Source: an uncultured cyanobacterium | GTDB taxonomy: Bacteria > Cyanobacteriota > Cyanobacteriia > Cyanobacteriales > CAWCAG01 | NCBI GenBank assembly: GCA_963803805.1 | Contig: CAWDOD010000004.1 | Span: 448,001-512,000 of the forward strand | Direction of reading: 5' to 3' | Length of the DNA stretch: 64,000 nt | Part shown: one piece after another, positions 1-64,000 of the stretch | How the letters are laid out: each line of letters starts with the position of its first letter | Position numbering within the stretch: position 1 is the first letter of the stretch | The notes under the pieces: model-generated | Told to the model about the DNA's origin: nothing | The model's input: only the letters and a program-made list of their open reading frames with translations | Database searches by the model: none | Program-made: the position numbers and the translations under genes

Positions 1-495
1 CAAATTCAAAGAAGTCTTGAGATGAACCTAAAATATTTAAGTTATAATACTCATCCTCTAAATATTTTTCTAGGGAAGATATTAATTCCTTTTTTTTGGT
101 CAAAGCACAAATTGATAGTTTTGACAATATAGGATTATCGGTATTAGAGTCTATAGATATTTCTTGATCTGCCATATTTCATAGCTAAGCTCATAACAGC
201 AATTCCTTAATAAAAACTTAACATTTATCGGGCTAACAAAAAACCAACTTTTATTGATAAAGCCCTCGTAATTTTAATTTATTGTAAGCTTTATGCTTTT
301 TAGGCTCTCTTCAGGGCAATAATTAGATTGGTATCATCTGATTCCTCAAGCAAATATACTCACTATTTCTTTGAATTAACTCCTCTTAGCCTTGAGGCTG
401 AATAATTTATTTTCTTAAACGTTTCAATACTCTCCAACCTGATGGAGATTTTCTACTTTTAGCTAGATTATGTCTTTTCTTTAAGCAAGTTTTTT

Positions 496-3400
496 ATGTT
501 TAGCCCTAACCTCACTCTCAAGCAATTCATCAAGCAAGTTCCTAAATGCGACTCCTCAACAAACTTAGAACAGTTGTTGGCTATATTTAATGATTCCCAA
601 GCCCAAATAGTCGCAGTTGTAGATCAACAGCAATCCTTGCTGGGAACCTTACAGTTAAAAAGTTTAATCCCCTATCTACTTCAACGACTCCTACCCCAAA
701 ATCTCAACTCTCAAAAAATATTTAACCTTAGTCAATTGCCAATTAGCTCATTAATCAAGTCAACCATTCTTCTCAAAGGGGAGATGAGTGTTGAGGCATT
801 TTGGTTATATTTACAAACTCATAAAGGCAACTCAAAAGAGCATTGCAACTACGCCCTAGTAGATGAAGAAGAACGATTTCTAGGCTTTTTGGATAGCTGG
901 TTACTAGTAAAATCTTTATTACCCCTAGCTATTCAAAATCCAGAACCATTCACCACAGCACCAATTAACATAACTCAAGCAATCAAACTCTTAGAACAAC
1001 TACCTCTTCCTTTGATGCTAGAAAGTCCTGAAGGGGAAGTACTCAGCCAAAATTATACCTGGCGATCGCAAATTGGTGAACAGCATAATCAAGAATTAGT
1101 TAGACCGATGGCTAGTATGAGCGCTATTTCTGCTCCAACTTTAGATCATCGTAGTCCATTAGCAGTGGGAACTGCGGTTAATCGTTGGTGCAGCTTAGCT
1201 CAAAATCAAGAAGATTCTTTAGAACAACAAAATACTCCTTCCCACCTAGCTTTTCAAATTGCCAACGAACAAAGATTAGAGGAAAGAGACTGCCAAGTAC
1301 AAGATCACTTTAATAATCGGGAAAATTTCTCTTCTTATTCCAGAGTCACTAGAACTAAAACAGAAGGTGCTTGGCAGTTTGATCGTCTCCCCTTTTACCT
1401 TCATGATCTTCAACAGCACAATAATACTTTAAACTACAGCAGATACAATCATCCTCTGTGGTTAGTAGTTGCTACGGATGTCACTGAACAGCAACAACTT
1501 TGTAAAGAACTAGCTGCAAAAAACGCCGATTTAATTCAGCTTAATCGTTTAAAAGATGAATTTTTAGCTTGTATCAGCCACGAACTAAAATCTCCCCTCA
1601 CTGCTGTAGTTGGACTCTCTAGTTTGCTTAAAGAGCAGCGCTTAGGAGAACTAAATCAGCGCCAAGCCCGTTATGCCGGCTTAGTTTACCAAAGTGGTCG
1701 TCATCTGATGACCTTAGTAAATGATATCCTAGACTTAACTCGCTTAGAAACAGGACAGTTAAAATTAAATCCTGATGTTGTCAAAATTAGAACCGTTTGC
1801 GAACGAGCTTATCAACAAGCCTTACCACAACAATCCACAGAAAACAGCCAAGACAATTCCCAGCAACATCAACCTCAATTTAACCTGGAAATTGAACAGG
1901 GCTTAGAGATGATTGTTGCTGATGAATTACGTCTGCGTCAGATGCTCAGCCATTTATTAGACAATGCTCTTAAGTTTACACAAAATGGGGGAGAATTCGG
2001 TTTAAAAGTTAGTCTCTGGGAAGGCTGGATTGCTTTTACAGTTTGGGATACAGGCATTGGCATTCCCGCCGATTCTCAACATTTAATCTTCCAAAAATTC
2101 CAGCAGTTGGAAAATCCCCTTAGCCGTCAGTTTGAAGGTACTGGCTTAGGATTAGTTCTAACTCAACGGCTAGCACACGCCCATGGGGGAGATATATCAT
2201 TTACCTCCCAACCGGGACAAGGAAGCCAATTCACCTTGCTATTGCCTCCCACCCCTCCTTCTGATAACCTTAACCAAAGCTCAGAGCAAGACTTCCCTGA
2301 TGCCAATCACAACTGCTTAGTATTAGTAATTGAAGCGGTTCCTAAATACATCGAAGACTCCACAGAGCAACTGAGAAATCTTGGTTATCGTGTCGTTATT
2401 GCTCGTTCAGGAACAGAAGCTCTAGAGAAAGCTCGGCAACTACAACCTAGAGCTATTTTACTTAATCCCTTGCTACCCTTACTATCAGGCTGGGATGTTT
2501 TAACCTTACTCAAAGCTGATAGTCAAACTAAAGATATTCCAGTTTTAATAACAGCAACCAGAGCAGACAAAAAACGAGCAGAACAAAATAATGCTGACGG
2601 CTTTTTGAATCTACCCATAGCTAAACAAACTTTGAAAAAGAGTCTAGCTTGTTTAGGAGAACTACCTAACTTAGAGTTGAAAGGTTTAACTATTTTGCGG
2701 CTTAACCCTAATCCAAGTCAAGGAGACTGGATTAACTCCAGCTTTGAATCAGCCTTGAGTCGTTATTCATCTCACCTAAATTATCGTATCTTAGAAGCTG
2801 ACGATCTTGAACAAGCAGAAATAATCGCCCGAGTCTGGAAACCTGATGTTATGCTCCTTGATGGTGTAGAACTAGAAAATCCCTATAATTACTTACAAAG
2901 TCTCAGCCAGTATAGCTACATCGCCTCTCTGCCTTTGGTTACTCTAGATCATAAAAATACCCAGGCAGCGAACCAAATTCCAGGCTTATCAGTATTTCCC
3001 TGTTTGGTTCCTTTCCAAGAACAAAATATTCCTGCCTTAATCCAAGTTATCCAAGTAGCAGCAGGAATGAATCCTCAACAGAATATTTTGGTGTTCGGAG
3101 AGTGGGGTAGAGAAGGTTTGGCTGAACGTCTTAATTTACAACTTTCTGTCTCAGGGAGTAGTGATGGTGAGTGGTTGCAAGCATTAACTCATTACCTACA
3201 AACTGCAGGGTTGAAAACCTCTCTTTCTCATTCCTGGACGGAAGTAGAAAGTCAAATCGAACACCAAAGTATTAGCCTGCTGCTACTTTATTTAGAAAAT
3301 GTTACCCTTAGCCCTAGTTTAGTAGCAGGGTTAAAAAGATTAGCTACTCAGGAAATAAAGCCTCAAATTCTCCTTTTAGACTGTCGCTATCAAGAACAAG

Positions 3401-3552
3401 ACCTGAAATCTGTAGATTCACAACTAGAATCTTTACTAGAAAGTGTAGCAACAAAAATTATTCGAGGTCGCTCTCAACCCACAAGCAAGTTACTTGAACA
3501 AATTAATCAAATGTTTGGAGAATGGTCGCCAGTAGAAAGCAAGATAACCTGA
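496..3552 (+). CDS. Hybrid sensor histidine kinase (CBS-like N-terminus, HisKA, HATPase, receiver and degenerate receiver domains)
   Basis: H-box FLACISHELKSPL, N-box LSHLLDNALKFT, G1 DTGIGI, G2 GTGLGL, followed by REC-like domains. Confidence 0.9.
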   Translation: MFSPNLTLKQFIKQVPKCDSSTNLEQLLAIFNDSQAQIVAVVDQQQSLLGTLQLKSLIPYLLQRLLPQNLNSQKIFNLSQLPISSLIKSTILLKGEMSVEAFWLYLQTHKGNSKEHCNYALVDEEERFLGFLDSWLLVKSLLPLAIQNPEPFTTAPINITQAIKLLEQLPLPLMLESPEGEVLSQNYTWRSQIGEQHNQELVRPMASMSAISAPTLDHRSPLAVGTAVNRWCSLAQNQEDSLEQQNTPSHLAFQIANEQRLEERDCQVQDHFNNRENFSSYSRVTRTKTEGAWQFDRLPFYLHDLQQHNNTLNYSRYNHPLWLVVATDVTEQQQLCKELAAKNADLIQLNRLKDEFLACISHELKSPLTAVVGLSSLLKEQRLGELNQRQARYAGLVYQSGRHLMTLVNDILDLTRLETGQLKLNPDVVKIRTVCERAYQQALPQQSTENSQDNSQQHQPQFNLEIEQGLEMIVADELRLRQMLSHLLDNALKFTQNGGEFGLKVSLWEGWIAFTVWDTGIGIPADSQHLIFQKFQQLENPLSRQFEGTGLGLVLTQRLAHAHGGDISFTSQPGQGSQFTLLLPPTPPSDNLNQSSEQDFPDANHNCLVLVIEAVPKYIEDSTEQLRNLGYRVVIARSGTEALEKARQLQPRAILLNPLLPLLSGWDVLTLLKADSQTKDIPVLITATRADKKRAEQNNADGFLNLPIAKQTLKKSLACLGELPNLELKGLTILRLNPNPSQGDWINSSFESALSRYSSHLNYRILEADDLEQAEIIARVWKPDVMLLDGVELENPYNYLQSLSQYSYIASLPLVTLDHKNTQAANQIPGLSVFPCLVPFQEQNIPALIQVIQVAAGMNPQQNILVFGEWGREGLAERLNLQLSVSGSSDGEWLQALTHYLQTAGLKTSLSHSWTEVESQIEHQSISLLLLYLENVTLSPSLVAGLKRLATQEIKPQILLLDCRYQEQDLKSVDSQLESLLESVATKIIRGRSQPTSKLLEQINQMFGEWSPVESKIT

Positions 3553-3574
3553 GTTAAAATATTTCCGAGTTAGA

Positions 3575-4162
3575 ATGAGGGCGATCGCACTCAAAGTTTG
3601 GTCTTTAAGGAGGATTTGGGTAGTGGAGCATTTATGGTCGAATTTAAGTAAATCAACAGGATTTGTAGGGATTACTTTAACTACTGTTGCTATTTTAAGC
3701 TTCAATAGTAAACCCGCTACTGCCCAAGCTGCCTATGGAAGTTATGTTGGTGTCGGTCCGACTTTTGGTTTAACTGAAGCTAGTGATGGTGAAGGGGGAT
3801 CAGAAGGAAGGCAAGTTGGCGGAGTCATAGCTGTGCGCTACAAGCTACTAGAAGTGCCAATTTCTCTACGAACCCAAGCTTTAATTGGTGAAGGAGTTGC
3901 CGTTGTACCAACAGTTTCCTATGATATTCCTATCAACTGGCAAACGGACGCTTACTTAGGAGCAGGGGTTTCCTTTGCTAACGGCAGTGATCCTTCCCCG
4001 GTGGGAGATCAAACGAGTTTTGCTCTACAACCTGGTGTTGATTATGTCATTCCCAATAGCAACACAGTGGTATTTGGCAATGCTGTAATCGCTTTTGATG
4101 CCTATCGTAACGGTGGTGGTACGGCTATTTCTATACAAGGCGGCGTGGGATTGAGGTTTTAA
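3575..4162 (+). CDS. Outer-membrane beta-barrel-like protein; true start probably downstream
   Basis: Signal-like segment ending ATAQA, amphipathic beta strands, C-terminal Phe (GGVGLRF). Confidence 0.65.
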   Translation: MRAIALKVWSLRRIWVVEHLWSNLSKSTGFVGITLTTVAILSFNSKPATAQAAYGSYVGVGPTFGLTEASDGEGGSEGRQVGGVIAVRYKLLEVPISLRTQALIGEGVAVVPTVSYDIPINWQTDAYLGAGVSFANGSDPSPVGDQTSFALQPGVDYVIPNSNTVVFGNAVIAFDAYRNGGGTAISIQGGVGLRF

Positions 4163-4254
4163 TCAATAATTCAGTTATCTAATGATCAATAATGCCTATT
4201 AGTTGTATAACCTATCTGCTAGATATTGGTGTCTTATCTGAATATTTTTAATCC

Positions 4255-5145
4255 TTGGAATTTAGTATGAATGAAAGAATTGCTTTTTTAGGATTAGGAG
4301 TTATGGGCGGCTACATGGCTGCTAACTTAGCTAAGGAAGGTTATCTGGTTAAGGGTTGGAATCGTACTCCTGATCGTCCTGGAGTTGCAATTGCTACCGA
4401 TGGTGGTGTCGAGGTTGTTTCCTCCTTGGAAGAGGCAGTTAAGGGGGCAGATGTTGTCTTTGTTTGTGTGGGAGATGTACCGGATGTTGAGGAAGTTATC
4501 TTAAGCAAGGAAGGGGTGGCCGAATATGCTGTTTCTGGTACATTGGTGGTGGATATGAGTACCATTGGTACTGAAGCTGCCAAGAGAATTGGCACAGCCC
4601 TAAAAGCAAAGGATATGCACTTTCTGGATGCCCCTGTTTCCGGAGGAGACGTGGGGGCAAAGCAAGGAGTCCTGACGATTATGGTAGGGGGAGAAGAAGA
4701 AGATTTTGTCCAATGCCAACCCTTGTTTGCAGCTATGGGTAAAAATATTCGCCTTTGTGGACCGGTAGGTAGCGGACAAGCTGTTAAAATGTGCAATCAA
4801 GTTCTTGGTGCTGTTCATATGGTGGCTTTGTGTGAAGCAATGCAACTGGCACAAAAGTTGGGTATTGACCCTAACTTAATTATAGAAGTTTGTAGTACCG
4901 GAGCCGCTAGTTCTTGGGCCCTTTCTAATTTAGGAGAGAAAATTATTCAGCAAGATTATCAACCTGGTTTTGCGATCGCACATATGCTCAAAGATTTGCG
5001 ATTAGTGAAAGAATCTGGTGCTGTAAAAGACTTACCGGGGGTAGAAATTGCGGAACGATTATTTAAAATAGTTGAGGAACTTGATGGCGATGGGGGGAAA
5101 GAACAAGGTACTCAAGCAATGATTCGAGCTTATTTAGAAACATAG
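4255..5145 (+). CDS. NAD(P)-dependent beta-hydroxyacid dehydrogenase (3-hydroxyisobutyrate / tartronate semialdehyde reductase family)
   Basis: FLGLGVMG Rossmann motif, FLDAPVSGG, catalytic Lys in GQAVKMCNQ. Confidence 0.9.
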   Translation: MEFSMNERIAFLGLGVMGGYMAANLAKEGYLVKGWNRTPDRPGVAIATDGGVEVVSSLEEAVKGADVVFVCVGDVPDVEEVILSKEGVAEYAVSGTLVVDMSTIGTEAAKRIGTALKAKDMHFLDAPVSGGDVGAKQGVLTIMVGGEEEDFVQCQPLFAAMGKNIRLCGPVGSGQAVKMCNQVLGAVHMVALCEAMQLAQKLGIDPNLIIEVCSTGAASSWALSNLGEKIIQQDYQPGFAIAHMLKDLRLVKESGAVKDLPGVEIAERLFKIVEELDGDGGKEQGTQAMIRAYLET

Positions 5146-5291
5146 ATGAACCAACAAAAATATCTCTACTTTTTTATTATTTTTTATCTATAAAATAGTA
5201 GCAAAAAAATCAAGAATCACTCTGGATTTTGCTCTAACAATTTAATGTAGTTAGCACTATACTAAGTTAGCTACGTAATAACAAGTAACCT

Positions 5292-5900
5292 ATGGATATA
5301 CCTGTTAAATCAAGCTACTTGCTGATTCAAGATGCGAATATTCATTATCTCGAAGCAGGGAAAATTGATGCTCCTAGTGTTGTTTTCCTTCATGGAGCCA
5401 CTTTTAATGCCCAAACTTGGCAAGAAATTGGTAGTTTAGAAATCTTGGCTAAACAAGGTTATAGAGCGATCGCCGTAGATTTACCTGGTTGTGGCAACTC
5501 AGAAAGCCTTTCTACAGGATCTTTACAGGAATTTATTCCAGAGTTTTTTGCCAAACTTAGTCTTGATTTGCCAGTTTTAGTAGCCCCTTCTATGAGTGGC
5601 GGTTACAGTCTCCCTTTCATTGTCAAACATCAAGAGAAATTAAGAGGTTTTGTACCTATTGCTACAGTAGGAATCTCTCGACTAGCTGAACAATTAAAAA
5701 AGGTTACCACTCCTACTTTAGTCATTTGGGGCAACCAAGACCCGCTCATTCCCCCCACCCAAGCAGATGTTTTGGTAGGAATAATGCCCAATGCCCAAAA
5801 AGTAATTTTAGAAGATTCTGGTCATGCTTGCTATTTAAGCGCTACTGAGCAATTTCATGAATATTTAATGAACTTTGTAGCTAGTTGTACGTCTATATAA
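5292..5900 (+). CDS. Alpha/beta hydrolase (ABHD14-like)
   Basis: VFLHG, DLPGCG, nucleophile elbow PSMSG, Asp in GNQD, His in SGHACY. Confidence 0.85.
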   Translation: MDIPVKSSYLLIQDANIHYLEAGKIDAPSVVFLHGATFNAQTWQEIGSLEILAKQGYRAIAVDLPGCGNSESLSTGSLQEFIPEFFAKLSLDLPVLVAPSMSGGYSLPFIVKHQEKLRGFVPIATVGISRLAEQLKKVTTPTLVIWGNQDPLIPPTQADVLVGIMPNAQKVILEDSGHACYLSATEQFHEYLMNFVASCTSI

Positions 5901-6119
5901 ATCAATCAGTAATTGCTAGTAGGTGCTAATTCCTGCAATTAAAATCTGCTCTTTGGAACCAATTAAATAAAATAATAACCAGAAAGTATCTGGAGTAAAT
6001 TTGCTATGATAACAGCCATTAAGCTAGGGTATTTCTGGCAAGAAATTATCTTCAACTTAAGTGAAAAGCAAATCTCCTTACCCTAGCCAGTCAAATAATT
6101 AACTTCAAAAATATCTTTT

Positions 6120-7748
6120 ATGAAAGTTTTACTTCTTTACCCTTTATTTCCCAAAAGTTTCTGGTCTTTTGAAAAAACCCTAGAGTTACTAGGCCATAAA
6201 GCTATGCTTCCCCCTTTAGGGTTAATAACCGTAGCTGCTATCCTACCCCAAGAATGGGAATTTAGGTTAGTTGACCGCAATGTGGGGGATGTTACTGAAG
6301 CTGATTGGGAATGGGCAGATTTAGTTATCCTTTCGGCAATGATCGTCCAGAAAGAAGATTTACTAAACCAAGTTAAAGAAGCAAAAAGAAGAAATAAAAA
6401 AGTAGCAGCAGGAGGCCCCTATGTTACGGCTTTATCAGAGGAAGTAAAAGCAGCAGGGGCTGACTATCTTATTTTAGATGAAGGGGAAATTACCATGCCC
6501 CTTTTTGTTGAAGCTTTAGCTAGGGGAGAAACATCAGGAACATTTAGTTCTGAAGGTGTCAAACCTGATGTTACCAGCACTCCTGTTCCTTTGTTTGAAT
6601 TATTAGATTTTGATGCCTATTCAGAAATGGCTGTACAGTTTTCCCGTGGCTGCCCTTTCCAATGTGAATTTTGCGATATCATTGTTCTCTACGGTCGCAA
6701 ACCCCGCACCAAAGCACCAAAACAGTTGATTGCTGAGTTAGAAAGACTCTACGAACTAGGCTGGCGACGCAGCATTTTCATGGTGGATGATAATTTCATT
6801 GGTAATAAGCGCAACGTGAAATTATTACTCAAAGAATTGCAACCCTGGATGGCAGAAAAAGGCTACCCCTTCACCTTCGCCACAGAAGCTTCTGTGGATT
6901 TAGCTAATGATCAAGAATTAATGGATCTTATGGCTGCTTGCAACTTTGGGGCAGTTTTCTTAGGGATTGAAACCCCCGACGAAGGCAGTTTAGCTGTCAC
7001 AAAGAAATTCCAAAATACCAGAGATCCCCTTACTGAGTCGGTGGAAAAAATCATCCATTCTGGTTTACGAGTTATGGCGGGATTTATCATCGGTTTTGAT
7101 GGAGAAAAAACTGGGGCAGGCGATCGCATTGTGAGGTTTGTAGAAAAAACCACCATCCCCACGGCAATTTTCAGTATGCTACAAGCCCTGCCTGATACGG
7201 CACTGTCACACCGCCTCAAAAAAGAAGGAAGGCTACGGGAAGAATCAGCGAATATTAACCAGACTACCTTAATGAACTTTGTTCCCACCCGTCCCTTAGA
7301 AGAAATTACTGGGGAATATATACAAGCATTCTGGGATTTATACGAACCAAAACGCTTTTTAGAAAGGACTTATCGCCACTATCGCCTGTTAGGAGAAGCA
7401 CCTTGTCATAACCAAGCCCGTCCTAAAAGAAAGAAAAGTTCCGGGGGACAAAAGCGTCCTATCGGAATGCTAATTAAAGCAATGTTGACGATCTTCTGGC
7501 GACAGGGAGTAGTAAGGGATACTCGTTGGCAATTTTGGCCTTATTTATTTAGTATGCTGAAGCATAACCGCCGAGGCATCGGCAGCTATTTAGGAGTTTG
7601 CGCCCAAATTGAGCATTTTCTGGAATATCGCCAAATTGTTAAAGAGCAAATTGAAGCCCAGTTAGCTATATTTTTAGCAGAAGAAGAGAAGTTGCAAGCT
7701 AAGTTAGCCCAACAAGAAAAAGAAGAAAGCTTAAAAGTGACTGCTTGA
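6120..7748 (+). CDS. B12-binding domain radical SAM protein (DUF4070-type C-terminus)
   Basis: PPLGLITVAA cobalamin-binding region, SRGCPFQCEFC CxxxCxxC motif, VDDNF. Confidence 0.9.
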   Translation: MKVLLLYPLFPKSFWSFEKTLELLGHKAMLPPLGLITVAAILPQEWEFRLVDRNVGDVTEADWEWADLVILSAMIVQKEDLLNQVKEAKRRNKKVAAGGPYVTALSEEVKAAGADYLILDEGEITMPLFVEALARGETSGTFSSEGVKPDVTSTPVPLFELLDFDAYSEMAVQFSRGCPFQCEFCDIIVLYGRKPRTKAPKQLIAELERLYELGWRRSIFMVDDNFIGNKRNVKLLLKELQPWMAEKGYPFTFATEASVDLANDQELMDLMAACNFGAVFLGIETPDEGSLAVTKKFQNTRDPLTESVEKIIHSGLRVMAGFIIGFDGEKTGAGDRIVRFVEKTTIPTAIFSMLQALPDTALSHRLKKEGRLREESANINQTTLMNFVPTRPLEEITGEYIQAFWDLYEPKRFLERTYRHYRLLGEAPCHNQARPKRKKSSGGQKRPIGMLIKAMLTIFWRQGVVRDTRWQFWPYLFSMLKHNRRGIGSYLGVCAQIEHFLEYRQIVKEQIEAQLAIFLAEEEKLQAKLAQQEKEESLKVTA

Positions 7749-7781
7749 TTTTCAAAGGCTAATAGCTAATTGTCTTACTTT

Positions 7782-7820
7782 TCCATCTCTCTAGCTTATA
7801 AAACCGCTAGGTGAGATGGA
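7782..7820 (+). terminator. Stem-loop after the radical SAM gene
   Basis: TCCATCTC-TCTAGC...GCTAGG-TGAGATGGA imperfect inverted repeat with T-rich flanks. Confidence 0.5.
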
Positions 7821-8085
7821 TATTTTGTTAGGATTATGTTCAGTAATTAGGGACAGAAAGGCAATATTTTAGGATGCTTTGTGTGATGAAATGCTATTCC
7901 TTGCCCCCTTAACCGTCAATTTTCAATTATACAGACCACTAGCTTGCACTTAAGTTTTTGACATCCTCTATAGGGATAAATCTAGAGTTATAAACAAGGT
8001 TATTTAGAATCTCTAGAGACAGATGTACTAGGACAAAGCATTTAATTAAGCTAACGAAGTATCATTAAAATGCCTTGAACCTATC

Positions 8086-9600
8086 ATGACCTCTTTACCT
8101 GGAAAACCAGCTTCTTTTTGGATTGATTCTACTCTAGAAACTAATTATCCCACCTTAATTAATGATGTTACTGTTGATGTGGCTATTGTGGGAGGTGGGA
8201 TTGCTGGTATAACCGCAGCAATGCTTCTTAAAAATGCTGGTAAAAGCGTTGCAGTTGTGGAAGCCAAAAGTATTGCTACAGGAGTTAGCGGACATACTAC
8301 AGCGAAAGTTACCTCTTTGCATCAACTAATTTATGCTGACTTAATTAAAGAGTTTGGTGAAGATAAAGCGAGGATTTATGCTGAGTCTAACCAAGCAGGG
8401 GTTGAACAAGTAGCGGATTTGGTTGCCCAAGAAGGAATTGATTGTGACTTTAGTCGCCAGAGTACCTATACCTTTGCAGACTCTGCTAAACATCTTGACA
8501 AAATTGAAGCTGAATGTGAAGCTGCCCTGAAAGTTGGCTTGCCTGCTTCTTTTGTGACAGAAACTTCCTTACCCTTTGCAATTGCTGGGGCAGTTAAAGT
8601 AGATAATCAAGCCCAGTTCCATGTTCGCAAGTATCTACTCCACCTAGCTGATAAAATCGCTGGGGAGGGTAGTTATGTTTTTGAGAATTCGAGGGTAGAA
8701 AAGATTGAAGAAGGTACGCCTTGTGAGGTAATTACAAGTCAAGGGAAGGTAAAAGCCCAAGATGTTATTGTCGCTACCAACTTACCCATCCTTGATCAAG
8801 GGTTATTCTTTGCTAAATCCTATCCTAAACGTTCCTACATTATTGGTGCAGCTATTGACCCAGAAAAAGCACCGGAAGGGATGTTTATTGGCGTAGGGGA
8901 TGACTATCATTCCATTCGCACCACCCCTTACCAAGGAGGCAAACTCTTACTCATTGGTGGTGGTGGACATAAGGTTGGGGCTATTTCCAATACAGAAGAA
9001 AAGTACCTTGCTTTAGAAGCATATGGACGTTCTCAGTTTGGCATCGATAATTTTGATTATCGCTGGTCTAGTCAGGATATGGTTTCTTTTGATAAGTTAC
9101 CTTACATTGGTAAACTAACCCCAGCTAACAAGCATATCTATGTGGCCACAGGGTTTAGTCTTTGGGGTATGAGTAAAGGTACAATGGCAGGAATGCTGCT
9201 GAAAGATTTAGTTTTAGGGCAAGAAAACTCTTGGGCTGATCTTTACGAAGCCACCCGTGCAACTCCTTTTGTGACTAAGGAGTCTTTGAAGAACAATGCT
9301 GAGGTAGGATTAAATTGGATTGGCGATCGCTTAAAAGCCTTGAAAAATCCTTCCTTAGCTGATGTTGGTGTGGGTGAAGGTAAAATTGTTCTTGTGGATA
9401 AAGAACCTACGGCGGTTTATAAAGACGAACAAGGAAAAATCCATGCTGTTTCTCCCGTTTGTACTCATTTAGCTTGTATCGTTAATTGGAATAGTGCCGA
9501 GAAGAGTTGGGATTGCCCCTGTCATGGGGCGCGTTTTACTTGCGAAGGTCAAGTAATTCAAGGGCCAGCAATTAAAAATTTGGAGAAGAAAGTTATTTAG
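8086..9600 (+). CDS. FAD-dependent oxidoreductase with C-terminal Rieske [2Fe-2S] domain (YhfW-like)
   Basis: VAIVGGGIAG FAD motif; Rieske boxes CTHLAC and CPCHG. Confidence 0.9.
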   Translation: MTSLPGKPASFWIDSTLETNYPTLINDVTVDVAIVGGGIAGITAAMLLKNAGKSVAVVEAKSIATGVSGHTTAKVTSLHQLIYADLIKEFGEDKARIYAESNQAGVEQVADLVAQEGIDCDFSRQSTYTFADSAKHLDKIEAECEAALKVGLPASFVTETSLPFAIAGAVKVDNQAQFHVRKYLLHLADKIAGEGSYVFENSRVEKIEEGTPCEVITSQGKVKAQDVIVATNLPILDQGLFFAKSYPKRSYIIGAAIDPEKAPEGMFIGVGDDYHSIRTTPYQGGKLLLIGGGGHKVGAISNTEEKYLALEAYGRSQFGIDNFDYRWSSQDMVSFDKLPYIGKLTPANKHIYVATGFSLWGMSKGTMAGMLLKDLVLGQENSWADLYEATRATPFVTKESLKNNAEVGLNWIGDRLKALKNPSLADVGVGEGKIVLVDKEPTAVYKDEQGKIHAVSPVCTHLACIVNWNSAEKSWDCPCHGARFTCEGQVIQGPAIKNLEKKVI

Positions 9601-9627
9601 CTTTGTTAGCAGAAAGCCTACTTTTTA

Positions 9628-9662
9628 CCCAATCTGGCACAAAATTGAGATGCTGGATTGGG
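9628..9662 (+). terminator. Stem-loop after the oxidoreductase gene
   Basis: CCCAATCTGGCA...TGCTGGATTGGG inverted repeat. Confidence 0.5.
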
Positions 9663-9695
9663 AGGGGTGTGATTGCAATTATGACTTCCCCATTC

Positions 9696-9731
9696 TTACA
9701 TCTTTAGAACGAGTTACATCTTTAGAACGAG
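9696..9731. repeat. Exact 18-bp tandem duplication
   Basis: TTACATCTTTAGAACGAG twice in tandem. Confidence 0.9.
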
Positions 9732-9802
9732 TGCAGTAAGGAATCAAGAATGTTAAGAAGGGTAAAGAAAGTGAAATTTACCAGACTACTGCACAGAACA
9801 AA

Positions 9803-11041
9803 TTGAGACATCTAAGAGACATCCACTTAAAAAACTTACTTCTTCTGTTTAGTACAGGTCTATGCTTTTGGTTAAGCATAACTTCCTTGCTGCCTGTTCT
9901 ACCCGCTTATATTCAAGATGTAGGGGGAACACCTCAGCAAGTAGGTTTTGTTATGGGTAGTTTTGCCATTGGTTTGCTACTTAGCCGTAACCCCATGGGA
10001 AATCTTGCTGATCAACGCAGCCGTAGGCTAGTAATCTCCATTGGTACTCTAGTAGTAGCGATCGCACCTTTAGGCTACCTATTTGCTAAATCAATTCCGA
10101 TTTTAATCCTCCTACGATCATTCCACGGCATTAGTGTAGCTTCTTTCACCATTGGCTATAACACCTTGGTTGTCGCCCTGTCTCCCCCTAAACAGCGAGG
10201 GCAAACCATTGGTTATATGAGTTTAGTCATTCCCCTTGGTTTAGCATTGGGGCCAGCTTTTGGAGGATTACTACAAGAACAAGTTGGTTACGCCTCCTTA
10301 TTCCTTTTATCTTCTGGCATTGGTTGGCTGGGTTTGCTTTTATCTTGTCAAATTCATGAACCAGTTAAGGAAAACAATGCAACCAACTCTCACAAGCAGG
10401 AAACTTCCCCTCCAAATTCTTTTTGGCAAACTGTCTCCAGTCCGCGTTTAAGGGTTCCCACTACAATTCTTTTACTCATTGGTTTAGTCTTTGGTACTTT
10501 AATAACTTTTTTGCCTTTATTTATCCGTCATATTCATCTAAACCTCAACTCAGGTTGGTTTTATACTGCTGCGGCGATCGCCAGTTTTAGTGTACGCATC
10601 TATACAGGTAAAGCCTCAGATTATTATGGCAGGGGAATATTTATTACAGGTAGTTTGGTTTGCTATGCCGTTTCCATGGCAATTTTAGCTTCAGCAAATA
10701 GTTCAGTAGCTTTTATTATTGCCGCAGTATTAGAAGGGGCAGGGGCAGGAATCCTCATACCAATGACTATTGCTTTAATGTCTGATCGTTCCCTAGATGA
10801 TGAACGTGGTAGAATTTATGCTATTTGTTTAGGAGGATTTGATTTAGGTATTGCTATTGGTGGTCCAGTTTTAGGTTCTTTAGCTGAGTTTTTGGGTTAT
10901 CGAGGAATCTTTGGCATAGCCGCTATTTTAGCAAGTTTAGCCCTAATTGTTTTCCTAACTCAATCAAGCAAAAGTTTCGGTCATTCTTTACGCTTTGCTA
11001 CAGGAAAAGAGAAAGATATTTATGCCTTAAAACAATCTTAA
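9803..11041 (+). CDS. MFS transporter
   Basis: About 12 hydrophobic segments; motif A-like GNLADQRSRR and GKASDYYGR. Confidence 0.9.
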   Translation: MRHLRDIHLKNLLLLFSTGLCFWLSITSLLPVLPAYIQDVGGTPQQVGFVMGSFAIGLLLSRNPMGNLADQRSRRLVISIGTLVVAIAPLGYLFAKSIPILILLRSFHGISVASFTIGYNTLVVALSPPKQRGQTIGYMSLVIPLGLALGPAFGGLLQEQVGYASLFLLSSGIGWLGLLLSCQIHEPVKENNATNSHKQETSPPNSFWQTVSSPRLRVPTTILLLIGLVFGTLITFLPLFIRHIHLNLNSGWFYTAAAIASFSVRIYTGKASDYYGRGIFITGSLVCYAVSMAILASANSSVAFIIAAVLEGAGAGILIPMTIALMSDRSLDDERGRIYAICLGGFDLGIAIGGPVLGSLAEFLGYRGIFGIAAILASLALIVFLTQSSKSFGHSLRFATGKEKDIYALKQS

Positions 11042-11089
11042 TTTCATGGCTCATTAAATTTGGGTTTGATTTTCACAGATGTCTATTAG

Positions 11090-11656
11090 TCACTTACGAA
11101 CAATAACTACCGTACCTTCACTAACTTGTTCATACATCTGTTCAATATCAAGATTACGCATCCGCAAACAGCCGTGGGAGACGGCTTCTCCTATTGACCC
11201 TTCTTGATTACTACCATGGAAACCAATTTGGTGAACATCGTCTCCATCAGACCAAAAACCAATCCACCTTGAGCCTAAAGGATTGTCGGGGCCAGGGGGA
11301 ATTACTTCTCCGGTAATAGGTTGATACCAAGCCGGGTGATCATTCATGTCCTTGACTAAAAAAGTACCTGTGGGGGTTTCCCAACCATCTTTACCAACGG
11401 CTACAGGATAGCTAGTAACTAACTCGTCAAACTCATATAAAGATACTTCGCGATCGCTTAAATCTACTACTAAACGACTACTTAAAGAAGCTGATAGTCG
11501 TAATAAAGGTGAAGAAGTTAGTTCTGCTGGGGTAAACTCTTGTTCAGAAGTTGCGGCGATCGCCCGTTCGGTTTTTGGTCGCTTTCCTTCCCAAAATAAG
11601 GCGCCAGCAGTCATAAAACAGAGAAACATGATACTAAATTGCACAGAATTAGTCAT
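11090..11656 (-). CDS. L,D-transpeptidase (YkuD family)
   Basis: YPVAVGK, TPTGTF, NPLGSRWI, IGFHG...SHGCLRM catalytic motif. Confidence 0.92.
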   Translation of the reverse strand: MTNSVQFSIMFLCFMTAGALFWEGKRPKTERAIAATSEQEFTPAELTSSPLLRLSASLSSRLVVDLSDREVSLYEFDELVTSYPVAVGKDGWETPTGTFLVKDMNDHPAWYQPITGEVIPPGPDNPLGSRWIGFWSDGDDVHQIGFHGSNQEGSIGEAVSHGCLRMRNLDIEQMYEQVSEGTVVIVRK

Positions 11657-12336
11657 TGGTCACAACTAAGCATCGCTACGTAATTTTGAACCTGGAGGTC
11701 AATGCCTGTAATAGCAGTTCCTACAACTACAGCATAGGCTCCCCATTCTAGCGCTTTTTTAGCCATAGATGGAGAGGCAATTCCTCCTTCACAAATGGCG
11801 GGGATATCTAATTTTGTGACCATTTCTTGCAGTAATTGCCAACCGGGAGGAGATAAATCTTTAGTTTGGGAAGTGTAGCCATAAAGAGTTGTACCCACAA
11901 GATCCGCCCCTGCTTGTGTGGCGGCGATCGCATTTTCTATGGTATCAACATCAGCCATGACTAATTTATCTAATTCTTGGTGAATGCGACGAATTAATTC
12001 CTCTAAAGTTTCGCCGTTAGGACGTTTTCTGTTTGTCCCGTCAATAGCAATAATATCAGCACCCGCTTGGGCGATCGCCACAGAATCACTAAAGCGCGGA
12101 GTTATATAAACTTCGCAACCTGGAATTTGCTGTTTCCATAAGCCAATAATTGGTACATCTCCAATTTTCTCTCGTACGGCTTGAACATGATCAGGAGTAT
12201 CCAACCGTACCCCCATTGCACCACAGTTGATTGCTGCTTTAGCCATAGCTGCAATTATTGAAGGGTGGTGTAAAGGTGAATTTGTTGGTGCTTGACACGA
12301 AACAATCAGACTATTTTTTAAGGAAGTTAAGATCAT
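11653..12336 (-). CDS. nanE: N-acetylmannosamine-6-phosphate 2-epimerase
   Basis: LIVSCQA, PIIGLWK, VYITP, GTTLYGYT, EGGI, VVVGTAIT. Confidence 0.92.
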   Translation of the reverse strand: MILTSLKNSLIVSCQAPTNSPLHHPSIIAAMAKAAINCGAMGVRLDTPDHVQAVREKIGDVPIIGLWKQQIPGCEVYITPRFSDSVAIAQAGADIIAIDGTNRKRPNGETLEELIRRIHQELDKLVMADVDTIENAIAATQAGADLVGTTLYGYTSQTKDLSPPGWQLLQEMVTKLDIPAICEGGIASPSMAKKALEWGAYAVVVGTAITGIDLQVQNYVAMLSCDQ

Positions 12337-12453
12337 TGATTATTAATCATTAAGCATTAAACCCACATTGGGCCGATAGTTCATCAAAAACAATAATTAA
12401 AAGGTTTGATCGTCAATCTTGTCAAGAAGTTCTTCTCTCTCATGAACAGGACA

Positions 12454-13437
12454 CTATCGATTAACTCTAATCTTAGCTAAATAAATAAAGAAAGGCGCAC
12501 CTACTAATGCTGTCATAATACCAACAGGTATTTCTTGAGGTTGTATAATTAACCTAGCAGCAATGTCCGATGCTAAAAGCAATATGGCTCCTAACAAGGC
12601 GCTGTAGGGCAAAATCCAACTATAGTTGACCCCAACTAAAAACCGCGCTACATGGGGTACAACTAAACCCACAAAACCAATTGCACCAGCAACAGCAACA
12701 GCACTACCATCTAACAGAATAACACAACCCAAAGCCGCTAGTTTGACCAAAGCGGTTCTCTGCCCCAATCCCTTTGCTACATCTTCTCCTAAATTCAACA
12801 CCGTGATTTGCCGCCCAAGGATGAGACTTAAAGCCATGCCTATGGCTATATAAGGAATAATTTGCCCAAATAGACTAGCATCAGCACCGGCTAAGGAACC
12901 AGCTAACCAAAAACGGATTTCTTCTAGGGTGCGTTGACTAATAATTAAGATAGCAGTGGTGAGGGAAGTTAGGAAAGCACTAATGGCTGCACCAGCAATG
13001 GTTAAGTTGAGGGGGGTAATACCACTGCGCCCTAAAGAGGCTAAGAAATAAATACTAATAGCTGTGATACCAGCCCCGGCAAAGGCACACCAGATATGAA
13101 AACTTGGTGAGCCTGTACCGAACAAAAAGATTCCCATCACCACAGCAAAGGCTGCACCGGAATTAATGCCTAAGATGCCAGGATCAGCTAAGGGATTGCG
13201 AGTGATGCCTTGCATAACAGCCCCGGAAGTAGATATGGCTGCACCCACAATCATAGCAGTTAGGGAGCGCGGCAAGCGAATGCTACGAATAATCAAATGT
13301 TCCGTTGAACCGTCAAAGGCAATTAAGGATTGATAAATACTCTTTCCCGGAATAGCCGTTGTCCCAAAGGAAATACTCAGTAATAAGCAGGTTAGGAGTA
13401 GGATAAGTCCTGCAATTAAGCCATAAACTCTTTTCAT
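12454..13437 (-). CDS. Iron-siderophore ABC transporter permease (FecCD family)
   Basis: IRLPR, TRNPLADPGILG, LGEDVAKGLG, IGFVGLVVPH, EIPVG. Confidence 0.92.
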   Translation of the reverse strand: MKRVYGLIAGLILLLTCLLLSISFGTTAIPGKSIYQSLIAFDGSTEHLIIRSIRLPRSLTAMIVGAAISTSGAVMQGITRNPLADPGILGINSGAAFAVVMGIFLFGTGSPSFHIWCAFAGAGITAISIYFLASLGRSGITPLNLTIAGAAISAFLTSLTTAILIISQRTLEEIRFWLAGSLAGADASLFGQIIPYIAIGMALSLILGRQITVLNLGEDVAKGLGQRTALVKLAALGCVILLDGSAVAVAGAIGFVGLVVPHVARFLVGVNYSWILPYSALLGAILLLASDIAARLIIQPQEIPVGIMTALVGAPFFIYLAKIRVNR

Positions 13438-13541
13438 TGCTCATTTTTCTATTATTGAATGAGTTAACCTAATCTTCCGCAAGTTATTGGAGTTGGGCTT
13501 ACACATTTGACTTCTCGAAACTTCTATTGACTATTAACTAG

Positions 13542-15488
13542 TTAAAGCAAACTTGCCACTGCTTGAACCACTTGTATCGGCATAACTGGCTTAGATAAGT
13601 GTAGGGCAAATCCGGCTTTTCTAGTCCGTTGCTGATCCTCTTCACTAGCATAGGCTGTTAGGGCGATCGCCTTCACAAGAGAGCCGTTAATTTCTTGACT
13701 TTGCTGTAATTGGCGCATCAAATCATAACCATCCTCTGTGGGCATGGCGATGTCACTAATCAAAATCTCTGGGCATTGTTCCTGAAAGGCAATTAAAGCT
13801 TCCTGTACAGAAGCAACGGCAGTTACCTGGGCGCCACAATCACCTAGCACCAAAGCTATTAATTCCCGACTATCAGTATCATCTTCTACTAGCAGTATCT
13901 TGATATTTTCTAGTTTAGGAAGTTGAGTTTTTGCCCCTCCTTGACTAGAGATATTTGTTTGTTTAGTTGAGTGAGTTGTTACATACAAAGGTAGTTGTAC
14001 AGTAAAAGTTGAACCTCTTCCTCTACCTGCACTGTAAGCAAAAATTGTGCCGCCGTGCATCTCAACTAAATAACGTACAATTGCTAGCCCCAACCCCAAT
14101 CCACCATACTGACGCTTCGAGTCACTTTTTACTTGGCGGAAGCGATCAAAAATATAAGGAAGAAACTCCTTTTCAATACCAATGCCTGTATCCTTAATTT
14201 GAATTTGAGCATAGTCTTTTACCTGTTCAATCTCAATGCTAATTGTTCCCCCCTCTGGGGTAAACTTAATGGCATTGTTAAGCAAGTTCCAAATTACTTG
14301 TTGCAACCTATCAGGATCGCCAGAAACCAAACCGACATTTTTCTCTAGGTTAGTTTGCAATTCAATTTTCTTAGCTTGGGCTGCGATACGAATAGTATCA
14401 AGGGAAGCATTGATAACCCTTTGCAGCGGTAGTGGCATCACTTTTAGTTGCATTTTGCCACGAATAATCCGAGAGATATCAAGCAAGTCTTCAATCAACT
14501 GGGCTTGGGTGTAGGCACTGCGTTCAATAACTTCCATTGCCCTGGTGCTATCTTCGGGACTCAGTTGGTTGCCCTTAAGTAGCTGTAACCAGCCCAGCAT
14601 ACCATTGAGAGGAGTCCGCAACTCGTGGGAAAGGGTAGCAAGAAATTCATCTTTGAGGCGATTGGCTAATTCGGCTTCTTCCCTAGCTTGCTTTTCCCTT
14701 TTGAGAAGTTCAACCCTCTCTTGTTCAGCTTGTTTTTGCGCTGTTATATCTTGTAAAGCTCCTTCATAATACAACAACTTTCCTTGATCATCTTTAATTG
14801 CTCTAGCGCTGTGGCGTACCCAAATTAAGCTATTGTCATAACGGCGCAATTGTGCTTCATAGTTGTTAAGCTTGCCTGTAATGTGGAGTTGATTTTTCCA
14901 AGCATTATAAGTTTCCCCGTCAACATGGGAATTAATTTGTTTATTTAGCAATAACTCCTGGGGATTTTCATAACCCAGTAATTGAGTTAAGGTACTATTT
15001 GCTTCGATAATTTCTCCGGTGGAAGTGAGGCGATAAAGTCCTACAGGTACGCCTTCAAACAGCCGACGATAGCTTTTTTCTAGTTCTTGTTTTGCTCTGT
15101 GTTCTTTTTCCCTTTTCCAAACTGAACGCACTACTTTAGCTAAACGTAGATAATGCTTAGGAGATTTGATTACATAGTCATCTAAACCACTCTTCATGGC
15201 TTTAACAGCAATTTCTTCACTACCAGTACCTGTAAACATGACTACTGGACATCTAGGCTTGCGCTTTTTGACTCTGTGCAAAATATCAAGCCCTGTTATC
15301 CAACGTAATTGGTAGTCAGTAATTACGAGGTCAAACTCTTCTTTTTCTAGTAAAGTAGCGAAAGTTGCTCCGTCGAATGTTTCTATCACTTCTAAAGAAT
15401 TGAATTCCCGGTTGAGTTCCCGTAAGGCAAGGGCCCTATCATTAGGGTTATCATCAATTAATAATATCCGTAATTTTTCACCAGTCAT
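13542..15488 (-). CDS. Hybrid histidine kinase (REC-PAS-HisKA-HATPase-REC)
   Basis: LLIDD receiver, FLATLSHELRTPL, NLLNNAIKFT, GGLGLGL, C-terminal LLVEDD receiver. Confidence 0.93.
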   Translation of the reverse strand: MTGEKLRILLIDDNPNDRALALRELNREFNSLEVIETFDGATFATLLEKEEFDLVITDYQLRWITGLDILHRVKKRKPRCPVVMFTGTGSEEIAVKAMKSGLDDYVIKSPKHYLRLAKVVRSVWKREKEHRAKQELEKSYRRLFEGVPVGLYRLTSTGEIIEANSTLTQLLGYENPQELLLNKQINSHVDGETYNAWKNQLHITGKLNNYEAQLRRYDNSLIWVRHSARAIKDDQGKLLYYEGALQDITAQKQAEQERVELLKREKQAREEAELANRLKDEFLATLSHELRTPLNGMLGWLQLLKGNQLSPEDSTRAMEVIERSAYTQAQLIEDLLDISRIIRGKMQLKVMPLPLQRVINASLDTIRIAAQAKKIELQTNLEKNVGLVSGDPDRLQQVIWNLLNNAIKFTPEGGTISIEIEQVKDYAQIQIKDTGIGIEKEFLPYIFDRFRQVKSDSKRQYGGLGLGLAIVRYLVEMHGGTIFAYSAGRGRGSTFTVQLPLYVTTHSTKQTNISSQGGAKTQLPKLENIKILLVEDDTDSRELIALVLGDCGAQVTAVASVQEALIAFQEQCPEILISDIAMPTEDGYDLMRQLQQSQEINGSLVKAIALTAYASEEDQQRTRKAGFALHLSKPVMPIQVVQAVASLL

Positions 15489-15602
15489 GATCTTAAGTCA
15501 GTGTTGAGTTAGACAGGTTATTTTGGTGAAGGCAGGGAGTGGGAAGGGACAAGTAGGAAGGAGGAGTAGAGGTTTAGTCCTATTCCTGTCTTTTCTAGAA
15601 GC

Positions 15603-16055
15603 TTAGTTATTAAGTAGTCTTGGTCTTTGGTTAAGATTAAACCAGTATTTGTGGACTTGATCAGTTAGTTCAACTAAATCTTCAAAGGTGACAGGTTTAA
15701 CTAAATAAGAATTAATTCCTAAATCATATGCTTTATCAATGTCAGGACTTTCTTTAGAAGAAGATAACACAATTACAAGGGTACGTTTAATTTCGGGCTG
15801 TTGGCGCAACCAAGCAAGGACTTCTAAACCAGAACGACGAGGAAGTTTGAGATCAAGAAGAATTAGTGCCGGCAGAGGGTAGCGATTACGATTATTATAG
15901 GGCTCTTGGCAAGACAGGTAAGCAACAGCTTGATCACCATCAGTAATGGTTTCTAGATTAGCGTTGACTTGAGCTTTACGAAAGGCCCTTTTGATGAGCA
16001 TTATATCGTTAGAGTCATCCTCTACAAGCAAGATTGTTTCTCGTTCATTACTCAT
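15603..16055 (-). CDS. Single-domain response regulator (Rcp1-like)
   Basis: ILLVEDD, LLDLKLP, VLSSS, AYDLGINSYLVKP. Confidence 0.92.
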   Translation of the reverse strand: MSNERETILLVEDDSNDIMLIKRAFRKAQVNANLETITDGDQAVAYLSCQEPYNNRNRYPLPALILLDLKLPRRSGLEVLAWLRQQPEIKRTLVIVLSSSKESPDIDKAYDLGINSYLVKPVTFEDLVELTDQVHKYWFNLNQRPRLLNN

Positions 16056-16143
16056 CAAATTTTGCTCCTGTCTTGATTTTTTAGCCGCTCAATAACTAAC
16101 TAAATTCTCCTTATTATCCAATAAATCTAACTCTATATTAAAT

Positions 16144-18312
16144 CTATTCAGTATTCAGTACGTTTTCGATCCAAAAGCGACTACCCTCTCCTAATGTCGA
16201 TTCTACTCCGGCACTTCCCCCCAGACGTTCCATACCTCGGCGAACAATGGCCAAACCAATTCCAGTGCCGGGATAGGTTTCGTTGCCATGCAAGCGTTCA
16301 AAAACCTGGAAAATACGCTCTTGATGTTCTGGGCTAATACCAATACCGTTATCGACTACCCAAAGCCTAACTAAGCCATCATGTTCAGTAGCCCTAATTC
16401 TGACCACTGGTGTTTTTCCCCCCGCGACAAACTTGAGGGCATTACTAATTAGGTTACTGACAACCTGTACCAAAACTGTACGATTGCCAAGCATTTCTGA
16501 TAAAGATTCTTCGACAATTATTTGTGCTTGTCTGGCTTTAATCTCTTTGTTTAAAGGCATAATCGCCTCGGAAACAACATTATTGAGGTCAACCCCATAG
16601 AGGCGCATTTGAGTTTCACTGAGGCGAGAATAAGCCAGTAAATCTTGAATTAATTTGTCTAATTGCTGGGAAGAGTTGACTAAGCGAATGGCGTATTCTC
16701 GCCCCAAATCATCGAGTCTATTGCCATAGTCTTCCAATATAGCAGTGGCAAAGCCTTGCAAAGAGCGTAGGGGCGCTCTAAGATCATGGGATACAGAATA
16801 AGTAAAAGCTTGTAATTCTTGGTTAACTTCTTCGAGTTGAGTAGTGCGTTGGGCGACACGCTCTTCTAATTCGCTAGTATAGCTCTGGATTTGCTGATAC
16901 AAACGGGCTTGGTTAAGAGATATCGCTACTAGGTTACTTACTTCACTAGCAATGTCTATTTGCTCAGAAGTGATTTTTTCTGGCTGTTCTAACCATAGTT
17001 TGAGAATACCCAAGGTTTCGTCTCCCACTTGTAAAGGAAAGCCGATAAATTTATTAACTCCTTGAGTTTCTAAGCTAGACATTTCCGGGGAAGAGAAGAG
17101 AGAAACCTCTCCAGAGGCATAACTTGCTCCTTTTTGAAACTGCTCAATCATGGCTCCAAAAACATCAAGATTTTCCTGAAAACCCACCCCAGCTATACTT
17201 TCACCACGTCCTTTAGTCATGAGGATTGTTGCAGTTTGCTCCTCAAAGTCAAAAGTAGCGATGGTAACTCGCTGACAGGAGATTAATTGCTCTATACGTT
17301 CAATGGCAATAGCAGCAATCTCCGCCGGTTTTTGCGCTGCTAGAATCGCTTTATCAAGTTGGTGTAAGCTTTCTAACCTTGTAATGGTTTGGCGGAGAGA
17401 TTTTTCTAATTTCTTGCGCTTACTGACATCCTTAGCGATGGAAATTACCATGCGCCTACCATCAGATAATGTACCTAAAGGGGCTGAACTAAAATCCCAG
17501 ACACGAGTTTTCCCTCTGGCAGTATTAATGGTAAATTCCCCTTCATTCACCCTGCGTTTTAAGTCGTAGAGTTGATTGATTGTTGTTTGTACAGTTTCTT
17601 GTTTTTTGCCGTAGGCTTTTTCTACCCATTTGCCAATGGTGGGGATGTCGGCCAAAGTATAACCTGTCAAATCTATCCAAGCTTGGTTAATTTGCAAAAC
17701 TGTACCATCTTCAGCATGGATAACAATGGGGTAGGGGGCATTCATAATCGCCCGACTTAAACGGGCTTCGCTTTCTTGTAGTGCTTTCCTAATGGCGATG
17801 CGATCGCTAATATCTTCGATTACGGAAATAAAATACTTAGGTTTCCCAGTTAAATCTCGGAAAAGGGAGACTGTTAGATCAATCCAAATAATTGAGCCAT
17901 CTTTGCTAATGTAGCGTTTCTCCATAGAGTAATTGCTAATTTCCCCTGCTAACATTTGTTTCACATAACCTAAATCTGCGGCTAAATCTTGGGGATAAGT
18001 AACCTCTTGAAAAGTTTTCTCTAGTAATTCTTCGCGGCTGTAACCAATGATGCGACACATTTTCTCATTAACCCGCAACCAGCGCCCATCTAAGCCCACG
18101 TGGGCAATACCAACAGCCGCTTGTTCAAAGGTACTCCGGAACCTTTCTTCACTTTCAGTGAGGGCAAGATCACTTTTTTGGGAATCCACCTTTTCTCGAT
18201 GAATATTTGATTCCTGAAGTTGAGTTAGGGTGATGTTCTGCCATCGCAGTTTAAGAGCAAGATAGATGACTAAAATGATTAATAGGACAATAACAACGCT
18301 AGCAAAGATCAC
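16144..18312 (-). CDS. Membrane-anchored PAS-PAS-GAF histidine kinase
   Basis: FEQAAVGIAH PAS domain, YSVSHDLRAPL H-box, NLISNALKF, FERLH, GTGIGL. The likely ATG at 18326 is one base out of frame across a T7 run. Confidence 0.9.
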   Translation of the reverse strand: MIFASVVIVLLIILVIYLALKLRWQNITLTQLQESNIHREKVDSQKSDLALTESEERFRSTFEQAAVGIAHVGLDGRWLRVNEKMCRIIGYSREELLEKTFQEVTYPQDLAADLGYVKQMLAGEISNYSMEKRYISKDGSIIWIDLTVSLFRDLTGKPKYFISVIEDISDRIAIRKALQESEARLSRAIMNAPYPIVIHAEDGTVLQINQAWIDLTGYTLADIPTIGKWVEKAYGKKQETVQTTINQLYDLKRRVNEGEFTINTARGKTRVWDFSSAPLGTLSDGRRMVISIAKDVSKRKKLEKSLRQTITRLESLHQLDKAILAAQKPAEIAAIAIERIEQLISCQRVTIATFDFEEQTATILMTKGRGESIAGVGFQENLDVFGAMIEQFQKGASYASGEVSLFSSPEMSSLETQGVNKFIGFPLQVGDETLGILKLWLEQPEKITSEQIDIASEVSNLVAISLNQARLYQQIQSYTSELEERVAQRTTQLEEVNQELQAFTYSVSHDLRAPLRSLQGFATAILEDYGNRLDDLGREYAIRLVNSSQQLDKLIQDLLAYSRLSETQMRLYGVDLNNVVSEAIMPLNKEIKARQAQIIVEESLSEMLGNRTVLVQVVSNLISNALKFVAGGKTPVVRIRATEHDGLVRLWVVDNGIGISPEHQERIFQVFERLHGNETYPGTGIGLAIVRRGMERLGGSAGVESTLGEGSRFWIENVLNTE

Positions 18313-18329
18313 AAAAAAAGTGCCATTAG

Positions 18330-18518
18330 TTATGGAGGAAACTCATACTCTTCAGGATACCGAAATACAGAGGCTAATGACTTCAACATCCAACTACCCT
18401 GTCGCCCGTGACTTTCAAAATGATGTTGTACAACCCTCACAGGATATTGTTGAGCAATTTCTATAGTGCGATCGCCGCTAAAAGAATCTACAACAATAAC
18501 ATCATCTCTATCAACCAA
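18330..18518 (-). pseudogene. Remnant of a GT2-family glycosyltransferase
   Basis: DDVIVVDSFSGDRTIEIA...VVQHHFESHG is a GT2 N-terminal fragment; no start region and no DxD domain. Confidence 0.7.
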
Positions 18519-18674
18519 AATTCCTAAATCTTAAATCCGAAGCTTCCTTTTAGTTTAAAAAACCTTTGTTGGCACTTGGGTATGAATTAGGGTTTACATT
18601 TGTTTTCAGGGATAATCAAGAAATCACAGAAAATTTGTAAGCAATATAACTTATTAGTTATTAGTTGAGAATAA

Positions 18675-19680
18675 ATGCAGTTCATAGATCGAGCAGAAAT
18701 AGAAGTAGAAGCTGGTAAAGGCGGCAATGGTATAGTCGCCTTTCGCCGGGAAAAATACGTCCCCGCAGGAGGTCCTGCAGGGGGTAATGGGGGGCGAGGT
18801 GGTTCAATTTTCTTCAAAGCAGTAGAAAATTTGCAAACTCTGTTGGACTTTAAATATGCTCGTCATTTTAAAGCAGATGATGGTAAGCGAGGAGGGCCAA
18901 ATAATCGTACCGGGGCATCAGGGGATGACTTAATTGTGGAAGTTCCTTGCGGTACAGTAATTTATGAGCTTGAGAGTGGAGAATTATTAGCAGATTTAGT
19001 TACCCCTCAACAAACCTTTTGCGCTGTCAAAGGAGGCAAAGGAGGCTTAGGAAATCAACATTTCTTAAGTAACAGCAATAGAGCGCCGGAATATGCCTTA
19101 CCTGGTTTGCCAGGGGAGATTAAAAGTCTGCGCTTAGAATTAAAACTACTAGCAGAAGTGGGCATAATTGGCTTACCTAATGCGGGTAAGTCTACCTTGA
19201 TTGCGGCCCTTTTCAGCAGCCCGTCCCAAAATAGCCGATTATCCCTTCACCACTTTAATACCTAACTTAGGTGTAGTTCGTAAACCGACTGGGGATGGTA
19301 CTGTATTTGCAGATATTCCTGGTTTAATTGAGGGCGCTCATACAGGAGTAGGATTGGGTCATGACTTTCTACGCCATATCGAACGTACTCGTCTTTTATT
19401 GCACCTAATTGATCTTACTGCAAGCGACCCCATTGCTGATTATCAAACTATTCAAGCAGAACTAAAAGCTTACGGCCACAGTTTAGCTGCTCGACAGCAA
19501 ATTATTGGTTTAAATAAGTTGGATGCAGTAGACAAAGAAACCTACACCCTAATTGCCGAAGAAGTTTCGCAATTAACGGCTGCACCCATTTTTGGTGTTT
19601 CTGCGGTGGCAGGAATTGGGCTTGATGCTTTGTTGCAAAAGATTTGGCAAACTTTAGATGATTTGCCGGATACTCAATAG
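18675..19680 (+). CDS. obgE: GTPase ObgE, split by a +1 T in the T4 run at 19210-19213 (probable sequencing error)
   Basis: MQFIDRA, Gly-rich Obg fold and GLPNAGKST in the first frame; [19 protein letters not shown] and NKLD in the second. Removing one T restores ALSAARPK. Confidence 0.93.
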
Positions 19681-19860
19681 TTTTTCCGGGACAACTACTT
19701 GATTTGCTTGGAAAAGGGCAAGTGTTATTTCTTTAGACAGTTAAGAGTCAGACAAAAATTATTTCTTCTGGCATAGAAAGCAAACTTAAGCCCAAGACAT
19801 TTTTCGCTATATATAAAGATTGCTTTCGGTCAGTTTACAGGGAAAATTAGTTTGTGAAGT

Positions 19861-20397
19861 TTGCAAAAATGTCGAATGAATAAAATGAATAAAATAATTT
19901 CAGCTTACAAACGTCTAGGATTGGCTCGGATTTTGAGCGTTTTCCTCGCAGGAGTCTTTTTATTGATCACTACAGCTTGCGGGGATTCATCTTCTCTTAA
20001 TGCTTCACCAGGAAATACAGATAAGGTAATTCCTAACCAAACTGAACTTTATGACACTATTCAACCTCGTGAAGGGGGAATGAATCAATATAGCGATACC
20101 GATCCTCGCCAAAACACCTCTGGGGTAAAAGCTAAGTCAAAAGCAGCTATGGACAAAGCAAAAAGCAATCTCAACAGATCAGAAAACCCTCAAGAATTTG
20201 CCGAAAGTTTTAAAAAAGGTGAACCAATAGGAGAAAGAGTTGAAAACTTCGGTGAGGATGTAGGTAGTTCGGTTAAAGATTTCTCAAGCAATGTTTCCGA
20301 AGGTGCGAAAAAGAATTTTGAAAATCTGCAAGAAAATATTAAATCAGCCCCAGAATCTTTGAGTGAGAAAGCTAAGGTACTTAAAGAGAATATGTAA
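19861..20397 (+). CDS. Cyanobacterial lipoprotein, hydrophilic and LEA-like
   Basis: Lipobox-like LITTACG after a hydrophobic helix; EGGMNQYSDTDPR motif; Lys/Glu-rich tail. Confidence 0.65.
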   Translation: MQKCRMNKMNKIISAYKRLGLARILSVFLAGVFLLITTACGDSSSLNASPGNTDKVIPNQTELYDTIQPREGGMNQYSDTDPRQNTSGVKAKSKAAMDKAKSNLNRSENPQEFAESFKKGEPIGERVENFGEDVGSSVKDFSSNVSEGAKKNFENLQENIKSAPESLSEKAKVLKENM

Positions 20398-20483
20398 GTC
20401 TAATCGATAGGTAAAGGGTAAAGGAACATTTTTAACTACAAAAACTATCCTTTAACTTGCCTAGACATACTAGCTAATTTTCT

Positions 20484-20646
20484 GGCGTTGCTGAATTAAA
20501 GTTATGAATTGCTTTTGTTGACTATAATTAATGCCCCCTAAATCCCCCAATTTAGGGGACTTTGAGTTTTGGGGGACTTGAAATTCTTTTCTCCCCCCAG
20601 ATTCCGAGGGCAGGGGGACAGAGTTATCTCGACGATCAGCAGTGCC
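20484..20646. mobile_element. MITE-like cyanobacterial intergenic repeat
   Basis: Terminal inverted repeats GGCGTTGCTGA...TCAGCAGTGCC with internal CCCCCTAAATCCCCCAA...GGGGGAC hairpins. Confidence 0.65.
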
Positions 20647-20655
20647 ATTTTTTTT

Positions 20656-20692
20656 TAATGTAGAGATATTTCTTAGAAATATCTCTACATTA
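20656..20692. repeat. Perfect 18-bp-arm palindrome (GTAG-type REP), possible bidirectional terminator
   Basis: TAATGTAGAGATATTTCT-T-AGAAATATCTCTACATTA between convergent genes. Confidence 0.8.
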
Positions 20693-20733
20693 TTTTGTTT
20701 ACTAATGGATAATTATCTATTGATAAAGCCCCT

Positions 20734-22746
20734 CTACAAATCGCACCAATTCACTTCTTGCCCATTTTCAGTAATGCAGCCATCCTTAATCTTTAACTCC
20801 CTACCTAAAAATGTCGTTAAGCTGAAGCTAGGACGAACATTTACTGGATAAATTTCGTAGGCTAAAGATTGTTCTAGCAAAATGCCAATAGCTACTTTTT
20901 CCCCCATCACCAGGCTGTCGATATAGTCGGTGTAGTAATGTACCCCAGCCATATTTCGCCCCATGGAGATGTTGGCAGCAAGCTTGTTTAACTCATTCCC
21001 TACTGTTAAGGGTGTTTGTCCTAAATTCGTCGCTTCTCCCAGTTGCTTTCCCTCAGATACATAGGCAAGGGGTAGATCACTATCCTTCTGATACTTATCA
21101 CGAGGAATAATTGCTAAATTTCCCTCACGCTTCACCAACAAAGCATCAGTATCAAAAAAGGCTTTAAGCATAGTCACACAAGCCCCTGCAACGGTAGCGT
21201 GTCCTGCACCATAGGATGGGTGCATTGGTGAACCTTCCGGGAAAGCCATGGGTAGTAAGGCGGTTTTATCTCCTATATTCTCATTAGGATGCTTGAGATA
21301 TTTTCGCAGGTCATTCTTTTTCTCACTATTCTGCTCACCATTGTGTTCTTTGATAAGTTCGAGAAGGTTAATGCCTCCTTGGAGGGTATTGAGAACATCA
21401 TATGTCTGCTGTAATTCCTCAATCCCTGTAATTTTGTTCAAGTTAATTGCTTCCATCCAACCCCCAAGGGCCTCTGGACGCTGGCGACAGTGGACGTTAA
21501 ACTTTTGATACCGTACTGCTTTCAGGGCGCGAGTTGCTACTTCTGTAACTAAGTTAAGAATGTGGGGACCACCAAACAAAGCGAAGCCATCAACTCTACC
21601 CAAACCACTAGCACTCTTTTGTTTAGCTTGGTCTGAGAAAATATTACTAAGCTGTAAAATGCCTGGCTCGAAGGGTGCTTTGTGGCCTAGAAGAATTAAA
21701 CAAGCATTGAGATAAGCTTCGTAGAGAGCATCAAAGTGAACGTAGGTTGCGAGATCCCGCAGGGTAGTTATAAAGCGTTTATCCTGCTCAAATTTATCAA
21801 ACCCCTTCAAATTGGCCCCATCTTGAACATCAAGAAAAACATCCCAGGTAGTCAGGTGATCCAGCCCTGAAAAGGCGAGAATGACCTTTTGCTCAACTTT
21901 TACTGCACCATAGTCAATTAATCCCTTTGTAATATTTTCCTGGCTATTTTCAGGCCCAGGAGTACCAATAAGAAGAAACTGGGATAAATAAGGGCCAATT
22001 AAATCCCCTGATGTAGCACCTCGGAAAATAGTTTGCTCATCTAAGTACTTCTGAGAATTCAATTGGCGTTTACGTCGTTTTAAGCCCGGTGCAGTGGGCA
22101 TCTCGTTTTGCATCCAGGGTAAGGAATTGAGGTGTTGGATCGCCTTTTGAACCTTGTCGTTACCAGTTCCTTTTTGCAACTCACTAAAATAAACATCCCG
22201 TAAAAGAGCTAGCCAGTAAACCTCTGCCATTTCAAAAGTGAGTTGCTCTGAACCCAATTTTGGGGCTGGGGGCATGGTGACGCTGTGGCTGTCGGGGCCG
22301 TGCATTTCAAAGGTTAAGCCTGCTGAGGAAGTTTCCCAACCTCGTTTTTTGACACGATCCTCAACACTTCGCCAACTAATTTCACCATTGGCTTCTGGGG
22401 TTTTACCAAGTTGTAATTGAGGATCATTAAAGAAATCACCTTTGTGGGTTGCTACGCGGAAACGTTTAAATTGTTCGGGTTCGACTAAACCGTTTTCCTT
22501 ATGGGGTAGCCCTTTGGTAAAAGAAGCTACAAACGATTGGTTTTGGAATTTTGCTTCATCACCGTTGGCTTGGTGTTTAGCCCCACAGTTGGTTAGCCTT
22601 ATTGCTTGCCACCGTAGCATTTTAACCCTGAGTTCCCGTAAATGCCTTAGCCCAAAGAAACCACCCAGAAAAAATTTGCGTACTAGGTTTTCTTTTTCTA
22701 GCTTCTCTCTGTCCAGGAAATCACTTAACTGATTGCTATTATTCAT
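20734..22746 (-). CDS. Vanadium-dependent haloperoxidase (bromoperoxidase type)
   Basis: Vanadate-binding motifs VRYQKFNVHCRQRPE, HPSYGAGHAT and RNMAGVHY; also FTKGLPH and EMAEVYWLALLRDV. Confidence 0.92.
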   Translation of the reverse strand: MNNSNQLSDFLDREKLEKENLVRKFFLGGFFGLRHLRELRVKMLRWQAIRLTNCGAKHQANGDEAKFQNQSFVASFTKGLPHKENGLVEPEQFKRFRVATHKGDFFNDPQLQLGKTPEANGEISWRSVEDRVKKRGWETSSAGLTFEMHGPDSHSVTMPPAPKLGSEQLTFEMAEVYWLALLRDVYFSELQKGTGNDKVQKAIQHLNSLPWMQNEMPTAPGLKRRKRQLNSQKYLDEQTIFRGATSGDLIGPYLSQFLLIGTPGPENSQENITKGLIDYGAVKVEQKVILAFSGLDHLTTWDVFLDVQDGANLKGFDKFEQDKRFITTLRDLATYVHFDALYEAYLNACLILLGHKAPFEPGILQLSNIFSDQAKQKSASGLGRVDGFALFGGPHILNLVTEVATRALKAVRYQKFNVHCRQRPEALGGWMEAINLNKITGIEELQQTYDVLNTLQGGINLLELIKEHNGEQNSEKKNDLRKYLKHPNENIGDKTALLPMAFPEGSPMHPSYGAGHATVAGACVTMLKAFFDTDALLVKREGNLAIIPRDKYQKDSDLPLAYVSEGKQLGEATNLGQTPLTVGNELNKLAANISMGRNMAGVHYYTDYIDSLVMGEKVAIGILLEQSLAYEIYPVNVRPSFSLTTFLGRELKIKDGCITENGQEVNWCDL

Positions 22747-22920
22747 GATTCGCTTTGTTTAAAAGAATCCAAATGACCCAATAGTAGTAATCACATCTTG
22801 ATGAGCTATATGTGAGTTCACAAGACGCGATATTAATATTGCTCATCAACAGGAGTTATGTGAGTTCCGGGGTGGATATTAGAAGCAACATAAATCTTTA
22901 CTTTTTTGCAAAGATGTGTA

Positions 22921-23733
22921 TTACTCCAAAAAGTTACTACTAATCAAATCTACTTGAAATACCTCAGCAAATGCTTCAGCTATATCTTGCTGCACTACCT
23001 CAAACTTAATTCCTTGTCTAAACTGAGCTAAACTAGCAACTGGTTTGTTGGCAATACCACAGGGAACAATGCGTTCAAAACCCGTAAGATCAGGACAGAC
23101 GTTAAGGGCAAAACCGTGCATAGTAATCCAGCGACTAACTTTAATACCAATAGCCGCCACTTTATTTCCTTCTACCCAAACTCCTGTTAAACCAGGTTCC
23201 CGCACTCCAGGAAGCCCGTAATTTTTTAAGACTGTGATAATTACTTCTTCTAATTGGCGTAAATACCAATGCAAATCCTGCTGATAGTAACGCAGATTAA
23301 GAATAGGATAACCGACTAGTTGCCCTGGACAGTGGTAGGTAACTTCTCCTCCTCGCTCGATACGATGAACTTCCCAATTGCTATAGTGAGGGGAAAATTT
23401 GAGAAAATCTAATTTAGCTCCTTTGCCCAAGGTATAAACGGGGGGATGCTCTAACAATATAAGTACATCATTAAGGTTAGGGTTTTCTTTTCTTTGGGCA
23501 ACTAAGGCAAGTTGTTCTTGCCAAGCAGTTTTATAGGCTGTTAAGCCTCGATTATATAGCACACATTGCCTGTTCAATTCAACAGCATTTATAGCTTTTA
23601 CCTGGGAATTTAGTTTAAAAAATGTCAAGGGATGCAAAGGATAATAAAGAGTATTTCCGGAAAATATGCTTTCATCTATACAAAGTGTTAAGCTAAGGTT
23701 ATAGAGCAAGTTGTCAAGGAGGAAACTTCTCAA
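22921..23733 (-). CDS. lipB: Octanoyltransferase LipB; true start likely downstream of the ORF start
   Basis: [43 protein letters not shown]. Confidence 0.95.
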
Positions 23734-24070
23734 ATCTCACTCCAAAGCTTAGCCAGAGTATAGCTGAAGAAGAACTATCTTTTTAGTTTAAACGCACATA
23801 TTGCACATATACATTCAAAGTCCTTTTTCAGACAAAATCATCTCACAGCCTAGTAAGAGTAGTAAAGTTGAGCTTTGTTGTCAAGATTTAGAGACAATTT
23901 TTATCTTCAATAAATGTTTCAATTAACCAATTTTCTTAGTTGGGGAAAGATATAGGCTTTATACCATATCAATGGCAAAGATTTAATTGAGTATCTCCAG
24001 CTTAAAAAGGAGACAGTTTTCTTCTTTGCTGCCAACAGAAAACTTAGCAGAACGAAATGGAGTATCCAAT

Positions 24071-24736
24071 ATGAAGCTTTTAATCCAGGGCAATAATATT
24101 GTAGTCACCGATGCAATTCGTGAGTATGTTAATACCAAGTTAGAAAAATCTGTTCGACACTTTCAAAATATCACCAGTACTATTGATGTACACTTATCGG
24201 TAGGACGCAATCCCCGGATCACAGGCAGACAAAAAGCAGAGGTTACAGTTCATGCTAATGGTACTGTCATACGCGCTCAGGAGAGTAGCGAAGATTTGTA
24301 CGCTAGCATTGATTTGGTTTCTGATAAAATAGCCCGTCAGCTACGCAAGTATAAAGAAAAACATTTGCATAATAAGACTCATGCCCAACCTAAAACTGGG
24401 GTTATGATTGAAGATGAGCCAGTGGTAGGAGATTTAGTGGGCGATCGCACCCCTGAATTACCTAGTGAGGTGGTACGGACAAAATACTTCACTATGCCAC
24501 CAATGAGTATAGAGGAGGCTTTAGGCAATTTACAGTTAGTTGACCACGATTTCTATATGTTCTGCAACGAAGAAACAGGACAAATCAATGTTATTTACCA
24601 ACGCAATCATGGTGGTTATGGTGTGATTATACCCCGCCCTAGTAATAGTGAAAGCAATGGTAAGAATGGTAGTAATGGCCATGTTAAAGAAGCAGACTAT
24701 GAATCATTAGAGGCATATCCTGCTGCCCAGGTTTAG
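24071..24736 (+). CDS. hpf: Ribosome hibernation promoting factor, long form (LrtA)
   Basis: [10 protein letters not shown] start, [19 protein letters not shown]-terminal VRTKYF...DHDFY...YQRNHGGYG. Confidence 0.93.
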
Positions 24737-24773
24737 GATTTAGGGTAGTAGCGGCAGTGGGGGAAAGAAGTTG

Positions 24774-25793
24774 TTAGTTTTCTCGAATAATTAGAGTATA
24801 CTTTCCCTTACTGCCGGACTCATAACTATTAACAATAATGCGATAGGTATCTTCTTTTGGTAAAGTAATCGTTAGCCGAGAATTTTTATTTTCGTTGCTA
24901 ATATCGTCATTTTCGCCGATTACCTGATTATCAGAATTAACTATAGCTAAATAAGCATCAAAGTCTTCGCTTTTTAAGGAAATAGTTATTGATTGGGCTG
25001 TAGTTCCTAGAAAAGGATAACTATCATATAAACTGCTATCTGAACTAAGAGCGTTATCTCCTTCTTCTAAAGCTCCTTCTTTTACCATTAAAGGTAGGGA
25101 ATCTTCATAGCTTTGGGCATAAGCGATCGCACAGAGATTGCCAAAAACAGAATGAACATCACAAGCAACTCCTGTGGCACTGTAGTTTGGTTCAAGGATA
25201 TTTTGTCGATGGATGCGGTTAGGAATACCATCATCAATAACCATCAACATAACAATATCCTGAGCGGAACTACCGCCGTAACTAATATTTTCTCCTCGCT
25301 TTCCTGTGACAATACCGTAGAGGGTAATCTTTTCCTCAAGTTTAATAGAATCCCTAGGTATCCCCTGATTCGTACTAATCCCTTCTTTTACCAAATCCTT
25401 TGCTGCCATAGACATACCGTCAAACGTTGTTAAAGGCGGCAGAGGTTGCCTTTGGCGTAGTACGGTAATTGCTTCATCTAAAGCACTAACCCCTTCTTTT
25501 GTTAAGACGATAGTACGACCAGGTATTCTTAATAAAGTATCGCTGTAATATTGTCTCATCTCCTCTAGCTGATCAGCATAAGCAGCCGGGTTTGTTCGTA
25601 CCTGGTTAATTTGGGCAATAATTTCTTGCTCCAAAACTGATTGTATGATGGGGCTGACTCGTGTAGGATTCGGTATTTCGCTTTGTGCTATCACCTCCCT
25701 ATCTTTTTCATTGGCGAAGGATGATGTAGCGTCGACTCCACCCCATAACAGGGAACTCACTAACAAGGTTGAAGATATTATTTTTAGCTGCAT
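24774..25793 (-). CDS. Secreted CAP (SCP) domain protein with C-terminal pre-peptidase (PPC) domain
   Basis: Signal peptide, INQVRTNP, GENISYG, IDDG...HRQNI; C-terminal FDAYL...ENDD...YRIIVNSY. Confidence 0.85.
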   Translation of the reverse strand: MQLKIISSTLLVSSLLWGGVDATSSFANEKDREVIAQSEIPNPTRVSPIIQSVLEQEIIAQINQVRTNPAAYADQLEEMRQYYSDTLLRIPGRTIVLTKEGVSALDEAITVLRQRQPLPPLTTFDGMSMAAKDLVKEGISTNQGIPRDSIKLEEKITLYGIVTGKRGENISYGGSSAQDIVMLMVIDDGIPNRIHRQNILEPNYSATGVACDVHSVFGNLCAIAYAQSYEDSLPLMVKEGALEEGDNALSSDSSLYDSYPFLGTTAQSITISLKSEDFDAYLAIVNSDNQVIGENDDISNENKNSRLTITLPKEDTYRIIVNSYESGSKGKYTLIIREN

Positions 25794-25890
25794 AGTTAAT
25801 TTTAGTGATCCTCAAGGTTAAGCCATTATAAAAGAAAATTCCCGAATCTTCCTAGTGAAAAGCAAATTATTTAGAAATGTATCAATGGCT

Positions 25891-25947
25891 TATTGCTATT
25901 AAATATCAATATGCTATCCTAAGCTTATTGTGAATAATTACTATCAA
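25891..25947 (+). promoter_or_regulatory. Putative sigma70 promoter overlapped by two Fur-box-like sites
   Basis: TATTGCTATT-A-AATATCAATA (25891-25911) and GAATAAT-T-ACTATCA (25932-25946) resemble TGATAAT-N-ATTATCA; TTGCTA-N16-TATCCT with an extended TG. Confidence 0.55.
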
Positions 25948-25957
25948 GAGGTGCATC

Positions 25958-26095
25958 ATGACAGTCAAATCCCAGCCAGTAAAACAGAGTAAGATTGAGA
26001 TTGAAGTCAAAAATCTTGCCCCGGAAACTAATACAGATACCACCGTTAAAGGTTATCAAAGTGGAGCCTTTGATGGGGATGATGGCTCTGATTAG
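25958..26095 (+). CDS. Unannotated 45-aa peptide, candidate RiPP precursor (MTVKSQPVKQSKIEIEVKNLAPETNTDTTVKGYQSGAFDGDDGSD)
   Basis: Translated by hand. RBS GAGGTG lies 4 nt before the ATG, a promoter lies upstream, a hairpin downstream, and the ORF is co-oriented with the JmjC oxygenase. Confidence 0.75.
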   Translation: MTVKSQPVKQSKIEIEVKNLAPETNTDTTVKGYQSGAFDGDDGSD

Positions 26096-26125
26096 TTAAG
26101 ATACTTTTTAAAATTGGTTTAGATT

Positions 26126-26236
26126 CATATAGCAATTATTAGTACCATGAGGTAAGCCTTAGACTCTATTTTTGCTAATAGCTAGTGGCGAATGGCTAAT
26201 AGAAATGTACCTCCGCAGCTTGGGAATTGCTATATG
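26126..26236. mobile_element. MITE-like repeat, family A (TATAGCAATT termini)
   Basis: 12-bp TIR CATATAGCAATT/AATTGCTATATG; internal ATGAGGTA...GCTAATG-like heptamers...GTACCTC; homologous to 41194-41303 and 63265-63350. Confidence 0.75.
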
Positions 26237-26246
26237 TCTTTTTTGG

Positions 26247-26275
26247 GGAAGTAAAATTGTTACAATTTTGCTTCC
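26247..26275 (+). terminator. Hairpin between the peptide gene and the oxygenase
   Basis: GGAAGTAAAATTGT-T-ACAATTTTGCTTCC, 14-bp arms with one G-U pair. Confidence 0.65.
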
Positions 26276-26350
26276 TTCCTTAGTTTAAGTAAAAGAGATA
26301 ACTTAATCTATTGCTGAAAAAGTATTTATAGCAATCATCCAAGAAATAAC

Positions 26351-27531
26351 ATGGAAAATCTCTCTATTAACTCTGTGATCGCAGAAATTTTATCTCCCTA
26401 CGAATTAGTCGAATTTTTTGAGAAGTATTGGACGCAAAAGAGCATTTTTATTCCTAATAATGGTCGTCGCTTCAACCAGATTTTCTCCTGGCAAAAACTC
26501 AACCATTTACTTAACTTTCATGAGTTCGATTACCCCTCTCTACGTTTAGCTAAAAATGGAGAAGTTTTACCTCCGAAAGAAAACGCTCATTTCCTGAAAC
26601 ATTGTCAAGAGGGAGCAACTTTAATCATTGATCGTTTACACAAACTGGTTCCTGAAGTAGGGCGTTTTGCCGCAGCAATCAAAGATGATTTAGGTCATCC
26701 TTTACAAGTAAATATGTATTGTTCTTGCCCCAAGTACAGGGATTCAAGTGTCATTATGATACCCACGAAGTATTTATTTTACAAGTAGATGGCTGTAAAC
26801 AATGGCATATTTTTGCTGATACAGTTAAGTACCCTTTAAAAGAAGAGAAATCATCTGCTCATTGCCCCCCCGAAAGTGAACCTTATTTAAGCTGTATCCT
26901 CGAACCTGGGGATGTTCTCTATATTCCGAGAGGACATTGGCATTATGCTAAGACAGTAGATCAACCATCTTTACACCTTACTTTAGGGGTACATTGTTTA
27001 ACGGGAATAGACTTTTTGCAGTGGTTAACAAAACAGCTAAAGGAAGAACAAGAATGGCGAACTAATTTACCGGTGATTAATAATAACTGTTCTGTTTCTC
27101 TCAACAAATACTTAGATAGTTTAACAGGGAGTTTAGCTAATTATTTACACACTAACAACTCTAGTGCTGAATATGCACAATATATAGCCAATTCAGAAAA
27201 TCTCATTCCTAAGTATGCCTTTCCCTATCAAGCGGGCTACCAAATTTTTGCCCAAGGTATCAACACAAAGTTTATGCGTCCAAAGTACCAGCGATCGCAG
27301 ATTATAGAATTACCAGGACAGCAAGGTTATAAAATTATAGTTTGGCACAAAGAAATCATCTTAAAAGGTGTCCCCAAATCTTTTGTTAATAAGTTATTTC
27401 ATCAAGAAACTTTTACTGGTATAGATGTAGCCAGTTGGTTGTCAGAGGATTTTGATTGGGAAGTAGATATTGCCCCGACTCTACGGCGTTTAGTTACAGA
27501 AGGAATTATTTTTGTTGTCAATGATGCCTAG
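26351..27531 (+). CDS. JmjC/cupin-4 Fe(II)/2-oxoglutarate oxygenase, split by a -1 frameshift in the C4 run at 26728-26731
   Basis: FFEKYW and GATLII in the first frame; HYDTHEVFILQVDGCKQW and LEPGDVLYIPRGHWH (HxD...H triad), SLHLTLG in the second. Adding one C gives NMYCSCPQVQGFKCHYD. Confidence 0.88.
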
Positions 27532-27629
27532 TAAGCTGGCAGGTATTTATATTGTCGATGGGGGGAGGTAATGGGTAATAGGTAATGGGTAAGAATTACA
27601 GCTTATCATCTTAGTTAATTCAACAATAT
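27532..27629. repeat. Degenerate MITE-like repeat, family B
   Basis: Starts TAAGCTG, contains GGTAATG heptamers, shares AGCTTAT...TTAGTTAA.TCAACAATAT with 54610-54722. Confidence 0.55.
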
Positions 27630-27863
27630 AAGGCTTTGTGATCGCACAATTTTTTTGCCTACAAGTAACATAAAATACGGCAAGCCGAACATTGCTCAGT
27701 TATCAATAAATATACTTAAAAAATAAAATCCATAATCTCTCTGAAGTTAATTGCTAAATTCTTGCATTAAGATGAAAGTCAAGATTTACTCAAATTCCTT
27801 ATTAAACCTAGGAGGAGTGAGAAATCATCTTTTAGTAACAAAAAATTAAATCCCATCTAATTT

Positions 27864-28871
27864 ATGACTCCTTTCTTCTGTGCCAACCTGTCTCGTCAGC
27901 TAGGGGAAGACATCATTGGTAGCGCTCCCTCTTACCAAACCTACATCATGGTAGAATGCCCTTATCCTTGGGCAGAAAATGCCTTTAAATCTCAAGGCGT
28001 TCCCCAAAACTTAAGGGAGTTGGTAGCAGAAGTTAAGGAAGCCAACTTATCTATTCGCTTTCTTTTAACCTTACCCCCGCAACCAGATCCAGAAAATCAG
28101 ACGCGGGTATTAATTTTCCAGAAACAGTCAGGGCTAGCTGTCGGTTATAAGAAACAAGCAATTAAGGTAAGCAATATCACAGATGTTGCACCACTATTAA
28201 ATAAATACTTAACATCAGAAGGTTTGCAAATTGAAGGTAAAGCCAGTAGAATCAGAGATTTCTTTGTTTGCACCCATGGAAGCCATGATAAATGTTGTTC
28301 TCGCTACGGTTATCCCTTCTTTCGCCAAGGTGTAGCTATGGTTGAGAAGCTAGGTTTAGAGGATGTAGGTTTTTGGCAAGTAAGTCATATTGGGGGACAT
28401 AGGTTTGCCCCAACCTTAATTAGCCTACCTGATGGCAGGTATTATGGGGCTTTAGACCAGGAATCTTTACAAGCAATCCTCTTACATCAAGGGGATATCA
28501 CTTGCTTAAACAGAGTTTATCGCGGTTGGGGGCTTTTACCCAGAAAAGTCCAAGTTTTAGAAAGAGAATTAATCTTACGCCACGGTTGGGAATGGTTATC
28601 TAATTCTGTTAGTTGTCGTATTCTTCAAGATTTTCCTGAAAAGAATTTAACCCAAGTAGAGTTATTTTGCCAAACCAGCAACGGAGAGACTTGTGCTTAC
28701 CAAGGAGATATTATCATAGATGAAAGTAAAACTCTGACTATGCCAGGTTCTTGTCATGCAGACAAGGCATCAACCTTTGTTAAGTATACTGCTACAAATA
28801 TTCGTCAAGTAACTAAAGTACAATCTCTAGATCATAAGCGTTCTGTATCTAGAGTCGAAAAATCAGCTTAG
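27864..28871 (+). CDS. Sucrase/ferredoxin-like (Apd1/Aim32-type) thioredoxin-fold [2Fe-2S] protein
   Basis: VCTHGSHDKCC and SHIGGHRFAP Cys/His ligand motifs; VECPYPW; YRGW. Confidence 0.9.
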   Translation: MTPFFCANLSRQLGEDIIGSAPSYQTYIMVECPYPWAENAFKSQGVPQNLRELVAEVKEANLSIRFLLTLPPQPDPENQTRVLIFQKQSGLAVGYKKQAIKVSNITDVAPLLNKYLTSEGLQIEGKASRIRDFFVCTHGSHDKCCSRYGYPFFRQGVAMVEKLGLEDVGFWQVSHIGGHRFAPTLISLPDGRYYGALDQESLQAILLHQGDITCLNRVYRGWGLLPRKVQVLERELILRHGWEWLSNSVSCRILQDFPEKNLTQVELFCQTSNGETCAYQGDIIIDESKTLTMPGSCHADKASTFVKYTATNIRQVTKVQSLDHKRSVSRVEKSA

Positions 28872-28899
28872 AGGCAATAAATACTATGATAAATGAGAT

Positions 28900-30807
28900 A
28901 TGGTGGTATTGAAAAAATGGCAATGGCTCTTACTAATTAGTCCTATTGCTGGATTAGTTACCTTCTTGCTAATCTCCGCAGGGTGGCAAATTCATCAATG
29001 GGGTATTAATTGGATATGGGGGCTATTTATCCTCATCTTAGCTGGGTGGCGTTGGTTATTGGTAAAATGGACTCGCCCTGGTATTGGGGAAATCGAGACT
29101 GCTGTAGCCGAAGCAGAAGCAGAATTAGCCACTGTCCAAGCAGAAACAGCCAACCTTTTAGCCTCAAATGATCTGATTACCAAAACGGTAGAAACGGCCT
29201 TACAAAGCACCTTAGAAACCGCTAGAAATGACCTTCCTATTTGGGAAGATTGGACTGCATTTTGGCAACGTTGTCAAGAATTAATTGTTGCTGTTGCCCA
29301 TGCCTACCATCCGGAAGTTAAATATCCTCTACTCAACATCTATATTCCCCAAGCTTACGGCTTAATGCGAGGAACTGTAGATGATATGGATCGTTGGATG
29401 GAACAACTATCTCCAGCCTTAAATAAAGTTACTGTCGGACAAGGCTTTGAAGCCTATGAAGTTTATCGTAAACTAGAACCATCAGCACGCAAACTCCTGC
29501 GCGTCTGGAATTTTGCTCAATGGTTCCTAAATCCCGCCGCCGCTTTAGCGAAACAAGCTAGTCAGGGTTATAATAACCGTGCAACGGAACAACTTTTAGG
29601 GAATTTGGGGCAGATGCTGCGAGAAGTCGCCCTACGGAATCTCTGTAAACAAGCTGTAGCCCTTTATGGTAGTGACTCCTTACCAGAATCAACCTTTAAC
29701 CTTTCTACCCCTAGTTTACCCAAAGCCCAAAGCCAAACTCTCCAAGAAATTTTAGCAACCGCAGAACCGACTGAAGTTGTAGAGCAAAAACCTGTTAATA
29801 TTCTGTTGGTAGGTAGAACTGGTTCAGGTAAAAGCAGTCTGATCAATACCCTCTTTCAAGCTGAAAAAGCCGAAGTAGATGTTCTTCCCAGCACCGATAG
29901 ATTGCAAAGTTACCATTGGCAGGTTCCTAATGGAGAAAGCCTCACCCTTTGGGATACTCCAGGATACGAACAGGCAAATCGTACTGAGTTAAGGGAGTTA
30001 GTACTAGATTATGCCATTAATGCCGACCTTCTGCTACTCGTTACTCCCGCCCTTGATCCTGCCTTACAAATGGATGCAGACTTCCTAGAAGAAGTTGCAA
30101 CAGTAGTAACAGAACTTCCTACCATTACCGTAGTGACTCAAGTAGATAGGTTGCGCCCCATTCGTGAATGGCAACCTCCTTATAACTGGCGAGATGGTAA
30201 CAGTGCCAAGGAGACATCGATCCGAGAGGCAACAAAGTATCGCGCCGAACTTTTAGGGCAGTTTTGCAACCTCATTCTTCCTACCGTTACCAGAGATGCC
30301 AAAACAAACCGCAATCCTTGGAATATCGAAGAATTATCTCTAGCTTTAGTAGAAGCGATCGCCCCGGCTAAACAACTACGTTTAGCCCGTTTCCTGCGCG
30401 ATCGCGAAGCCCGCAGTCTTGCTGCAGCGAAAATAATCGATCGTTACACATTACAAATGGCTACAACCCAAGGGCTAACTGCCTTGCTGAAAAGCCCTGT
30501 CTTGCAATTCATCTCTACCATGTCTACGGGATCACCCACCTTAGCCTATGCACTCTCCCAAAAAATTCCTGTAGAACAGTTACCCGTAGTTATTGGTAAA
30601 CTGCAAATGGGGTACGAACTTCATTCGCTTTTAGAGCCAGATAAATCCTTCGACTTACTTTCTCTTTGGAATTTGTTATTAGAGAACTCTCAAACCCCGG
30701 ATCGCAATGCTTGGGCTTTCGGTCATAGCTTGGTAGAATACTGGACACAAAATCTGACAAAAGAGCAATTGTCAGAAAGATTTGCTTATTATTTACAACG
30801 AACTTAA
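28900..30807 (+). CDS. Membrane-anchored P-loop GTPase family protein
   Basis: Two N-terminal TM helices; G1 GRTGSGKSS, G3 DTPG, G4-like TQVD. Confidence 0.8.
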   Translation: MVVLKKWQWLLLISPIAGLVTFLLISAGWQIHQWGINWIWGLFILILAGWRWLLVKWTRPGIGEIETAVAEAEAELATVQAETANLLASNDLITKTVETALQSTLETARNDLPIWEDWTAFWQRCQELIVAVAHAYHPEVKYPLLNIYIPQAYGLMRGTVDDMDRWMEQLSPALNKVTVGQGFEAYEVYRKLEPSARKLLRVWNFAQWFLNPAAALAKQASQGYNNRATEQLLGNLGQMLREVALRNLCKQAVALYGSDSLPESTFNLSTPSLPKAQSQTLQEILATAEPTEVVEQKPVNILLVGRTGSGKSSLINTLFQAEKAEVDVLPSTDRLQSYHWQVPNGESLTLWDTPGYEQANRTELRELVLDYAINADLLLLVTPALDPALQMDADFLEEVATVVTELPTITVVTQVDRLRPIREWQPPYNWRDGNSAKETSIREATKYRAELLGQFCNLILPTVTRDAKTNRNPWNIEELSLALVEAIAPAKQLRLARFLRDREARSLAAAKIIDRYTLQMATTQGLTALLKSPVLQFISTMSTGSPTLAYALSQKIPVEQLPVVIGKLQMGYELHSLLEPDKSFDLLSLWNLLLENSQTPDRNAWAFGHSLVEYWTQNLTKEQLSERFAYYLQRT

Positions 30808-30827
30808 TACCATTCACCATTGAACAT

Positions 30828-30924
30828 TAGACATCTCCGGAAAAGACGGAACAGGGAACAAAAGGAACAATTGATGATTCTGAATAGGAAAATTGATGTT
30901 ATTTTTGATTTTAGGAGATATCTA
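30828..30924. mobile_element. MITE-like repeat, family C
   Basis: TIR TAGACATCTCC...GGAGATATCTA with internal GGAACA repeats. Confidence 0.6.
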
Positions 30925-30972
30925 TTACAAGTCTAATATATCTTTGAGACAACTAAAGAAAAATGGTATAAC

Positions 30973-31239
30973 CTACTCAACCACAATACACCATTCATGA
31001 AGCTTATATTCCACACAACCATTCTTAACTAAAGGGTCTGCGGCTACAATTTCTTTTGCCTGTGCTAACGAAGTAGCTTCAAAAAGTAGCATTCCTCCCC
31101 CTAATTCTCCCCAATAACCACTCCGGGCCTGATGCCCTTTAGTAATCAAATCCTTAACATAAGCTTTATGGGCAGGAACGTATTGATCAAAGGTAGATTT
31201 ATTAACAATTCCTTTCTCTATTTTGACAAACCAAGACAT
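30973..31239 (-). CDS. YciI family protein
   Basis: PAHKAY His motif, GGGMLLFEA, ADPLV. Confidence 0.85.
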   Translation of the reverse strand: MSWFVKIEKGIVNKSTFDQYVPAHKAYVKDLITKGHQARSGYWGELGGGMLLFEATSLAQAKEIVAADPLVKNGCVEYKLHEWCIVVE

Positions 31240-31283
31240 TTTTTATTAAGGCTATTTTTAACTAAATAATTGATAATTAAATT

Positions 31284-31484
31284 ATGTCTAAATCTCAACA
31301 TCGCTTTTTTATTGCCTTGCTACCCTCTGTGGCAGTACAGCAATATGCTAACCAAGTCAAACATAACTTCGTGGAAGTTTACAACTCCTGTGCGGCCCAA
31401 AAATCTCCTCCTCTAGAACTAGCAACGTTTCTGCCTACCCTACTTTATCGCTTCTATAATACTATTTGGTCAGCTTTTGGCTAA
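31284..31484 (+). pseudogene. Truncated 2'-5' RNA ligase (2H phosphoesterase) family gene
   Basis: RFFIALLP...AAQKSPP matches the family N-terminus, but homology stops just before the expected HITL motif. Confidence 0.65.
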
Positions 31485-32697
31485 TTTAATCCAATCACCA
31501 ATTATGTACAGTCGTCGTTATTTCTTGTTAGGTATAGGTTCAGTAGCTCTGGGGCAAATGGCTTCGGGGTGTAGCATTGGTGCTAAGCTTGACCTAAGAG
31601 TACGATTGCTGAAAGACTCGATTCCACCTCAACTGTTACGCAGCTTTCGTCAAGAATCACAAGAGCGCATTGCTTTAAATTTTAGAGCAGAAACTCAATT
31701 AGCTGGTTTGTTTAAGGATCTAGAGATTTGGCAAGAAGAATCTCAGCAAAAAAACACTCCAAACAAGCTAGTTCTCCCTTTACGTAGGTTAGTACGCTTA
31801 AGTCCTCCGGCAACACCAGATTTACTAAGTTTAGGGGATTTTTGGTTAACTGGGGCAATCAAGGAAAAATTGATTCAACCTATTGATGTTAAACAACTTC
31901 CTTTATGGAAAGAATTACCTCCCCGTTGGCAAGAATTAGTTAGACGCGACGAAAAAGGACAACTAAGCAAGTCTGGAAAAATTTGGGGCGCACCCTATCG
32001 TTGGGGTTGTAGCGCGATCGCCTATAACCAAGAAAAGTTTAACTCCCAGGGTTGGGATTTACCAACGGATTGGCAGGATTTGTGGCGGCCAGAATTACGT
32101 AATCGTCTTTCTTTATTAGATTCACCAAGAGAAGTTATTGGCTTAACTTTAAAGAAGTTGGGTTTAAGTTACAACAGCCCTAATTTAACAGAGGTAGCTA
32201 ACTTAAAAAAAGAACTCATTGCTCTTCATAAACAGGTCAAATTATATAGTTCAGACTCTTACTTACAGCCCTTAGTTCTTGAGGATACAGATATTGCTGT
32301 TGGTTGGTCTACAGATTTTCTTTCCCTCAAAGCTAGCTATCCTAACATTAAAGTGGTGATACCCAACTCAGGAACTGCTCTCTGGGCAGATTTGTGGGTA
32401 AACCCCATCTCTTCTCAAAATAGTACTTCAAAAACCAAAGATGCCCCTTCTCTTTCTCAAAAATGGCTAAATTTCTGTTGGGAATCTCAATCAGCACAGC
32501 AAATTTCTTTATTCACCTCTGGTTCATCTCCTATGTTAAGAACTATCGATAAAGATAAATTACCTGCTGATCTTCGCAAAAATCCTCTTGCCTTACCCAA
32601 AGAAAGCATTTGGCAGCAAAGTGAATTTCTATTACCCCTTTCCGCAAAAACCACACAACAATATGAATCCTTGTGGCAAGAAATTAGGAACAATTAA
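31477..32697 (+). CDS. Extracellular solute-binding protein (PotD/polyamine-like), Tat lipoprotein
   Basis: SRRYFL twin-Arg, ASGC lipobox, APYRWG, WQDLW, LLDSPREVIG, GTALWAD. Confidence 0.85.
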   Translation: MANLIQSPIMYSRRYFLLGIGSVALGQMASGCSIGAKLDLRVRLLKDSIPPQLLRSFRQESQERIALNFRAETQLAGLFKDLEIWQEESQQKNTPNKLVLPLRRLVRLSPPATPDLLSLGDFWLTGAIKEKLIQPIDVKQLPLWKELPPRWQELVRRDEKGQLSKSGKIWGAPYRWGCSAIAYNQEKFNSQGWDLPTDWQDLWRPELRNRLSLLDSPREVIGLTLKKLGLSYNSPNLTEVANLKKELIALHKQVKLYSSDSYLQPLVLEDTDIAVGWSTDFLSLKASYPNIKVVIPNSGTALWADLWVNPISSQNSTSKTKDAPSLSQKWLNFCWESQSAQQISLFTSGSSPMLRTIDKDKLPADLRKNPLALPKESIWQQSEFLLPLSAKTTQQYESLWQEIRNN

Positions 32698-32727
32698 ACA
32701 ATTAATAATTGATCATTGATCATTGCT

Positions 32728-32946
32728 TTAAGCTAGCTTCAAAGAATTAACAGGAACCTCATCCCAAGATTCTACAGTCCTCAAACGAGCAATCCAACCC
32801 GCAGATTTTTGTTGTTGGGTAAGATTATCCCTAAAAGATTGATGACAAGCTTGGGCTAATTCTTGATTACAACTAGCAATACAGCAATAAAGCAAACCGG
32901 AAGGATCTATTTGTTCATTGACCCAAATGATCATAGTATCGCTCAA
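32728..32946 (-). CDS. Small conserved cyanobacterial hypothetical protein
   Basis: IWVNEQIDPSG...SWDEVP pattern; RBS AGGAG upstream. Confidence 0.65.
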   Translation of the reverse strand: MSDTMIIWVNEQIDPSGLLYCCIASCNQELAQACHQSFRDNLTQQQKSAGWIARLRTVESWDEVPVNSLKLA

Positions 32947-33098
32947 TCTCCTATCTTATTAGTACTTGCCGTTAATTGAGGGAGTCCTTCCCCAGTAACC
33001 CGGCAAATTCTCCACTCTTCCATAATCGCAGATCCTAAGCTTTATGGGTTATATAAAATAGATCAATTCGAGGTTAACAAGGAGAGCGAGAATGATCA

Positions 33099-34304
33099 AT
33101 GATAGTTTTAGTTCTTAATGCTGGTTCTAGTAGTCAAAAGAGTTGTCTTTATGGTTTGGGTAACTCTTTGCCAGACACCCCTGCTGAACCCCTATGGTCA
33201 GCTCATATAGACTGGACAGTTAATGAAAATGAGGGCATTCTTACTGTTAAAAGCAACGATACTCAAAAACAAATAGAAGTAAAAGAAAGTGATAGTGCAT
33301 TGGGAGTTTTGCTAGATACTTTAGTTACAGGAAAAACTAAAGTTTTAGATAGTTTAAATGATATTGATATTGTTGCTCATCGAGTAGTTCATGGTGGCGC
33401 TAAATATCATCAAGCTACTGTCATTACTCCTGAAGTCAAGGCAGCGATCGCCGATTTAATTCCCCTTGCTCCTAATCATAATCCGGCCCATTTAAAAGGA
33501 ATTAATACCATAGCAGAAATTTTACCCCAAGTAACTCAAGTAGCTGTTTTTGATACAGCTTTCCATACAACCCTTCCCCAAGCAGTGAAAGTTTATCCTT
33601 TACCCTACAAATGGTATCAAAAAGGTATTCGCCGCTATGGATTTCATGGTATTAGTCATGAATATTGTGCTAAACGTAGCGCCCAGATTTTACAAAAACC
33701 CCTTGAAACTCTAAAGATTGTTACTTGTCATTTGGGCAATGGTTGTTCTTTAGCTGCTGTTAAAAATGGTATTTGCCTTAACACAACTATGGGATTTTCT
33801 CCCTTAGAAGGACTAATGATGGGAACTCGTTGTGGTTCAATTGATCCGCAAATTCCTATTTATATGATGCAAGAATATGGCTTAGAAGCAGATGAATTAA
33901 ATCAAATATTTAATCAAGAATCAGGCTTAAAAGGAGTCTCTGGTATCTCTGCTGATCTCAGAACTATTTTAGAGGCGATTACGGAGGGAAACAAACAAGC
34001 AAAGCTAGCTTTTGATATTTATATTCAGCGCTTAAAAACCGCTATTGGTGCAATGGTTGCTAGTCTTAACGGTTTAGATGTTTTAGTGTTTACCGCTGGA
34101 GTAGGAGAAAATTCTAGTGTTGTTCGTGAAACAACCTGCAATGGTTTAACTTACCTGGATTTGCAGTTAGATTCAGCCAAAAACAATGCTCATCCTCTAG
34201 ATAAAAATATTGCTACAGAAGATTCCCAAGTGCAAGTGTTAGTAATTCATACCCAAGAAGATTGGGCGATCGCAACTCAGGCTGTCAAGAAAATTTGTAG
34301 ATAG
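33099..34304 (+). CDS. ackA: Acetate kinase
   Basis: LVLNAGSSS, HRVVHGG, FDTAFH, RYGFHGISH, HLGNG, FTAGVGEN. Confidence 0.96.
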   Translation: MIVLVLNAGSSSQKSCLYGLGNSLPDTPAEPLWSAHIDWTVNENEGILTVKSNDTQKQIEVKESDSALGVLLDTLVTGKTKVLDSLNDIDIVAHRVVHGGAKYHQATVITPEVKAAIADLIPLAPNHNPAHLKGINTIAEILPQVTQVAVFDTAFHTTLPQAVKVYPLPYKWYQKGIRRYGFHGISHEYCAKRSAQILQKPLETLKIVTCHLGNGCSLAAVKNGICLNTTMGFSPLEGLMMGTRCGSIDPQIPIYMMQEYGLEADELNQIFNQESGLKGVSGISADLRTILEAITEGNKQAKLAFDIYIQRLKTAIGAMVASLNGLDVLVFTAGVGENSSVVRETTCNGLTYLDLQLDSAKNNAHPLDKNIATEDSQVQVLVIHTQEDWAIATQAVKKICR

Positions 34305-34349
34305 TCTATTCTTCAACCTCAACAGGTGATCTAAATGCTTAACAGCTTA

Positions 34350-35360
34350 CTACCCTCCATTTCGGGGATTCCAACGAGAACGTAATTCTTCAATGTGCAT
34401 ATTCTCTTTATCCTTCTTAAGATGTCGAGGACTGCTCTCAAAAGATAAAGAGGATGGCAGTACATCTTGTCCATACTCTGCAAGGATAAACGCTTCTACC
34501 TCTTTGTAGGAAGGAGAAAAGCTATCCTTAAAAGGCTGAGATCCTTGGGATTGAGAACGCCTCAATGCAGCAGAAAACAGACCAGTTCCATCATCGAAAA
34601 ATCGTTCAGTGGTTTCCCCGTATTCCTGATAAGGATAAAAAGCTAAGTCTTTAGGGGCTTGGGCAGCAACCCAGGAAACATAAGACCAGTATTCGCTAAA
34701 AGTACCAAATTCATTGGCAGAGCGCATCATTAGTAATAGCCAGTGGTCTTGAGATTCATAGTATCTGTTCACTTGTTGTTTAAATGATTTGAGATACTCC
34801 TGCTTGAACCACATATGATGGGGGACAAAGCTGCCTTCCGGGTTGGTAAGGGGTTTAACCCCAAGTACCGAGGAAATCCACTTGTCCCACTTGGAGACGA
34901 TGCTAGCATTACCCCAGCCATTGTTTTGAATCAGTGCAAAGGTATGTTGAACCTTTGAGTCATTTTCGCGAATAAGTGGCCAAGCATCTACAGGAAGTAA
35001 GTCACTATCCCAAACAACATACCACTCACTCAAATTATCAATACCTTCAAATGCCCCAAGCTTTAATAACTGTTGATAGAACCAACCTGGAGTGTAAAGG
35101 GATAACTCTAAATCAAGTTCTGCACAAATTTTGTCTTTAGTAAGATCGCTCTTTGCAAAGAACTGTTCTTCCTCATAACTATAGAGGGGGGCAACTTGCC
35201 ATTCCTTAGCTGCTTTTTTGAGCGATCGCGCTTCAACCGCAGGGGCAATGACATGGATGCTGCGAGGTTGGTAATGGGTAGTAATCCCCTCTAATACCGC
35301 TTGGGTATTCCAACGCAAGCGATAAAGAGGGATAACAAAATCAAATGTTTCTTGTGCCAT
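34350..35360 (-). CDS. Glycosyltransferase-like protein (GT-A-like; resembles DUF6492)
   Basis: FDFVIP start, GWFYQQLLKL, VVWDSD DxD motif, VPHHM, FSEY. Confidence 0.55.
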   Translation of the reverse strand: MAQETFDFVIPLYRLRWNTQAVLEGITTHYQPRSIHVIAPAVEARSLKKAAKEWQVAPLYSYEEEQFFAKSDLTKDKICAELDLELSLYTPGWFYQQLLKLGAFEGIDNLSEWYVVWDSDLLPVDAWPLIRENDSKVQHTFALIQNNGWGNASIVSKWDKWISSVLGVKPLTNPEGSFVPHHMWFKQEYLKSFKQQVNRYYESQDHWLLLMMRSANEFGTFSEYWSYVSWVAAQAPKDLAFYPYQEYGETTERFFDDGTGLFSAALRRSQSQGSQPFKDSFSPSYKEVEAFILAEYGQDVLPSSLSFESSPRHLKKDKENMHIEELRSRWNPRNGG

Positions 35361-35384
35361 GAACTTAGAAAGAAGTTACTTAAT

Positions 35385-37136
35385 CTATACTGCTGATAAT
35401 TGGGTTTTTTCTAGCTCATCTGGGGTGCTAGCTACCGTTGAAGGGTCTTCTAATCCGACATCACTACACAACGGTTCAATGCCTAAGCCTTGTCTGGGGT
35501 AATCGGCACAAATTTGTTCATATGCGGCGATCGCCTCGTAAAGTTCATCGCGGCTGAGGGAGTTAAGGTAAGCACATTGACCAATTTTTCCCTTGGGTAA
35601 AGGTATTGCTAAATTCCCCCCTCGCTTTTGGAGGATTTTTTCTTGGGAAGACCAGAGGGTTTCTTTTTTGAGTAGAATATCGTGCCACAAGCTCAATCCA
35701 AAGGAACTAATGAGACGAAGAATCCTCTGAAAATCCTCTAAGGTGATCCAGTTTAGGCGATAGCTTAAATAAGCTCCAAAGCCCATACCAATAGAAACCG
35801 CATGACCATGCAACAACCCAGCTTCAATTTCAAAGCCTGGTGACCAAGTATGACCATAGGCATGGGGACGACACTGGTGGGTTTCATAAAGATTATCGTA
35901 TTCAGCCGCCACATAGCTACGTAATGCAGCCCCAAGAATTTTCTGGGAGAGAAGGTTGATTTCCTCATCGGGCTGACAATTCATAGTCCCAAAACGAGTA
36001 GTAATAAGCTGTGCTTTAGCTTGCTCTAAATAGCCAAACAGTTCTGCATCTTTAACCACAGCCATTTTGATAATCTCGATAATACCGTGCCTTAACCATC
36101 CTTCCCGCAGGGTTTTGAAGAAAAAGCGGTCGGTAATCGAAAGAATTGGTGGATGGTAAGCCCCGAAAAGATTCTTATAGCCAAAGCCATCGCAGCAAGT
36201 TCGTGGAGAAGGGCCAGCATCAATGCCTGCCACAATTGATGTAGACAACATGACATAAGGAGTGTTGCGGTGATACAAGGCGCAGGCAAGCCCTGCCGTA
36301 TCCGCAAGGACACCACCACCGACAATTAATACAGGTTCATTGCGGGACACTCCAAGGGACTTGAAGTCACCGAGCATTTTCTCAACAGTGTAGATACCTT
36401 TGTCTACTTCCATCGCCCGATAGACTAGCTTCTCTAAATGAATATTGTGGTAATGGAAGTAATGTTCAATTTGTTCACCGTAGTATTGTTCTACATTCTT
36501 GTCTACCAAACAAACACAGCGTCTGAGGGAGATGTACATATCTCTGAGAATATGCTGTTGCGGGTCTAGGGAGTTGTCAATGAGTTTGATTGAGGTAAAG
36601 GTACTTGACCTCATCACCGCTTCAATGGTTTGGTCATCAGGGGTATTTACGACATAACCACGACTTTCTCGATAGCTGGAGGTTGGATACACTGCATGGG
36701 GATTTACCTCAACGAGATCATCGGCCAATTTCTGATAAAATTCCCTATCCTTACTACGTAGGAGGTAATCTAATAACTTATTCGTACCTAAATTAGATAG
36801 GTGCATTCTGTTAGCAAATTCTAACCACTCTAAGCCAACAGCTTCGTCAAAAGCACAGGTCAATTCAGCAAGCAAAGCAAAAAAGCTACTAAGAGAGAGA
36901 TTAAGAGAACTTCGTAGCCTGCGACAAGCTGATAAAGCTTTTACTGCACCAGCTACAGCGAATTCTTCTCCAAGTTCCTCAGAAAATGCTGGACTATCAA
37001 TAAGCGAAAGCAATAAGCTTCTGAAATACTCGCTGCTACAAATAGCTTCAATGGCATTCTCCAAGTTTTGATCTGCCAGAGGCTCACTGTCATAGTTGGC
37101 AATAAAAGCCTTAACTGCCGAGGTAGTCTTTATCAT
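35385..37136 (-). CDS. Sedoheptulose-7-phosphate cyclase, demethyl-4-deoxygadusol synthase (MysA)-like, with long N-terminal extension
   Basis: VGGGVLAD, IDAG, KNLFGAYHPP, EIIKMA, NLYE, AYGHTWSP, LLHGHAV. ATG at 37136; the frame is open to 37217. Confidence 0.85.
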   Translation of the reverse strand: MIKTTSAVKAFIANYDSEPLADQNLENAIEAICSSEYFRSLLLSLIDSPAFSEELGEEFAVAGAVKALSACRRLRSSLNLSLSSFFALLAELTCAFDEAVGLEWLEFANRMHLSNLGTNKLLDYLLRSKDREFYQKLADDLVEVNPHAVYPTSSYRESRGYVVNTPDDQTIEAVMRSSTFTSIKLIDNSLDPQQHILRDMYISLRRCVCLVDKNVEQYYGEQIEHYFHYHNIHLEKLVYRAMEVDKGIYTVEKMLGDFKSLGVSRNEPVLIVGGGVLADTAGLACALYHRNTPYVMLSTSIVAGIDAGPSPRTCCDGFGYKNLFGAYHPPILSITDRFFFKTLREGWLRHGIIEIIKMAVVKDAELFGYLEQAKAQLITTRFGTMNCQPDEEINLLSQKILGAALRSYVAAEYDNLYETHQCRPHAYGHTWSPGFEIEAGLLHGHAVSIGMGFGAYLSYRLNWITLEDFQRILRLISSFGLSLWHDILLKKETLWSSQEKILQKRGGNLAIPLPKGKIGQCAYLNSLSRDELYEAIAAYEQICADYPRQGLGIEPLCSDVGLEDPSTVASTPDELEKTQLSAV

Positions 37137-37275
37137 AATTCTGGGAGAAACAATATTTGCAATATCAGTCAGGGTTTTATAACTACCTGTTTGAATTAAG
37201 TTAACATAACTATTCAAAAGTTAACAAAATATGATTATTTAGGCTTTAGCGGCTCGTTGTCTTGGAAATGGAGAG

Positions 37276-37902
37276 CTAGGGAGAAGATTTTTCGATTTCT
37301 CCCTCTATATTTTTCCTTGCCTGAGTTTCAAATTTATGATAGCAATACTCAGTAAAATAGATTCTTTCTCTATCTAAGAAAACTTGTAAGATTTCCTGTC
37401 TCTTTTGCTTATATTCTTCTTGGGGAACCCAAGCATATTCTTGGCGTATTTTGTGAGCATAACTTTGATAAATACTTGATGTTGCTCCCAAAATAGCTAA
37501 ATCAGCATCGAGAAAAATATATTGATCTATATTGCCTATTTGAGGTAAATGTTTTTTAGTAATTAATATTAGTTCAGTGACTGCTTTTATCAAAGATATT
37601 GGCAGGTTCAATTTTCTTAAATAAATTTCTGTTTCAATAGCACTTTTTTCTTCATTATCTTGGGCTTTAGAGTCATAAACAAAATCATGAAACCAAGCTG
37701 CTAAAAGCAATGCTGTTGTATTTGAACTCAAAAAACTCATCTGGTCTATGATTATCAAAACCTGCTCAATATGCTCTAAATTGTGGTAAAAACGACCAGG
37801 GGCAGAATAGGCCCTGGTCAAATCAAGAAAAACTTGGTTAGTAACTTCAGATTTCCTTGCTAATAGTGCTAGAGTCTTTTCCCAATAATATTTAAGATTC
37901 AT
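37276..37902 (-). CDS. Predicted HD-superfamily metal-dependent phosphohydrolase
   Basis: RFYHNLEH, AAWFHD, DNEEKSA, FLDADLAILG, IRQEY. Confidence 0.88.
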   Translation of the reverse strand: MNLKYYWEKTLALLARKSEVTNQVFLDLTRAYSAPGRFYHNLEHIEQVLIIIDQMSFLSSNTTALLLAAWFHDFVYDSKAQDNEEKSAIETEIYLRKLNLPISLIKAVTELILITKKHLPQIGNIDQYIFLDADLAILGATSSIYQSYAHKIRQEYAWVPQEEYKQKRQEILQVFLDRERIYFTEYCYHKFETQARKNIEGEIEKSSP

Positions 37903-38117
37903 GAGGGAACAGGACAGGGTTCACACTTATGGTTGCCGTAAGGCTACAGTTGTATTCTCAACTTATGCTTATTACCTATTAGAGAACTCCAATAAATAAA
38001 ATATCCTCACAAAGTAGAAGATTTTAGCAACTAGCTTATCCCTTTTGGACAAGTCTTTTCTTGACTCTCTGTTACTTCCCCCTGTCTCCCTCTCGTTTCC
38101 TTGGTGAAACCCAAAAA

Positions 38118-40019
38118 TTATAAGTGAGCCTCCAATGCTTCAGCAACAATCTGACTCATAGGTTTGCCTTGGGCTACCGAAGAAGCTTTTAACTTGTCGT
38201 AAATATATTCTGGGACACCAATACGATGGCGTTTTTTACTTGCTTTGGGAGGTTGATAACTACCCAGATCATAGGTTGCCGAAAACTCTCGCAAAGCGTC
38301 AAAACCAACTCGGTTGCAGAATTCACCAAAACTTTCTTCTAGTTTGCGAAATTGCTTAAAATAGACAAAAAGCGGCTCTAAAAAAGATTCTAGCTTTTCC
38401 ACAGGTAACTTATCAACAAATGGTCTAGCTAACTTAGTTTGATTGGGTGTTCCTCCTAACCAAATTTGATAGGTTTCTGGGGCGCTACCTACAAAGCCTA
38501 ATTCTGCCATATAAGGGCGGGCGCAACCATTGGGACATCCTGTCATACGGATGACAAAATGCTCTTTTTCCATACCTAGTTTGTTAAGTAGGCTTCGGAT
38601 GCGTTGGATAATACTTGGTATGGCTCGTTCTGATTCTGTGATAGCTAAACCGCAGGTGGGTAAAGCTGGGCAAGCCATGGCGTAGCGCACTAAGGGATCG
38701 ATTTTGTCTGGGGAAACTACACCATGTTGTTGCAGGATCTGTTGAATATTTTCCTGCCAAGCTGGTTCAATTTCGTACAAAATGATATTATGATTTGCTG
38801 TTAAACGTATGGGTAACTCATACTGCTCAATGATTTTTTTCAGGGCAGTTTTAAGTTGAAAGTCGCCTTCATTTTTTACCCGGCCATTTTCTACAGAAAT
38901 ACCTAAAAATAGTTTGCCATCTCCTTGTTCTTGCCAACCAAGAAAATCTTCATACTTGAAGTCTGGCAAGGGTTTGAAAGGAGACAATTCTTTGCCAAAA
39001 AATCCTTCAACTGTGGTACGAAATCTTTCTATTCCCCAGTCGTGGAGGAGATACTTCATCCTGGCATGACGACGTTGTACGCGATCGCCATAATCTCTTT
39101 GGGTGGCAACGATGGCTTTGAGGAGATCAAAAACATCTTCTTTGGCTACATAACCAAGGGGATCGGCTAAGCGGGCAAAGGTTTCTTCTTTGTTATGGGT
39201 ACGCCCTAAACCACCTCCCGCCAGGACATTAAAACCCTCTAATTCCCCTTGTTCGTTGGTAATTACCACTAAGCCAACATCGTGGGTATAAATATCAATG
39301 GAGTTATCCCCTGGTACGGTAACGCAGCACTTAAATTTCCGAGGCATATAGTGGTTGCCGTAAATGGGTTCCTCGGCATCGGGAAAATTCGTACCATTAA
39401 TATCCTTTTGCATTGCTGCTTTAACTTCTGGGGCAACTTCAGAAGTTACGGCTTTTTCACCATCTAACCAAATTTCGTAATAGGCTTCAGTTTGGGGAGT
39501 GAGTAAATCAGCGATTTTATCAGCATATTCCCAAGCGTATTGATACTCTACCTTATTTCTAAACGGTGCAGGGGGAGCCATAACATTGCGGCTAACATCT
39601 CCGCAAGCCCCCAGAGTCGAACCCATGTTTTGGACAATTGAGGAGATCACCGTTTTGAGATTTTTCTTAAGAACCCCATGAATTTGAAATCCTTGGCGGG
39701 TAGTAACTCTCAAGGTTTGGTTGCCCAACTCTTCAGAAAGCTTTTCTAGGGTAAGATATAGCTGTGGTGGAATATATCCTCCGGGGTTACGGGTACGCAA
39801 CATCATTTGGTAGTCTTTTTCTTGGCCCTTTGTCCTATTATCCCGGTCATCTTGCTGATAAGAGCCATGGAATTTAAGGATTTGTACTGCATCTCCAGAA
39901 AAGTGAGTTGTGTCTTCACCAATTTCTGTGGCTAGGGGTTCACGCAGGTAGTTGCTACGCTCTTTTATACCTTCTAATTTAGAAAGTTTTTTGGCAGGAG
40001 AAATAGGTGTTTTGACCAT
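38118..40019 (-). CDS. sir: Ferredoxin-sulfite reductase
   Basis: [28 protein letters not shown] and TGCPNGC siroheme/[4Fe-4S] motifs. Confidence 0.96.
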
Positions 40020-40329
40020 GATGTTAAAAAAATGCGATCGGCAGGTAAATGGTTATTTCTGGTAAATCAGTCAGAATTGCGGTGATTTACCATTATAATC
40101 TGAATGCTTGCCTCTAATCTCAGCAAGGCTTAAAAAGTCCATCATCCGGAGAAAATTGCTTCCGAATCAGGTCAGTATATTTAACACTCAACTGCTACTC
40201 AATATGTATCAATATCCCGAAAAATAAACCTTGACGTAGTACTCGTACAAATTCTAGAACTTACTCACAATATAGAAATAGTAAAATAACAACTATTGCT
40301 ACTTACCTCAAATCTAGAGGACTTTCGCC

Positions 40330-41130
40330 ATGTTACAGTACGATTTGTCCCATCTTCCTACAGCAGAAGAATTACCTTCAGTTGACTTTGAACCTGTGGA
40401 TAATGAAATACAAAGGGCTGTCCCCTTTCTACTACAACAAATCCTCTTGTTTATCTGGCCAGAGCGAGAAGACTTTTTCTTTGGTATGGACATAGCCTAT
40501 TACTATGACTCAGCCCAACCAGCCATCTCTCCAGATGGGTTTTTGAGTATTGGTGTTAGAAAAAGGAAAAGCAAAACCAATAATCCTAACCAAGATGGAC
40601 GTATTAGTTATCTGTTGTGGCAAGAAAACTATGTCGTTCCCACCTTGGTAATAGAATGTGTCTCTCAGAAATACCGAGGTGAGTACGATACTAAAAAAGA
40701 TCAATATGCCCAATTAGGAATACTTTACTATGTTATCTACGATGGTGGTCGCTACTACAGTGAAAAAGGGGCAAAGAGTAAAGGAGATCCTTTTGAAGTC
40801 CATCGCTTGGAAAATGGTGTCTATGTAAGGCAAGCAGGGGAACCGGTTTGGTTGCCGGAAGTTGGATTAGGAATAGGTAGAGAGCGTAGGGAGTTTAATA
40901 CTTGGACAAGGGAATGGTTGTATTGGTATAACGAGGAAGGGAAGCGTTATCCTTCTCCAGATGAAGCGTTTCAGATTGAAAGAGTTCGGGCTACCGAGGA
41001 AAGACTCAAAGCAGAGGAAGAAAGACTTAAAGCAGAGGAAGAAAGAATGAGGGCTGAACAACAAGAAGCTAGAGCAGAACTATTAGCAGCTAAATTACGG
41101 GAGTTAGGTATAGATCCAGAGCAACTTTAA
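40330..41130 (+). CDS. Uma2 family (DUF820) endonuclease-fold protein with coiled-coil tail
   Basis: LPTAEELP, PVDNE, ISPDGF, IECVS, YAQLGILYY; (EEERLKA)n tail; LRELGIDP. Confidence 0.9.
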   Translation: MLQYDLSHLPTAEELPSVDFEPVDNEIQRAVPFLLQQILLFIWPEREDFFFGMDIAYYYDSAQPAISPDGFLSIGVRKRKSKTNNPNQDGRISYLLWQENYVVPTLVIECVSQKYRGEYDTKKDQYAQLGILYYVIYDGGRYYSEKGAKSKGDPFEVHRLENGVYVRQAGEPVWLPEVGLGIGRERREFNTWTREWLYWYNEEGKRYPSPDEAFQIERVRATEERLKAEEERLKAEEERMRAEQQEARAELLAAKLRELGIDPEQL

Positions 41131-41193
41131 TTGAAGGATGCTTTTGTTGAGGGATAAATAATAATTATTCCTTCAAGCCTACTTAAGGAAAAA

Positions 41194-41303
41194 TATAGCA
41201 ATTCTTGATAGCATGAGGTACAGTCTAGACTTTGGTTTGTTGCTAATGGCTAATGGCTAATGGCTAATTGAAATGTACTTCACCAAGTGTGGGAATCGCT
41301 ATA
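41194..41303. mobile_element. MITE-like repeat, family A
   Basis: TATAGCAATTC...GAATCGCTATA termini, ATGAGGTAC, (GCTAATG)n, AAATGTACTTCA. Confidence 0.75.
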
Positions 41304-41440
41304 ACCCTCTTATGTCAGACTCCGATTTCTCCTGTTATTTGAACTTTCTGGACAAAGGCTATACTAAGGAGTACAGAGTTCGATGGGCGAATTTTAGCAA
41401 TTTTGCTGCTGGCAAGAATTTTTAGTCAGAAAAAACAAGC

Positions 41441-41475
41441 GCGATTGCGCTCCGCGCACCAGCAGAGCTGATCGC
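41441..41475. repeat. Short GC-rich palindromic element with HIP1-like ends
   Basis: GCGATTGCGCTCCGC-GCACCA-GCAGAGCTGATCGC. Confidence 0.5.
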
Positions 41476-41550
41476 ATAATATACAAAAGCTCCAGGACTC
41501 AGAAATGACTTTTGTTTCCAGAGAGTGACTAAAGAGGGATAAATGGCATT

Positions 41551-41961
41551 ATGCAACTACCAGAAGAACCAGAGCAACCTTTCTCTATTAACATCTTGCC
41601 TGCTATTGATGTTATTTTTGTGATTCTTACTTTTGTGATTCTTTCTACTCTTTATTTAACTCGTTCCCAGGTACTACCAGTTAATTTACCAGAAGCGGGA
41701 ACTGCTCAAACTCAGCAGACTAAAACGATTAATGTTACTGTCACCAAAGAAAGAACTATCGCTATTAATCGTCAGCCAGTTAACCTAGAACAAGTTCAGA
41801 CACAATTAAGTAAATTGGTGCAGCCAGGAGTTGAATCTTTGGTGTTAGTTAATGCTGATGAGAAAGCTTATCATGGTGATGTTGTAGCAGTGATGGATCG
41901 CATTAGTCAAGTTGAAGGGGTTAAGTTAGCGATCGCAGTGAATAAAGTTGATAGAAATTAA
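41551..41961 (+). CDS. exbD: Biopolymer transport protein ExbD/TolR
   Basis: INILPAIDVIFVILTF TM segment, VNLPEA, NADEKAYHG.VV.VMD. Confidence 0.9.
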   Translation: MQLPEEPEQPFSINILPAIDVIFVILTFVILSTLYLTRSQVLPVNLPEAGTAQTQQTKTINVTVTKERTIAINRQPVNLEQVQTQLSKLVQPGVESLVLVNADEKAYHGDVVAVMDRISQVEGVKLAIAVNKVDRN

Positions 41962-42132
41962 GTAAATAATTTGTGATTAAGACGAAACGCAATCTCAAAC
42001 TCTTCACAAACGTGGGTTATTTTTTTGATTTGCCTTAATAATTTTTTCTTCCCTAGTTATTCCCGATTGCTTTTTACTGTAGTAATCAATTGAGTCATCA
42101 CAAATCAATCGATTAACTAAGGAGACAAAACC

Positions 42133-42309
42133 ATGAAACTTACCTATCGTGGTATCAACTACACCAGCAATTCTAGCCAAGTTGAAGTTGTACTAGGTAA
42201 CAGTAATTGTAAATATCGGGGTGTTTCTTATCGTACTCCACTGGTAAAAAGAGTTCCTACCCAAGACAAAAAAGAAATGAAATATCGAGGTATTTCTTAC
42301 TCAACTTAA
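42133..42309 (+). CDS. DUF4278-like small protein, 58 aa (not in the ORF track)
   Basis: MKLTYRGINY...KYRGVSY...MKYRGISY with three YRG units; RBS AAGGAG. Confidence 0.85.
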   Translation: MKLTYRGINYTSNSSQVEVVLGNSNCKYRGVSYRTPLVKRVPTQDKKEMKYRGISYST

Positions 42310-42353
42310 GAGAAATAAAGTAATTACAAACTTAAAATTGGGGTGAAATTATT

Positions 42354-42500
42354 ATGCAACTAACTGAACTTCCTGTAGTTAAGGTTTCCGGCAAGCAAAC
42401 TAATAGCAAACCGCAACATAAAGAAGGGCGTTTGCTTGCACGGTGGATGAGAGATAAAAATTATCATCTCTATTGTCGTTGGGTAAAAATGGACTTCTAA
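42354..42500 (+). CDS. 48-aa small protein (not in the ORF track)
   Basis: MQLTELPVVKVSGKQTNSKPQHKEGRLLARWMRDKNYHLYCRWVKMDF; GGGGTG RBS-like site; 44 nt after the DUF4278-like gene. Confidence 0.6.
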   Translation: MQLTELPVVKVSGKQTNSKPQHKEGRLLARWMRDKNYHLYCRWVKMDF

Positions 42501-44695
42501 CTAACCAATTCTTTTGCCCGCTTTACAAAAGCCTCGGCAGTTAAACCATTAAGTTCCATCACTTGGGTTGCACTAGAAGCAGTTTCTCCTCGCTTCCAAG
42601 CAAAGGTATCTCGCTTGCTGTTGCTGCGTAGCATAACAGGTTCCAACATGGCACTGCTACCCCCTGTGATACCTAGCAAAGCATCCCCAGCAAACAATTC
42701 CTCGAACTTAGCATCATCAAGAAAGTTATTATCTGCTTCACTGCAAGTCTCCGAAGCTGTATCAGTGGGACGATATAAGCGGCGGGGGCTAATCACAGAA
42801 ACAATTTTTGTACCAATACCTGCGGCTTTAAGATGTTCCGCTGCTTCATAAACGGGAAGTAACGTCATATCGCCAATAACCGCAAAAACCACTTGCTTGC
42901 TGCCTTCGGTTTCCTGCAAAACTACTGCACCTTCTCGTAAGGCTTGGCGGGTTTGTTCAAAGTTGGTACGAATTGGTAAGGGTGACTTGCTTGCAGTGAT
43001 AGTAACTCCTTTGTTTTTAGTCCCTAATGCCCATTCATAACAAGCTTGAATACTATTGGCATCGCAGGGAAATAAGGGGAAAATATTACCATTACGCATC
43101 ATCCCGGCAAAGTAGTTTTCAATCTCTGGCCTTTGGTGAGTCCAGCCGTTGCGCCCCTGTTCCAAGGCCCCGGCGGTGAAGAGGGTAACGGTAGAAGGAG
43201 TGGGACGGCGTAACTCTGCCATTGCTTGGGTGACGGTTTGCCATATGGGTAAACCGTTGATAGCAAATGATTCATAGGAACACCAGAGACTACGAGAACC
43301 GAACAAGGCTAATCCTGCTGCTAAGCCTGCACAAGCATCTTCACTTAAGGGTTCATATACTTGACCTTGGGGCTGTTGATAGTAAGTTTCATCGGTGGTG
43401 GGATGGATAATTTTTAGGGCAATGTTGATGTTGTTAATTCCCGATGCAGCATTACCATCTGCATTAGCAACGATAAAATTAGAGTCTTGTTTACCAACAT
43501 GGGCAGCGATCGCACCCATAGCCGTAGTAGCAATTTGCTTTTCTCCACCAACGGGGAATTGTTGCAAGGGCAATTCTCCTAACTCCGGGAGGGGTAAAAC
43601 CTTCTCTGTAACTGCAACTTGAGATGCCGATCCCCCTCCTGCTTGTTGCCAATTGTTGCGTACTAGTTGCCAAGCTTCTGGGGTTAAAGCCCTTTCTTTC
43701 AAAGCACTGACAATGTAATCTTTATCAGTGGTGTCTCCAGGATAGAGATTGTGAGATTGTGCGCCCCGTTTGTGAACTCCTGCCCCTTTAAGCTGTTTGA
43801 TGATCAGCACAGTTAATGTGCCGTTGAGGGCAGATTGGGCTGCTTTGTCGGTGGCTTCTAACACTGCTTGGGTAAACTTGAGGCGATTTTCCCAAGAGAA
43901 CATGGTGCTATCGACATAATCACCCTTTTGGTTCGCATCATCGTATTCTTTGGCATCTACCAATAAGATATTCTTAAAACCATTCCCAGACCAATACTCA
44001 ATCATTTCCTGATTGGTTTTAGTAGAAACCATGCTGTGGTGTTCTTGGGAATAACCATTCCAAACTAAGATGGGTAAGAAGTTGGTAACTTGGGGATAAG
44101 CAGTATTAAAATGCCCAAAACTACTCATCACATAGGGTTCCCCAATGCCTCCATCCCCAATGGTAACAGGGAAAAGTATATCAGGATGAAGTTTCGCACC
44201 GGCCATCGCAAAGTGCTGTCCCTGTCCCAAAGGCCCAGCAGGGCTAAGAAGTCCCGGAATTTGCCCGGAGAGATGACCTAAAAGTCCATGGGTTTCTCGG
44301 TAGCGATCGCGCATTTGTTGCACTGTTTCAATGCCCATTGCTTCTAAGGAACGATCTAAAAACACATTGCTATAAAATCCTGGGGCATGATGTCCCACTT
44401 CTGTGAGAATATTTTTGTAGCCCAACATTACTAAAGCAGCAATACAGTCGGCAATACTAGCAAAACCTCCAGGGTGTCCGGAGGACTTAGAAGCAGTTGT
44501 TTGTAGGGTTAAGTAACGTAGTGCATCTGCCCCTAATAGGGTTTGGTAAACAGCGTTAGGATCACTAGGGGAAGAGATAGCCGTCTTTCCTGTGGGGATA
44601 GCGGGTTTTTGTCCATATTTACTAAACTCCGGTAGTTCTTTACTAAAATGTTGAATGCCTTGACAAAAGCTAGGAATCCCTGTGGCAACGGTCAT
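42497..44695 (-). CDS. Phosphoketolase/transketolase-family TPP enzyme (cyanobacterial type of about 730 aa)
   Basis: SGHPGG, GHHAPG, GPLGQG, TPP motif GDGG...NG, GRNGWTHQRPE. Confidence 0.85.
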   Translation of the reverse strand: MTVATGIPSFCQGIQHFSKELPEFSKYGQKPAIPTGKTAISSPSDPNAVYQTLLGADALRYLTLQTTASKSSGHPGGFASIADCIAALVMLGYKNILTEVGHHAPGFYSNVFLDRSLEAMGIETVQQMRDRYRETHGLLGHLSGQIPGLLSPAGPLGQGQHFAMAGAKLHPDILFPVTIGDGGIGEPYVMSSFGHFNTAYPQVTNFLPILVWNGYSQEHHSMVSTKTNQEMIEYWSGNGFKNILLVDAKEYDDANQKGDYVDSTMFSWENRLKFTQAVLEATDKAAQSALNGTLTVLIIKQLKGAGVHKRGAQSHNLYPGDTTDKDYIVSALKERALTPEAWQLVRNNWQQAGGGSASQVAVTEKVLPLPELGELPLQQFPVGGEKQIATTAMGAIAAHVGKQDSNFIVANADGNAASGINNINIALKIIHPTTDETYYQQPQGQVYEPLSEDACAGLAAGLALFGSRSLWCSYESFAINGLPIWQTVTQAMAELRRPTPSTVTLFTAGALEQGRNGWTHQRPEIENYFAGMMRNGNIFPLFPCDANSIQACYEWALGTKNKGVTITASKSPLPIRTNFEQTRQALREGAVVLQETEGSKQVVFAVIGDMTLLPVYEAAEHLKAAGIGTKIVSVISPRRLYRPTDTASETCSEADNNFLDDAKFEELFAGDALLGITGGSSAMLEPVMLRSNSKRDTFAWKRGETASSATQVMELNGLTAEAFVKRAKELVS

Positions 44696-44902
44696 ATTGT
44701 CCAATCCTTGATTATAATTCGCAACTATTAAATAAATCTTATAACGCTTTGTGTTAGGTAATCAGTAATAGACTATAGGCTATAGGCTAGTTGCAAGTTG
44801 CTAAAATCTTAGACTTGGTGAGGATATTTTATTCATTGGAGTACTCTTAGACAAAAATCAACTCCAAACTGAGATTTATTTGAGTACCATTAATACTTCT
44901 TG

Positions 44903-47524
44903 TTAAGGCGATAATTCTTCTCTTAGTTGCTGCTTTGCCGTTTCTAAAGCCTCCGGTAACTTACTAGCATCCCTTCCTCCTGCCTGGGCTAAATTAGCCT
45001 TGCCACCGCCACCGCCACCACAGATTTTGGCAACGCTGCCGATGAATTTCCCGGCTTGAAGTCCTTTTTTGTTAATCCCTTTACTAAAAGCAGCAACCAA
45101 ACTTACCTTATCCTCCCCAGAAATAGAACCCAAAATTACTGCACTTTCTCCTAGCTTTTGCTGTAACCTTTCTGCTGCGGTTTTTAAGCTGTTGGGGTCA
45201 GCATTTTCTACCGCAGCAACTAAGATTTTAAATTCCCCAAGAGATTCAACTTGGCTGATAATTTGGTCAGATTTAGCGGCGGTGAGTTCTTGTTTTAAGG
45301 CTTCTACTTCCTTTTGAGATGCCTTTAATTCCGTTTGCAAAGCAGTGATGCGATCGCTGATTTCTTCGGGTTTAATTTTGAAGCGATCGCTTAAGTCTTT
45401 AACTACTTTGTCCCGTAGGTTCAAATACTCTAATACTGCTGTTCCCACCACCGCTTCAATTCTCCTGACTCCAGATGAGACACTACCTTCGGAAGTAATT
45501 TTAAATAGACCAATTTCTGCTGTATTGTTAACATGAGTACCGCCGCAAAGTTCCAGCGATACACCAGGAACATCCATTACCCTAACTTCATCGCCATATT
45601 TTTCCCCAAACATAGCGATCGCCCCTTTTGCTTTTGCTTCGGTAATGGGCATTACCTCCGTTTGCGTATCCCTCGCCTCAGCAATCCAAGTATTAATTTG
45701 TTCTTCGACTTGCTGCACTTCTTCTGGGGTTAAGGAACGAGAAAAGTTAAAATCGAAGCGTAAATGGTCGAAAGAAACTAAGGAACCAGCTTGAGAAATG
45801 CGGTCATCAACTAGCTGTTTTAAAGCTGCTTGTAAAAGGTGGGTGGCGGTATGATGTGCTTGTATTTGGCGACGACAACCACGGTCGATTGTAGCATTAA
45901 CAGGTATTCCTAAAGTTAAGGTTCCCCGTTCCACGCTTCCAAAGTGAATAAAGGTTTGCCCTTGCTTTTGTACATCTGCAATCCGAACGACTAAATTATC
46001 ACCGCTTAAAAAGCCGCGATCGCCGATTTGCCCTCCGGATTCAGCATAAAAAGGAGTTTGATCGAGTACAAGTTGAACTTTTTCTCCTGCTGTTGCTGAT
46101 TCAACCCTTTCCCCATCAACCAAAATGGTGGTAACTTGGCTAGTTGCCGCGAATTCTGTATAACCCACAAACTCTGTCGCTGCCCCAGCTTCTAAAGAAC
46201 CATTACCCATTAAATCAATGGTTTCATGGGCCAAACGGGAACTGTCTTTTTGTTCCGCCATCGCTTCCTCAAAGCCCTCTAAATCGATGCTAAAACCCTG
46301 TTCAGCAGCAATTTCTTGGGTTAATTCCAAGGGAAAACCGTGGGTATCATAAAGGGTAAAAGCATCTCGCCCAGAAATTTGCTTCTGGGAATTGTTGGCT
46401 GTTTTAGCAATAATTTCTGCTAGTAACTTTTCCCCTGTGGCTAAGGTTTTGATAAATTTGCCTTCTTCTGTTTGTAACTCAGCTTTAATTATTTCCTCCC
46501 TTTCTTTTACCTGGGGATAAACTTCTTGGGAGAGGGCGATCGCCCTCTCAGCAACTTGGTTAATAAACTCTCCTTCAATGCCAATTAATCTACCGTGGCG
46601 GACAACACGACGAATCAAACGCCGCAAAATGTAACCTCGCCCAACATTGGCAGCAGTGATCCCATCAGTAATCATATGTACCACTGCCCGAACATGATCA
46701 CCAATTACTTTCAAAGATACTTTCGTTTTCTCATCAGCTTGGTAGTAATCAAGCCCAGCAATTTCCGCAGCAGATTTAATTAAAGGGAAAATCAGATCCG
46801 TTTCGTAATTATTAGGAACTTTTTGCAGAATTTGGGCCATTCTTTCCAAACCCAAACCTGTATCAATATTCCGTTTAGCTAAGGGGGTTAATGTCCCATC
46901 AGCATCCCGATTGTATTGCATAAACACCAGGTTATAAAATTCAATAAACCGGCTGTCATCTTCCAAGTCAATTTCTTTGTCCCCTAATTCTGGATGAAAG
47001 TCATAATAAATCTCTGAACAAGGACCACAAGGCCCTGTAGGGCCAGACTTCCAGAAATTATCTTCTGCCCCCATCCTTTGAATACGATGTTCCGGGATGC
47101 CAATTTTGTCTCGCCAAATCGCAAAAGCTTCTTCATCTTCCCTAAAGACGCTAGGAACTAATCTTTCTGGGGGTAAAGCAAATACTTCAGTAGAAAGTTC
47201 CCAAGCCCATCTAATGGCTTGTTCCTTAAAATAATCCCCAAAACTAAAGTTACCCAACATCTCAAAAAAGGTATGATGACGGGCAGTACGTCCTACATTT
47301 TCAATATCGTTGGTGCGGATACATTTTTGGGAAGTGGTGGCACGAAGATATTCTGGGGTTTGCTGTCCCAAAAAGATGGGCTTGAAAGGTAGCATCCCCG
47401 CGATAGTTAACAAGACGGTAGGATCTTCCGGCACTAAAGAAGCACTCTTTAGAATTTGATGTTGCCTTTGCTCATAAAAATCTAAAAATTTCTCTCTAAT
47501 CTCGTCACCACTAAGATAATTCAT
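44903..47524 (-). CDS. alaS: Alanine--tRNA ligase
   Basis: [49 protein letters not shown]1 domain. Confidence 0.98.
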
Positions 47525-47558
47525 ATCATTTAACCTTTATCACATTTAACATTTATCC

Positions 47559-47583
47559 GTAGGGTGGGCATCGCCTACCTTAC
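47559..47583. repeat. GTAG-family REP hairpin
   Basis: GTAGGGTGGGCATCGCCTACCTTAC. Confidence 0.65.
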
Positions 47584-47854
47584 AACATATATAGTGGAGA
47601 AATTCTCACTCGGCATCAGTTTTGCTTTCTCTACTGCTATACCGATAAAGAGTTAAAAGATCCGCCCTTTTTATTCTAACTTTCAATCGTCAGAAGTTTC
47701 TCTCCTCAGATTTAACAGAGGTAAGGTGCTAAATCTACCTTTACCCGAACAGGTGTACAGCTTCCTTTAATGATAATGATTGGTTCTCCGTGCAGAATTT
47801 CGTTATCCCGCACAATGTATAAATATTCTGTTGTTTGAACTATGACTTATATAT

Positions 47855-48604
47855 ATGGTGCTTGATTTTTGGGCTAAGACTAGCGGAACTTGGATTAATG
47901 CTTTGACAGTTTTGCTGGGTACTGTACTCGGCTTGCTACTCAAAAATCGTCTCTCTAGTAATATGCAGCAAATCATCACCCAAGGTATTGGCTTATTAAC
48001 TCTGTGGATAGGCTTAAATATGGCTAATAGCTTACAAAAAGTGCAAGCTGGAGAAATAGATGGCGCAATTTTAGGGCTGCTTGCTATTGTGATGGGGGGA
48101 ATTTTAGGAGAATGGTGGCAAATTGAAGGAAAATTGACGGCAGTAGGAGAGTGGTTGAAATTAAAGTTTCGGGGACAGGGGCGCTTTACAGAAGGATTTG
48201 TGGCAGCTAGTGTCTTGTTTTGCGTAGGGCCAATGGCTTTAATTGGTAGCTTGAATAACGGCTTAACCGGGGATGATACTTTATTAACGGTGAAAGCAAC
48301 CATGGATGGTATTGTTTCTATTGCTTTTAGTAGTAGTTACGGTGTTGGTGTCGGTTTTTCTGTTTTGGTCATTCTTTTCTATCAAGGAGGACTTTCCCTC
48401 ACAGCAGGAACATTAGCCCGGTTTTCAAGCGATCCAAGTAGTGATCCTTCTCTGCTTTTGGTTACCGGAGTAGGAGGATTAATGATTATGGCAATCGGCT
48501 TAAGTTTATTGGATATCTTACAAATACGAGTAGCTTCTTTTCTTCCGGCTATTATTATTGCACCCATTCTTTATTGGGCAAGTACATTTGTTAATTCGTT
48601 GTGA
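47855..48604 (+). CDS. DUF554 family membrane protein
   Basis: GTWINA, EGFVAASVLFCVGPM, KATMDG, YQGG. Confidence 0.9.
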   Translation: MVLDFWAKTSGTWINALTVLLGTVLGLLLKNRLSSNMQQIITQGIGLLTLWIGLNMANSLQKVQAGEIDGAILGLLAIVMGGILGEWWQIEGKLTAVGEWLKLKFRGQGRFTEGFVAASVLFCVGPMALIGSLNNGLTGDDTLLTVKATMDGIVSIAFSSSYGVGVGFSVLVILFYQGGLSLTAGTLARFSSDPSSDPSLLLVTGVGGLMIMAIGLSLLDILQIRVASFLPAIIIAPILYWASTFVNSL

Positions 48605-48765
48605 TGAAAAAGTTTATTTCTTTATTGATTAGTAGTATTGCCTGTTTATCTTTGGGTAGTTTAGCTGCTTGCGGCGATCGCACTCAAATGGAAGCCTACA
48701 CTTTAAAAAGAAGTATTTTGCAATCATTCTGGCACTTCTCAAGATTTTGTCCCCTTAAACTTTAG
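48604..48765 (+). pseudogene. 53-aa lipoprotein stub, probably truncated
   Basis: MKKFISLLISSIACLSLGSLAACG signal with lipobox; ATG overlaps the upstream TGA; no recognisable mature domain after the HIP1 site. Confidence 0.5.
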
Positions 48766-48790
48766 CTACGACGATTAATTCAATGACGAT

Positions 48791-48824
48791 AAAGTATGGG
48801 TTAAATCAAAGTATGGGTTAAATC
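48791..48824. repeat. Exact 17-bp tandem duplication
   Basis: AAAGTATGGGTTAAATC twice in tandem. Confidence 0.9.
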
Positions 48825-48831
48825 TCAATTT

Positions 48832-49380
48832 TTAATTTTTAATCGCCCCTGCCCGACAATCCCTTAACCACAAACTCACCGCTTGTCCAACCACACTATC
48901 ACTAGTTTCTCTTGGTGGAGTTGGGGGACGTTCTTTTAAATTAGAACCAAAGCGAGAAAAGACCATTGACATTCTCCAACCTCCCTCAGTTTGAGATAAA
49001 AACAACCAATGATAATTCTCTCTTTTCTCTACTTTATTGTTAATGTATTGCCTTTCTAAGGTTGTGAAAAATATTTGTTCCGGTGGTTCAACTTCTTCAA
49101 TAGGAGGAACAGAAGTATATTGATTTGGAGTAAGATCAAGAGGTTCAAACTCTGCTTTTCCGGCAATAAGCACATAACTATATAAATCAACTTCCCTATC
49201 CAATCTTCGCGCCCTTTGAATAACGCGATTAGCATAATGAGGTAAGTCAATTAACATTTTCTCTGTCAAAATTTCCACATCTTCTGGACAAGAATTGGAA
49301 GTGTTTTGAGCATTAGCAGGTAAGGAATTTAATAAGCTCAAGGTTTGAATAATACTAACAATTAATAAGCTATTTCTCAT
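48832..49380 (-). CDS. Conserved cyanobacterial exported hypothetical protein
   Basis: Signal peptide ending ANA; DLPHYANRVIQR, FFTTLERQY, WLRDC. Confidence 0.7.
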   Translation of the reverse strand: MRNSLLIVSIIQTLSLLNSLPANAQNTSNSCPEDVEILTEKMLIDLPHYANRVIQRARRLDREVDLYSYVLIAGKAEFEPLDLTPNQYTSVPPIEEVEPPEQIFFTTLERQYINNKVEKRENYHWLFLSQTEGGWRMSMVFSRFGSNLKERPPTPPRETSDSVVGQAVSLWLRDCRAGAIKN

Positions 49381-49406
49381 ATAGTTTTAATCTTTTCCAT
49401 TGCCTC

Positions 49407-50120
49407 TTATGCCGATGCGGGGTCGCACCCCAATTCTGTACAAATCCTCTCCAAGGCAATTAGGGGTTCCTCAGCCGCAGTAATTGGTCTACCAATGACC
49501 AAAAAGTCAGCACCCGCTTTAATTGCTTGGGTTGGGGTCATAAACCGCTTCTGATCGCCTTTTTCTGACCAACTTGGCCGCACTCCAGGACAAACCAACA
49601 AAAAATTATGACCGCAAGTTTGCCGTAGTTGACTTGCTTCTTGGGGTGAACAAACTGCCCCATCTATACCTGCTTCTTTAGCTAATAAAGCCATTTGTAA
49701 AGCATATTCTGGCAATTCTAGGGGAATTTTCAAATCAAAAGCGAGATCACGAGAACTTAAGCTAGTTAATAAAGTAATTGCCAGTAACTTAGGGGAAGAG
49801 TCACCTTTTCCTATCGCTTCAACTGCTGCTTTTAGGGCATGATGACCAGCAGTAGCATGGATCGTAATTAAGTCTACACCATAATTTTTGGCAGCACGAC
49901 AAGCCCCCGCAACAGTGTTAGAAATATCATGGAATTTTAAGTCTAAAAAGATGCGTTTATCTCGTTTCTTTAGAAGACTCAAAATTTCTGGTCCACTACT
50001 AACAAATAACTCTAAACCAACTTTCCAAAAGCCCACTTCTGGCAACTTTTCGACAAGGGCGATCGCTTCTTCAATACTAGAGACATCTAAAGGGACAATG
50101 ATACGTTCAATTGGTTTCAT
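49407..50120 (-). CDS. pyrF: Orotidine-5'-phosphate decarboxylase
   Basis: [32 protein letters not shown]. Confidence 0.96.
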
Positions 50121-50204
50121 AACAGGAAGTAGGGAATAGTCAATAGGTAAAAGTTACAACTTCATTGGTCACTGACAAACAAATTTCTGATCATTGATCA
50201 TTGT

Positions 50205-51428
50205 TCACTGAACAAGCCTTACCGAGTTGTTTTTGCCTACTTGAAGAACCTTATTTACTAACTCTTCGGGAGTATCAAAAGTGAGATTAACATCTGTGAC
50301 CTTTTCTCCTTCTAAACGCACCCCCCCTCCTTGGACTTTTTTGCGCCCTTCGCTGCTACTTTTACACAAACCACTTGCCCCTAAAAGGTAAAATAACTTA
50401 GCAGGAAACGTAACTCCAGATAAAGAATATTCTGGTATTGCTTTTGCGGCGGCAGTATTTCCTTGGGCTATTTTTTCAGCATCTTTTTGAGCAAGTTTCG
50501 CTGCTTCTTCCCCATGAAAGTGTTTAGTTACTTCTAATGCCAAAAGCTTTTGACCTTCTCGTGGATTTTTCGGTAGTTGATTTGAAGACAAATTGGTAAG
50601 AAGCTCAAAGTATTGACTTAATAAAGCGTCTGGTACTTTTTGTAATCCAGAGTACATTCTGAAAGCACTGTCTTGCAAACCAACATAATTGTCAAGGGAT
50701 TTAGACATTTTCTGTACCCCATCACTACCAATCAAAATTGGTAATAACAAACCAAATTGAGGTTGCTGATTAAAATGTCTTTGTAAGTCTCTACCTACGG
50801 CAATATTGAACTTTTGGTCAGTTGCTCCTAATTCTACATCCGCCTCCACTGCTACAGAATCGTAGCCCTGCATCAGAGGATAAAGAAACTCATGGAGGTA
50901 AATAGGATTTTCTCTTTCGTAGCGTTCAGCAAATCCTTCTTTAGCTAACATTTGCCCTACGGTCATCCTAGACAATAGCTCTAGAATTTTGACCATATCT
51001 AACTTACTTAACCATTCAGAATTGTAACGAATCTCTAAACGTTCCTGATGATCAAAATCAAGTACAGAATGTAGTTGATCTAAATAGGTTTGAGCATTTT
51101 GCTTAACTTGGTCAGGAGTTAGCTGTTCGCGAACCTTTGATTTTCCTGTGGGATCACCAATCTGGGCAGTAAAATCACCAATAATAACCACGGCTGTATG
51201 GCCAGCATCTTGGAAAGCGCGTAACTTCCGAAAAGGAATACTATGACCTAAATGTAAATCTGTACCAGTAGGATCAATTCCTAGCTTAACTCGCAAAGGG
51301 CGATCGCTTTTAATGAGACGTTGAACTAAATTTTCACTCTGATCTTGACTATCTGGTTGATGAGGAAAAATTTCACTAGTTCCTCGGTAAAGCCAAGCAA
51401 AATCTTGATTCTGAGACAAAGAAGACAT
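50205..51428 (-). CDS. tyrS: Tyrosine--tRNA ligase
   Basis: GIDPTG..LHLGH (HIGH), [14 protein letters not shown]4 domain. Confidence 0.97.
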
Positions 51429-51759
51429 TTAGGTTAGAAAAAATTAAACTAAAATAACTGAGTGGCCAAGCAAGGCTTTTAGCCAAACAAATTTTAAGAA
51501 GTGGAACTTCATGTAGTTTACTACTAGTTTAATTCCCTTTATCTTACTGAATATGGAATGTATACTTAATACTCAAATATACCATGCACTACGAAATGCT
51601 AAGGTTCAAGCAACATTGGCATCAAAAAATTAAATTGGGGAATCTACGCGCTCAAGATTAGGAAATTGACTCAGGAGTAATTTTTTACCTTGGTAATGTC
51701 AATCCCTTGTTTACTGTAGCGCTGTTAGTCTTTGTTCTGAGTGAGGAAGTGAAATCGCC

Positions 51760-53685
51760 GTGTCGTCCAGTACTATTCGACAAAAGCAAAAACCAGAAAA
51801 GAGAAAGGAGAAAAAGCCTTCTGTTTCCCCGATTACAAGTTTCACCAAGGGGATAGTTAAGGCAACTGGGGGGACTCTACTCGGCATTACTATGTTGGGG
51901 AGTTCAGTTATCGCCGGAGGATTAGTTGGCTTAGCTGTCAGCTTCCGAAACCTGCCTGATGTGAGGGTATTACGTAACTATGCCCCCACAGAAACTACAT
52001 ATATTTATGATATTAAGGGTAAATCTTTAGCCAGCATCCACGGTGAAGCAAACCGGGAAGTCGTTAAGCTAGAGAAAATCTCCCCTAATTTGAAAAGAGC
52101 GGTATTAGCAATTGAAGATAGCCACTTTTACCTGCACCAAGGAATTAACCCCAATAGTGTCGGACGTGCCTTAGTTGCCAACTATCGTAAAGGGGGTATT
52201 GTTGAAGGTGGTTCAACAATCACCATGCAGTTGGTCAAAAACCTCTTTTTATCTCGCGAAAGAAGCTTTAACCGTAAACTAGCAGAAGCTGTACTGGCAA
52301 TTCGCCTAGAACAAATTTTCACTAAAGACCAAATTCTCGAAATGTACCTCAATGGTATTTATTGGGGACATAATAGTTATGGTGTAGAAACTGCTGCTCA
52401 AAGTTACTTCGGTAAATCGGCTTCCGAGTTGGATTTAGCAGAGTCAGCAGTTATGGCAGGGTTGATTCAAGCCCCAGAAGAATACAGTCCTTTTATAAAA
52501 TACGAAAATACTAAGATTAGACAAACAGCCGTCCTTGATCGAATGCAAACCTTGGGCTGGATTAGCGCCCAAGAAGCTGAAGCAGCCAAAAAAGAACCTT
52601 TATTAATTGGTAAACCTACTGCTTGGCAAGGTATTGAACTACCTTACATTACAGAAGCAGTTATTGCTGAATTAACAGAGCGTTTTGGTAAGGATGCCGT
52701 GCTGAAAGGAGGAATGCGGGTTCAAACCACCATTGATTATAACTTCCAAACAAGAGCTGAGGAAGTTGTTCAAAGCTCCCACCGTAGCGTTAGCGGCTTT
52801 GCTGATCAAATTGCCCTAGCAGCAGTTGATCCCCGTACTCATTTTGTTAAGGCTTTAGTTGGTGGTTCTAGTTACGAAAAAAGCCAGTATAACAGAGCAA
52901 TTCAAGCCCGTCGCCAACCCGGTTCTTCCTTTAAACCTTTCGTTTACTATACAGCCTTTGCTTCAGGCAAATATACTCCCTACTCAACAGTTATGGATAC
53001 CCCCGTAAGGTATAGGGATGGAGGGGCTTACTACTCTCCGCAAAACTACGGCGGTGGTTATTCAGGAGCCATGAGTATCCGTAATGCTTTGATTCAATCA
53101 GCCAATGTTCCGGCGGTAAAAATGGGTAAAGCTGTGGGGTTAGATAAGGTCATTGAAGTTTGTCGCGCCTTGGGTATAAAAAGCCCCTTAGAACCCGTAG
53201 TTTCCTTGCCTTTAGGTGCTATTGGTGTTACTCCTTTAGAAATGGCAGGGGCCTATGCTACTTTTGCTAGTAATGGTTGGCACTCTGACCCCACGATTAT
53301 TTTTCGAGTCACTGATAGTAGTGGCACGGTTTTATTGGATAATACCCCAGAGCCAAAATTAATTCTTGACCCTTGGGCAACAGCTTCCCTTACCAGTGTC
53401 TTAACTGGGGTAATCAGCGGAGGAACAGGGACTAATGCCCAAATAGGTAGGCCAGCAGCCGGGAAAACAGGAACAACATCCTCGGAGAGGGATGTTTGGT
53501 TTGTTGGGTATGTTCCTCAACTTGCTGTAGCAGTTTGGATTGGTAATGACAATTACCGACCGATGGGAGGAGGAGTGACAGGAGGTGGGCAAGCAGCACC
53601 AATTTGGGGACGCTTTATGCGTGAAGCTCTCAAAAATGAGCCGGTGATGAACTTCCCCTCTCCTTCTAAATTTCCCAGACCTTAG
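51760..53685 (+). CDS. Class A penicillin-binding protein (PBP1A family)
   Basis: Glycosyltransferase motifs EDSHF, GGSTITMQL and RKLAE; transpeptidase motifs SSFK, SAN and KTG. Confidence 0.95.
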   Translation: MSSSTIRQKQKPEKRKEKKPSVSPITSFTKGIVKATGGTLLGITMLGSSVIAGGLVGLAVSFRNLPDVRVLRNYAPTETTYIYDIKGKSLASIHGEANREVVKLEKISPNLKRAVLAIEDSHFYLHQGINPNSVGRALVANYRKGGIVEGGSTITMQLVKNLFLSRERSFNRKLAEAVLAIRLEQIFTKDQILEMYLNGIYWGHNSYGVETAAQSYFGKSASELDLAESAVMAGLIQAPEEYSPFIKYENTKIRQTAVLDRMQTLGWISAQEAEAAKKEPLLIGKPTAWQGIELPYITEAVIAELTERFGKDAVLKGGMRVQTTIDYNFQTRAEEVVQSSHRSVSGFADQIALAAVDPRTHFVKALVGGSSYEKSQYNRAIQARRQPGSSFKPFVYYTAFASGKYTPYSTVMDTPVRYRDGGAYYSPQNYGGGYSGAMSIRNALIQSANVPAVKMGKAVGLDKVIEVCRALGIKSPLEPVVSLPLGAIGVTPLEMAGAYATFASNGWHSDPTIIFRVTDSSGTVLLDNTPEPKLILDPWATASLTSVLTGVISGGTGTNAQIGRPAAGKTGTTSSERDVWFVGYVPQLAVAVWIGNDNYRPMGGGVTGGGQAAPIWGRFMREALKNEPVMNFPSPSKFPRP

Positions 53686-53693
53686 CCCGTAAG

Positions 53694-54017
53694 CTACTTC
53701 TGATTTTCTAGCTCAGACTTCATCCGCTCAAGGGTCACGTTCATTTGCTCAAACATCTGCTGGGGCGTGATCCCAAACTGATTAAGCTGGGTATTAAGCT
53801 GTTGCATCGTCATTTGAGCCATAAAATCATCAGAAAGTTCAAAGCGCTTCATAAAAATACGATAGCGCTCCATCATATTTTCCATCTTTTCGATATACAG
53901 CTTTTTCCCTTCACGGTCGAATTTACCGTAATCTCCACCAAGAGTCATTAGAGACTGGTAATCCTGGAATAGCTGTTTGGCTTCTTGCTGAACGACTTCT
54001 GAGTCAAAAAATCCCAT
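53694..54017 (-). CDS. DUF1825 family protein
   Basis: MGFFDSEVVQQEAK...YGKFDREGK...KRFELSDD. Confidence 0.85.
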   Translation of the reverse strand: MGFFDSEVVQQEAKQLFQDYQSLMTLGGDYGKFDREGKKLYIEKMENMMERYRIFMKRFELSDDFMAQMTMQQLNTQLNQFGITPQQMFEQMNVTLERMKSELENQK

Positions 54018-54202
54018 TGTTTTTGAGTTTTTATTTTATAAATAGATATGTGACCAACTATAGTGTTGGAGCGCTTATCTCTCATTTTAAAGTAGTAGAA
54101 ATTAACCGTAAAATAGAGATTCCCGTATAAGGAGATTTTCCTTTCGTCAATAATGTCAAGAAATCAATATTATAGAGGGGAAGCAAAGTTATTTGAGATG
54201 GC

Positions 54203-54598
54203 ATGATGGAGAACAAGCTGGGCAAACCAAAAAGTCGTAAGGTAGCTGTGTTCTTGGCTTTGCTAGGAACGATAACTCCCTTAGCCGGGTTACATAAGTT
54301 CTATTTAGGACAACCTTTATGGGGAATTTGTTATCTCCTACTTTTGTCAACCCCTATCCCCCGCATTGCCTGTGCTATTGAAATAGTTTGGTATTTTGTC
54401 CAGGATCAAGAAGACTTTGAACGTCGTTTCAACCAAAAACAACCAGCACAATATAGCCAATCACCAACAATAGAAACTAATCAAGTTGGGGCGATCGCTG
54501 ATTCTCTAAGACAATTAGATCAGTTGCGTCAAGAAGGTTTAATGTCAGAGTATGAATTTGAACAAAAACGTCGTCAATTGCTTAATCGGATTGCGTGA
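54203..54598 (+). CDS. TM2/NINE domain protein with C-terminal SHOCT domain
   Basis: KSRKVA..LA, GLHKFYLG; LRQEGLMSEYEFEQKRRQLL. Confidence 0.85.
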   Translation: MMENKLGKPKSRKVAVFLALLGTITPLAGLHKFYLGQPLWGICYLLLLSTPIPRIACAIEIVWYFVQDQEDFERRFNQKQPAQYSQSPTIETNQVGAIADSLRQLDQLRQEGLMSEYEFEQKRRQLLNRIA

Positions 54599-54609
54599 TA
54601 CCAAATTAG

Positions 54610-54722
54610 TAAGCTGTCAAGCAATTAGATTATCTATGGGGACAAGGTAATGTTTGATAGGTAACAACTTTAGCTTATTTTAGTTAACTCAACAATATGT
54701 CTTTTAAATGCGTAACAGCTTA
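54610..54722. mobile_element. MITE-like repeat, family B
   Basis: TIR TAAGCTGT...ACAGCTTA; internal similarity to 27532-27629. Confidence 0.6.
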
Positions 54723-54802
54723 GTCTATCAATTTTCAATTGACGGGTAAAGGGCAGAAGGAGAAAGGGGAAAGAGCAATAAATGTTTAATGATAAATGAT
54801 CA

Positions 54803-55348
54803 ATGACAATACTCAAGTGGTTATCTACGTCTAAACTCAACCCTTATCAATTAAGGATTAGAGCTAAAATTTTGCAAGACCCTTATTACCGAATGCAATC
54901 GGTAGCAGAAATTGAGGTGGCAGCAACTTTGGGTCTTAAAATTGATGTTAATCAAGCTAGTGTAGATGATTGGTTAAGATTACCTGGTATATCTATTCAT
55001 CAAGCGCGATCACTGGTTGAATTAACTAGTTTGGGGGTGCAACTTTTATGTCTAGAAGATATCGCCTCAGCTATCAGTATTCCCCTACAGCACATCCAAA
55101 CTTGGGAACCTATCCTCCATTTTTATTATTACGAACCAGAAAATGCTCTTAATCCTCAAAGAGTAAACCCAAATAGCGCCTCAGTGCAGCAATTGAGTCA
55201 GATTCCTTTGTTAGAAGCATCTTTAGCTCAAAAAATCGTTCAAAGCCGCCTTGATGAAGGTTATTACCGCAATCTAGCTGACTTACAACGTCGCCTTAAT
55301 CTAGATAGTGAGTTGGTTTCTCGATTAATGTATTATTTACAATTTTGA
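54803..55348 (+). CDS. ComEA-like helix-hairpin-helix DNA-binding protein
   Basis: IDVNQAS...LRLPGI and VNPNSAS...LSQIP HhH units. Confidence 0.85.
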   Translation: MTILKWLSTSKLNPYQLRIRAKILQDPYYRMQSVAEIEVAATLGLKIDVNQASVDDWLRLPGISIHQARSLVELTSLGVQLLCLEDIASAISIPLQHIQTWEPILHFYYYEPENALNPQRVNPNSASVQQLSQIPLLEASLAQKIVQSRLDEGYYRNLADLQRRLNLDSELVSRLMYYLQF

Positions 55349-55378
55349 TCAGATTGACCTCTACACAAAAGACTCTTC

Positions 55379-55987
55379 ATGGTTCAACTATTACCAAAAC
55401 TACTAACCTTTGATGAATTTATTGAATGGTTGCCAGAGAATAGACGCTATGAACTACGTAATGGGAAAATTGTAGAAATGCAACCGACAGGAAAGCACGA
55501 AGATGTTACAGGATTTCTCAGCCAAGAACTAACCCTGGAATATACTCGAATGCAACTGCCCTATCGTATTCCTCCCAAAGTCTTGGTCAAACCTAGGGAT
55601 AAAGAAACAGGTTACAACCCTGACTTATTAATAATTGATCGTTCCCAGCTAGAATTAGAGCCTTTATGGGAAAAAAAATCTACACTGATTTGTGGAGAAT
55701 CTATTCCCCTAATTATCGAGGTAGTTAGCACCAACTGGCGTGACGATTATGGTTACAAACTTATTGACTACGAAGCAATAGGCATTCGTGAATACTGGAT
55801 TGTAGATTATCTTGGTTTGGGGGGAGTACGCTTTATTGGTCATCCCAAACAACCGACTCTCTCTATCTATCAGCTTATTGATGAAGAATACCAAGTACAG
55901 CAATTTAGAGACAGTCAAACTATATCTTCACCAACATTTCCAGAACTTAAATTGACTGCTGAGCAGATTTTTCAAGCTCAAAGATAG
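55379..55987 (+). CDS. Uma2 family (DUF820) protein
   Basis: LTFDEF, YELRNG, YNPD, IEVVSTNW.DDY, GIREYWIVD. Confidence 0.92.
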   Translation: MVQLLPKLLTFDEFIEWLPENRRYELRNGKIVEMQPTGKHEDVTGFLSQELTLEYTRMQLPYRIPPKVLVKPRDKETGYNPDLLIIDRSQLELEPLWEKKSTLICGESIPLIIEVVSTNWRDDYGYKLIDYEAIGIREYWIVDYLGLGGVRFIGHPKQPTLSIYQLIDEEYQVQQFRDSQTISSPTFPELKLTAEQIFQAQR

Positions 55988-56052
55988 TTAGCACACAAGC
56001 AGGGGGAGTGAGAACTTTTAACAACTAGGTGATCTAAATACCTGACAACTTA

Positions 56053-57402
56053 TCAACCTACTGCTGAACAAATATGTTGTAATGTGCTAACAAAGTTAGG
56101 ATAGGAAATTGCAGCAGCTTCTGCACCATTAATGGTGGTTTTTCCTTGAGCATTAAGGGCGGCGATCGCTAAACTCATGGTAATGCGATGATCCTTGTGA
56201 GCGCTTACTTCTGTCCCTTTTAAAGGAGTACCGCCAGTAATTTCTAAACCATCTTTCAATTCTGTAATATTCGCCCCCAAGCGATTCAACTGCGTCGCCA
56301 TAACAGCTAAGCGATCGCTTTCTTTTACCCTTAATTCTGCGGCATCTTTAATAATCGTTTTCCCTTGAGCAAAAACTGCGGCGACCGCTAGTATGGGAAT
56401 CTCATCAATAAGGCGGGGTATAATATCCCCGGCGATGGTACAGCCTTTTAAGCTGCTATGACATACCACAATATCAGCGACGGGTTCCCCTGTCACCTCC
56501 CGTTGATTTTGAAGTTCAATATTAGCTTCCATTTTCTGCAACACTTCCAAAACCCCGGTACGAGTAGGATTAACTCCAACATTTTTCAGTAATAATTCTG
56601 AACCTGGAACAATTGCCCCCGCTACTAACCAAAAGGCTGCTGAACTAATATCTCCAGGTACAATAACTTTTTGTCCTCGCAGTTGACTAGGGCCGATAAT
56701 TGCAGCACTATTTGTTGCTAGATCAACTTCTACATTGGCCCCAAAAGCCCGTAACATCCTCTCGCTATGGTCACGGGATAAGGCGGGTTCAGTGACAATT
56801 GTTTCGCCTTCTGTAAGTAAACCCGCTAGTAAGATACAGGATTTCACTTGGGCTGAAGCAATGGGAGAATAGTAATGAATGGGTTTAAGTTGCTTTCCCT
56901 TGATTGCTAAAGGAGCTAAGGAATTACCCTTACGTCCCCAAATTTCTGCCCCCATTTGTTGCAAAGGTTTGACTACACGAGACATAGGGCGTGAACACAA
57001 AGAACTATCCCCTGTTACCGTAAAAAACTTTTGTGGAACCGAAGCGAGGATACCTAACATTAAACGCAAAGTTGTCCCAGAGTTACCAGCATTTAAAACA
57101 TCTTCTGGTTCTTTCAAGTTACCATTACCTAATCCTTTCACCTTAACTTCGGTACTATTTAAAGGAGAAATTTCTGCCCCCATAGCCCGGAAACAGTTGG
57201 CTGTACTACGAGGATCTTCCCCTAACAGTAACCCTTGAATGCAAGTTTCTCCTTCTGCTAAAGCACCCAAGATTAAGGCGCGATGGGAGATAGATTTATC
57301 TCCAGGAATGTCAATTTCCCCTTGCAAGGTAACTCCAGAAGACGGTTTAGTAATAGTTAAATCTTGATGTTGATGATTAGAAGTTAAGGTAACGATGGAC
57401 AT
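56053..57402 (-). CDS. aroA: EPSP synthase
   Basis: [42 protein letters not shown]. Confidence 0.97.
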
Positions 57403-57510
57403 AAATATTGCAGGGTAAGGGGTAAGGGAGAAAGGGCAGTCCTTGACTGTCAAAACTATCCATCAACTTAATAAATAGCTGTGGTGCTGTCTTGTCAAAC
57501 TCGTTGAGAT

Positions 57511-57534
57511 TTTATGTATATTAGCGTACATAAA
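57511..57534. promoter_or_regulatory. Putative NtcA box
   Basis: TTTATGTA-TATTAGCG-TACATAAA, i.e. TGTA-N8-TACA, between divergent genes. Confidence 0.45.
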
Positions 57535-57855
57535 TCAAGAAAGTTGTGCCGAAAAGACTAAAGAAATTTTCTTAAATAGCCTCAAAGAAGAAATCTTTTT
57601 CAAGCATCCGAATCTTCGGTAAGTAACATTTATTTATCGCCATAAGCTTATTTTTCAGCTTCTGATATTGATATTGGCTGCTAAAGGTTCTTATAGCTAG
57701 CTAGCAACCTATAGCTCAATTTTAATGCTCTTCAGTGAGTATTAACTAAACCAATTTTGAAGTAAGATTAAGCAGCTAAAAGTTAAATGAATCAGTATTT
57801 AATTAAGGGTTTTTATCAAGGAGATATAGCATTAACCTAAGAAATAAAATTTATA

Positions 57856-58257
57856 GTGGCGGAATTATCTATGGATAAACTTCAAGAGCAACTCGTTGAT
57901 ATGGACCGGAAAGTTGAGAAGCTTTACCAAACAGTTGAGCGCTTAGGAACCCATATCACGGCTGTGTTGTTGGAACAGCAACAGGATAATGAATCAGTCA
58001 AACAACAACTAGCAGATATTTCTCAGACACGGGAATACGTCAAGACAGTTTCTAGTAATCTTGATTCTGTTATGGAGCATAAAGATGTGTTGATTGATGG
58101 TAGAGACTGGGGCAGTAATAGCGATAATAGCGGTGAAAAGCAGCTATCTTGCGATATTCAACTACAGCGTGTAACCGCTCAATTAACAGCAGCTTATAAT
58201 CGCATAGCGGCTTTGGAAGAACAACTCCTAGCAAGTAGAATCCGTTCTTCAAGATGA
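57856..58257 (+). CDS. Coiled-coil hypothetical protein
   Basis: Heptad pattern; MEHKDVL and QRVTAQLTAAYNRIAALEEQLL. Confidence 0.7.
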   Translation: MAELSMDKLQEQLVDMDRKVEKLYQTVERLGTHITAVLLEQQQDNESVKQQLADISQTREYVKTVSSNLDSVMEHKDVLIDGRDWGSNSDNSGEKQLSCDIQLQRVTAQLTAAYNRIAALEEQLLASRIRSSR

Positions 58258-59361
58258 GTAATTCTCTACCAAAGCTTCTATCGCTTCAAGGAGCTGAGTT
58301 ATTGTCCGGCGAGCAGATAACCAAGCCGCGATCGCACAGCCCCCAGCTCCTACCCCTTCTTTGACATAACCGTTTTCATAGGATTGTAGTTGAGGAAATC
58401 GAGCATGAGTAAAATTAAGTTGAGTTGCTAGTAAAGTTACTGTTCCTACTTCCTTGGCTAATCCCACTGTATCTCCGGTTAAGTCTTCTGCTACCCAACG
58501 AGTCGTGCCGACAACAATCTGCCCTAAATCTACTGCCAATTTGTGGTAAGTGACGATTTCCTGAATTAGTCCATAAACAGCTAGCATTTGCGTACCGCCG
58601 GCTAATAAAACCCCTCTACTACGACTAGCGGCAATGGCCATTCCCGCTGTAACTATTTGCATAGGATCACCTACAGCCGCAACTAAATCTAAAGGATCTC
58701 TAGGGCCAAGGGTAGGAAAAAAACCTGCTTTTTCTAAACCCTGAACCACAACTTCCCACTTTTGTTGATGATTACAGCAGGGATGGGAACTATTCACTTT
58801 TCCTGTTGCAGCGATACCTAACCCTGTAAGTAAAGCTAAGGCTGTGGTGGTTCCTCCAACCACACATTCGCTAATAATTAAATAACTTTCCGGGATTTGC
58901 TGAGCTAGCTTTTCTCCCCAATTTAAACCTGCAGCAAATAATTGTTGTACTTTTGCTTTCGGTAATGCCTGACCAGAAGAAAGACAAGCCGCAGGTACAC
59001 CTCCTAAATTAATGTTAGGAATAGTTGGGGGATGGGGCAAACCAGCATTAAAAACATAGACAGGAATCTGACAAGCTTCTATAACGGCGCGGGTAATAAA
59101 TACCGGAGATACCCCCACAGTTAGAGGTGGTAGAGGGTAGCGAGGGAAAGGCTGTACCCCATTAATCAAAAATTCTGCATCGGCGATCGCTGTATATTTT
59201 CGATCTTCAGGAGTTGCTCCCGCCGCCGAGATCCCTGGTATCAATCCTGTGGCAGTAAAGCCCAAAATGCAAGCAAATAGAGGTTTCTTGTCCTGATAAC
59301 GCCCCAACCACTCCTGGGCTTTGGAGTATTGAGTATAAATTTTAAGTTGCTCATTAATCAT
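58249..59361 (-). CDS. cobT: Cyanobacterial/archaeal-type NaMN-dependent phosphoribosyltransferase CobT
   Basis: PGISAAG, ECVVGGTTTA, VGDPMQ, LAGGTQM, YENGYVKEGVGAGG. Confidence 0.9.
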   Translation of the reverse strand: MINEQLKIYTQYSKAQEWLGRYQDKKPLFACILGFTATGLIPGISAAGATPEDRKYTAIADAEFLINGVQPFPRYPLPPLTVGVSPVFITRAVIEACQIPVYVFNAGLPHPPTIPNINLGGVPAACLSSGQALPKAKVQQLFAAGLNWGEKLAQQIPESYLIISECVVGGTTTALALLTGLGIAATGKVNSSHPCCNHQQKWEVVVQGLEKAGFFPTLGPRDPLDLVAAVGDPMQIVTAGMAIAASRSRGVLLAGGTQMLAVYGLIQEIVTYHKLAVDLGQIVVGTTRWVAEDLTGDTVGLAKEVGTVTLLATQLNFTHARFPQLQSYENGYVKEGVGAGGCAIAAWLSARRTITQLLEAIEALVENYSS

Positions 59362-60128
59362 TGCTCATAATCCAAAATTACCTGCACCCAACTAGGAGGA
59401 CGAGGGATAGGATTGCCTAGTTTATCTAAAACTAATAAAGCGACCAAATGAACAACGAATAAATAAACAAGATTACTAAAAGTAATTGCTACTAAAGCAA
59501 TTACTTGAATTAATAACATACTCGGCTGTGCCAGTAGCCCAAGTTGCAGGAATAACCAATCAGCTATTTCTGTGATTTGGGTCGTTACATATACCCAAAG
59601 GTCTTCTCCCAGGAAAATAGAAACTAGCCAGAAGCGGAAAAAGAAGCCAAAACTACCAAGTAGGGTTCCCAATAAAATGGAGGAAATCCAGCTTGCACCC
59701 CTACGCCACATATAGCCTAATTGCACTCCCATTAAGCCATAGGGCATGATGAACAGAATGCTACGAGAAGGCCCCATTAGAACTGATAATAGTAGCCCAG
59801 AAACTAAAGCCGCCATCCAGGCAGCGCGGTTTCCACGACGTAAGCAAACTAAGGCCACGGGAATAGGAAAGAAAATGCGTAAAACTGGCCCTAGAGGAAA
59901 ATAATAGTTAATTAACCAAATTAGACTAGCGGTACTAGCTAAAAAAGCTGTCTCTACCATGGTAATGGGAGGACCCAAGCCAAGTACAGAAGAAGAAGAT
60001 ACTGATTGTGATGGGTTGGCTTTTTTGGTAGCTAGGGGAAATTCCTCAGCATCAACCCAATTTGTTTCATCGTCCCAAATTTCTTCTTGTTTCTGCCCAG
60101 AGCCATATTCCTTGTCCTCAGAATTCAT
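59358..60128 (-). CDS. DUF2232 family membrane protein
   Basis: MVETAFLAS, FFPIPVAL and multiple TM helices. Confidence 0.82.
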   Translation of the reverse strand: MNSEDKEYGSGQKQEEIWDDETNWVDAEEFPLATKKANPSQSVSSSSVLGLGPPITMVETAFLASTASLIWLINYYFPLGPVLRIFFPIPVALVCLRRGNRAAWMAALVSGLLLSVLMGPSRSILFIMPYGLMGVQLGYMWRRGASWISSILLGTLLGSFGFFFRFWLVSIFLGEDLWVYVTTQITEIADWLFLQLGLLAQPSMLLIQVIALVAITFSNLVYLFVVHLVALLVLDKLGNPIPRPPSWVQVILDYEQ

Positions 60129-60199
60129 ACCTTAAGTCCGTTTAACAGTGTCGCCCCTCGGAAAATATAGCAAATCAAGCTCCTCCCATTGCTATAATT

Positions 60200-60907
60200 C
60201 TAAGCAATTATCCTCTCTAAAGCTTGCATATCAGGAATACGAAGAACATTACTCTCACGGGCAATTAAATTCCTTTTCTCTAGTTTAGTTAATACACGAG
60301 TAACAGTCTCTCTAGCTAAGCCACTGAGACTACTAAGTTCTCGGTGAGGTAGATTAGGGATTTCTGTACCAAGTTCTCCTTTTCTGCCTTGTCCCTCGGC
60401 TAAAAATAAAATCGTATCGGCTACGCGGGATAAACTATCTGCCTCTCGTAGCCTTAAGCGGCGATTTACTTGGCGTAGTCGCTTGGCCATAAGTTGGGCT
60501 AAGCGTAAGCCAGCTAGAGGTTCACTGCGGATTAGTTCAGTAAAATCTTGGGCAGGTACACTACTAATCTTGGTAGGGGTCAAGGTAATTACATCAGTAG
60601 AACGAGGTACTTCATCCATGGCTGCCATTTCCCCAAAAACTTCTCCTTTACCAAGGATATTTAAGGTAACTTCTTTACCATCTAAATTGTAAGTACGAAT
60701 TTTGACCCAACCTTCGAGAATAAAATAAACAAATCCTCCCCAATCGTTTTCTAATAAAATGACCTGGTTAGAAGGGTGGCTGCGAGTGACCACATGACAG
60801 GTCGCTTTTTCAACACTCGCTTCAGGTAAGCCAGAAAAGACAGGCGCTGAGCCTACTAGCTTACTAATATCTGAATCTGAGTCGCGGGAGCTGTATCGGT
60901 CTTCCAT
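60200..60907 (-). CDS. crp: Crp/Fnr transcriptional regulator (SyCRP1-like)
   Basis: cNMP pocket FGEMAA...PRS; HTH HRELSSLSGLARETVTRVL. Confidence 0.85.
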   Translation of the reverse strand: MEDRYSSRDSDSDISKLVGSAPVFSGLPEASVEKATCHVVTRSHPSNQVILLENDWGGFVYFILEGWVKIRTYNLDGKEVTLNILGKGEVFGEMAAMDEVPRSTDVITLTPTKISSVPAQDFTELIRSEPLAGLRLAQLMAKRLRQVNRRLRLREADSLSRVADTILFLAEGQGRKGELGTEIPNLPHRELSSLSGLARETVTRVLTKLEKRNLIARESNVLRIPDMQALERIIA

Positions 60908-61346
60908 TAGCCCAAAGCAAATTTTAACAATCCTACGGCAGATTTACCGCAGAAATTTTTTCTGACAGAGATGATTTCTTTGCTTTGTACAAAGCATAGA
61001 TAGTTTAACCCACGGTAGTCTTTGGTAGATAACTATTTTCTTCTCTATGATGGTTTTTCTGTGCAAACTAGGTATATAGCAACAAGATAAATTTGTATAT
61101 AGCGACACTTATCCTGACTGAGGTTTAAGTTCCTTGTCAAGAGTAGTAGCACTTGTTTAAATTAGGAAGCATTTTAGCTAGTCTGGAATAAGTCTATCAT
61201 TGGTTTAACAGCTTAATATAGATTACTCCGGTCTAATTGCAATAAAACGGTTCAATCGTTTTATCTATTGCAAGAAGGTAAAATTGCCTATCGCCTTACT
61301 GCCAAACAGTACATTTGTAACTTTCAATCGCCAAGGGTTCCTAACT

Positions 61347-63269
61347 GTGACTTCTCACAAAGATATTCAATCTCTGATTGCCGATTTAGATAACCTTCTT
61401 CTTAATTCTGATACCAATCAACAGGAAGTTTTAGAAGAGGTACGCAGCTATTTAGTAACCTTACCCCAAGAAAATGAGGGGAATCTCACTGCTGCAGAAC
61501 AAAGAACTGCTGAGGCGATTACAAAAGCTGTTTTGGCAGAGATGGCAGATTTTCGTGCTGATATGACTGGTTCTGTACAGATGGAGTTGGATGTACTACG
61601 CCAGCAAAGAGAGGCGATGCAAAAAGATATTAAGAGGTTGGAGGTACAACAGCAACAGATGATGGCTGAGTTTTTACAGAAGTTGGCGAGTAGCTGTGTA
61701 GAAACTTTGACGCGAGAAATAACTAATACTTTAGAGAAGTTAGAAATTCAATTTTTGAGTGATAATTCTCCAGATAGTCCTGCGGCTTTTCAACAAAGGT
61801 TACGCTTGGAACAGTTACAGCAGTTTCAGAGGCGTTCAGATCGGTTGTTGGTGAATTTGGATACTACCCTGCAAACAGTTTTTCAGACCCTAGAAAGGGA
61901 TTTATATTCCTACCAAGAATCTTTATCCCAAAGTGTAGAAAATATTCATAGTCTGGGGCAGCAAGGGGAGACTATGTTCGCCTTTTTGATTAATCGTCTG
62001 CTTCAGCAGTTAGGGGAACCAGATGCTGTTGATAAGATGCCCAAAGAATCTACCGATGTGGATGCTTTACCACCCACACAAGAAGATGTAGAAGAACCGA
62101 GCTATGTAGAAAACACTACCCCTAGTTTGCCTGACAGTACAAAATTATTCCCTTTTGCTGGAACTGAAATCTCATCACTAGAGGAGGTTTGGACAGAAGA
62201 AGAAACCCAAAAGCGGCCAAATCAATCTTCAGAAATAGATAATTTACTCTACCTAGATTTGAGTAGAGAAAAAGTAGCTTTGCCTAATGTCTATGGTGAT
62301 GCTGAAAATGCCTCAGAACCCTTGGAGGAAGTGGATAAAGGGGATGAAGAGGAAAATAGTTATATTGAGGCGATGGAGGATGTTTTATTTGATTCTTCAG
62401 AAGATTTGGAGGCTAATCAGTTTGCTGAGATTGATTCTACTGTTGAGTCCAATTCTCCTAAGGAGGTTTTGTTTGGAGCCAAAGTTACTGAAGAAGAGGA
62501 TGGAATAAAACAAGTTGAAACTATTACTGCTTTAACAGATGTGTTAGAACGCGCTTCTATTGATATAGAGGAAGGTAAGGGTGTAGGAGAAGGAGATGTT
62601 GCAGGGCAATTAAATTCGGGTGTTGAGGGTTTTATTCCTGCTTCTTCTGGCGAAAATCTGTTACCGACAGAGGATAAGGCTGAAGAACCTGATTTACCTA
62701 GTATTATAGACACCAGCACCCTCGAAAAGTTAAACGAAGATTTAGAACTTTTTGAAGAAGGGAGGAAACAGGAGGATGAAGGGCCTGATACCGAAATACA
62801 ATTAGCTGATGGCAAAACTATTACAGCAGAGGAAGAATCTGAACCGGATACGGAAATACAGTTGGTTGAGGTTCAAGAAGCAACTTCAAATTTGGCTTTA
62901 ATAGAAACTGAGGAACCGGATACGGAAATTCAATTGGTAGCTCCTCCAACTGATGCAGAGTTATTAGAGCCTGAAACCGAAGAACTAGAAAATCTTGAGG
63001 AATATTCAACTTCTGTAGATGAAGTTGTTAGCAGTGGTTCCAAGTCAGATGAAGAGGTTTTGACACCGCCAGAAGAATTATTGGGAGAGAATTTAGAAAA
63101 CTTGTTAATTGAGAGTTTCGCCAATGAACAAGAATTATCATCCCAATTGCAGATGGACAAAATTACTGGATTTTCCCAAGAATTTTTCTGGGACGAATCA
63201 GAGGAAGAAGAAGAAAATAAGAGCGCAAGTCTTGCTCCCGAAGATAGTGAAGGTCAAGAAAATATATAG
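61347..63269 (+). CDS. Coiled-coil plus highly acidic disordered hypothetical protein (GTG start at 61347 preferred)
   Basis: TSHKDIQSLIADLD N-terminus, Gln-rich coiled coil, Glu/Asp-rich tail with three PDTEIQL units. Confidence 0.75.
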   Translation: MTSHKDIQSLIADLDNLLLNSDTNQQEVLEEVRSYLVTLPQENEGNLTAAEQRTAEAITKAVLAEMADFRADMTGSVQMELDVLRQQREAMQKDIKRLEVQQQQMMAEFLQKLASSCVETLTREITNTLEKLEIQFLSDNSPDSPAAFQQRLRLEQLQQFQRRSDRLLVNLDTTLQTVFQTLERDLYSYQESLSQSVENIHSLGQQGETMFAFLINRLLQQLGEPDAVDKMPKESTDVDALPPTQEDVEEPSYVENTTPSLPDSTKLFPFAGTEISSLEEVWTEEETQKRPNQSSEIDNLLYLDLSREKVALPNVYGDAENASEPLEEVDKGDEEENSYIEAMEDVLFDSSEDLEANQFAEIDSTVESNSPKEVLFGAKVTEEEDGIKQVETITALTDVLERASIDIEEGKGVGEGDVAGQLNSGVEGFIPASSGENLLPTEDKAEEPDLPSIIDTSTLEKLNEDLELFEEGRKQEDEGPDTEIQLADGKTITAEEESEPDTEIQLVEVQEATSNLALIETEEPDTEIQLVAPPTDAELLEPETEELENLEEYSTSVDEVVSSGSKSDEEVLTPPEELLGENLENLLIESFANEQELSSQLQMDKITGFSQEFFWDESEEEEENKSASLAPEDSEGQENI

Positions 63270-63350
63270 TAGTTTTTAGTAGCATGAGGTACATTAGCTA
63301 ATGGCTAGTGGCTAGTGGCTAGTGGCTAATTGCTAATAGTAGCAGTGGGT
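63265..63350. repeat. Partial family A repeat with heptamer run
   Basis: TATAGTAG...AGCATGAGGTACA followed by (GCTARTG)n. Confidence 0.65.
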
Positions 63351-63404
63351 ACAAGTGAACATTACCTATTCCTATTACCTCTTACTTTCCTCCTCCCTGC
63401 TCCA

Positions 63405-64000
63405 ATGAAACAACCGACACCCAACAAAAAGCTTTGGTATCTGGGCATAGATTTTGGTACTACTGGCATTACTGCAATGTTGTTAAACTCTATATCTGGT
63501 AAGCAGTACCCAATTTATTGGTCTTTTTTGAATAAGCAAGGATCTTGGGAATCTAGTTTTCGCTTACCCGTAGTGGCTTATTATGGGCCGGAGGTGAAGG
63601 AGAAAGACAAGCATAAGGAAGAAGATGGTGCTTTTTCCCCTTTTGTTGTAGGTACTGCAGCTTATAACTTTCAGCACCAAGCAGGTGTTTTTTTAGAGAA
63701 TTTCAAAGCTTTTTTAAATCTAGCAGTTCCTTATTATCAACCTGAAGGTAGTCAATGGGAACCGAAGTTGCGAGGATTTGGTTCGAGGTTAGTTTCTTTG
63801 CATTTGGTGCAAATAGCCCTACAGACTTTATTACAAACCTTAGTTGCTAGTTCCGAAAAAGAGGAAGAACTAGCACAATCTTCTTTTGTTTTAGGGGCAG
63901 TGGGTTGCACAGAAGATACTCTCAAAGAGGCTTTAAGAGACTTAGAAGGTGTGATTGTTAGTTGTCCGGGGGGATGGGGAGATACCTACAGTTTTAACCT
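63405..64000 (+). CDS. Partial Hsp70/actin-like ATPase-fold hypothetical protein (runs off the window)
   Basis: ATG at 63405; WYLGIDFGTTG phosphate-1 motif; QYPIYW. Confidence 0.75.
   Translation, partial: MKQPTPNKKLWYLGIDFGTTGITAMLLNSISGKQYPIYWSFLNKQGSWESSFRLPVVAYYGPEVKEKDKHKEEDGAFSPFVVGTAAYNFQHQAGVFLENFKAFLNLAVPYYQPEGSQWEPKLRGFGSRLVSLHLVQIALQTLLQTLVASSEKEEELAQSSFVLGAVGCTEDTLKEALRDLEGVIVSCPGGWGDTYSFN

Follow-up and report, generated by a model that had tools for sequence, protein, structure and literature searches.

The characterised Fe/2OG enzyme MppG of Moorena producens hydroxylates a peptide with a Nif11 leader, on which the reaction depends. It has an RRE domain, and a strand of the leader extends the beta-sheet of its leader-binding C-terminal domain (bioRxiv 10.64898/2026.10.04.756588). 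According to the accessible text of that preprint, MppG acts on the C-beta of Trp in a lanthionine ring and is encoded in a large gene cluster. The JmjC-subfamily Fe/2OG enzymes CzlI (curacozole, PMC11575548) and BipG (biphenomycin, PMC12707348) also modify RiPP precursors in a manner that depends on flanking or leader residues; in the accessible parts of these articles they act on Phe and Orn, their actinobacterial clusters encode many further enzymes, and no ferredoxin partner appears. SmaO is the Fe/2OG Asp beta-hydroxylase of a RiPP pathway in which a second iron enzyme, the HD-domain protein SmaX, then acts on the hydroxy-Asp, and the available account places both in a graspetide-type cluster that includes an exporter as well as a GG leader (PMC12186529). 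The ribosomal-protein hydroxylases NO66, MINA53 and YcfD/RoxA (PDB 4ccn, 4bxf, 4ccl) modify His or Arg and are not known to have a linked gene for a small substrate. Among iron-sulfur proteins, the eukaryotic ferredoxins Apd1 and Aim32 combine the Pfam family PF06999 with a CX8C...HX3H ligand motif and, in the sections available, have roles in redox quality control (PMC8482512).

Here we describe a locus from an uncultured cyanobacterium, within a 64-kb stretch of DNA (the window), in which a gene for a 45-aa peptide is followed by genes for a JmjC_2 oxygenase and a sucrase/ferredoxin-like (Suc_Fer-like) iron-sulfur protein. All three lie on the plus strand, as an earlier sequence-only reading of this DNA had proposed. 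Together they look like an undescribed ribosomal modified-peptide pathway, and no account of such a cassette was found in the literature searched, that outside subscription journals. The features of the locus are as follows.

25862..25920, plus strand: conserved upstream block, a putative sigma-70-type promoter judged from its conservation
25893-25898, plus strand: -35-like TTGCTA within the conserved upstream block
25912-25914, plus strand: TGC extended -10, followed by a -10-like TATCCT at 25915-25920
25946..25951, plus strand: ribosome-binding site AAGAGG, 6 nt 5' of the ATG (TATCAAGAGGTGCATCATG is the same in G000 and G001)
25958..26095, plus strand: precursor-like peptide gene, 45 aa, with leader SKIEIEVKNL, linker and C-terminal core FDGDDGSD
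26123..26240, no strand assigned: dispersed miniature repeat in the peptide-JmjC spacer, with 27 further matches in its own genome
26245..26277, plus strand: stem-loop, attenuator- or terminator-like, with 15 pairs, a T-rich tail and -14.7 kcal/mol
26351..27531, plus strand: JmjC_2 Fe(II)/2OG oxygenase gene with ROX architecture; a 1-nt gap at 26726/26727 interrupts it in the assembly
27568..27671, no strand assigned: second repeated stretch, in the JmjC-SucFer spacer, with a depth peak of 21.9 versus about 6.5
27864..28871, plus strand: Suc_Fer-like protein gene, with a thioredoxin-like [2Fe-2S] domain (CX8C...HX3H) and a C-terminal beta domain

Compared by description rather than by sequence, the locus shares with MppG a cyanobacterial setting, an enzyme that would hydroxylate a peptide, a His/Asp/His iron site and a C-terminal domain. 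Moreover, distant JmjC_2 paralogs of the window enzyme (in G012 and G027) adjoin Nif11-type precursors that end in GG, as judged by eye, which is also how MppG is arranged. In contrast to the MppG system as far as it is described, the window peptide has no Nif11 domain and instead joins a short SKIxIEVKEI leader to an acidic core, while the oxygenase is the sole obvious modifying enzyme and has a [2Fe-2S] partner.

The predicted 45-aa reading frame is present, and sequence comparison indicates that it is translated. Relative to a congener (G001), in which the peptide is 84% identical, dN/dS is 0.067, which denotes strong purifying selection, and 18 of the 23 differences in the gene fall at third codon positions; a strain-variant contig carries three changes in the gene, all of them synonymous and at third positions. 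At other loci, GGAG-type sites precede the peptide start codon. Across the family, conservation is bipartite, with a variable linker between two conserved ends. The leader motif is SKIxIEVKE[IL] (written out, S-K-I-x-[IV]-E-[IV]-K-[ED]-[IL]), and the C-terminal core is D-x-D-G-x-D, also found as D-x(1,2)-D-G-x-D, in one to three tandem copies across genomes (two or three, for example, in L037, L047, L080 and L081). The only near-invariant core columns of the family alignment are D39, D42, G43 and D45. Since Asp and Gly are thus the sole residues held nearly constant, Asp as a target fits the pattern, although the pattern does not show it. As in RiPP systems, the gene beside that of the presumed modifying enzyme is short and encodes a precursor-like peptide whose conserved leader is set apart from the core. 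No Pfam or NCBIfam family matched the peptide, no Nif11-like leader was found in it, and a search of the ESM Atlas gave no usable match; 153 relatives were detected, those with a name all being listed as 'hypothetical protein'. Carriers are found in genera rich in natural products (Moorena, Microcoleus, Scytonema, Okeania, Trichodesmium and Symploca).

The sequence-only reading had tied the acidic-tailed peptide to the oxygenase, a link that would have fallen had homologous JmjC genes lacked a conserved upstream peptide. The link held: a profile HMM built from 33 family peptides, whose loci are counted among those matched, found exactly one peptide in 79 of 88 homologous loci, in every case on the strand of the JmjC gene and upstream of it by 92-1519 nt (median 163). 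Among the nine loci without a match, three have less than 800 nt of upstream DNA each (L025, L079, L086), three have divergent upstream ORFs (L018-L020), and in L078, L083 and L096 the cause is unexplained. The HMM matched once in the 64-kb window. Whole genomes likewise had the peptide only beside the JmjC gene: strong matches in 41 related genomes were confined to the five with a close JmjC homolog, at those loci, and an even sample of the phylum had the peptide in 7 of 301 genomes, with the JmjC gene directly downstream in all seven. Complex prediction for peptide and oxygenase gave a score of 0.59 (runs 0.58-0.64; best control 0.03), which the tool grades as 'weak support', giving no contacts. 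The tool's calibration had 116 of 157 solved pairs and 2 of 215 mismatches at or above the mark; of these, just 18 solved pairs but both mismatches scored 0.60 or less. The partner pLDDT was 53-56, and contact agreement was at least 58%.

The enzyme proved to be the JmjC oxygenase with an HxD...H triad that had been anticipated, with HYD and GHWHY present in the window sequence and the triad invariant in 54 homologs. The Pfam family PF08007 matches the C-terminal piece in the window with 88.3 bits and the intact protein of the congener with 96.5 bits (cut-off 22), and no NCBIfam family covers it. H135, D137, H198 and K150 are invariant in the 54 sequences; K150, in GxKxW, aligns with GRKLW of NO66 and is presumably the 2OG-binding lysine. 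An AF2 model (pLDDT 87.2) shows JmjC, helical and winged-helix domains, as in NO66, MINA53 and YcfD, with which the enzyme also shares PF08007, the triad and the 2OG lysine. Foldseek matched the model to NO66 at E 6e-24 (TMq 0.60, 447 columns) and to YcfD at 2e-19. By sequence, E is 1.7e-28 for NO66 versus 4e-6 for E. coli YcfD, so that the question of clustering with the RoxA/YcfD ribosomal hydroxylases, named earlier as a possible objection, has a divided answer: Pfam family and fold are shared, but E. coli YcfD is far away. In the model, the C-terminal domain runs beta-beta-beta-beta-alpha-beta-alpha-alpha. The order of these elements is the respect in which it may be likened to an RRE; a Pfam search with its 92 residues gave no family up to E 5, not even PqqD/RRE.

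The downstream protein is, as expected, sucrase-ferredoxin-like (PF06999, 97.5 bits; cut-off 34.9), and its ligand residues C136, C145, H175 and H179 (CX8C...HX3H) are invariant in 36 sequences. Foldseek aligned it with the Aquifex thioredoxin-like ferredoxin 1f37 with probability 1.00 (TMt 0.59, rmsd 2.9, 86 columns), although E was no better than 0.036; there was no Foldseek match at E <= 0.001 and no PDB sequence match at E up to 0.1. Unlike Apd1 and Aim32 as described in the available text, the window protein has additional N- and C-terminal domains and is encoded beside an oxygenase and its putative substrate. The proposed co-occurrence of oxygenase and ferredoxin-like protein recurs: in 69 of 80 loci a co-oriented Suc_Fer-like gene comes directly after the JmjC gene, and in the other 11 it is missing there. 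Such genes are also found in related genomes without a JmjC homolog (for example G008, G014, G019 and G038).

Downstream of the ferredoxin gene, 61 of the 80 loci have a convergent gene for a GNAT acetyltransferase. It is not beside the window cassette, and its best match in the window's own genome is a distant GNAT with 29% identity. The GNAT gene tracks a peptide subtype whose sequence continues beyond the core (GNAT and ferredoxin genes in 55 of 63 such loci); it occurs in just 2 of 10 loci of the window subtype and in none of the seven of those that keep the ferredoxin gene. After the JmjC, Suc_Fer-like and GNAT genes, the next commonest gene cluster is found in just 20 of 80 loci, and TldD/PmbA-like genes in 14. 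The window neighbours encoding a GTPase, a CAP/PPC protein, HPF, LipB, YCII and SBP are each absent from all 80 loci and were placed outside the unit. Across the 80 loci there was no recurrent leader protease, C39/ABC exporter or TonB receptor, and the surroundings of the cassette in the window had none either, in agreement with the earlier remark that no protease or exporter is adjacent. Because no C39/ABC exporter is near, it may be that no small natural product is ever released.

Taken together, we consider it fairly probable that these three genes form a RiPP-like modified-peptide cassette conserved in filamentous cyanobacteria. On sequence grounds, the best reading is probably an uncharacterised RiPP-like peptide-hydroxylation system with Asp the probable target. 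The 45-aa product would be a precursor, its N-terminal half bearing a beta-strand-type recognition motif and its C-terminal part the acidic core. The Fe(II)/2-oxoglutarate oxygenase would use its RRE-like C-terminal domain, a winged helix, to bind the leader and would hydroxylate a core residue, most probably Asp at C-beta. The bis-His [2Fe-2S] thioredoxin-like ferredoxin would act with it, either as a redox partner that keeps the oxygenase iron as Fe(II) or returns it to that state, or as the catalyst of a further oxidation of the hydroxylated residue. For such a two-step course, of oxygenase and then partner, SmaO and SmaX offer a model, as far as their reaction is set out in the accessible text (PMC12186529). 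A bolder proposal, which we put forward tentatively, is a new class of RiPPs or modified small proteins, defined by a ROX-type JmjC enzyme with a dedicated bis-His [2Fe-2S] ferredoxin, in which Asp of one to three tandem D-x-D-G-x-D cores would become beta-hydroxy-Asp or a further oxidised residue, giving an intracellular or cell-associated peptide that binds Ca, Fe or another hard cation. In such a class the state of the peptide would report O2, 2OG and Fe(II), because all three are consumed by the oxygenase. If the oxygenase does modify the peptide, the system would be compact and easily reconstituted from one peptide and one or two proteins, and the roles of ROX-type JmjC enzymes would widen from ribosomal proteins to dedicated peptide substrates. 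To our knowledge, the role of sucrase/ferredoxin-like [2Fe-2S] proteins is not clear, in yeast included, and the cassette would in that case also give them a first bacterial function.

Alternatively, the enzyme might hydroxylate a ribosomal protein in the ordinary manner of YcfD and NO66, with the acidic protein an accessory, regulator or substrate mimic and not a substrate. The common Pfam family and three-domain fold would suit this, as would its being the sole PF08007 match in its genome and the fact that the window encodes a ribosome hibernation factor (HPF) 1.2 kb upstream. However, that HPF neighbour recurs in none of the 80 loci, a close homolog of the enzyme exists in just 8 of 41 related genomes, and a peptide carried by 7 of 301 genomes is too rare to belong to a core modification of the ribosome. 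Unlike NO66, MINA53 and YcfD/RoxA, this sparse family comes with a peptide (79 of 88 loci); the likeness to E. coli YcfD is weak, and the paralogs adjoin Nif11-type precursors. We therefore regard an ordinary ribosomal hydroxylase as unlikely. A similarly low probability attaches to the view that the frameshift is real, the oxygenase a pseudogene and the cassette dead in this genome. One base missing from a Trp codon divides the gene into 26351-26788 and 26719-27531; there the assembly reads TGCCCC and the congener TGGCCCC, and an in-frame stop in L077 indicates that broken copies may exist. Against this, a single Logan contig from the sole public run with this DNA has an extra G behind 26726 at a depth of 6.31 of 6.31; as the genome may itself derive from the sample behind that run, this counts as a second assembly rather than a second sample. 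The extra G restores the conserved TGG Trp codon and the reading frame, the peptide and ferredoxin genes are intact, and all 80 fetched homologs align as a single long match. The obg gene is essential. It is likewise split in the window, which makes an assembly indel the likelier cause, and the frameshift is probably an assembly error.

Beta-hydroxy-Asp is an established Fe(III) ligand of siderophores. The sequence-only reading had seen a Fur-like promoter and proposed an iron-starvation-induced ribosomal metallophore, repressed by Fur, in which Fe(III), chelated by beta-hydroxy-Asp, is reduced or released by the ferredoxin-like protein. A conserved core of Asp and Gly only, once hydroxylated, would be a plausible set of hard-metal ligands, the cassette partner is an iron-sulfur protein, and ribosomal peptide metallophores exist (bufferins, as far as the source available describes them). 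The regulatory claim did not hold, as the Fur-box match is at chance level. The Anabaena FurA consensus, as given in the accessible part of PMC4005646, matched at best 13 of 19 positions, a score that 693 of 2000 shuffles and 58 of 390 window tiles also attained; for the E. coli Fur box the best match was likewise 13 of 19, which 278 of 2000 shuffles attained too. The promoter of the congener scored 12 of 19, and the conserved upstream motif of the main clade, TTCTCAACTAnTTGC, differs from the AT-rich FurA consensus. Nor did a link to siderophore-type uptake or export emerge, with no TonB receptor, siderophore-type transporter, exporter or protease recurring in 80 loci and the FecCD and ExbD genes of the window 13-15 kb distant. 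An iron-regulated metallophore is thus, in our view, quite improbable. NtcA and SufR-type sites were rejected by eye, their spacing not fitting the motifs. The upstream block is nearly identical in the congener, where the DNA further upstream differs, and by eye its arrangement TTG(C/A).A ... TGnTA...T is common to the window-type loci L014, L015, L036, L097 and L023. The putative promoter matches the consensus at 8 of 12 positions only and was not flagged by a consensus scan. The hairpin reported between the peptide and enzyme genes was found again at 26245-26277, and its GGAAGC...GCTTCC stem has a homologous counterpart in the congener. Lying with it upstream of the enzyme gene on the same strand, the small ORF might be a regulatory leader (uORF) that serves, together with the hairpin, just to control the oxygenase gene by attenuation, its product being functionless. 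This we judge very improbable indeed, as both ends of the peptide are conserved as amino acids across many genera (dN/dS 0.067), the core is repeated in tandem, the ORF has its own ribosome-binding site, spacers reach 1519 nt and a T run follows few of the hairpins surveyed. In the peptide-hydroxylation reading, the stem-loop 3' of the peptide gene would instead make the peptide transcript exceed that of the enzyme.

Rfam at gathering thresholds gave no match in the whole 64-kb window. Spacer hairpins with z <= -2.2, a RiPP-like feature, were present behind the peptide gene in 48 of 52 loci surveyed. The miniature repeat at 26123..26240 shows a depth peak and loose contig ends and is absent from the spacer of the congener. 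Beside the second repeated stretch there is a 1-nt difference at 27560.

The candidate cassette lies on the plus strand as a group of three genes between a CAP/PPC-domain gene and a large GTPase gene. The features of this region of the window are:

24774-25793, minus strand, secreted CAP/PPC-domain gene
25958-26095, plus strand, 45-aa ORF (the peptide gene)
26123-26240, miniature dispersed repeat of ~110 nt, in the spacer between the peptide and JmjC genes, 5′ of the stem-loop
26245-26277, terminator-like stem-loop
26351-27531, plus strand, JmjC_2 oxygenase gene (PF08007)
27864-28871, plus strand, Suc_Fer-like gene (PF06999)
28900-30807, large GTPase gene

The dispersed repeat has 27 other matches in its own genome and is absent from the corresponding spacer of the congener genome G001. 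Contig depth is also raised at 27568-27671 and 28504-28607. At 4855-5800 of locus L014, G001 has ~0.9 kb that the window lacks; it lies between the peptide gene and the CAP-domain gene.

Comparison with G001 was used to assess the small ORF as a gene. The two peptides share 84% protein identity, and 18 of the 23 nucleotide differences between the ORFs fall at third codon positions (16.0 synonymous and 7.0 non-synonymous changes; dN/dS 0.067). Conservation between the two genomes covers the promoter-proximal block and the ribosome-binding site but not the DNA further upstream. The window DNA occurs in one public run (share of words 0.91), in which a second contig of lower depth differs within the ORF at 26041, 26065 and 26068, all synonymous third positions, and looks like a co-occurring strain.

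A small ORF was found upstream, and on the same strand, of every JmjC homolog in seven loci of related genomes. Relatives of the oxygenase were collected with one genome per species, and the best 80 of 331 were used; all of these with a named taxon are cyanobacterial, and a few are labelled only 'uncultured bacterium'. An HMM built from 33 peptides was then searched in 88 loci, the window included. Exactly one match was present in 79 of the 88, always on the oxygenase strand and 92-1519 nt upstream (median 163); since the 33 training sequences are among these, 46 matches are independent of the HMM. Across whole genomes, five of the 41 relatives gave strong profile matches, each at a JmjC locus, and 7 of 301 genomes sampled evenly over the phylum had the peptide, always with the oxygenase gene directly downstream. 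A collection of 5.8 billion proteins yielded 153 profile matches, in none of which a Pfam domain was detected, and every name given to them was 'hypothetical protein'. The sequence-only reading had paired an acidic peptide with the oxygenase, and comparative genomics gives good support to this putative RiPP-like pairing.

The nine loci without an HMM match comprise three with less than 800 nt of upstream DNA each (L025, L079, L086), three with distant oxygenase homologs and divergent upstream ORFs (L018-L020), and L078, L083 and L096. The ORFs at L018, L019 and L020 stand upstream of the most divergent homologs, from the related genomes G037, G007 and G029. They are longer, with signal-peptide-like N-termini and a leader-like I/V-x-V-x-V-x-E strand, and their cores differ: DYDRDRGRG, five DYSRNY repeats, or a long Asp/Glu-rich tail.

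Alignment of the peptide family revealed a variable N-terminus followed by a near-invariant S-K-I-x-[IV]-E-[IV]-K-[ED]-[IL], whose alternating pattern would suit a beta-strand. A variable linker of ~15 residues separates this leader motif from the core, which is near-invariant only at D39, D42, G43 and D45 (G001 numbering). In the window's subtype ...GAFDGDDGSD is the exact end of the peptide; in the commoner one, ...LN(T/V)DADG(S/G)D continues with L/V-x-N-E. Several genomes encode the core in two or three copies (e.g. LNTDADGSD twice, NFDADGGDR three times). Judged from these alignments, the order of leader, linker and a core that can be repeated has the look of RiPP precursors.

In the window the oxygenase gene is read as two overlapping frames, 26351-26788 and 26719-27531. 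Where G001 has TGG CCC CAA (within Cys-Ser-Trp-Pro-Gln), the window has TGCCCCAA. Each of the 80 homologs taken from other genomes gives one long match to the intact protein; the homolog at L077 carries an in-frame stop. The contig of the public run contains an extra G behind 26726, at a depth of 6.31 of 6.31, which restores both the Trp codon and the frame; this run is possibly the sample of origin, and would then count as a second assembly and not as a second sample. The obg GTPase gene of the window, an essential gene, is likewise split into overlapping frames (GTP1_OBG 18675-19262, MMR_HSR1 19201-19677), and this second frameshift suggests indel errors in the assembly. Taken together, these observations favour an indel in the assembly over a pseudogene as the explanation of the frameshift in the oxygenase gene.

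The iron triad of the oxygenase (H135, D137, H198) is invariant among 54 sequences, and a lysine in register with that of GRKLW in NO66 is equally invariant. In a sequence-profile comparison, the closest proteins of known structure were NO66 (E 1.7e-28), MINA53 (E 1e-26), B. subtilis YxbC (E 2.5e-22) and E. coli YcfD (E 4e-6). The AF2 model (pLDDT 87.2) shows a JmjC barrel, a helical domain and, at the C-terminus, a domain in which helices follow four strands, and a Foldseek search with the whole model returned NO66 (E 6e-24, TMq 0.60) and YcfD (E 2e-19). Profile and structural likeness thus put the enzyme in the ribosomal-oxygenase fold family. Its sparse distribution and its constant partner gene are at odds with a role in ribosome modification.

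In two related genomes, distant JmjC_2 paralogs adjoin genes for Nif11-type precursors with GG cleavage motifs (L009 2554-2739, L010 2653-2901, L012 616-882), and the genome G027 holds three such distant paralogs within 18 kb. This arrangement looks like that of MppG from Moorena, an Fe/2OG hydroxylase that binds a strand of the leader through its RRE domain (bioRxiv 10.64898/2026.10.04.756588). A survey of RRE domains describes fusions of PF08007 proteins with RRE-like folds and places bacterial homologs 'in RiPP-like genomic contexts' (PMC12710340), and CzlI (PMC11575548) and BipG (PMC12707348) are JmjC RiPP tailoring hydroxylases. No Pfam family matched the C-terminal domain of the cassette's oxygenase, so its RRE nature is one that we infer. 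At Okeania loci, the oxygenase and ferredoxin genes are separated by 1-4 additional tandem copies of the final ~90 codons of the oxygenase gene, which encode its winged-helix, RRE-like domain (L095 5140-6405; L098 5174-5443; L099 4929-5201); some of these copies form open frames that have a Met of their own, and the precursors at these loci have three core repeats.

A single complex prediction paired the enzyme and peptide of G001, each supplied as an alignment, in the presence of Fe. It scored 0.59 (runs 0.58, 0.59, 0.64) versus 0.03 for the best control, rated 'weak support' by the tool, with a partner pLDDT of 53-56 and contact agreement of at least 58%. The tool's calibration set had 157 solved complexes, of which 116 reached the mark, and 215 mismatches, of which 2 did; scores of 0.60 or under account for only 18 of those 116 and for both mismatches.

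A Suc_Fer-like gene follows the oxygenase gene on the same strand in 69 of the 80 loci. Among 36 sequences C136, C145, H175 and H179 are invariant, forming CX8C...HX3H, the ligand motif named for Aim32 (PMC8482512). C6 and C297 are also invariant. The AF2 model (pLDDT 83.1) gave a single-domain match to the Aquifex thioredoxin-like [2Fe-2S] ferredoxin (probability 1.00, TMt 0.59, with an E of only 0.036), and extra thioredoxin-like and beta domains flank the matched domain. PF06999 genes are also found in relatives without the oxygenase, and the family thus extends beyond the cassette. Fe/2OG oxygenases achieve productive turnover without an external reductant; the ferredoxin-like protein might rescue an oxidised iron centre or support a second oxidative step. 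For the latter the SmaO/SmaX cascade, Asp to hydroxy-Asp to aminomalonate, could serve as a model (PMC12186529).

Clustering of ORFs from the 80 loci recovered the oxygenase in all 80, the ferredoxin in 68 and a convergent GNAT acetyltransferase in 61, the next cluster reaching 20. The GNAT gene lies on the minus strand directly after the ferredoxin gene (loci L024-L100) and tracks the peptide subtype with residues after the core, 55 of 63 such loci having both GNAT and ferredoxin genes. Only 2 of 10 loci of the window's subtype have it, and none of the seven that keep the ferredoxin gene; no close copy was found in the window's own genome. TldD/PmbA-like genes occur in 14 of the 80 loci, among which no recurrent protease or exporter was detected and none of the window's other neighbour genes was found.

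From these comparisons we place the cassette as a putative RiPP-type system for peptide hydroxylation. Its enzyme is a JmjC protein of the ribosomal-oxygenase type, its precursors form an undescribed family, and its [2Fe-2S] partner is unusual. A literature search returned no earlier description of the cassette; such loci may be listed in the supplementary tables of the RRE-domain survey. The genes described in the sequence-only reading were largely right, but its Fur-like promoter was not, the claimed Fur box being at chance level, and an iron-regulated metallophore finds no support beyond Asp chemistry.

The window's subtype keeps a putative sigma-70-like promoter with an extended -10, read by eye and below the threshold of the consensus scan. 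In most loci of the main clade, the motif TTCTCAACTAnTTGC is found ~105-135 nt before the peptide start codon; its information content is 11.8 bits, and 20 shuffled controls did not exceed 7.8. The window is a poor match to this motif (score 5.9). A stable hairpin lies 3′ of the peptide gene in 48 of 52 loci examined, with 30 mononucleotide shuffles per locus as control. The motif, carried among others by L016, L026, L029, L038, L059, L063 and L076, is partly palindromic (CAACTAGTTG) and sits just upstream of a -35-like TTGAC.

What the first reader, a model, noticed from the sequence alone, without database searches (positions are those of the whole stretch)
25958..26095. Unannotated 45-aa peptide with leader/core architecture
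The ORF is below the track's size cut-off but has a strong RBS (GAGGTG). The N-terminal 32 aa look like a leader: a basic start, a beta-strand-like KIEIEVKNL segment, and an ending TVKG that resembles the V-x-GG cleavage site of double-glycine leaders. The last 13 aa (YQSGAFDGDDGSD) switch abruptly in composition, with 4 Asp among the final 7 residues. The leader/core split is inferred.
Basis: partly seen in the sequence, partly recalled or inferred. Interest (0 to 1): 0.78.

Follow-up and report, generated by a model that had tools for sequence, protein, structure and literature searches.

The report
Conserved peptide partnered with JmjC hydroxylase
A 45-residue gene that annotation skipped is real, is conserved in many filamentous cyanobacteria, and always sits just in front of an iron-dependent hydroxylase gene, so it is probably that enzyme's private substrate and a candidate new family of modified peptides.

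Summary
The ORF at 25958..26095 (+) exists as described and is a real gene. It is under purifying selection: dN/dS is 0.067 against the sister genome, and the median is 0.20 over 335 orthologue pairs. It belongs to a family of 119 protein clusters, all called "hypothetical" where named.

In 62 of 65 named cyanobacterial loci the peptide gene is followed on the same strand by a ROX-type JmjC oxygenase. In 61 of 65 a Suc_Fer-like protein follows that. The family shares an SKIxIEVK strand motif, a variable spacer, and an Asp/Gly tail. The tail is FDGDDGSD here and DADG(S/G)D elsewhere, sometimes repeated two or three times.

The JmjC keeps its HxD...H triad and has a winged-helix C-terminal domain that resembles RiPP recognition elements (Z 5-7.3). 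A complex prediction gave only weak support.

The best reading is a dedicated precursor or substrate peptide whose tail is hydroxylated, possibly giving a metal-binding product. The chemistry is inferred, not shown.

The proposed double-glycine cleavage site (TVKG) is not conserved, and no peptidase or exporter is linked. The window's JmjC frameshift is probably an assembly error. I rate this a new variant of a known kind, since JmjC peptide hydroxylases such as BipG and CzlI are already described.

The parts
25860..25947 (+). Conserved upstream region, probably the promoter and a short 5' leader of the peptide gene
   Evidence: The roughly 100 nt before the ORF align almost without change to the sister genome, while sequence further upstream diverges. 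A TACTAT-like hexamer sits just before the RBS (read by eye). The consensus scan found no sigma-70 match on the + strand.
25948..25953 (+). Shine-Dalgarno-like GAGGTG, 4 nt before the ATG
   Evidence: It is identical in G001 and reads GGAGTT in G002. GGAG(A/G) sits at similar spacing in nearly all of the 65 loci printed.
25958..26095 (+). 45-aa peptide gene (stop codon included)
25988..26017 (+). Residues 11-20, SKIEIEVKNL: the family's conserved strand-like motif and the proposed recognition sequence
   Evidence: Invariant or nearly invariant columns in alignments A1, A2 and A5. The role in binding is inferred.
26069..26092 (+). Residues 38-45, FDGDDGSD: the conserved Asp/Gly tail and the proposed site of modification
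   Evidence: The tail is identical in 12 family members of this subtype. It corresponds to DADG(S/G)D units, repeated 1-3 times, in other subtypes. Modification is inferred.
26128..26234 (.). MITE-like insertion between the peptide gene and the JmjC gene, specific to this genome
   Evidence: Earlier scan note e1-2211124. Alignment with the sister genome shows a gap of about 106 nt at this place.
26245..26277 (+). Stem-loop between the peptide gene and the JmjC gene
   Evidence: 15 pairs, not followed by a T run. Its base is shared with G001. In related loci, 13 of 19 intergenic regions fold with z <= -2.
26351..27531 (+). ROX-type JmjC (PF08007) 2-oxoglutarate/Fe(II) oxygenase gene. In the window it reads as two overlapping ORFs (26351..26788 and 26719..27531) because of a 1-nt frameshift near 26726.
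   Evidence: A contig from another assembly of the same DNA carries one extra G after 26726, which restores the frame found in G001. Fold and catalytic residues.
27864..28871 (+). Suc_Fer-like (PF06999) protein, the third gene of the conserved module
   Evidence: E 1.4e-27. It follows the JmjC in 61 of 65 loci and in 8 of 17 loci. C136, C145, H175 and H179 (HxGGH) are invariant. It is the only copy in this genome.

Best explanation
The ORF encodes a small cytoplasmic peptide that is the dedicated substrate (precursor peptide) of the JmjC/ROX-type Fe(II)/2-oxoglutarate oxygenase encoded just downstream.

Proposed mechanism:
1. [quoted passage not shown]
2. The variable spacer lets the C-terminal Asp/Gly unit (FDGDDGSD here) reach the iron centre.
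3. One or more residues are hydroxylated there, most likely Asp at its beta-carbon. Known ROX enzymes hydroxylate beta-carbons of His and Arg.
4. The product would carry alpha-hydroxycarboxylate groups suited to binding Fe(III) or Ca(II).
5. The conserved third gene, a Suc_Fer-like protein with Cys2His2 ligands for a [2Fe-2S] cluster, would act as a redox partner or in iron release.

Shown: the gene is real and under purifying selection. The peptide-JmjC-Suc_Fer module is strictly conserved. The enzyme keeps its catalytic residues. The C-terminal domain has an RRE-like fold.

Inferred: binding, the residue modified, the chemistry, the metal link, and where the product acts.
For: Gene reality:
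- dN/dS is 0.067 against G001. The median is 0.20 over 335 pairs, and only this frame is open in all 33 distinct orthologues.
- 3 of 3 strain variants are synonymous.
- The RBS is conserved.
- 119 protein clusters match at E <= 0.01.

Linkage:
- The JmjC lies downstream on the same strand in 62 of 65 named loci, and Suc_Fer-like follows in 61 of 65.
- In a 401-genome sample of the phylum, all 10 genomes with the peptide are among the 19 with a close JmjC orthologue.
- 17 of those 19 have a motif-bearing small ORF upstream.
- The genome holds one JmjC_2 gene and one Suc_Fer-like gene, both in this module.

Enzyme:
- PF08007 matches at E 3.9e-25.
- The model has pLDDT 87.7 and its best structural matches are NO66, MINA53, YxbC and YcfD.
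- The HxD, Lys and distal His align with NO66 and are invariant.

Recognition domain:
- VIA-align gives MINA53 Z 9.8 and NO66 7.5, then RRE-bearing proteins: ThcOx 7.3, PbtF RRE 7.3, TbiB1 6.7, TigE 6.7, PqqD 6.5, McbB 6.3, MccB 5.8, LynD 5.0, NisB 4.5.

Precedent:
- PF08007 JmjC domains fused to RRE-like folds, with bacterial homologues in RiPP-like contexts, are noted in PMC12710340 (passage read).
- BipG is an ornithine hydroxylase (PMC12707348, passages). CzlI is a YxbC-like Phe hydroxylase (PMC11575548, passages).
- One close orthologue (G083) sits in a YcaO-sulfotransferase-ThcOx operon.

Precursor-like traits:
- The tail unit is repeated 2-3 times in some members.
- A stem-loop lies between the peptide and enzyme genes in 13 of 19 loci at z <= -2.

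Metal hint:
- In G274 an AMIN-TonB receptor, a periplasmic binding protein and an MFS lie between the JmjC and Suc_Fer-like genes.
- That is the order cctA-B-C-D of the cyanochelin B transport cassette, whose CctD is of the same family (bioRxiv 10.64898/2026.07.30.741596, section 5 read).

Complex prediction (weak): score 0.60, best of 3 controls 0.27. The mark was reached by 116 of 157 solved complexes and 2 of 215 mismatched pairs, but at 0.60 or under by only 18 of those 157 and by both mismatches that passed. Runs agree in at least 57% of contacts, and partner pLDDT is at least 52.
Against: - No modification has been observed and no contacts were returned.
- The RRE likeness is of middling strength. 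Foldseek found no hit at E <= 0.001 for the domain, and Z values of 5-7.3 are within the range the tool calls common. The same fold is the ordinary winged helix of ribosomal oxygenases, which do not bind leader peptides.
- No leader peptidase or exporter is conserved with the module. A classical secreted natural product is therefore not indicated for this subtype.
- The transport cassette is seen in 1 of about 80 loci examined.
- The 'core' is conserved while the spacer varies, the opposite of many RiPP families.
- In one locus (L123) the peptide gene is followed directly by the Suc_Fer-like gene with no JmjC.
- In this window a MITE separates the peptide and JmjC genes, and the assembly shows a frameshift in the JmjC, although argues that this is an assembly error.
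- The signal-peptide-bearing 'type B' small ORFs upstream of other orthologues are linked to this family only weakly by sequence (hhalign probability 20%, E 0.0011).
Confidence: 0.55

Rival explanations
1. The peptide is a partner or regulator of the JmjC enzyme rather than its substrate. It could be a pseudo-substrate or inhibitor, an adaptor that directs the enzyme to another target such as a ribosomal protein, or an acidic tail that delivers or buffers Fe(II)/Ca(II) for the enzyme and the Suc_Fer-like protein.
For: The strict co-occurrence and synteny fit any physical partnership. The tail is conserved rather than hypervariable. No protease or exporter is linked. The enzyme's nearest solved relatives act on ribosomal proteins. 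The weak complex score (0.60, best control 0.27, with the counts given) speaks of binding, not of turnover.
Against: The tail unit is tandemly repeated in some members, which suits a substrate or a multivalent product better than an inhibitor. Close relatives of this JmjC clade sit in peptide-modifying operons, and JmjC enzymes of this fold hydroxylate precursor peptides. The module is patchy across the phylum (29 of 401 genomes at E <= 1e-20), unlike a housekeeping ribosome modifier.
Confidence: 0.2
2. The peptide is an independent small acidic metal-binding protein with an EF-hand or DxDxDG-like calcium loop. It is merely co-transcribed with the oxygenase and needs no modification.
For: The tail pattern D-x-D-G-x-D, and the ...SNE ending of many members, recall calcium-binding loops (the resemblance is judged by eye against recalled patterns).
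Against: No Pfam or NCBIfam family, EF-hand included, matches. The N-terminal SKIxIEVK motif is conserved more strongly than the tail and has no role in this reading. Co-occurrence with the JmjC is complete in the genomes sampled.
Confidence: 0.1
3. One reading: a classical double-glycine-type RiPP precursor, cleaved after TVKG (residue 32) and exported as a 13-residue acidic core.
For: The overall layout is leader-like N-terminus plus acidic C-terminus. One genome has an MFS exporter inside the module.
Against: The TVKG stretch lies in the variable spacer and is not conserved in relatives. No C39 peptidase or ABC transporter is among the conserved neighbours. PmbA/TldD genes are nearby in one lineage only (16 and 13 of 65 loci).
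Confidence: 0.05
4. The ORF is a chance reading frame or a non-coding regulatory element upstream of the JmjC gene.
For: ORFs of this size are frequent (86 of at least 30 aa in 12 kb). No RNA or protein data are available.
Against: dN/dS is 0.067 and 0.20. The frame is open in all orthologues while the other frames are closed. The RBS is conserved. 119 protein clusters match. No Rfam family matches in 25500-26500.
Confidence: 0.02

Closest known systems
BipG (biphenomycin) and CzlI (curacozole): JmjC-type Fe(II)/2OG hydroxylases acting on RiPP precursor peptides
   Same: A JmjC/cupin oxygenase of the YxbC/ROX fold is encoded next to a ribosomal precursor peptide and hydroxylates a side chain (PMC12707348 and PMC11575548, passages read). 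The enzyme here has the same fold class, with YxbC 7zcc/1vrb among its matches.
   Different: In those pathways the JmjC is one tailoring enzyme among many (MNIO, rSAM, YcaO and others) and acts on Orn or Phe. Here it is the only recognisable modifying enzyme. The peptide family (SKIxIEVK plus an Asp/Gly tail) is unrelated, the likely target is Asp, and a Suc_Fer-like protein is the constant companion.
Ribosomal oxygenases (ROX): NO66, MINA53, E. coli YcfD, B. subtilis YxbC (Pfam PF08007)
   Same: The three-part architecture is the same: JmjC barrel, helical middle domain, and C-terminal winged helix. The HxD...H triad and the 2OG-binding Lys are conserved.
   Different: Per the PDB titles, the known substrates are ribosomal proteins L8, L27a and L16, not a dedicated small peptide encoded upstream. 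Identity is 16-24%.
RRE-dependent RiPP systems (PqqD, LynD, TbiB1, McbB, MccB, ThcOx)
   Same: A beta3-alpha3 winged-helix domain resembles the domain that, in those systems, binds a leader segment as an extra strand. The peptide here has a strongly conserved, alternating hydrophobic/charged segment of the right kind.
   Different: The likeness is structural and modest (Z 4.5-7.3; Foldseek E >= 0.019), and binding has not been shown. PF08007-RRE fusions have been noted in print only in passing (PMC12710340, passage).
Cyanochelin B transport cassette cctA-J with CctD, a thioredoxin-like ferredoxin (IPR009737 family)
   Same: The module's third gene belongs to the same family. In one genome (G274) the genes for an AMIN-TonB receptor, a binding protein and an MFS stand before it in the cctA-B-C-D order.
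   Different: Cyanochelins are non-ribosomal siderophores. According to that preprint the role of CctD itself is unknown. The other roughly 80 loci examined have no transport genes in the module.

Membership tests
RiPP precursor peptide with leader-dependent modification | Small ORF encoded next to its modifying enzyme, conserved across taxa | tested here: met
   62 of 65 loci; 17 of 19 close JmjC orthologues have a motif-bearing small ORF upstream.
RiPP precursor peptide with leader-dependent modification | Conserved recognition sequence in the N-terminal part | tested here: met
   SKIxIEVK columns are invariant or nearly so. Their function as a recognition sequence is inferred.
RiPP precursor peptide with leader-dependent modification | Peptide-binding (RRE) domain in or beside the enzyme | tested here: inconclusive
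   The C-terminal domain has beta3-alpha3 order. RRE proteins score Z 4.5-7.3, but ROX winged helices score higher (9.8, 7.5), and Foldseek gives no hit at E <= 0.001.
RiPP precursor peptide with leader-dependent modification | Post-translational modification of the core demonstrated | not testable with these tools
   This needs mass spectrometry of the co-expressed peptide.
RiPP precursor peptide with leader-dependent modification | Leader removal and/or export machinery | tested here: not met
   No peptidase or exporter is among the conserved neighbours. There is an MFS in G274 only and PmbA/TldD in one lineage only.
Double-glycine (C39-processed) leader peptides | Conserved GG/GA/GS at the leader end | tested here: not met
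   The TVKG stretch falls in the variable spacer, and no such motif is conserved in alignments A2 and A5 or in the 119 relatives.
Double-glycine (C39-processed) leader peptides | Adjacent C39 peptidase-ABC transporter | tested here: not met
   None is found in the window neighbourhood or among conserved neighbours.
ROX / JmjC_2 oxygenases (PF08007), for the neighbouring enzyme | Pfam match above the gathering score | tested here: met
   88.3 bits against a cut-off of 22.
ROX / JmjC_2 oxygenases (PF08007), for the neighbouring enzyme | HxD...H iron triad and 2OG-binding basic residue | tested here: met
   H135, D137, K150 and H198 (G001 numbering) are invariant in 32 sequences and align with HYD, GRK and the distal H of NO66. 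The roles of the NO66 residues are recalled, not taken from a call.
ROX / JmjC_2 oxygenases (PF08007), for the neighbouring enzyme | Intact reading frame in this genome | tested here: inconclusive
   The window shows a 1-nt frameshift. One contig from another assembly of the same DNA has an extra G after 26726 (depth 6.31 of 6.31).
Apd1/Aim32-type Suc_Fer-like [2Fe-2S] proteins (PF06999), for the third gene | Pfam match, plus C-x8-C and HxGGH ligand motifs | tested here: met
   97.5 bits against a cut-off of 34.9. C136, C145, H175, G177, G178 and H179 are invariant in 19 sequences. That these are the cluster ligands is recalled from the Apd1/Aim32 literature.
EF-hand / DxDxDG calcium-binding loops | Match to a curated calcium-loop family | tested here: not met
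   No Pfam family at E <= 0.01 and no NCBIfam family. The resemblance is by eye only.

The most novel reading that the evidence does not exclude
The module makes a ribosomally encoded metallophore. The JmjC converts Asp residues of the D-x-D-G-x-D unit(s) into beta-hydroxy-Asp, giving an alpha-hydroxycarboxylate Fe(III) chelator. It would be a ribosomal counterpart of the non-ribosomal cyanochelins. The Suc_Fer-like [2Fe-2S] protein would serve in reductive iron release. Export would be by MFS (G274) or by a Sec signal peptide (the 'type B' relatives). This would be a new RiPP class defined by a ROX-type JmjC as its sole maturase, widespread in filamentous cyanobacteria including Trichodesmium.
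Probability: 0.2. Interest if true: 0.85.

Novelty: new variant of a known kind. Interest (0 to 1): 0.66.

Why it matters
This would add a widespread peptide-modification system to cyanobacteria that annotation pipelines miss. It is present in Microcoleus, Tychonema, Trichodesmium, Okeania, Symploca, Scytonema, Stigonema and Leptolyngbya JSC-1.

It would give a physiological substrate to a bacterial branch of the ribosomal-oxygenase (ROX/JmjC) family, whose members are otherwise known for modifying ribosomal proteins.

It would assign a first concrete context to the Suc_Fer-like (Apd1/Aim32/CctD) proteins. Their role in cyanobacterial iron-uptake clusters is openly unknown (bioRxiv 10.64898/2026.07.30.741596, section 5).

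If the product binds iron, it bears on iron acquisition in bloom-forming and nitrogen-fixing cyanobacteria.

The system is small, with three genes and a peptide of 45-65 residues, and it is directly testable by co-expression and mass spectrometry.

Tried and rejected
- Expression data: the look-up of sequencing runs listed no RNA holder, so nothing can be said on expression.
- Rfam: no match in 25500-26500 at E <= 1.
- Family libraries: Pfam and NCBIfam give nothing for the peptide.
- ESM Atlas: no usable hit and no model held.
- Fused or longer forms of the peptide: none at E <= 0.001 among 8000 candidates of 105-2000 aa. The tool itself calls this weak evidence.
I repeated it with the narrower alignment A3.
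- Foldseek of the C-terminal domain against PDB: no match at E <= 0.001. I followed it with the VIA-align wide search.
- Earlier scan notes: nothing by sequence or by words.
- Sigma-70 consensus scan: no + strand promoter upstream of the ORF, and the one hit is on the minus strand inside the ORF. The scan is crude.
- Weak six-frame hits in G026, G029, G005, G028, G037 and G040: only L005 (G040) was inspected, and it has no JmjC nearby. I treated the rest as noise by their E-values and did not inspect them.
- The 10 more distant JmjC homologues (E 1e-22 to 1e-44): 9 were inspected. G127 was dropped because its match starts at the contig end. None has a motif-bearing small ORF within 1.1 kb upstream.
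- Link to the ribosome-hibernation gene hpf at 23987..24736: it is shared only with the sister genome, so I rejected it as ordinary synteny.
- Literature searches found no paper describing this peptide family or a peptide-JmjC-Suc_Fer module. Subscription journals are not covered, for example JACS 2025, 147:26693, cited in PMC12710340. bioRxiv supplements, such as Figure S1 of the cyanochelin preprint, could not be seen.

Full report
**1. The observation**

GAGGTG lies at 25948-25953, 4 nt before the ATG. The last 13 residues are YQSGAFDGDDGSD, and four of the final seven are Asp.

An ORF of this size is not remarkable by itself. One search lists 86 ORFs of at least 30 aa in the surrounding 12 kb. 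The case rests on conservation.

**2. It is a real gene**

A six-frame search of 41 related genomes found an 84% identical copy in the sister genome G001. It also found weaker copies in G002 (another genus of the family) and G016 (another family). All three lie directly upstream of a 392-393-aa JmjC gene.

- Against G001 there are 16 synonymous and 7 non-synonymous differences: dS 1.02, dN 0.069, dN/dS 0.067.
- Of 65 related loci from named genomes, 35 have ORFs of exactly 50 codons and 33 of these are distinct. The 335 pairs with usable divergence give a median dN/dS of 0.20 (quartiles 0.16, 0.20, 0.25).
- The other five frames carry stops in 32, 33, 33, 21 and 33 of the 33 sequences.
- A second assembly of the same DNA shows three variants inside the ORF (26041, 26065, 26068). 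All are synonymous third-position changes (codons read).
- A GGAG-type ribosome-binding site precedes the ATG at similar spacing in nearly all loci.
- A profile search of 5.8 billion protein clusters returned 119 relatives of 42-99 aa. None has a Pfam domain, and all are 'hypothetical protein' where a name exists. They come from Microcoleus, Coleofasciculus, Trichodesmium, Okeania, Symploca, Moorea, Brasilonema, Rhizonema, Zarconia and others.

**3. Anatomy of the family**

The family has three parts:
- A variable N-terminus is followed by the strongly conserved segment (R/K)xSKI(Q/E)(I/V)EVK(E/D/N)(I/L/V). In the window peptide S11, K12, I13, E16, V17 and K18 are invariant or nearly so.
- A spacer of about 12-17 residues follows, with no conserved positions.
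- The peptide ends in a conserved Asp/Gly unit.

The window belongs to a subtype ending GAFDGDDGSD. The commonest subtype ends LN(V/F/T)D(A/S)DG(S/G/D)D(V/L/I)SNE. Some members repeat the unit two or three times, for example the ...FDADGGDRN... repeats of Trichodesmium, Okeania and Dapis.

**4. The genomic module**

In 65 loci of named cyanobacterial genomes, clustering of neighbouring ORFs shows:
- a JmjC gene downstream on the same strand in 62. Two of the three exceptions are contig ends. In the third, L123, the Suc_Fer-like gene follows the peptide directly.
- a Suc_Fer-like gene after the JmjC in 61;
- a convergent GNAT acetyltransferase in 58 (Pfam). This one is absent from the window.

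Other neighbours are lineage-specific housekeeping genes.

In a 401-genome sample of the phylum, 29 genomes have a JmjC homologue at E <= 1e-20 and 19 have a close one at E <= 1e-90. Of those 19:
- ten carry this peptide type;
- seven carry a longer small ORF with an RIEIEVxxL-like motif, a hydrophobic signal-peptide-like N-terminus (judged by eye) and DYD-, NYDYSR- or DQN-rich repeats;
- two carry none. One of these, G083, has the JmjC inside a YcaO-sulfotransferase-ThcOx operon.

The sequence link between the two peptide types is weak (hhalign probability 20%, E 0.0011). It rests mainly on position and motif.

The window's genome has a single JmjC_2 gene and a single Suc_Fer-like gene, both in this module.

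**5. The enzyme**

The window's JmjC reads as two overlapping ORFs (26351..26788 and 26719..27531). A contig from another assembly of the same DNA has one extra G after 26726 at full depth (6.31 of 6.31). This restores the frame seen in G001, so the frameshift is most likely an assembly error.

- The G001 protein modelled with 32 homologues has pLDDT 87.7.
- Its best solved neighbours are NO66, MINA53, B. subtilis YxbC and YcfD-type L16 arginyl hydroxylases.
- The HxD, a Lys after the second strand, and the distal His are invariant and align with NO66.

Residues 296-392, modelled alone (pLDDT 83.6), fold as three to four strands followed by three helices. Foldseek gives no hit at E <= 0.001. 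Its weak list mixes ROX winged helices with McbB, ThcOx, LynD, MccB, TigE, PqqD and TbiB1.

VIA-align gives MINA53 Z 9.8 and NO66 7.5. RRE-bearing proteins then follow at Z 4.5-7.3: ThcOx, PbtF RRE, TbiB1, TigE, PqqD, McbB, TbtB, MibB, MccB, lasso B1, CteB, LynD and NisB. The tool warns that Z under 8 may be only a common arrangement, so this is suggestive rather than decisive.

A 2025 paper notes PF08007 JmjC domains fused to genuine RRE-like folds, with bacterial homologues in RiPP-like contexts (PMC12710340, passage read).

**6. Binding test**

The G001 JmjC (alignment A4), its peptide (A5) and Fe were submitted to complex prediction. The verdict was weak support:
- Score 0.60 (runs 0.58, 0.62, 0.60), best of three controls 0.27.
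- The mark was reached by 116 of 157 solved complexes and 2 of 215 mismatched pairs. At 0.60 or under it was reached by only 18 of those 157 and by both mismatches that passed.
- Runs agree in at least 57% of contacts, and partner pLDDT is at least 52.
- No contacts were returned, so this says nothing about whether the tail reaches the iron.

**7. The third gene and the metal hint**

The Suc_Fer-like protein (27864..28871; PF06999, E 1.4e-27) has invariant C136, C145, H175 and H179 within C-x8-C and HxGGH motifs. From recall, this is the ligand pattern of the Apd1/Aim32 bis-histidinyl [2Fe-2S] proteins.

In G274 three genes lie between the JmjC and the Suc_Fer-like gene: an AMIN-domain TonB-dependent receptor, a Peripla_BP_2 binding protein and an MFS_3 transporter. 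That is the order cctA-cctB-cctC-cctD of the cyanochelin B transport cassette. [quoted passage not shown]

The same preprint classes cyanochelins A and C as alpha-hydroxycarboxylate siderophores. Beta-hydroxy-Asp is such a ligand, and a beta-carbon hydroxylase acting on an Asp-rich tail would make it. This is one locus out of about 80 and remains a hint.

**8. Further operon features**

- The roughly 100 nt upstream of the ORF are nearly identical in G001.
- A stem-loop lies between the peptide gene and the JmjC (window 26245-26277).
- Comparable hairpins occur in related loci: 13 of 19 intergenic regions fold with z <= -2 against mononucleotide shuffles. One of the 20 chosen was skipped because the ORF call left only 28 nt.
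- In the window, a MITE of about 106 nt is inserted between the ORF and this hairpin (earlier scan note e1-2211124; alignment gap).

**9. Interpretation**

The best-supported reading (about 0.55) is a dedicated substrate or precursor peptide. It would be recognised through the SKIxIEVK strand by the RRE-like domain of a ROX-type JmjC and hydroxylated in its Asp/Gly tail.

Gene reality and the three-gene linkage are shown. Binding has weak computational support. The residue, the chemistry and the metal-binding function are inferred.

Rivals:
- partner or regulator rather than substrate (0.2);
- unmodified calcium-loop-like small protein (0.1);
This is not supported, because the TVKG stretch is not conserved and no C39 peptidase or ABC exporter is linked.
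- chance ORF (0.02).

**10. Comparison and novelty**

JmjC-type hydroxylases acting on ribosomal peptides are known. BipG is an ornithine hydroxylase and CzlI is a YxbC-like Phe hydroxylase (passages read). Both are accessory enzymes in multi-enzyme pathways.

Three things are new here:
- a large, unnamed peptide family with its own recognition motif and an Asp/Gly core;
- a ROX-type JmjC as the only recognisable maturase;
- a constant Suc_Fer-like companion.

Five full-text searches found no description of it. Subscription journals and bioRxiv supplements were not visible. I rate it a new variant of a known kind, with interest 0.66.

The boldest reading not excluded is a ribosomal beta-hydroxy-Asp metallophore system. 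I give it about 0.2.

Noticed in passing
window 26351-27531 (near 26726): The JmjC gene is split by a 1-nt frameshift in the window. A contig from another assembly of the same DNA has an extra G after 26726 at full depth, so the break is probably an assembly error rather than a pseudogene.
   Followed up: yes
It is absent from the sister genome. Its effect on co-transcription is unknown.
   Followed up: partly
L048 (G274) 2187-9551: An AMIN-TonB receptor, a Peripla_BP_2 protein and an MFS_3 transporter are inserted between the JmjC and Suc_Fer-like genes. The order matches the cyanochelin transport cassette cctA-D.
   Followed up: partly
L050 (G083) 7058-12975: A close JmjC orthologue (49% identity) is the last gene of a YcaO - sulfotransferase - ThcOx-type oxidase operon (an azole RiPP cluster). 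No SKIxIEVK peptide is present there, and its precursor peptide was not looked for.
   Followed up: no
L024-L031, L051-L058 (type B loci): Other JmjC orthologues are preceded by 70-128-aa ORFs with a signal-peptide-like N-terminus, an RIEIEVxxL-like motif and DYD, NYDYSR or DQN repeats. A convergent ~280-aa protein with no Pfam or NCBIfam match follows in 7 loci, and a BOF-like secreted OB-fold protein is present in 3. CHASE3 kinase and OmpR-type regulator genes are nearby in L052 and L056.
   Followed up: partly
L059-L122, about +2.4 to +2.9 kb from the peptide start: A ~150-aa GNAT acetyltransferase gene converges on the Suc_Fer-like gene in 58 of 65 loci across many genera, but not in the window's subtype. 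It could be a fourth component that acetylates the peptide.
   Followed up: partly
L123 (Iningainema MAG); L101, L105 (Rhizonema, Scytonema MAGs): In L123 the peptide gene is followed directly by the Suc_Fer-like gene with no JmjC, and the tail is degenerate. In L101 and L105 the JmjC ORFs are short (223 and 246 aa). These may be decaying copies or assembly problems.
   Followed up: no
L061-L091 (Microcoleus/Tychonema lineage), about +3.1 to +5.6 kb: A PmbA/TldD metallopeptidase pair lies convergent after the GNAT gene in 16 and 13 of 65 loci. TldD/E-type proteases process some RiPPs, but here the linkage is limited to one lineage.
   Followed up: no
window 24774-25793 (-): A secreted-looking protein with CAP and PPC (pre-peptidase C-terminal) domains is transcribed divergently from the peptide gene. 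It is shared only with the sister genome.
   Followed up: no
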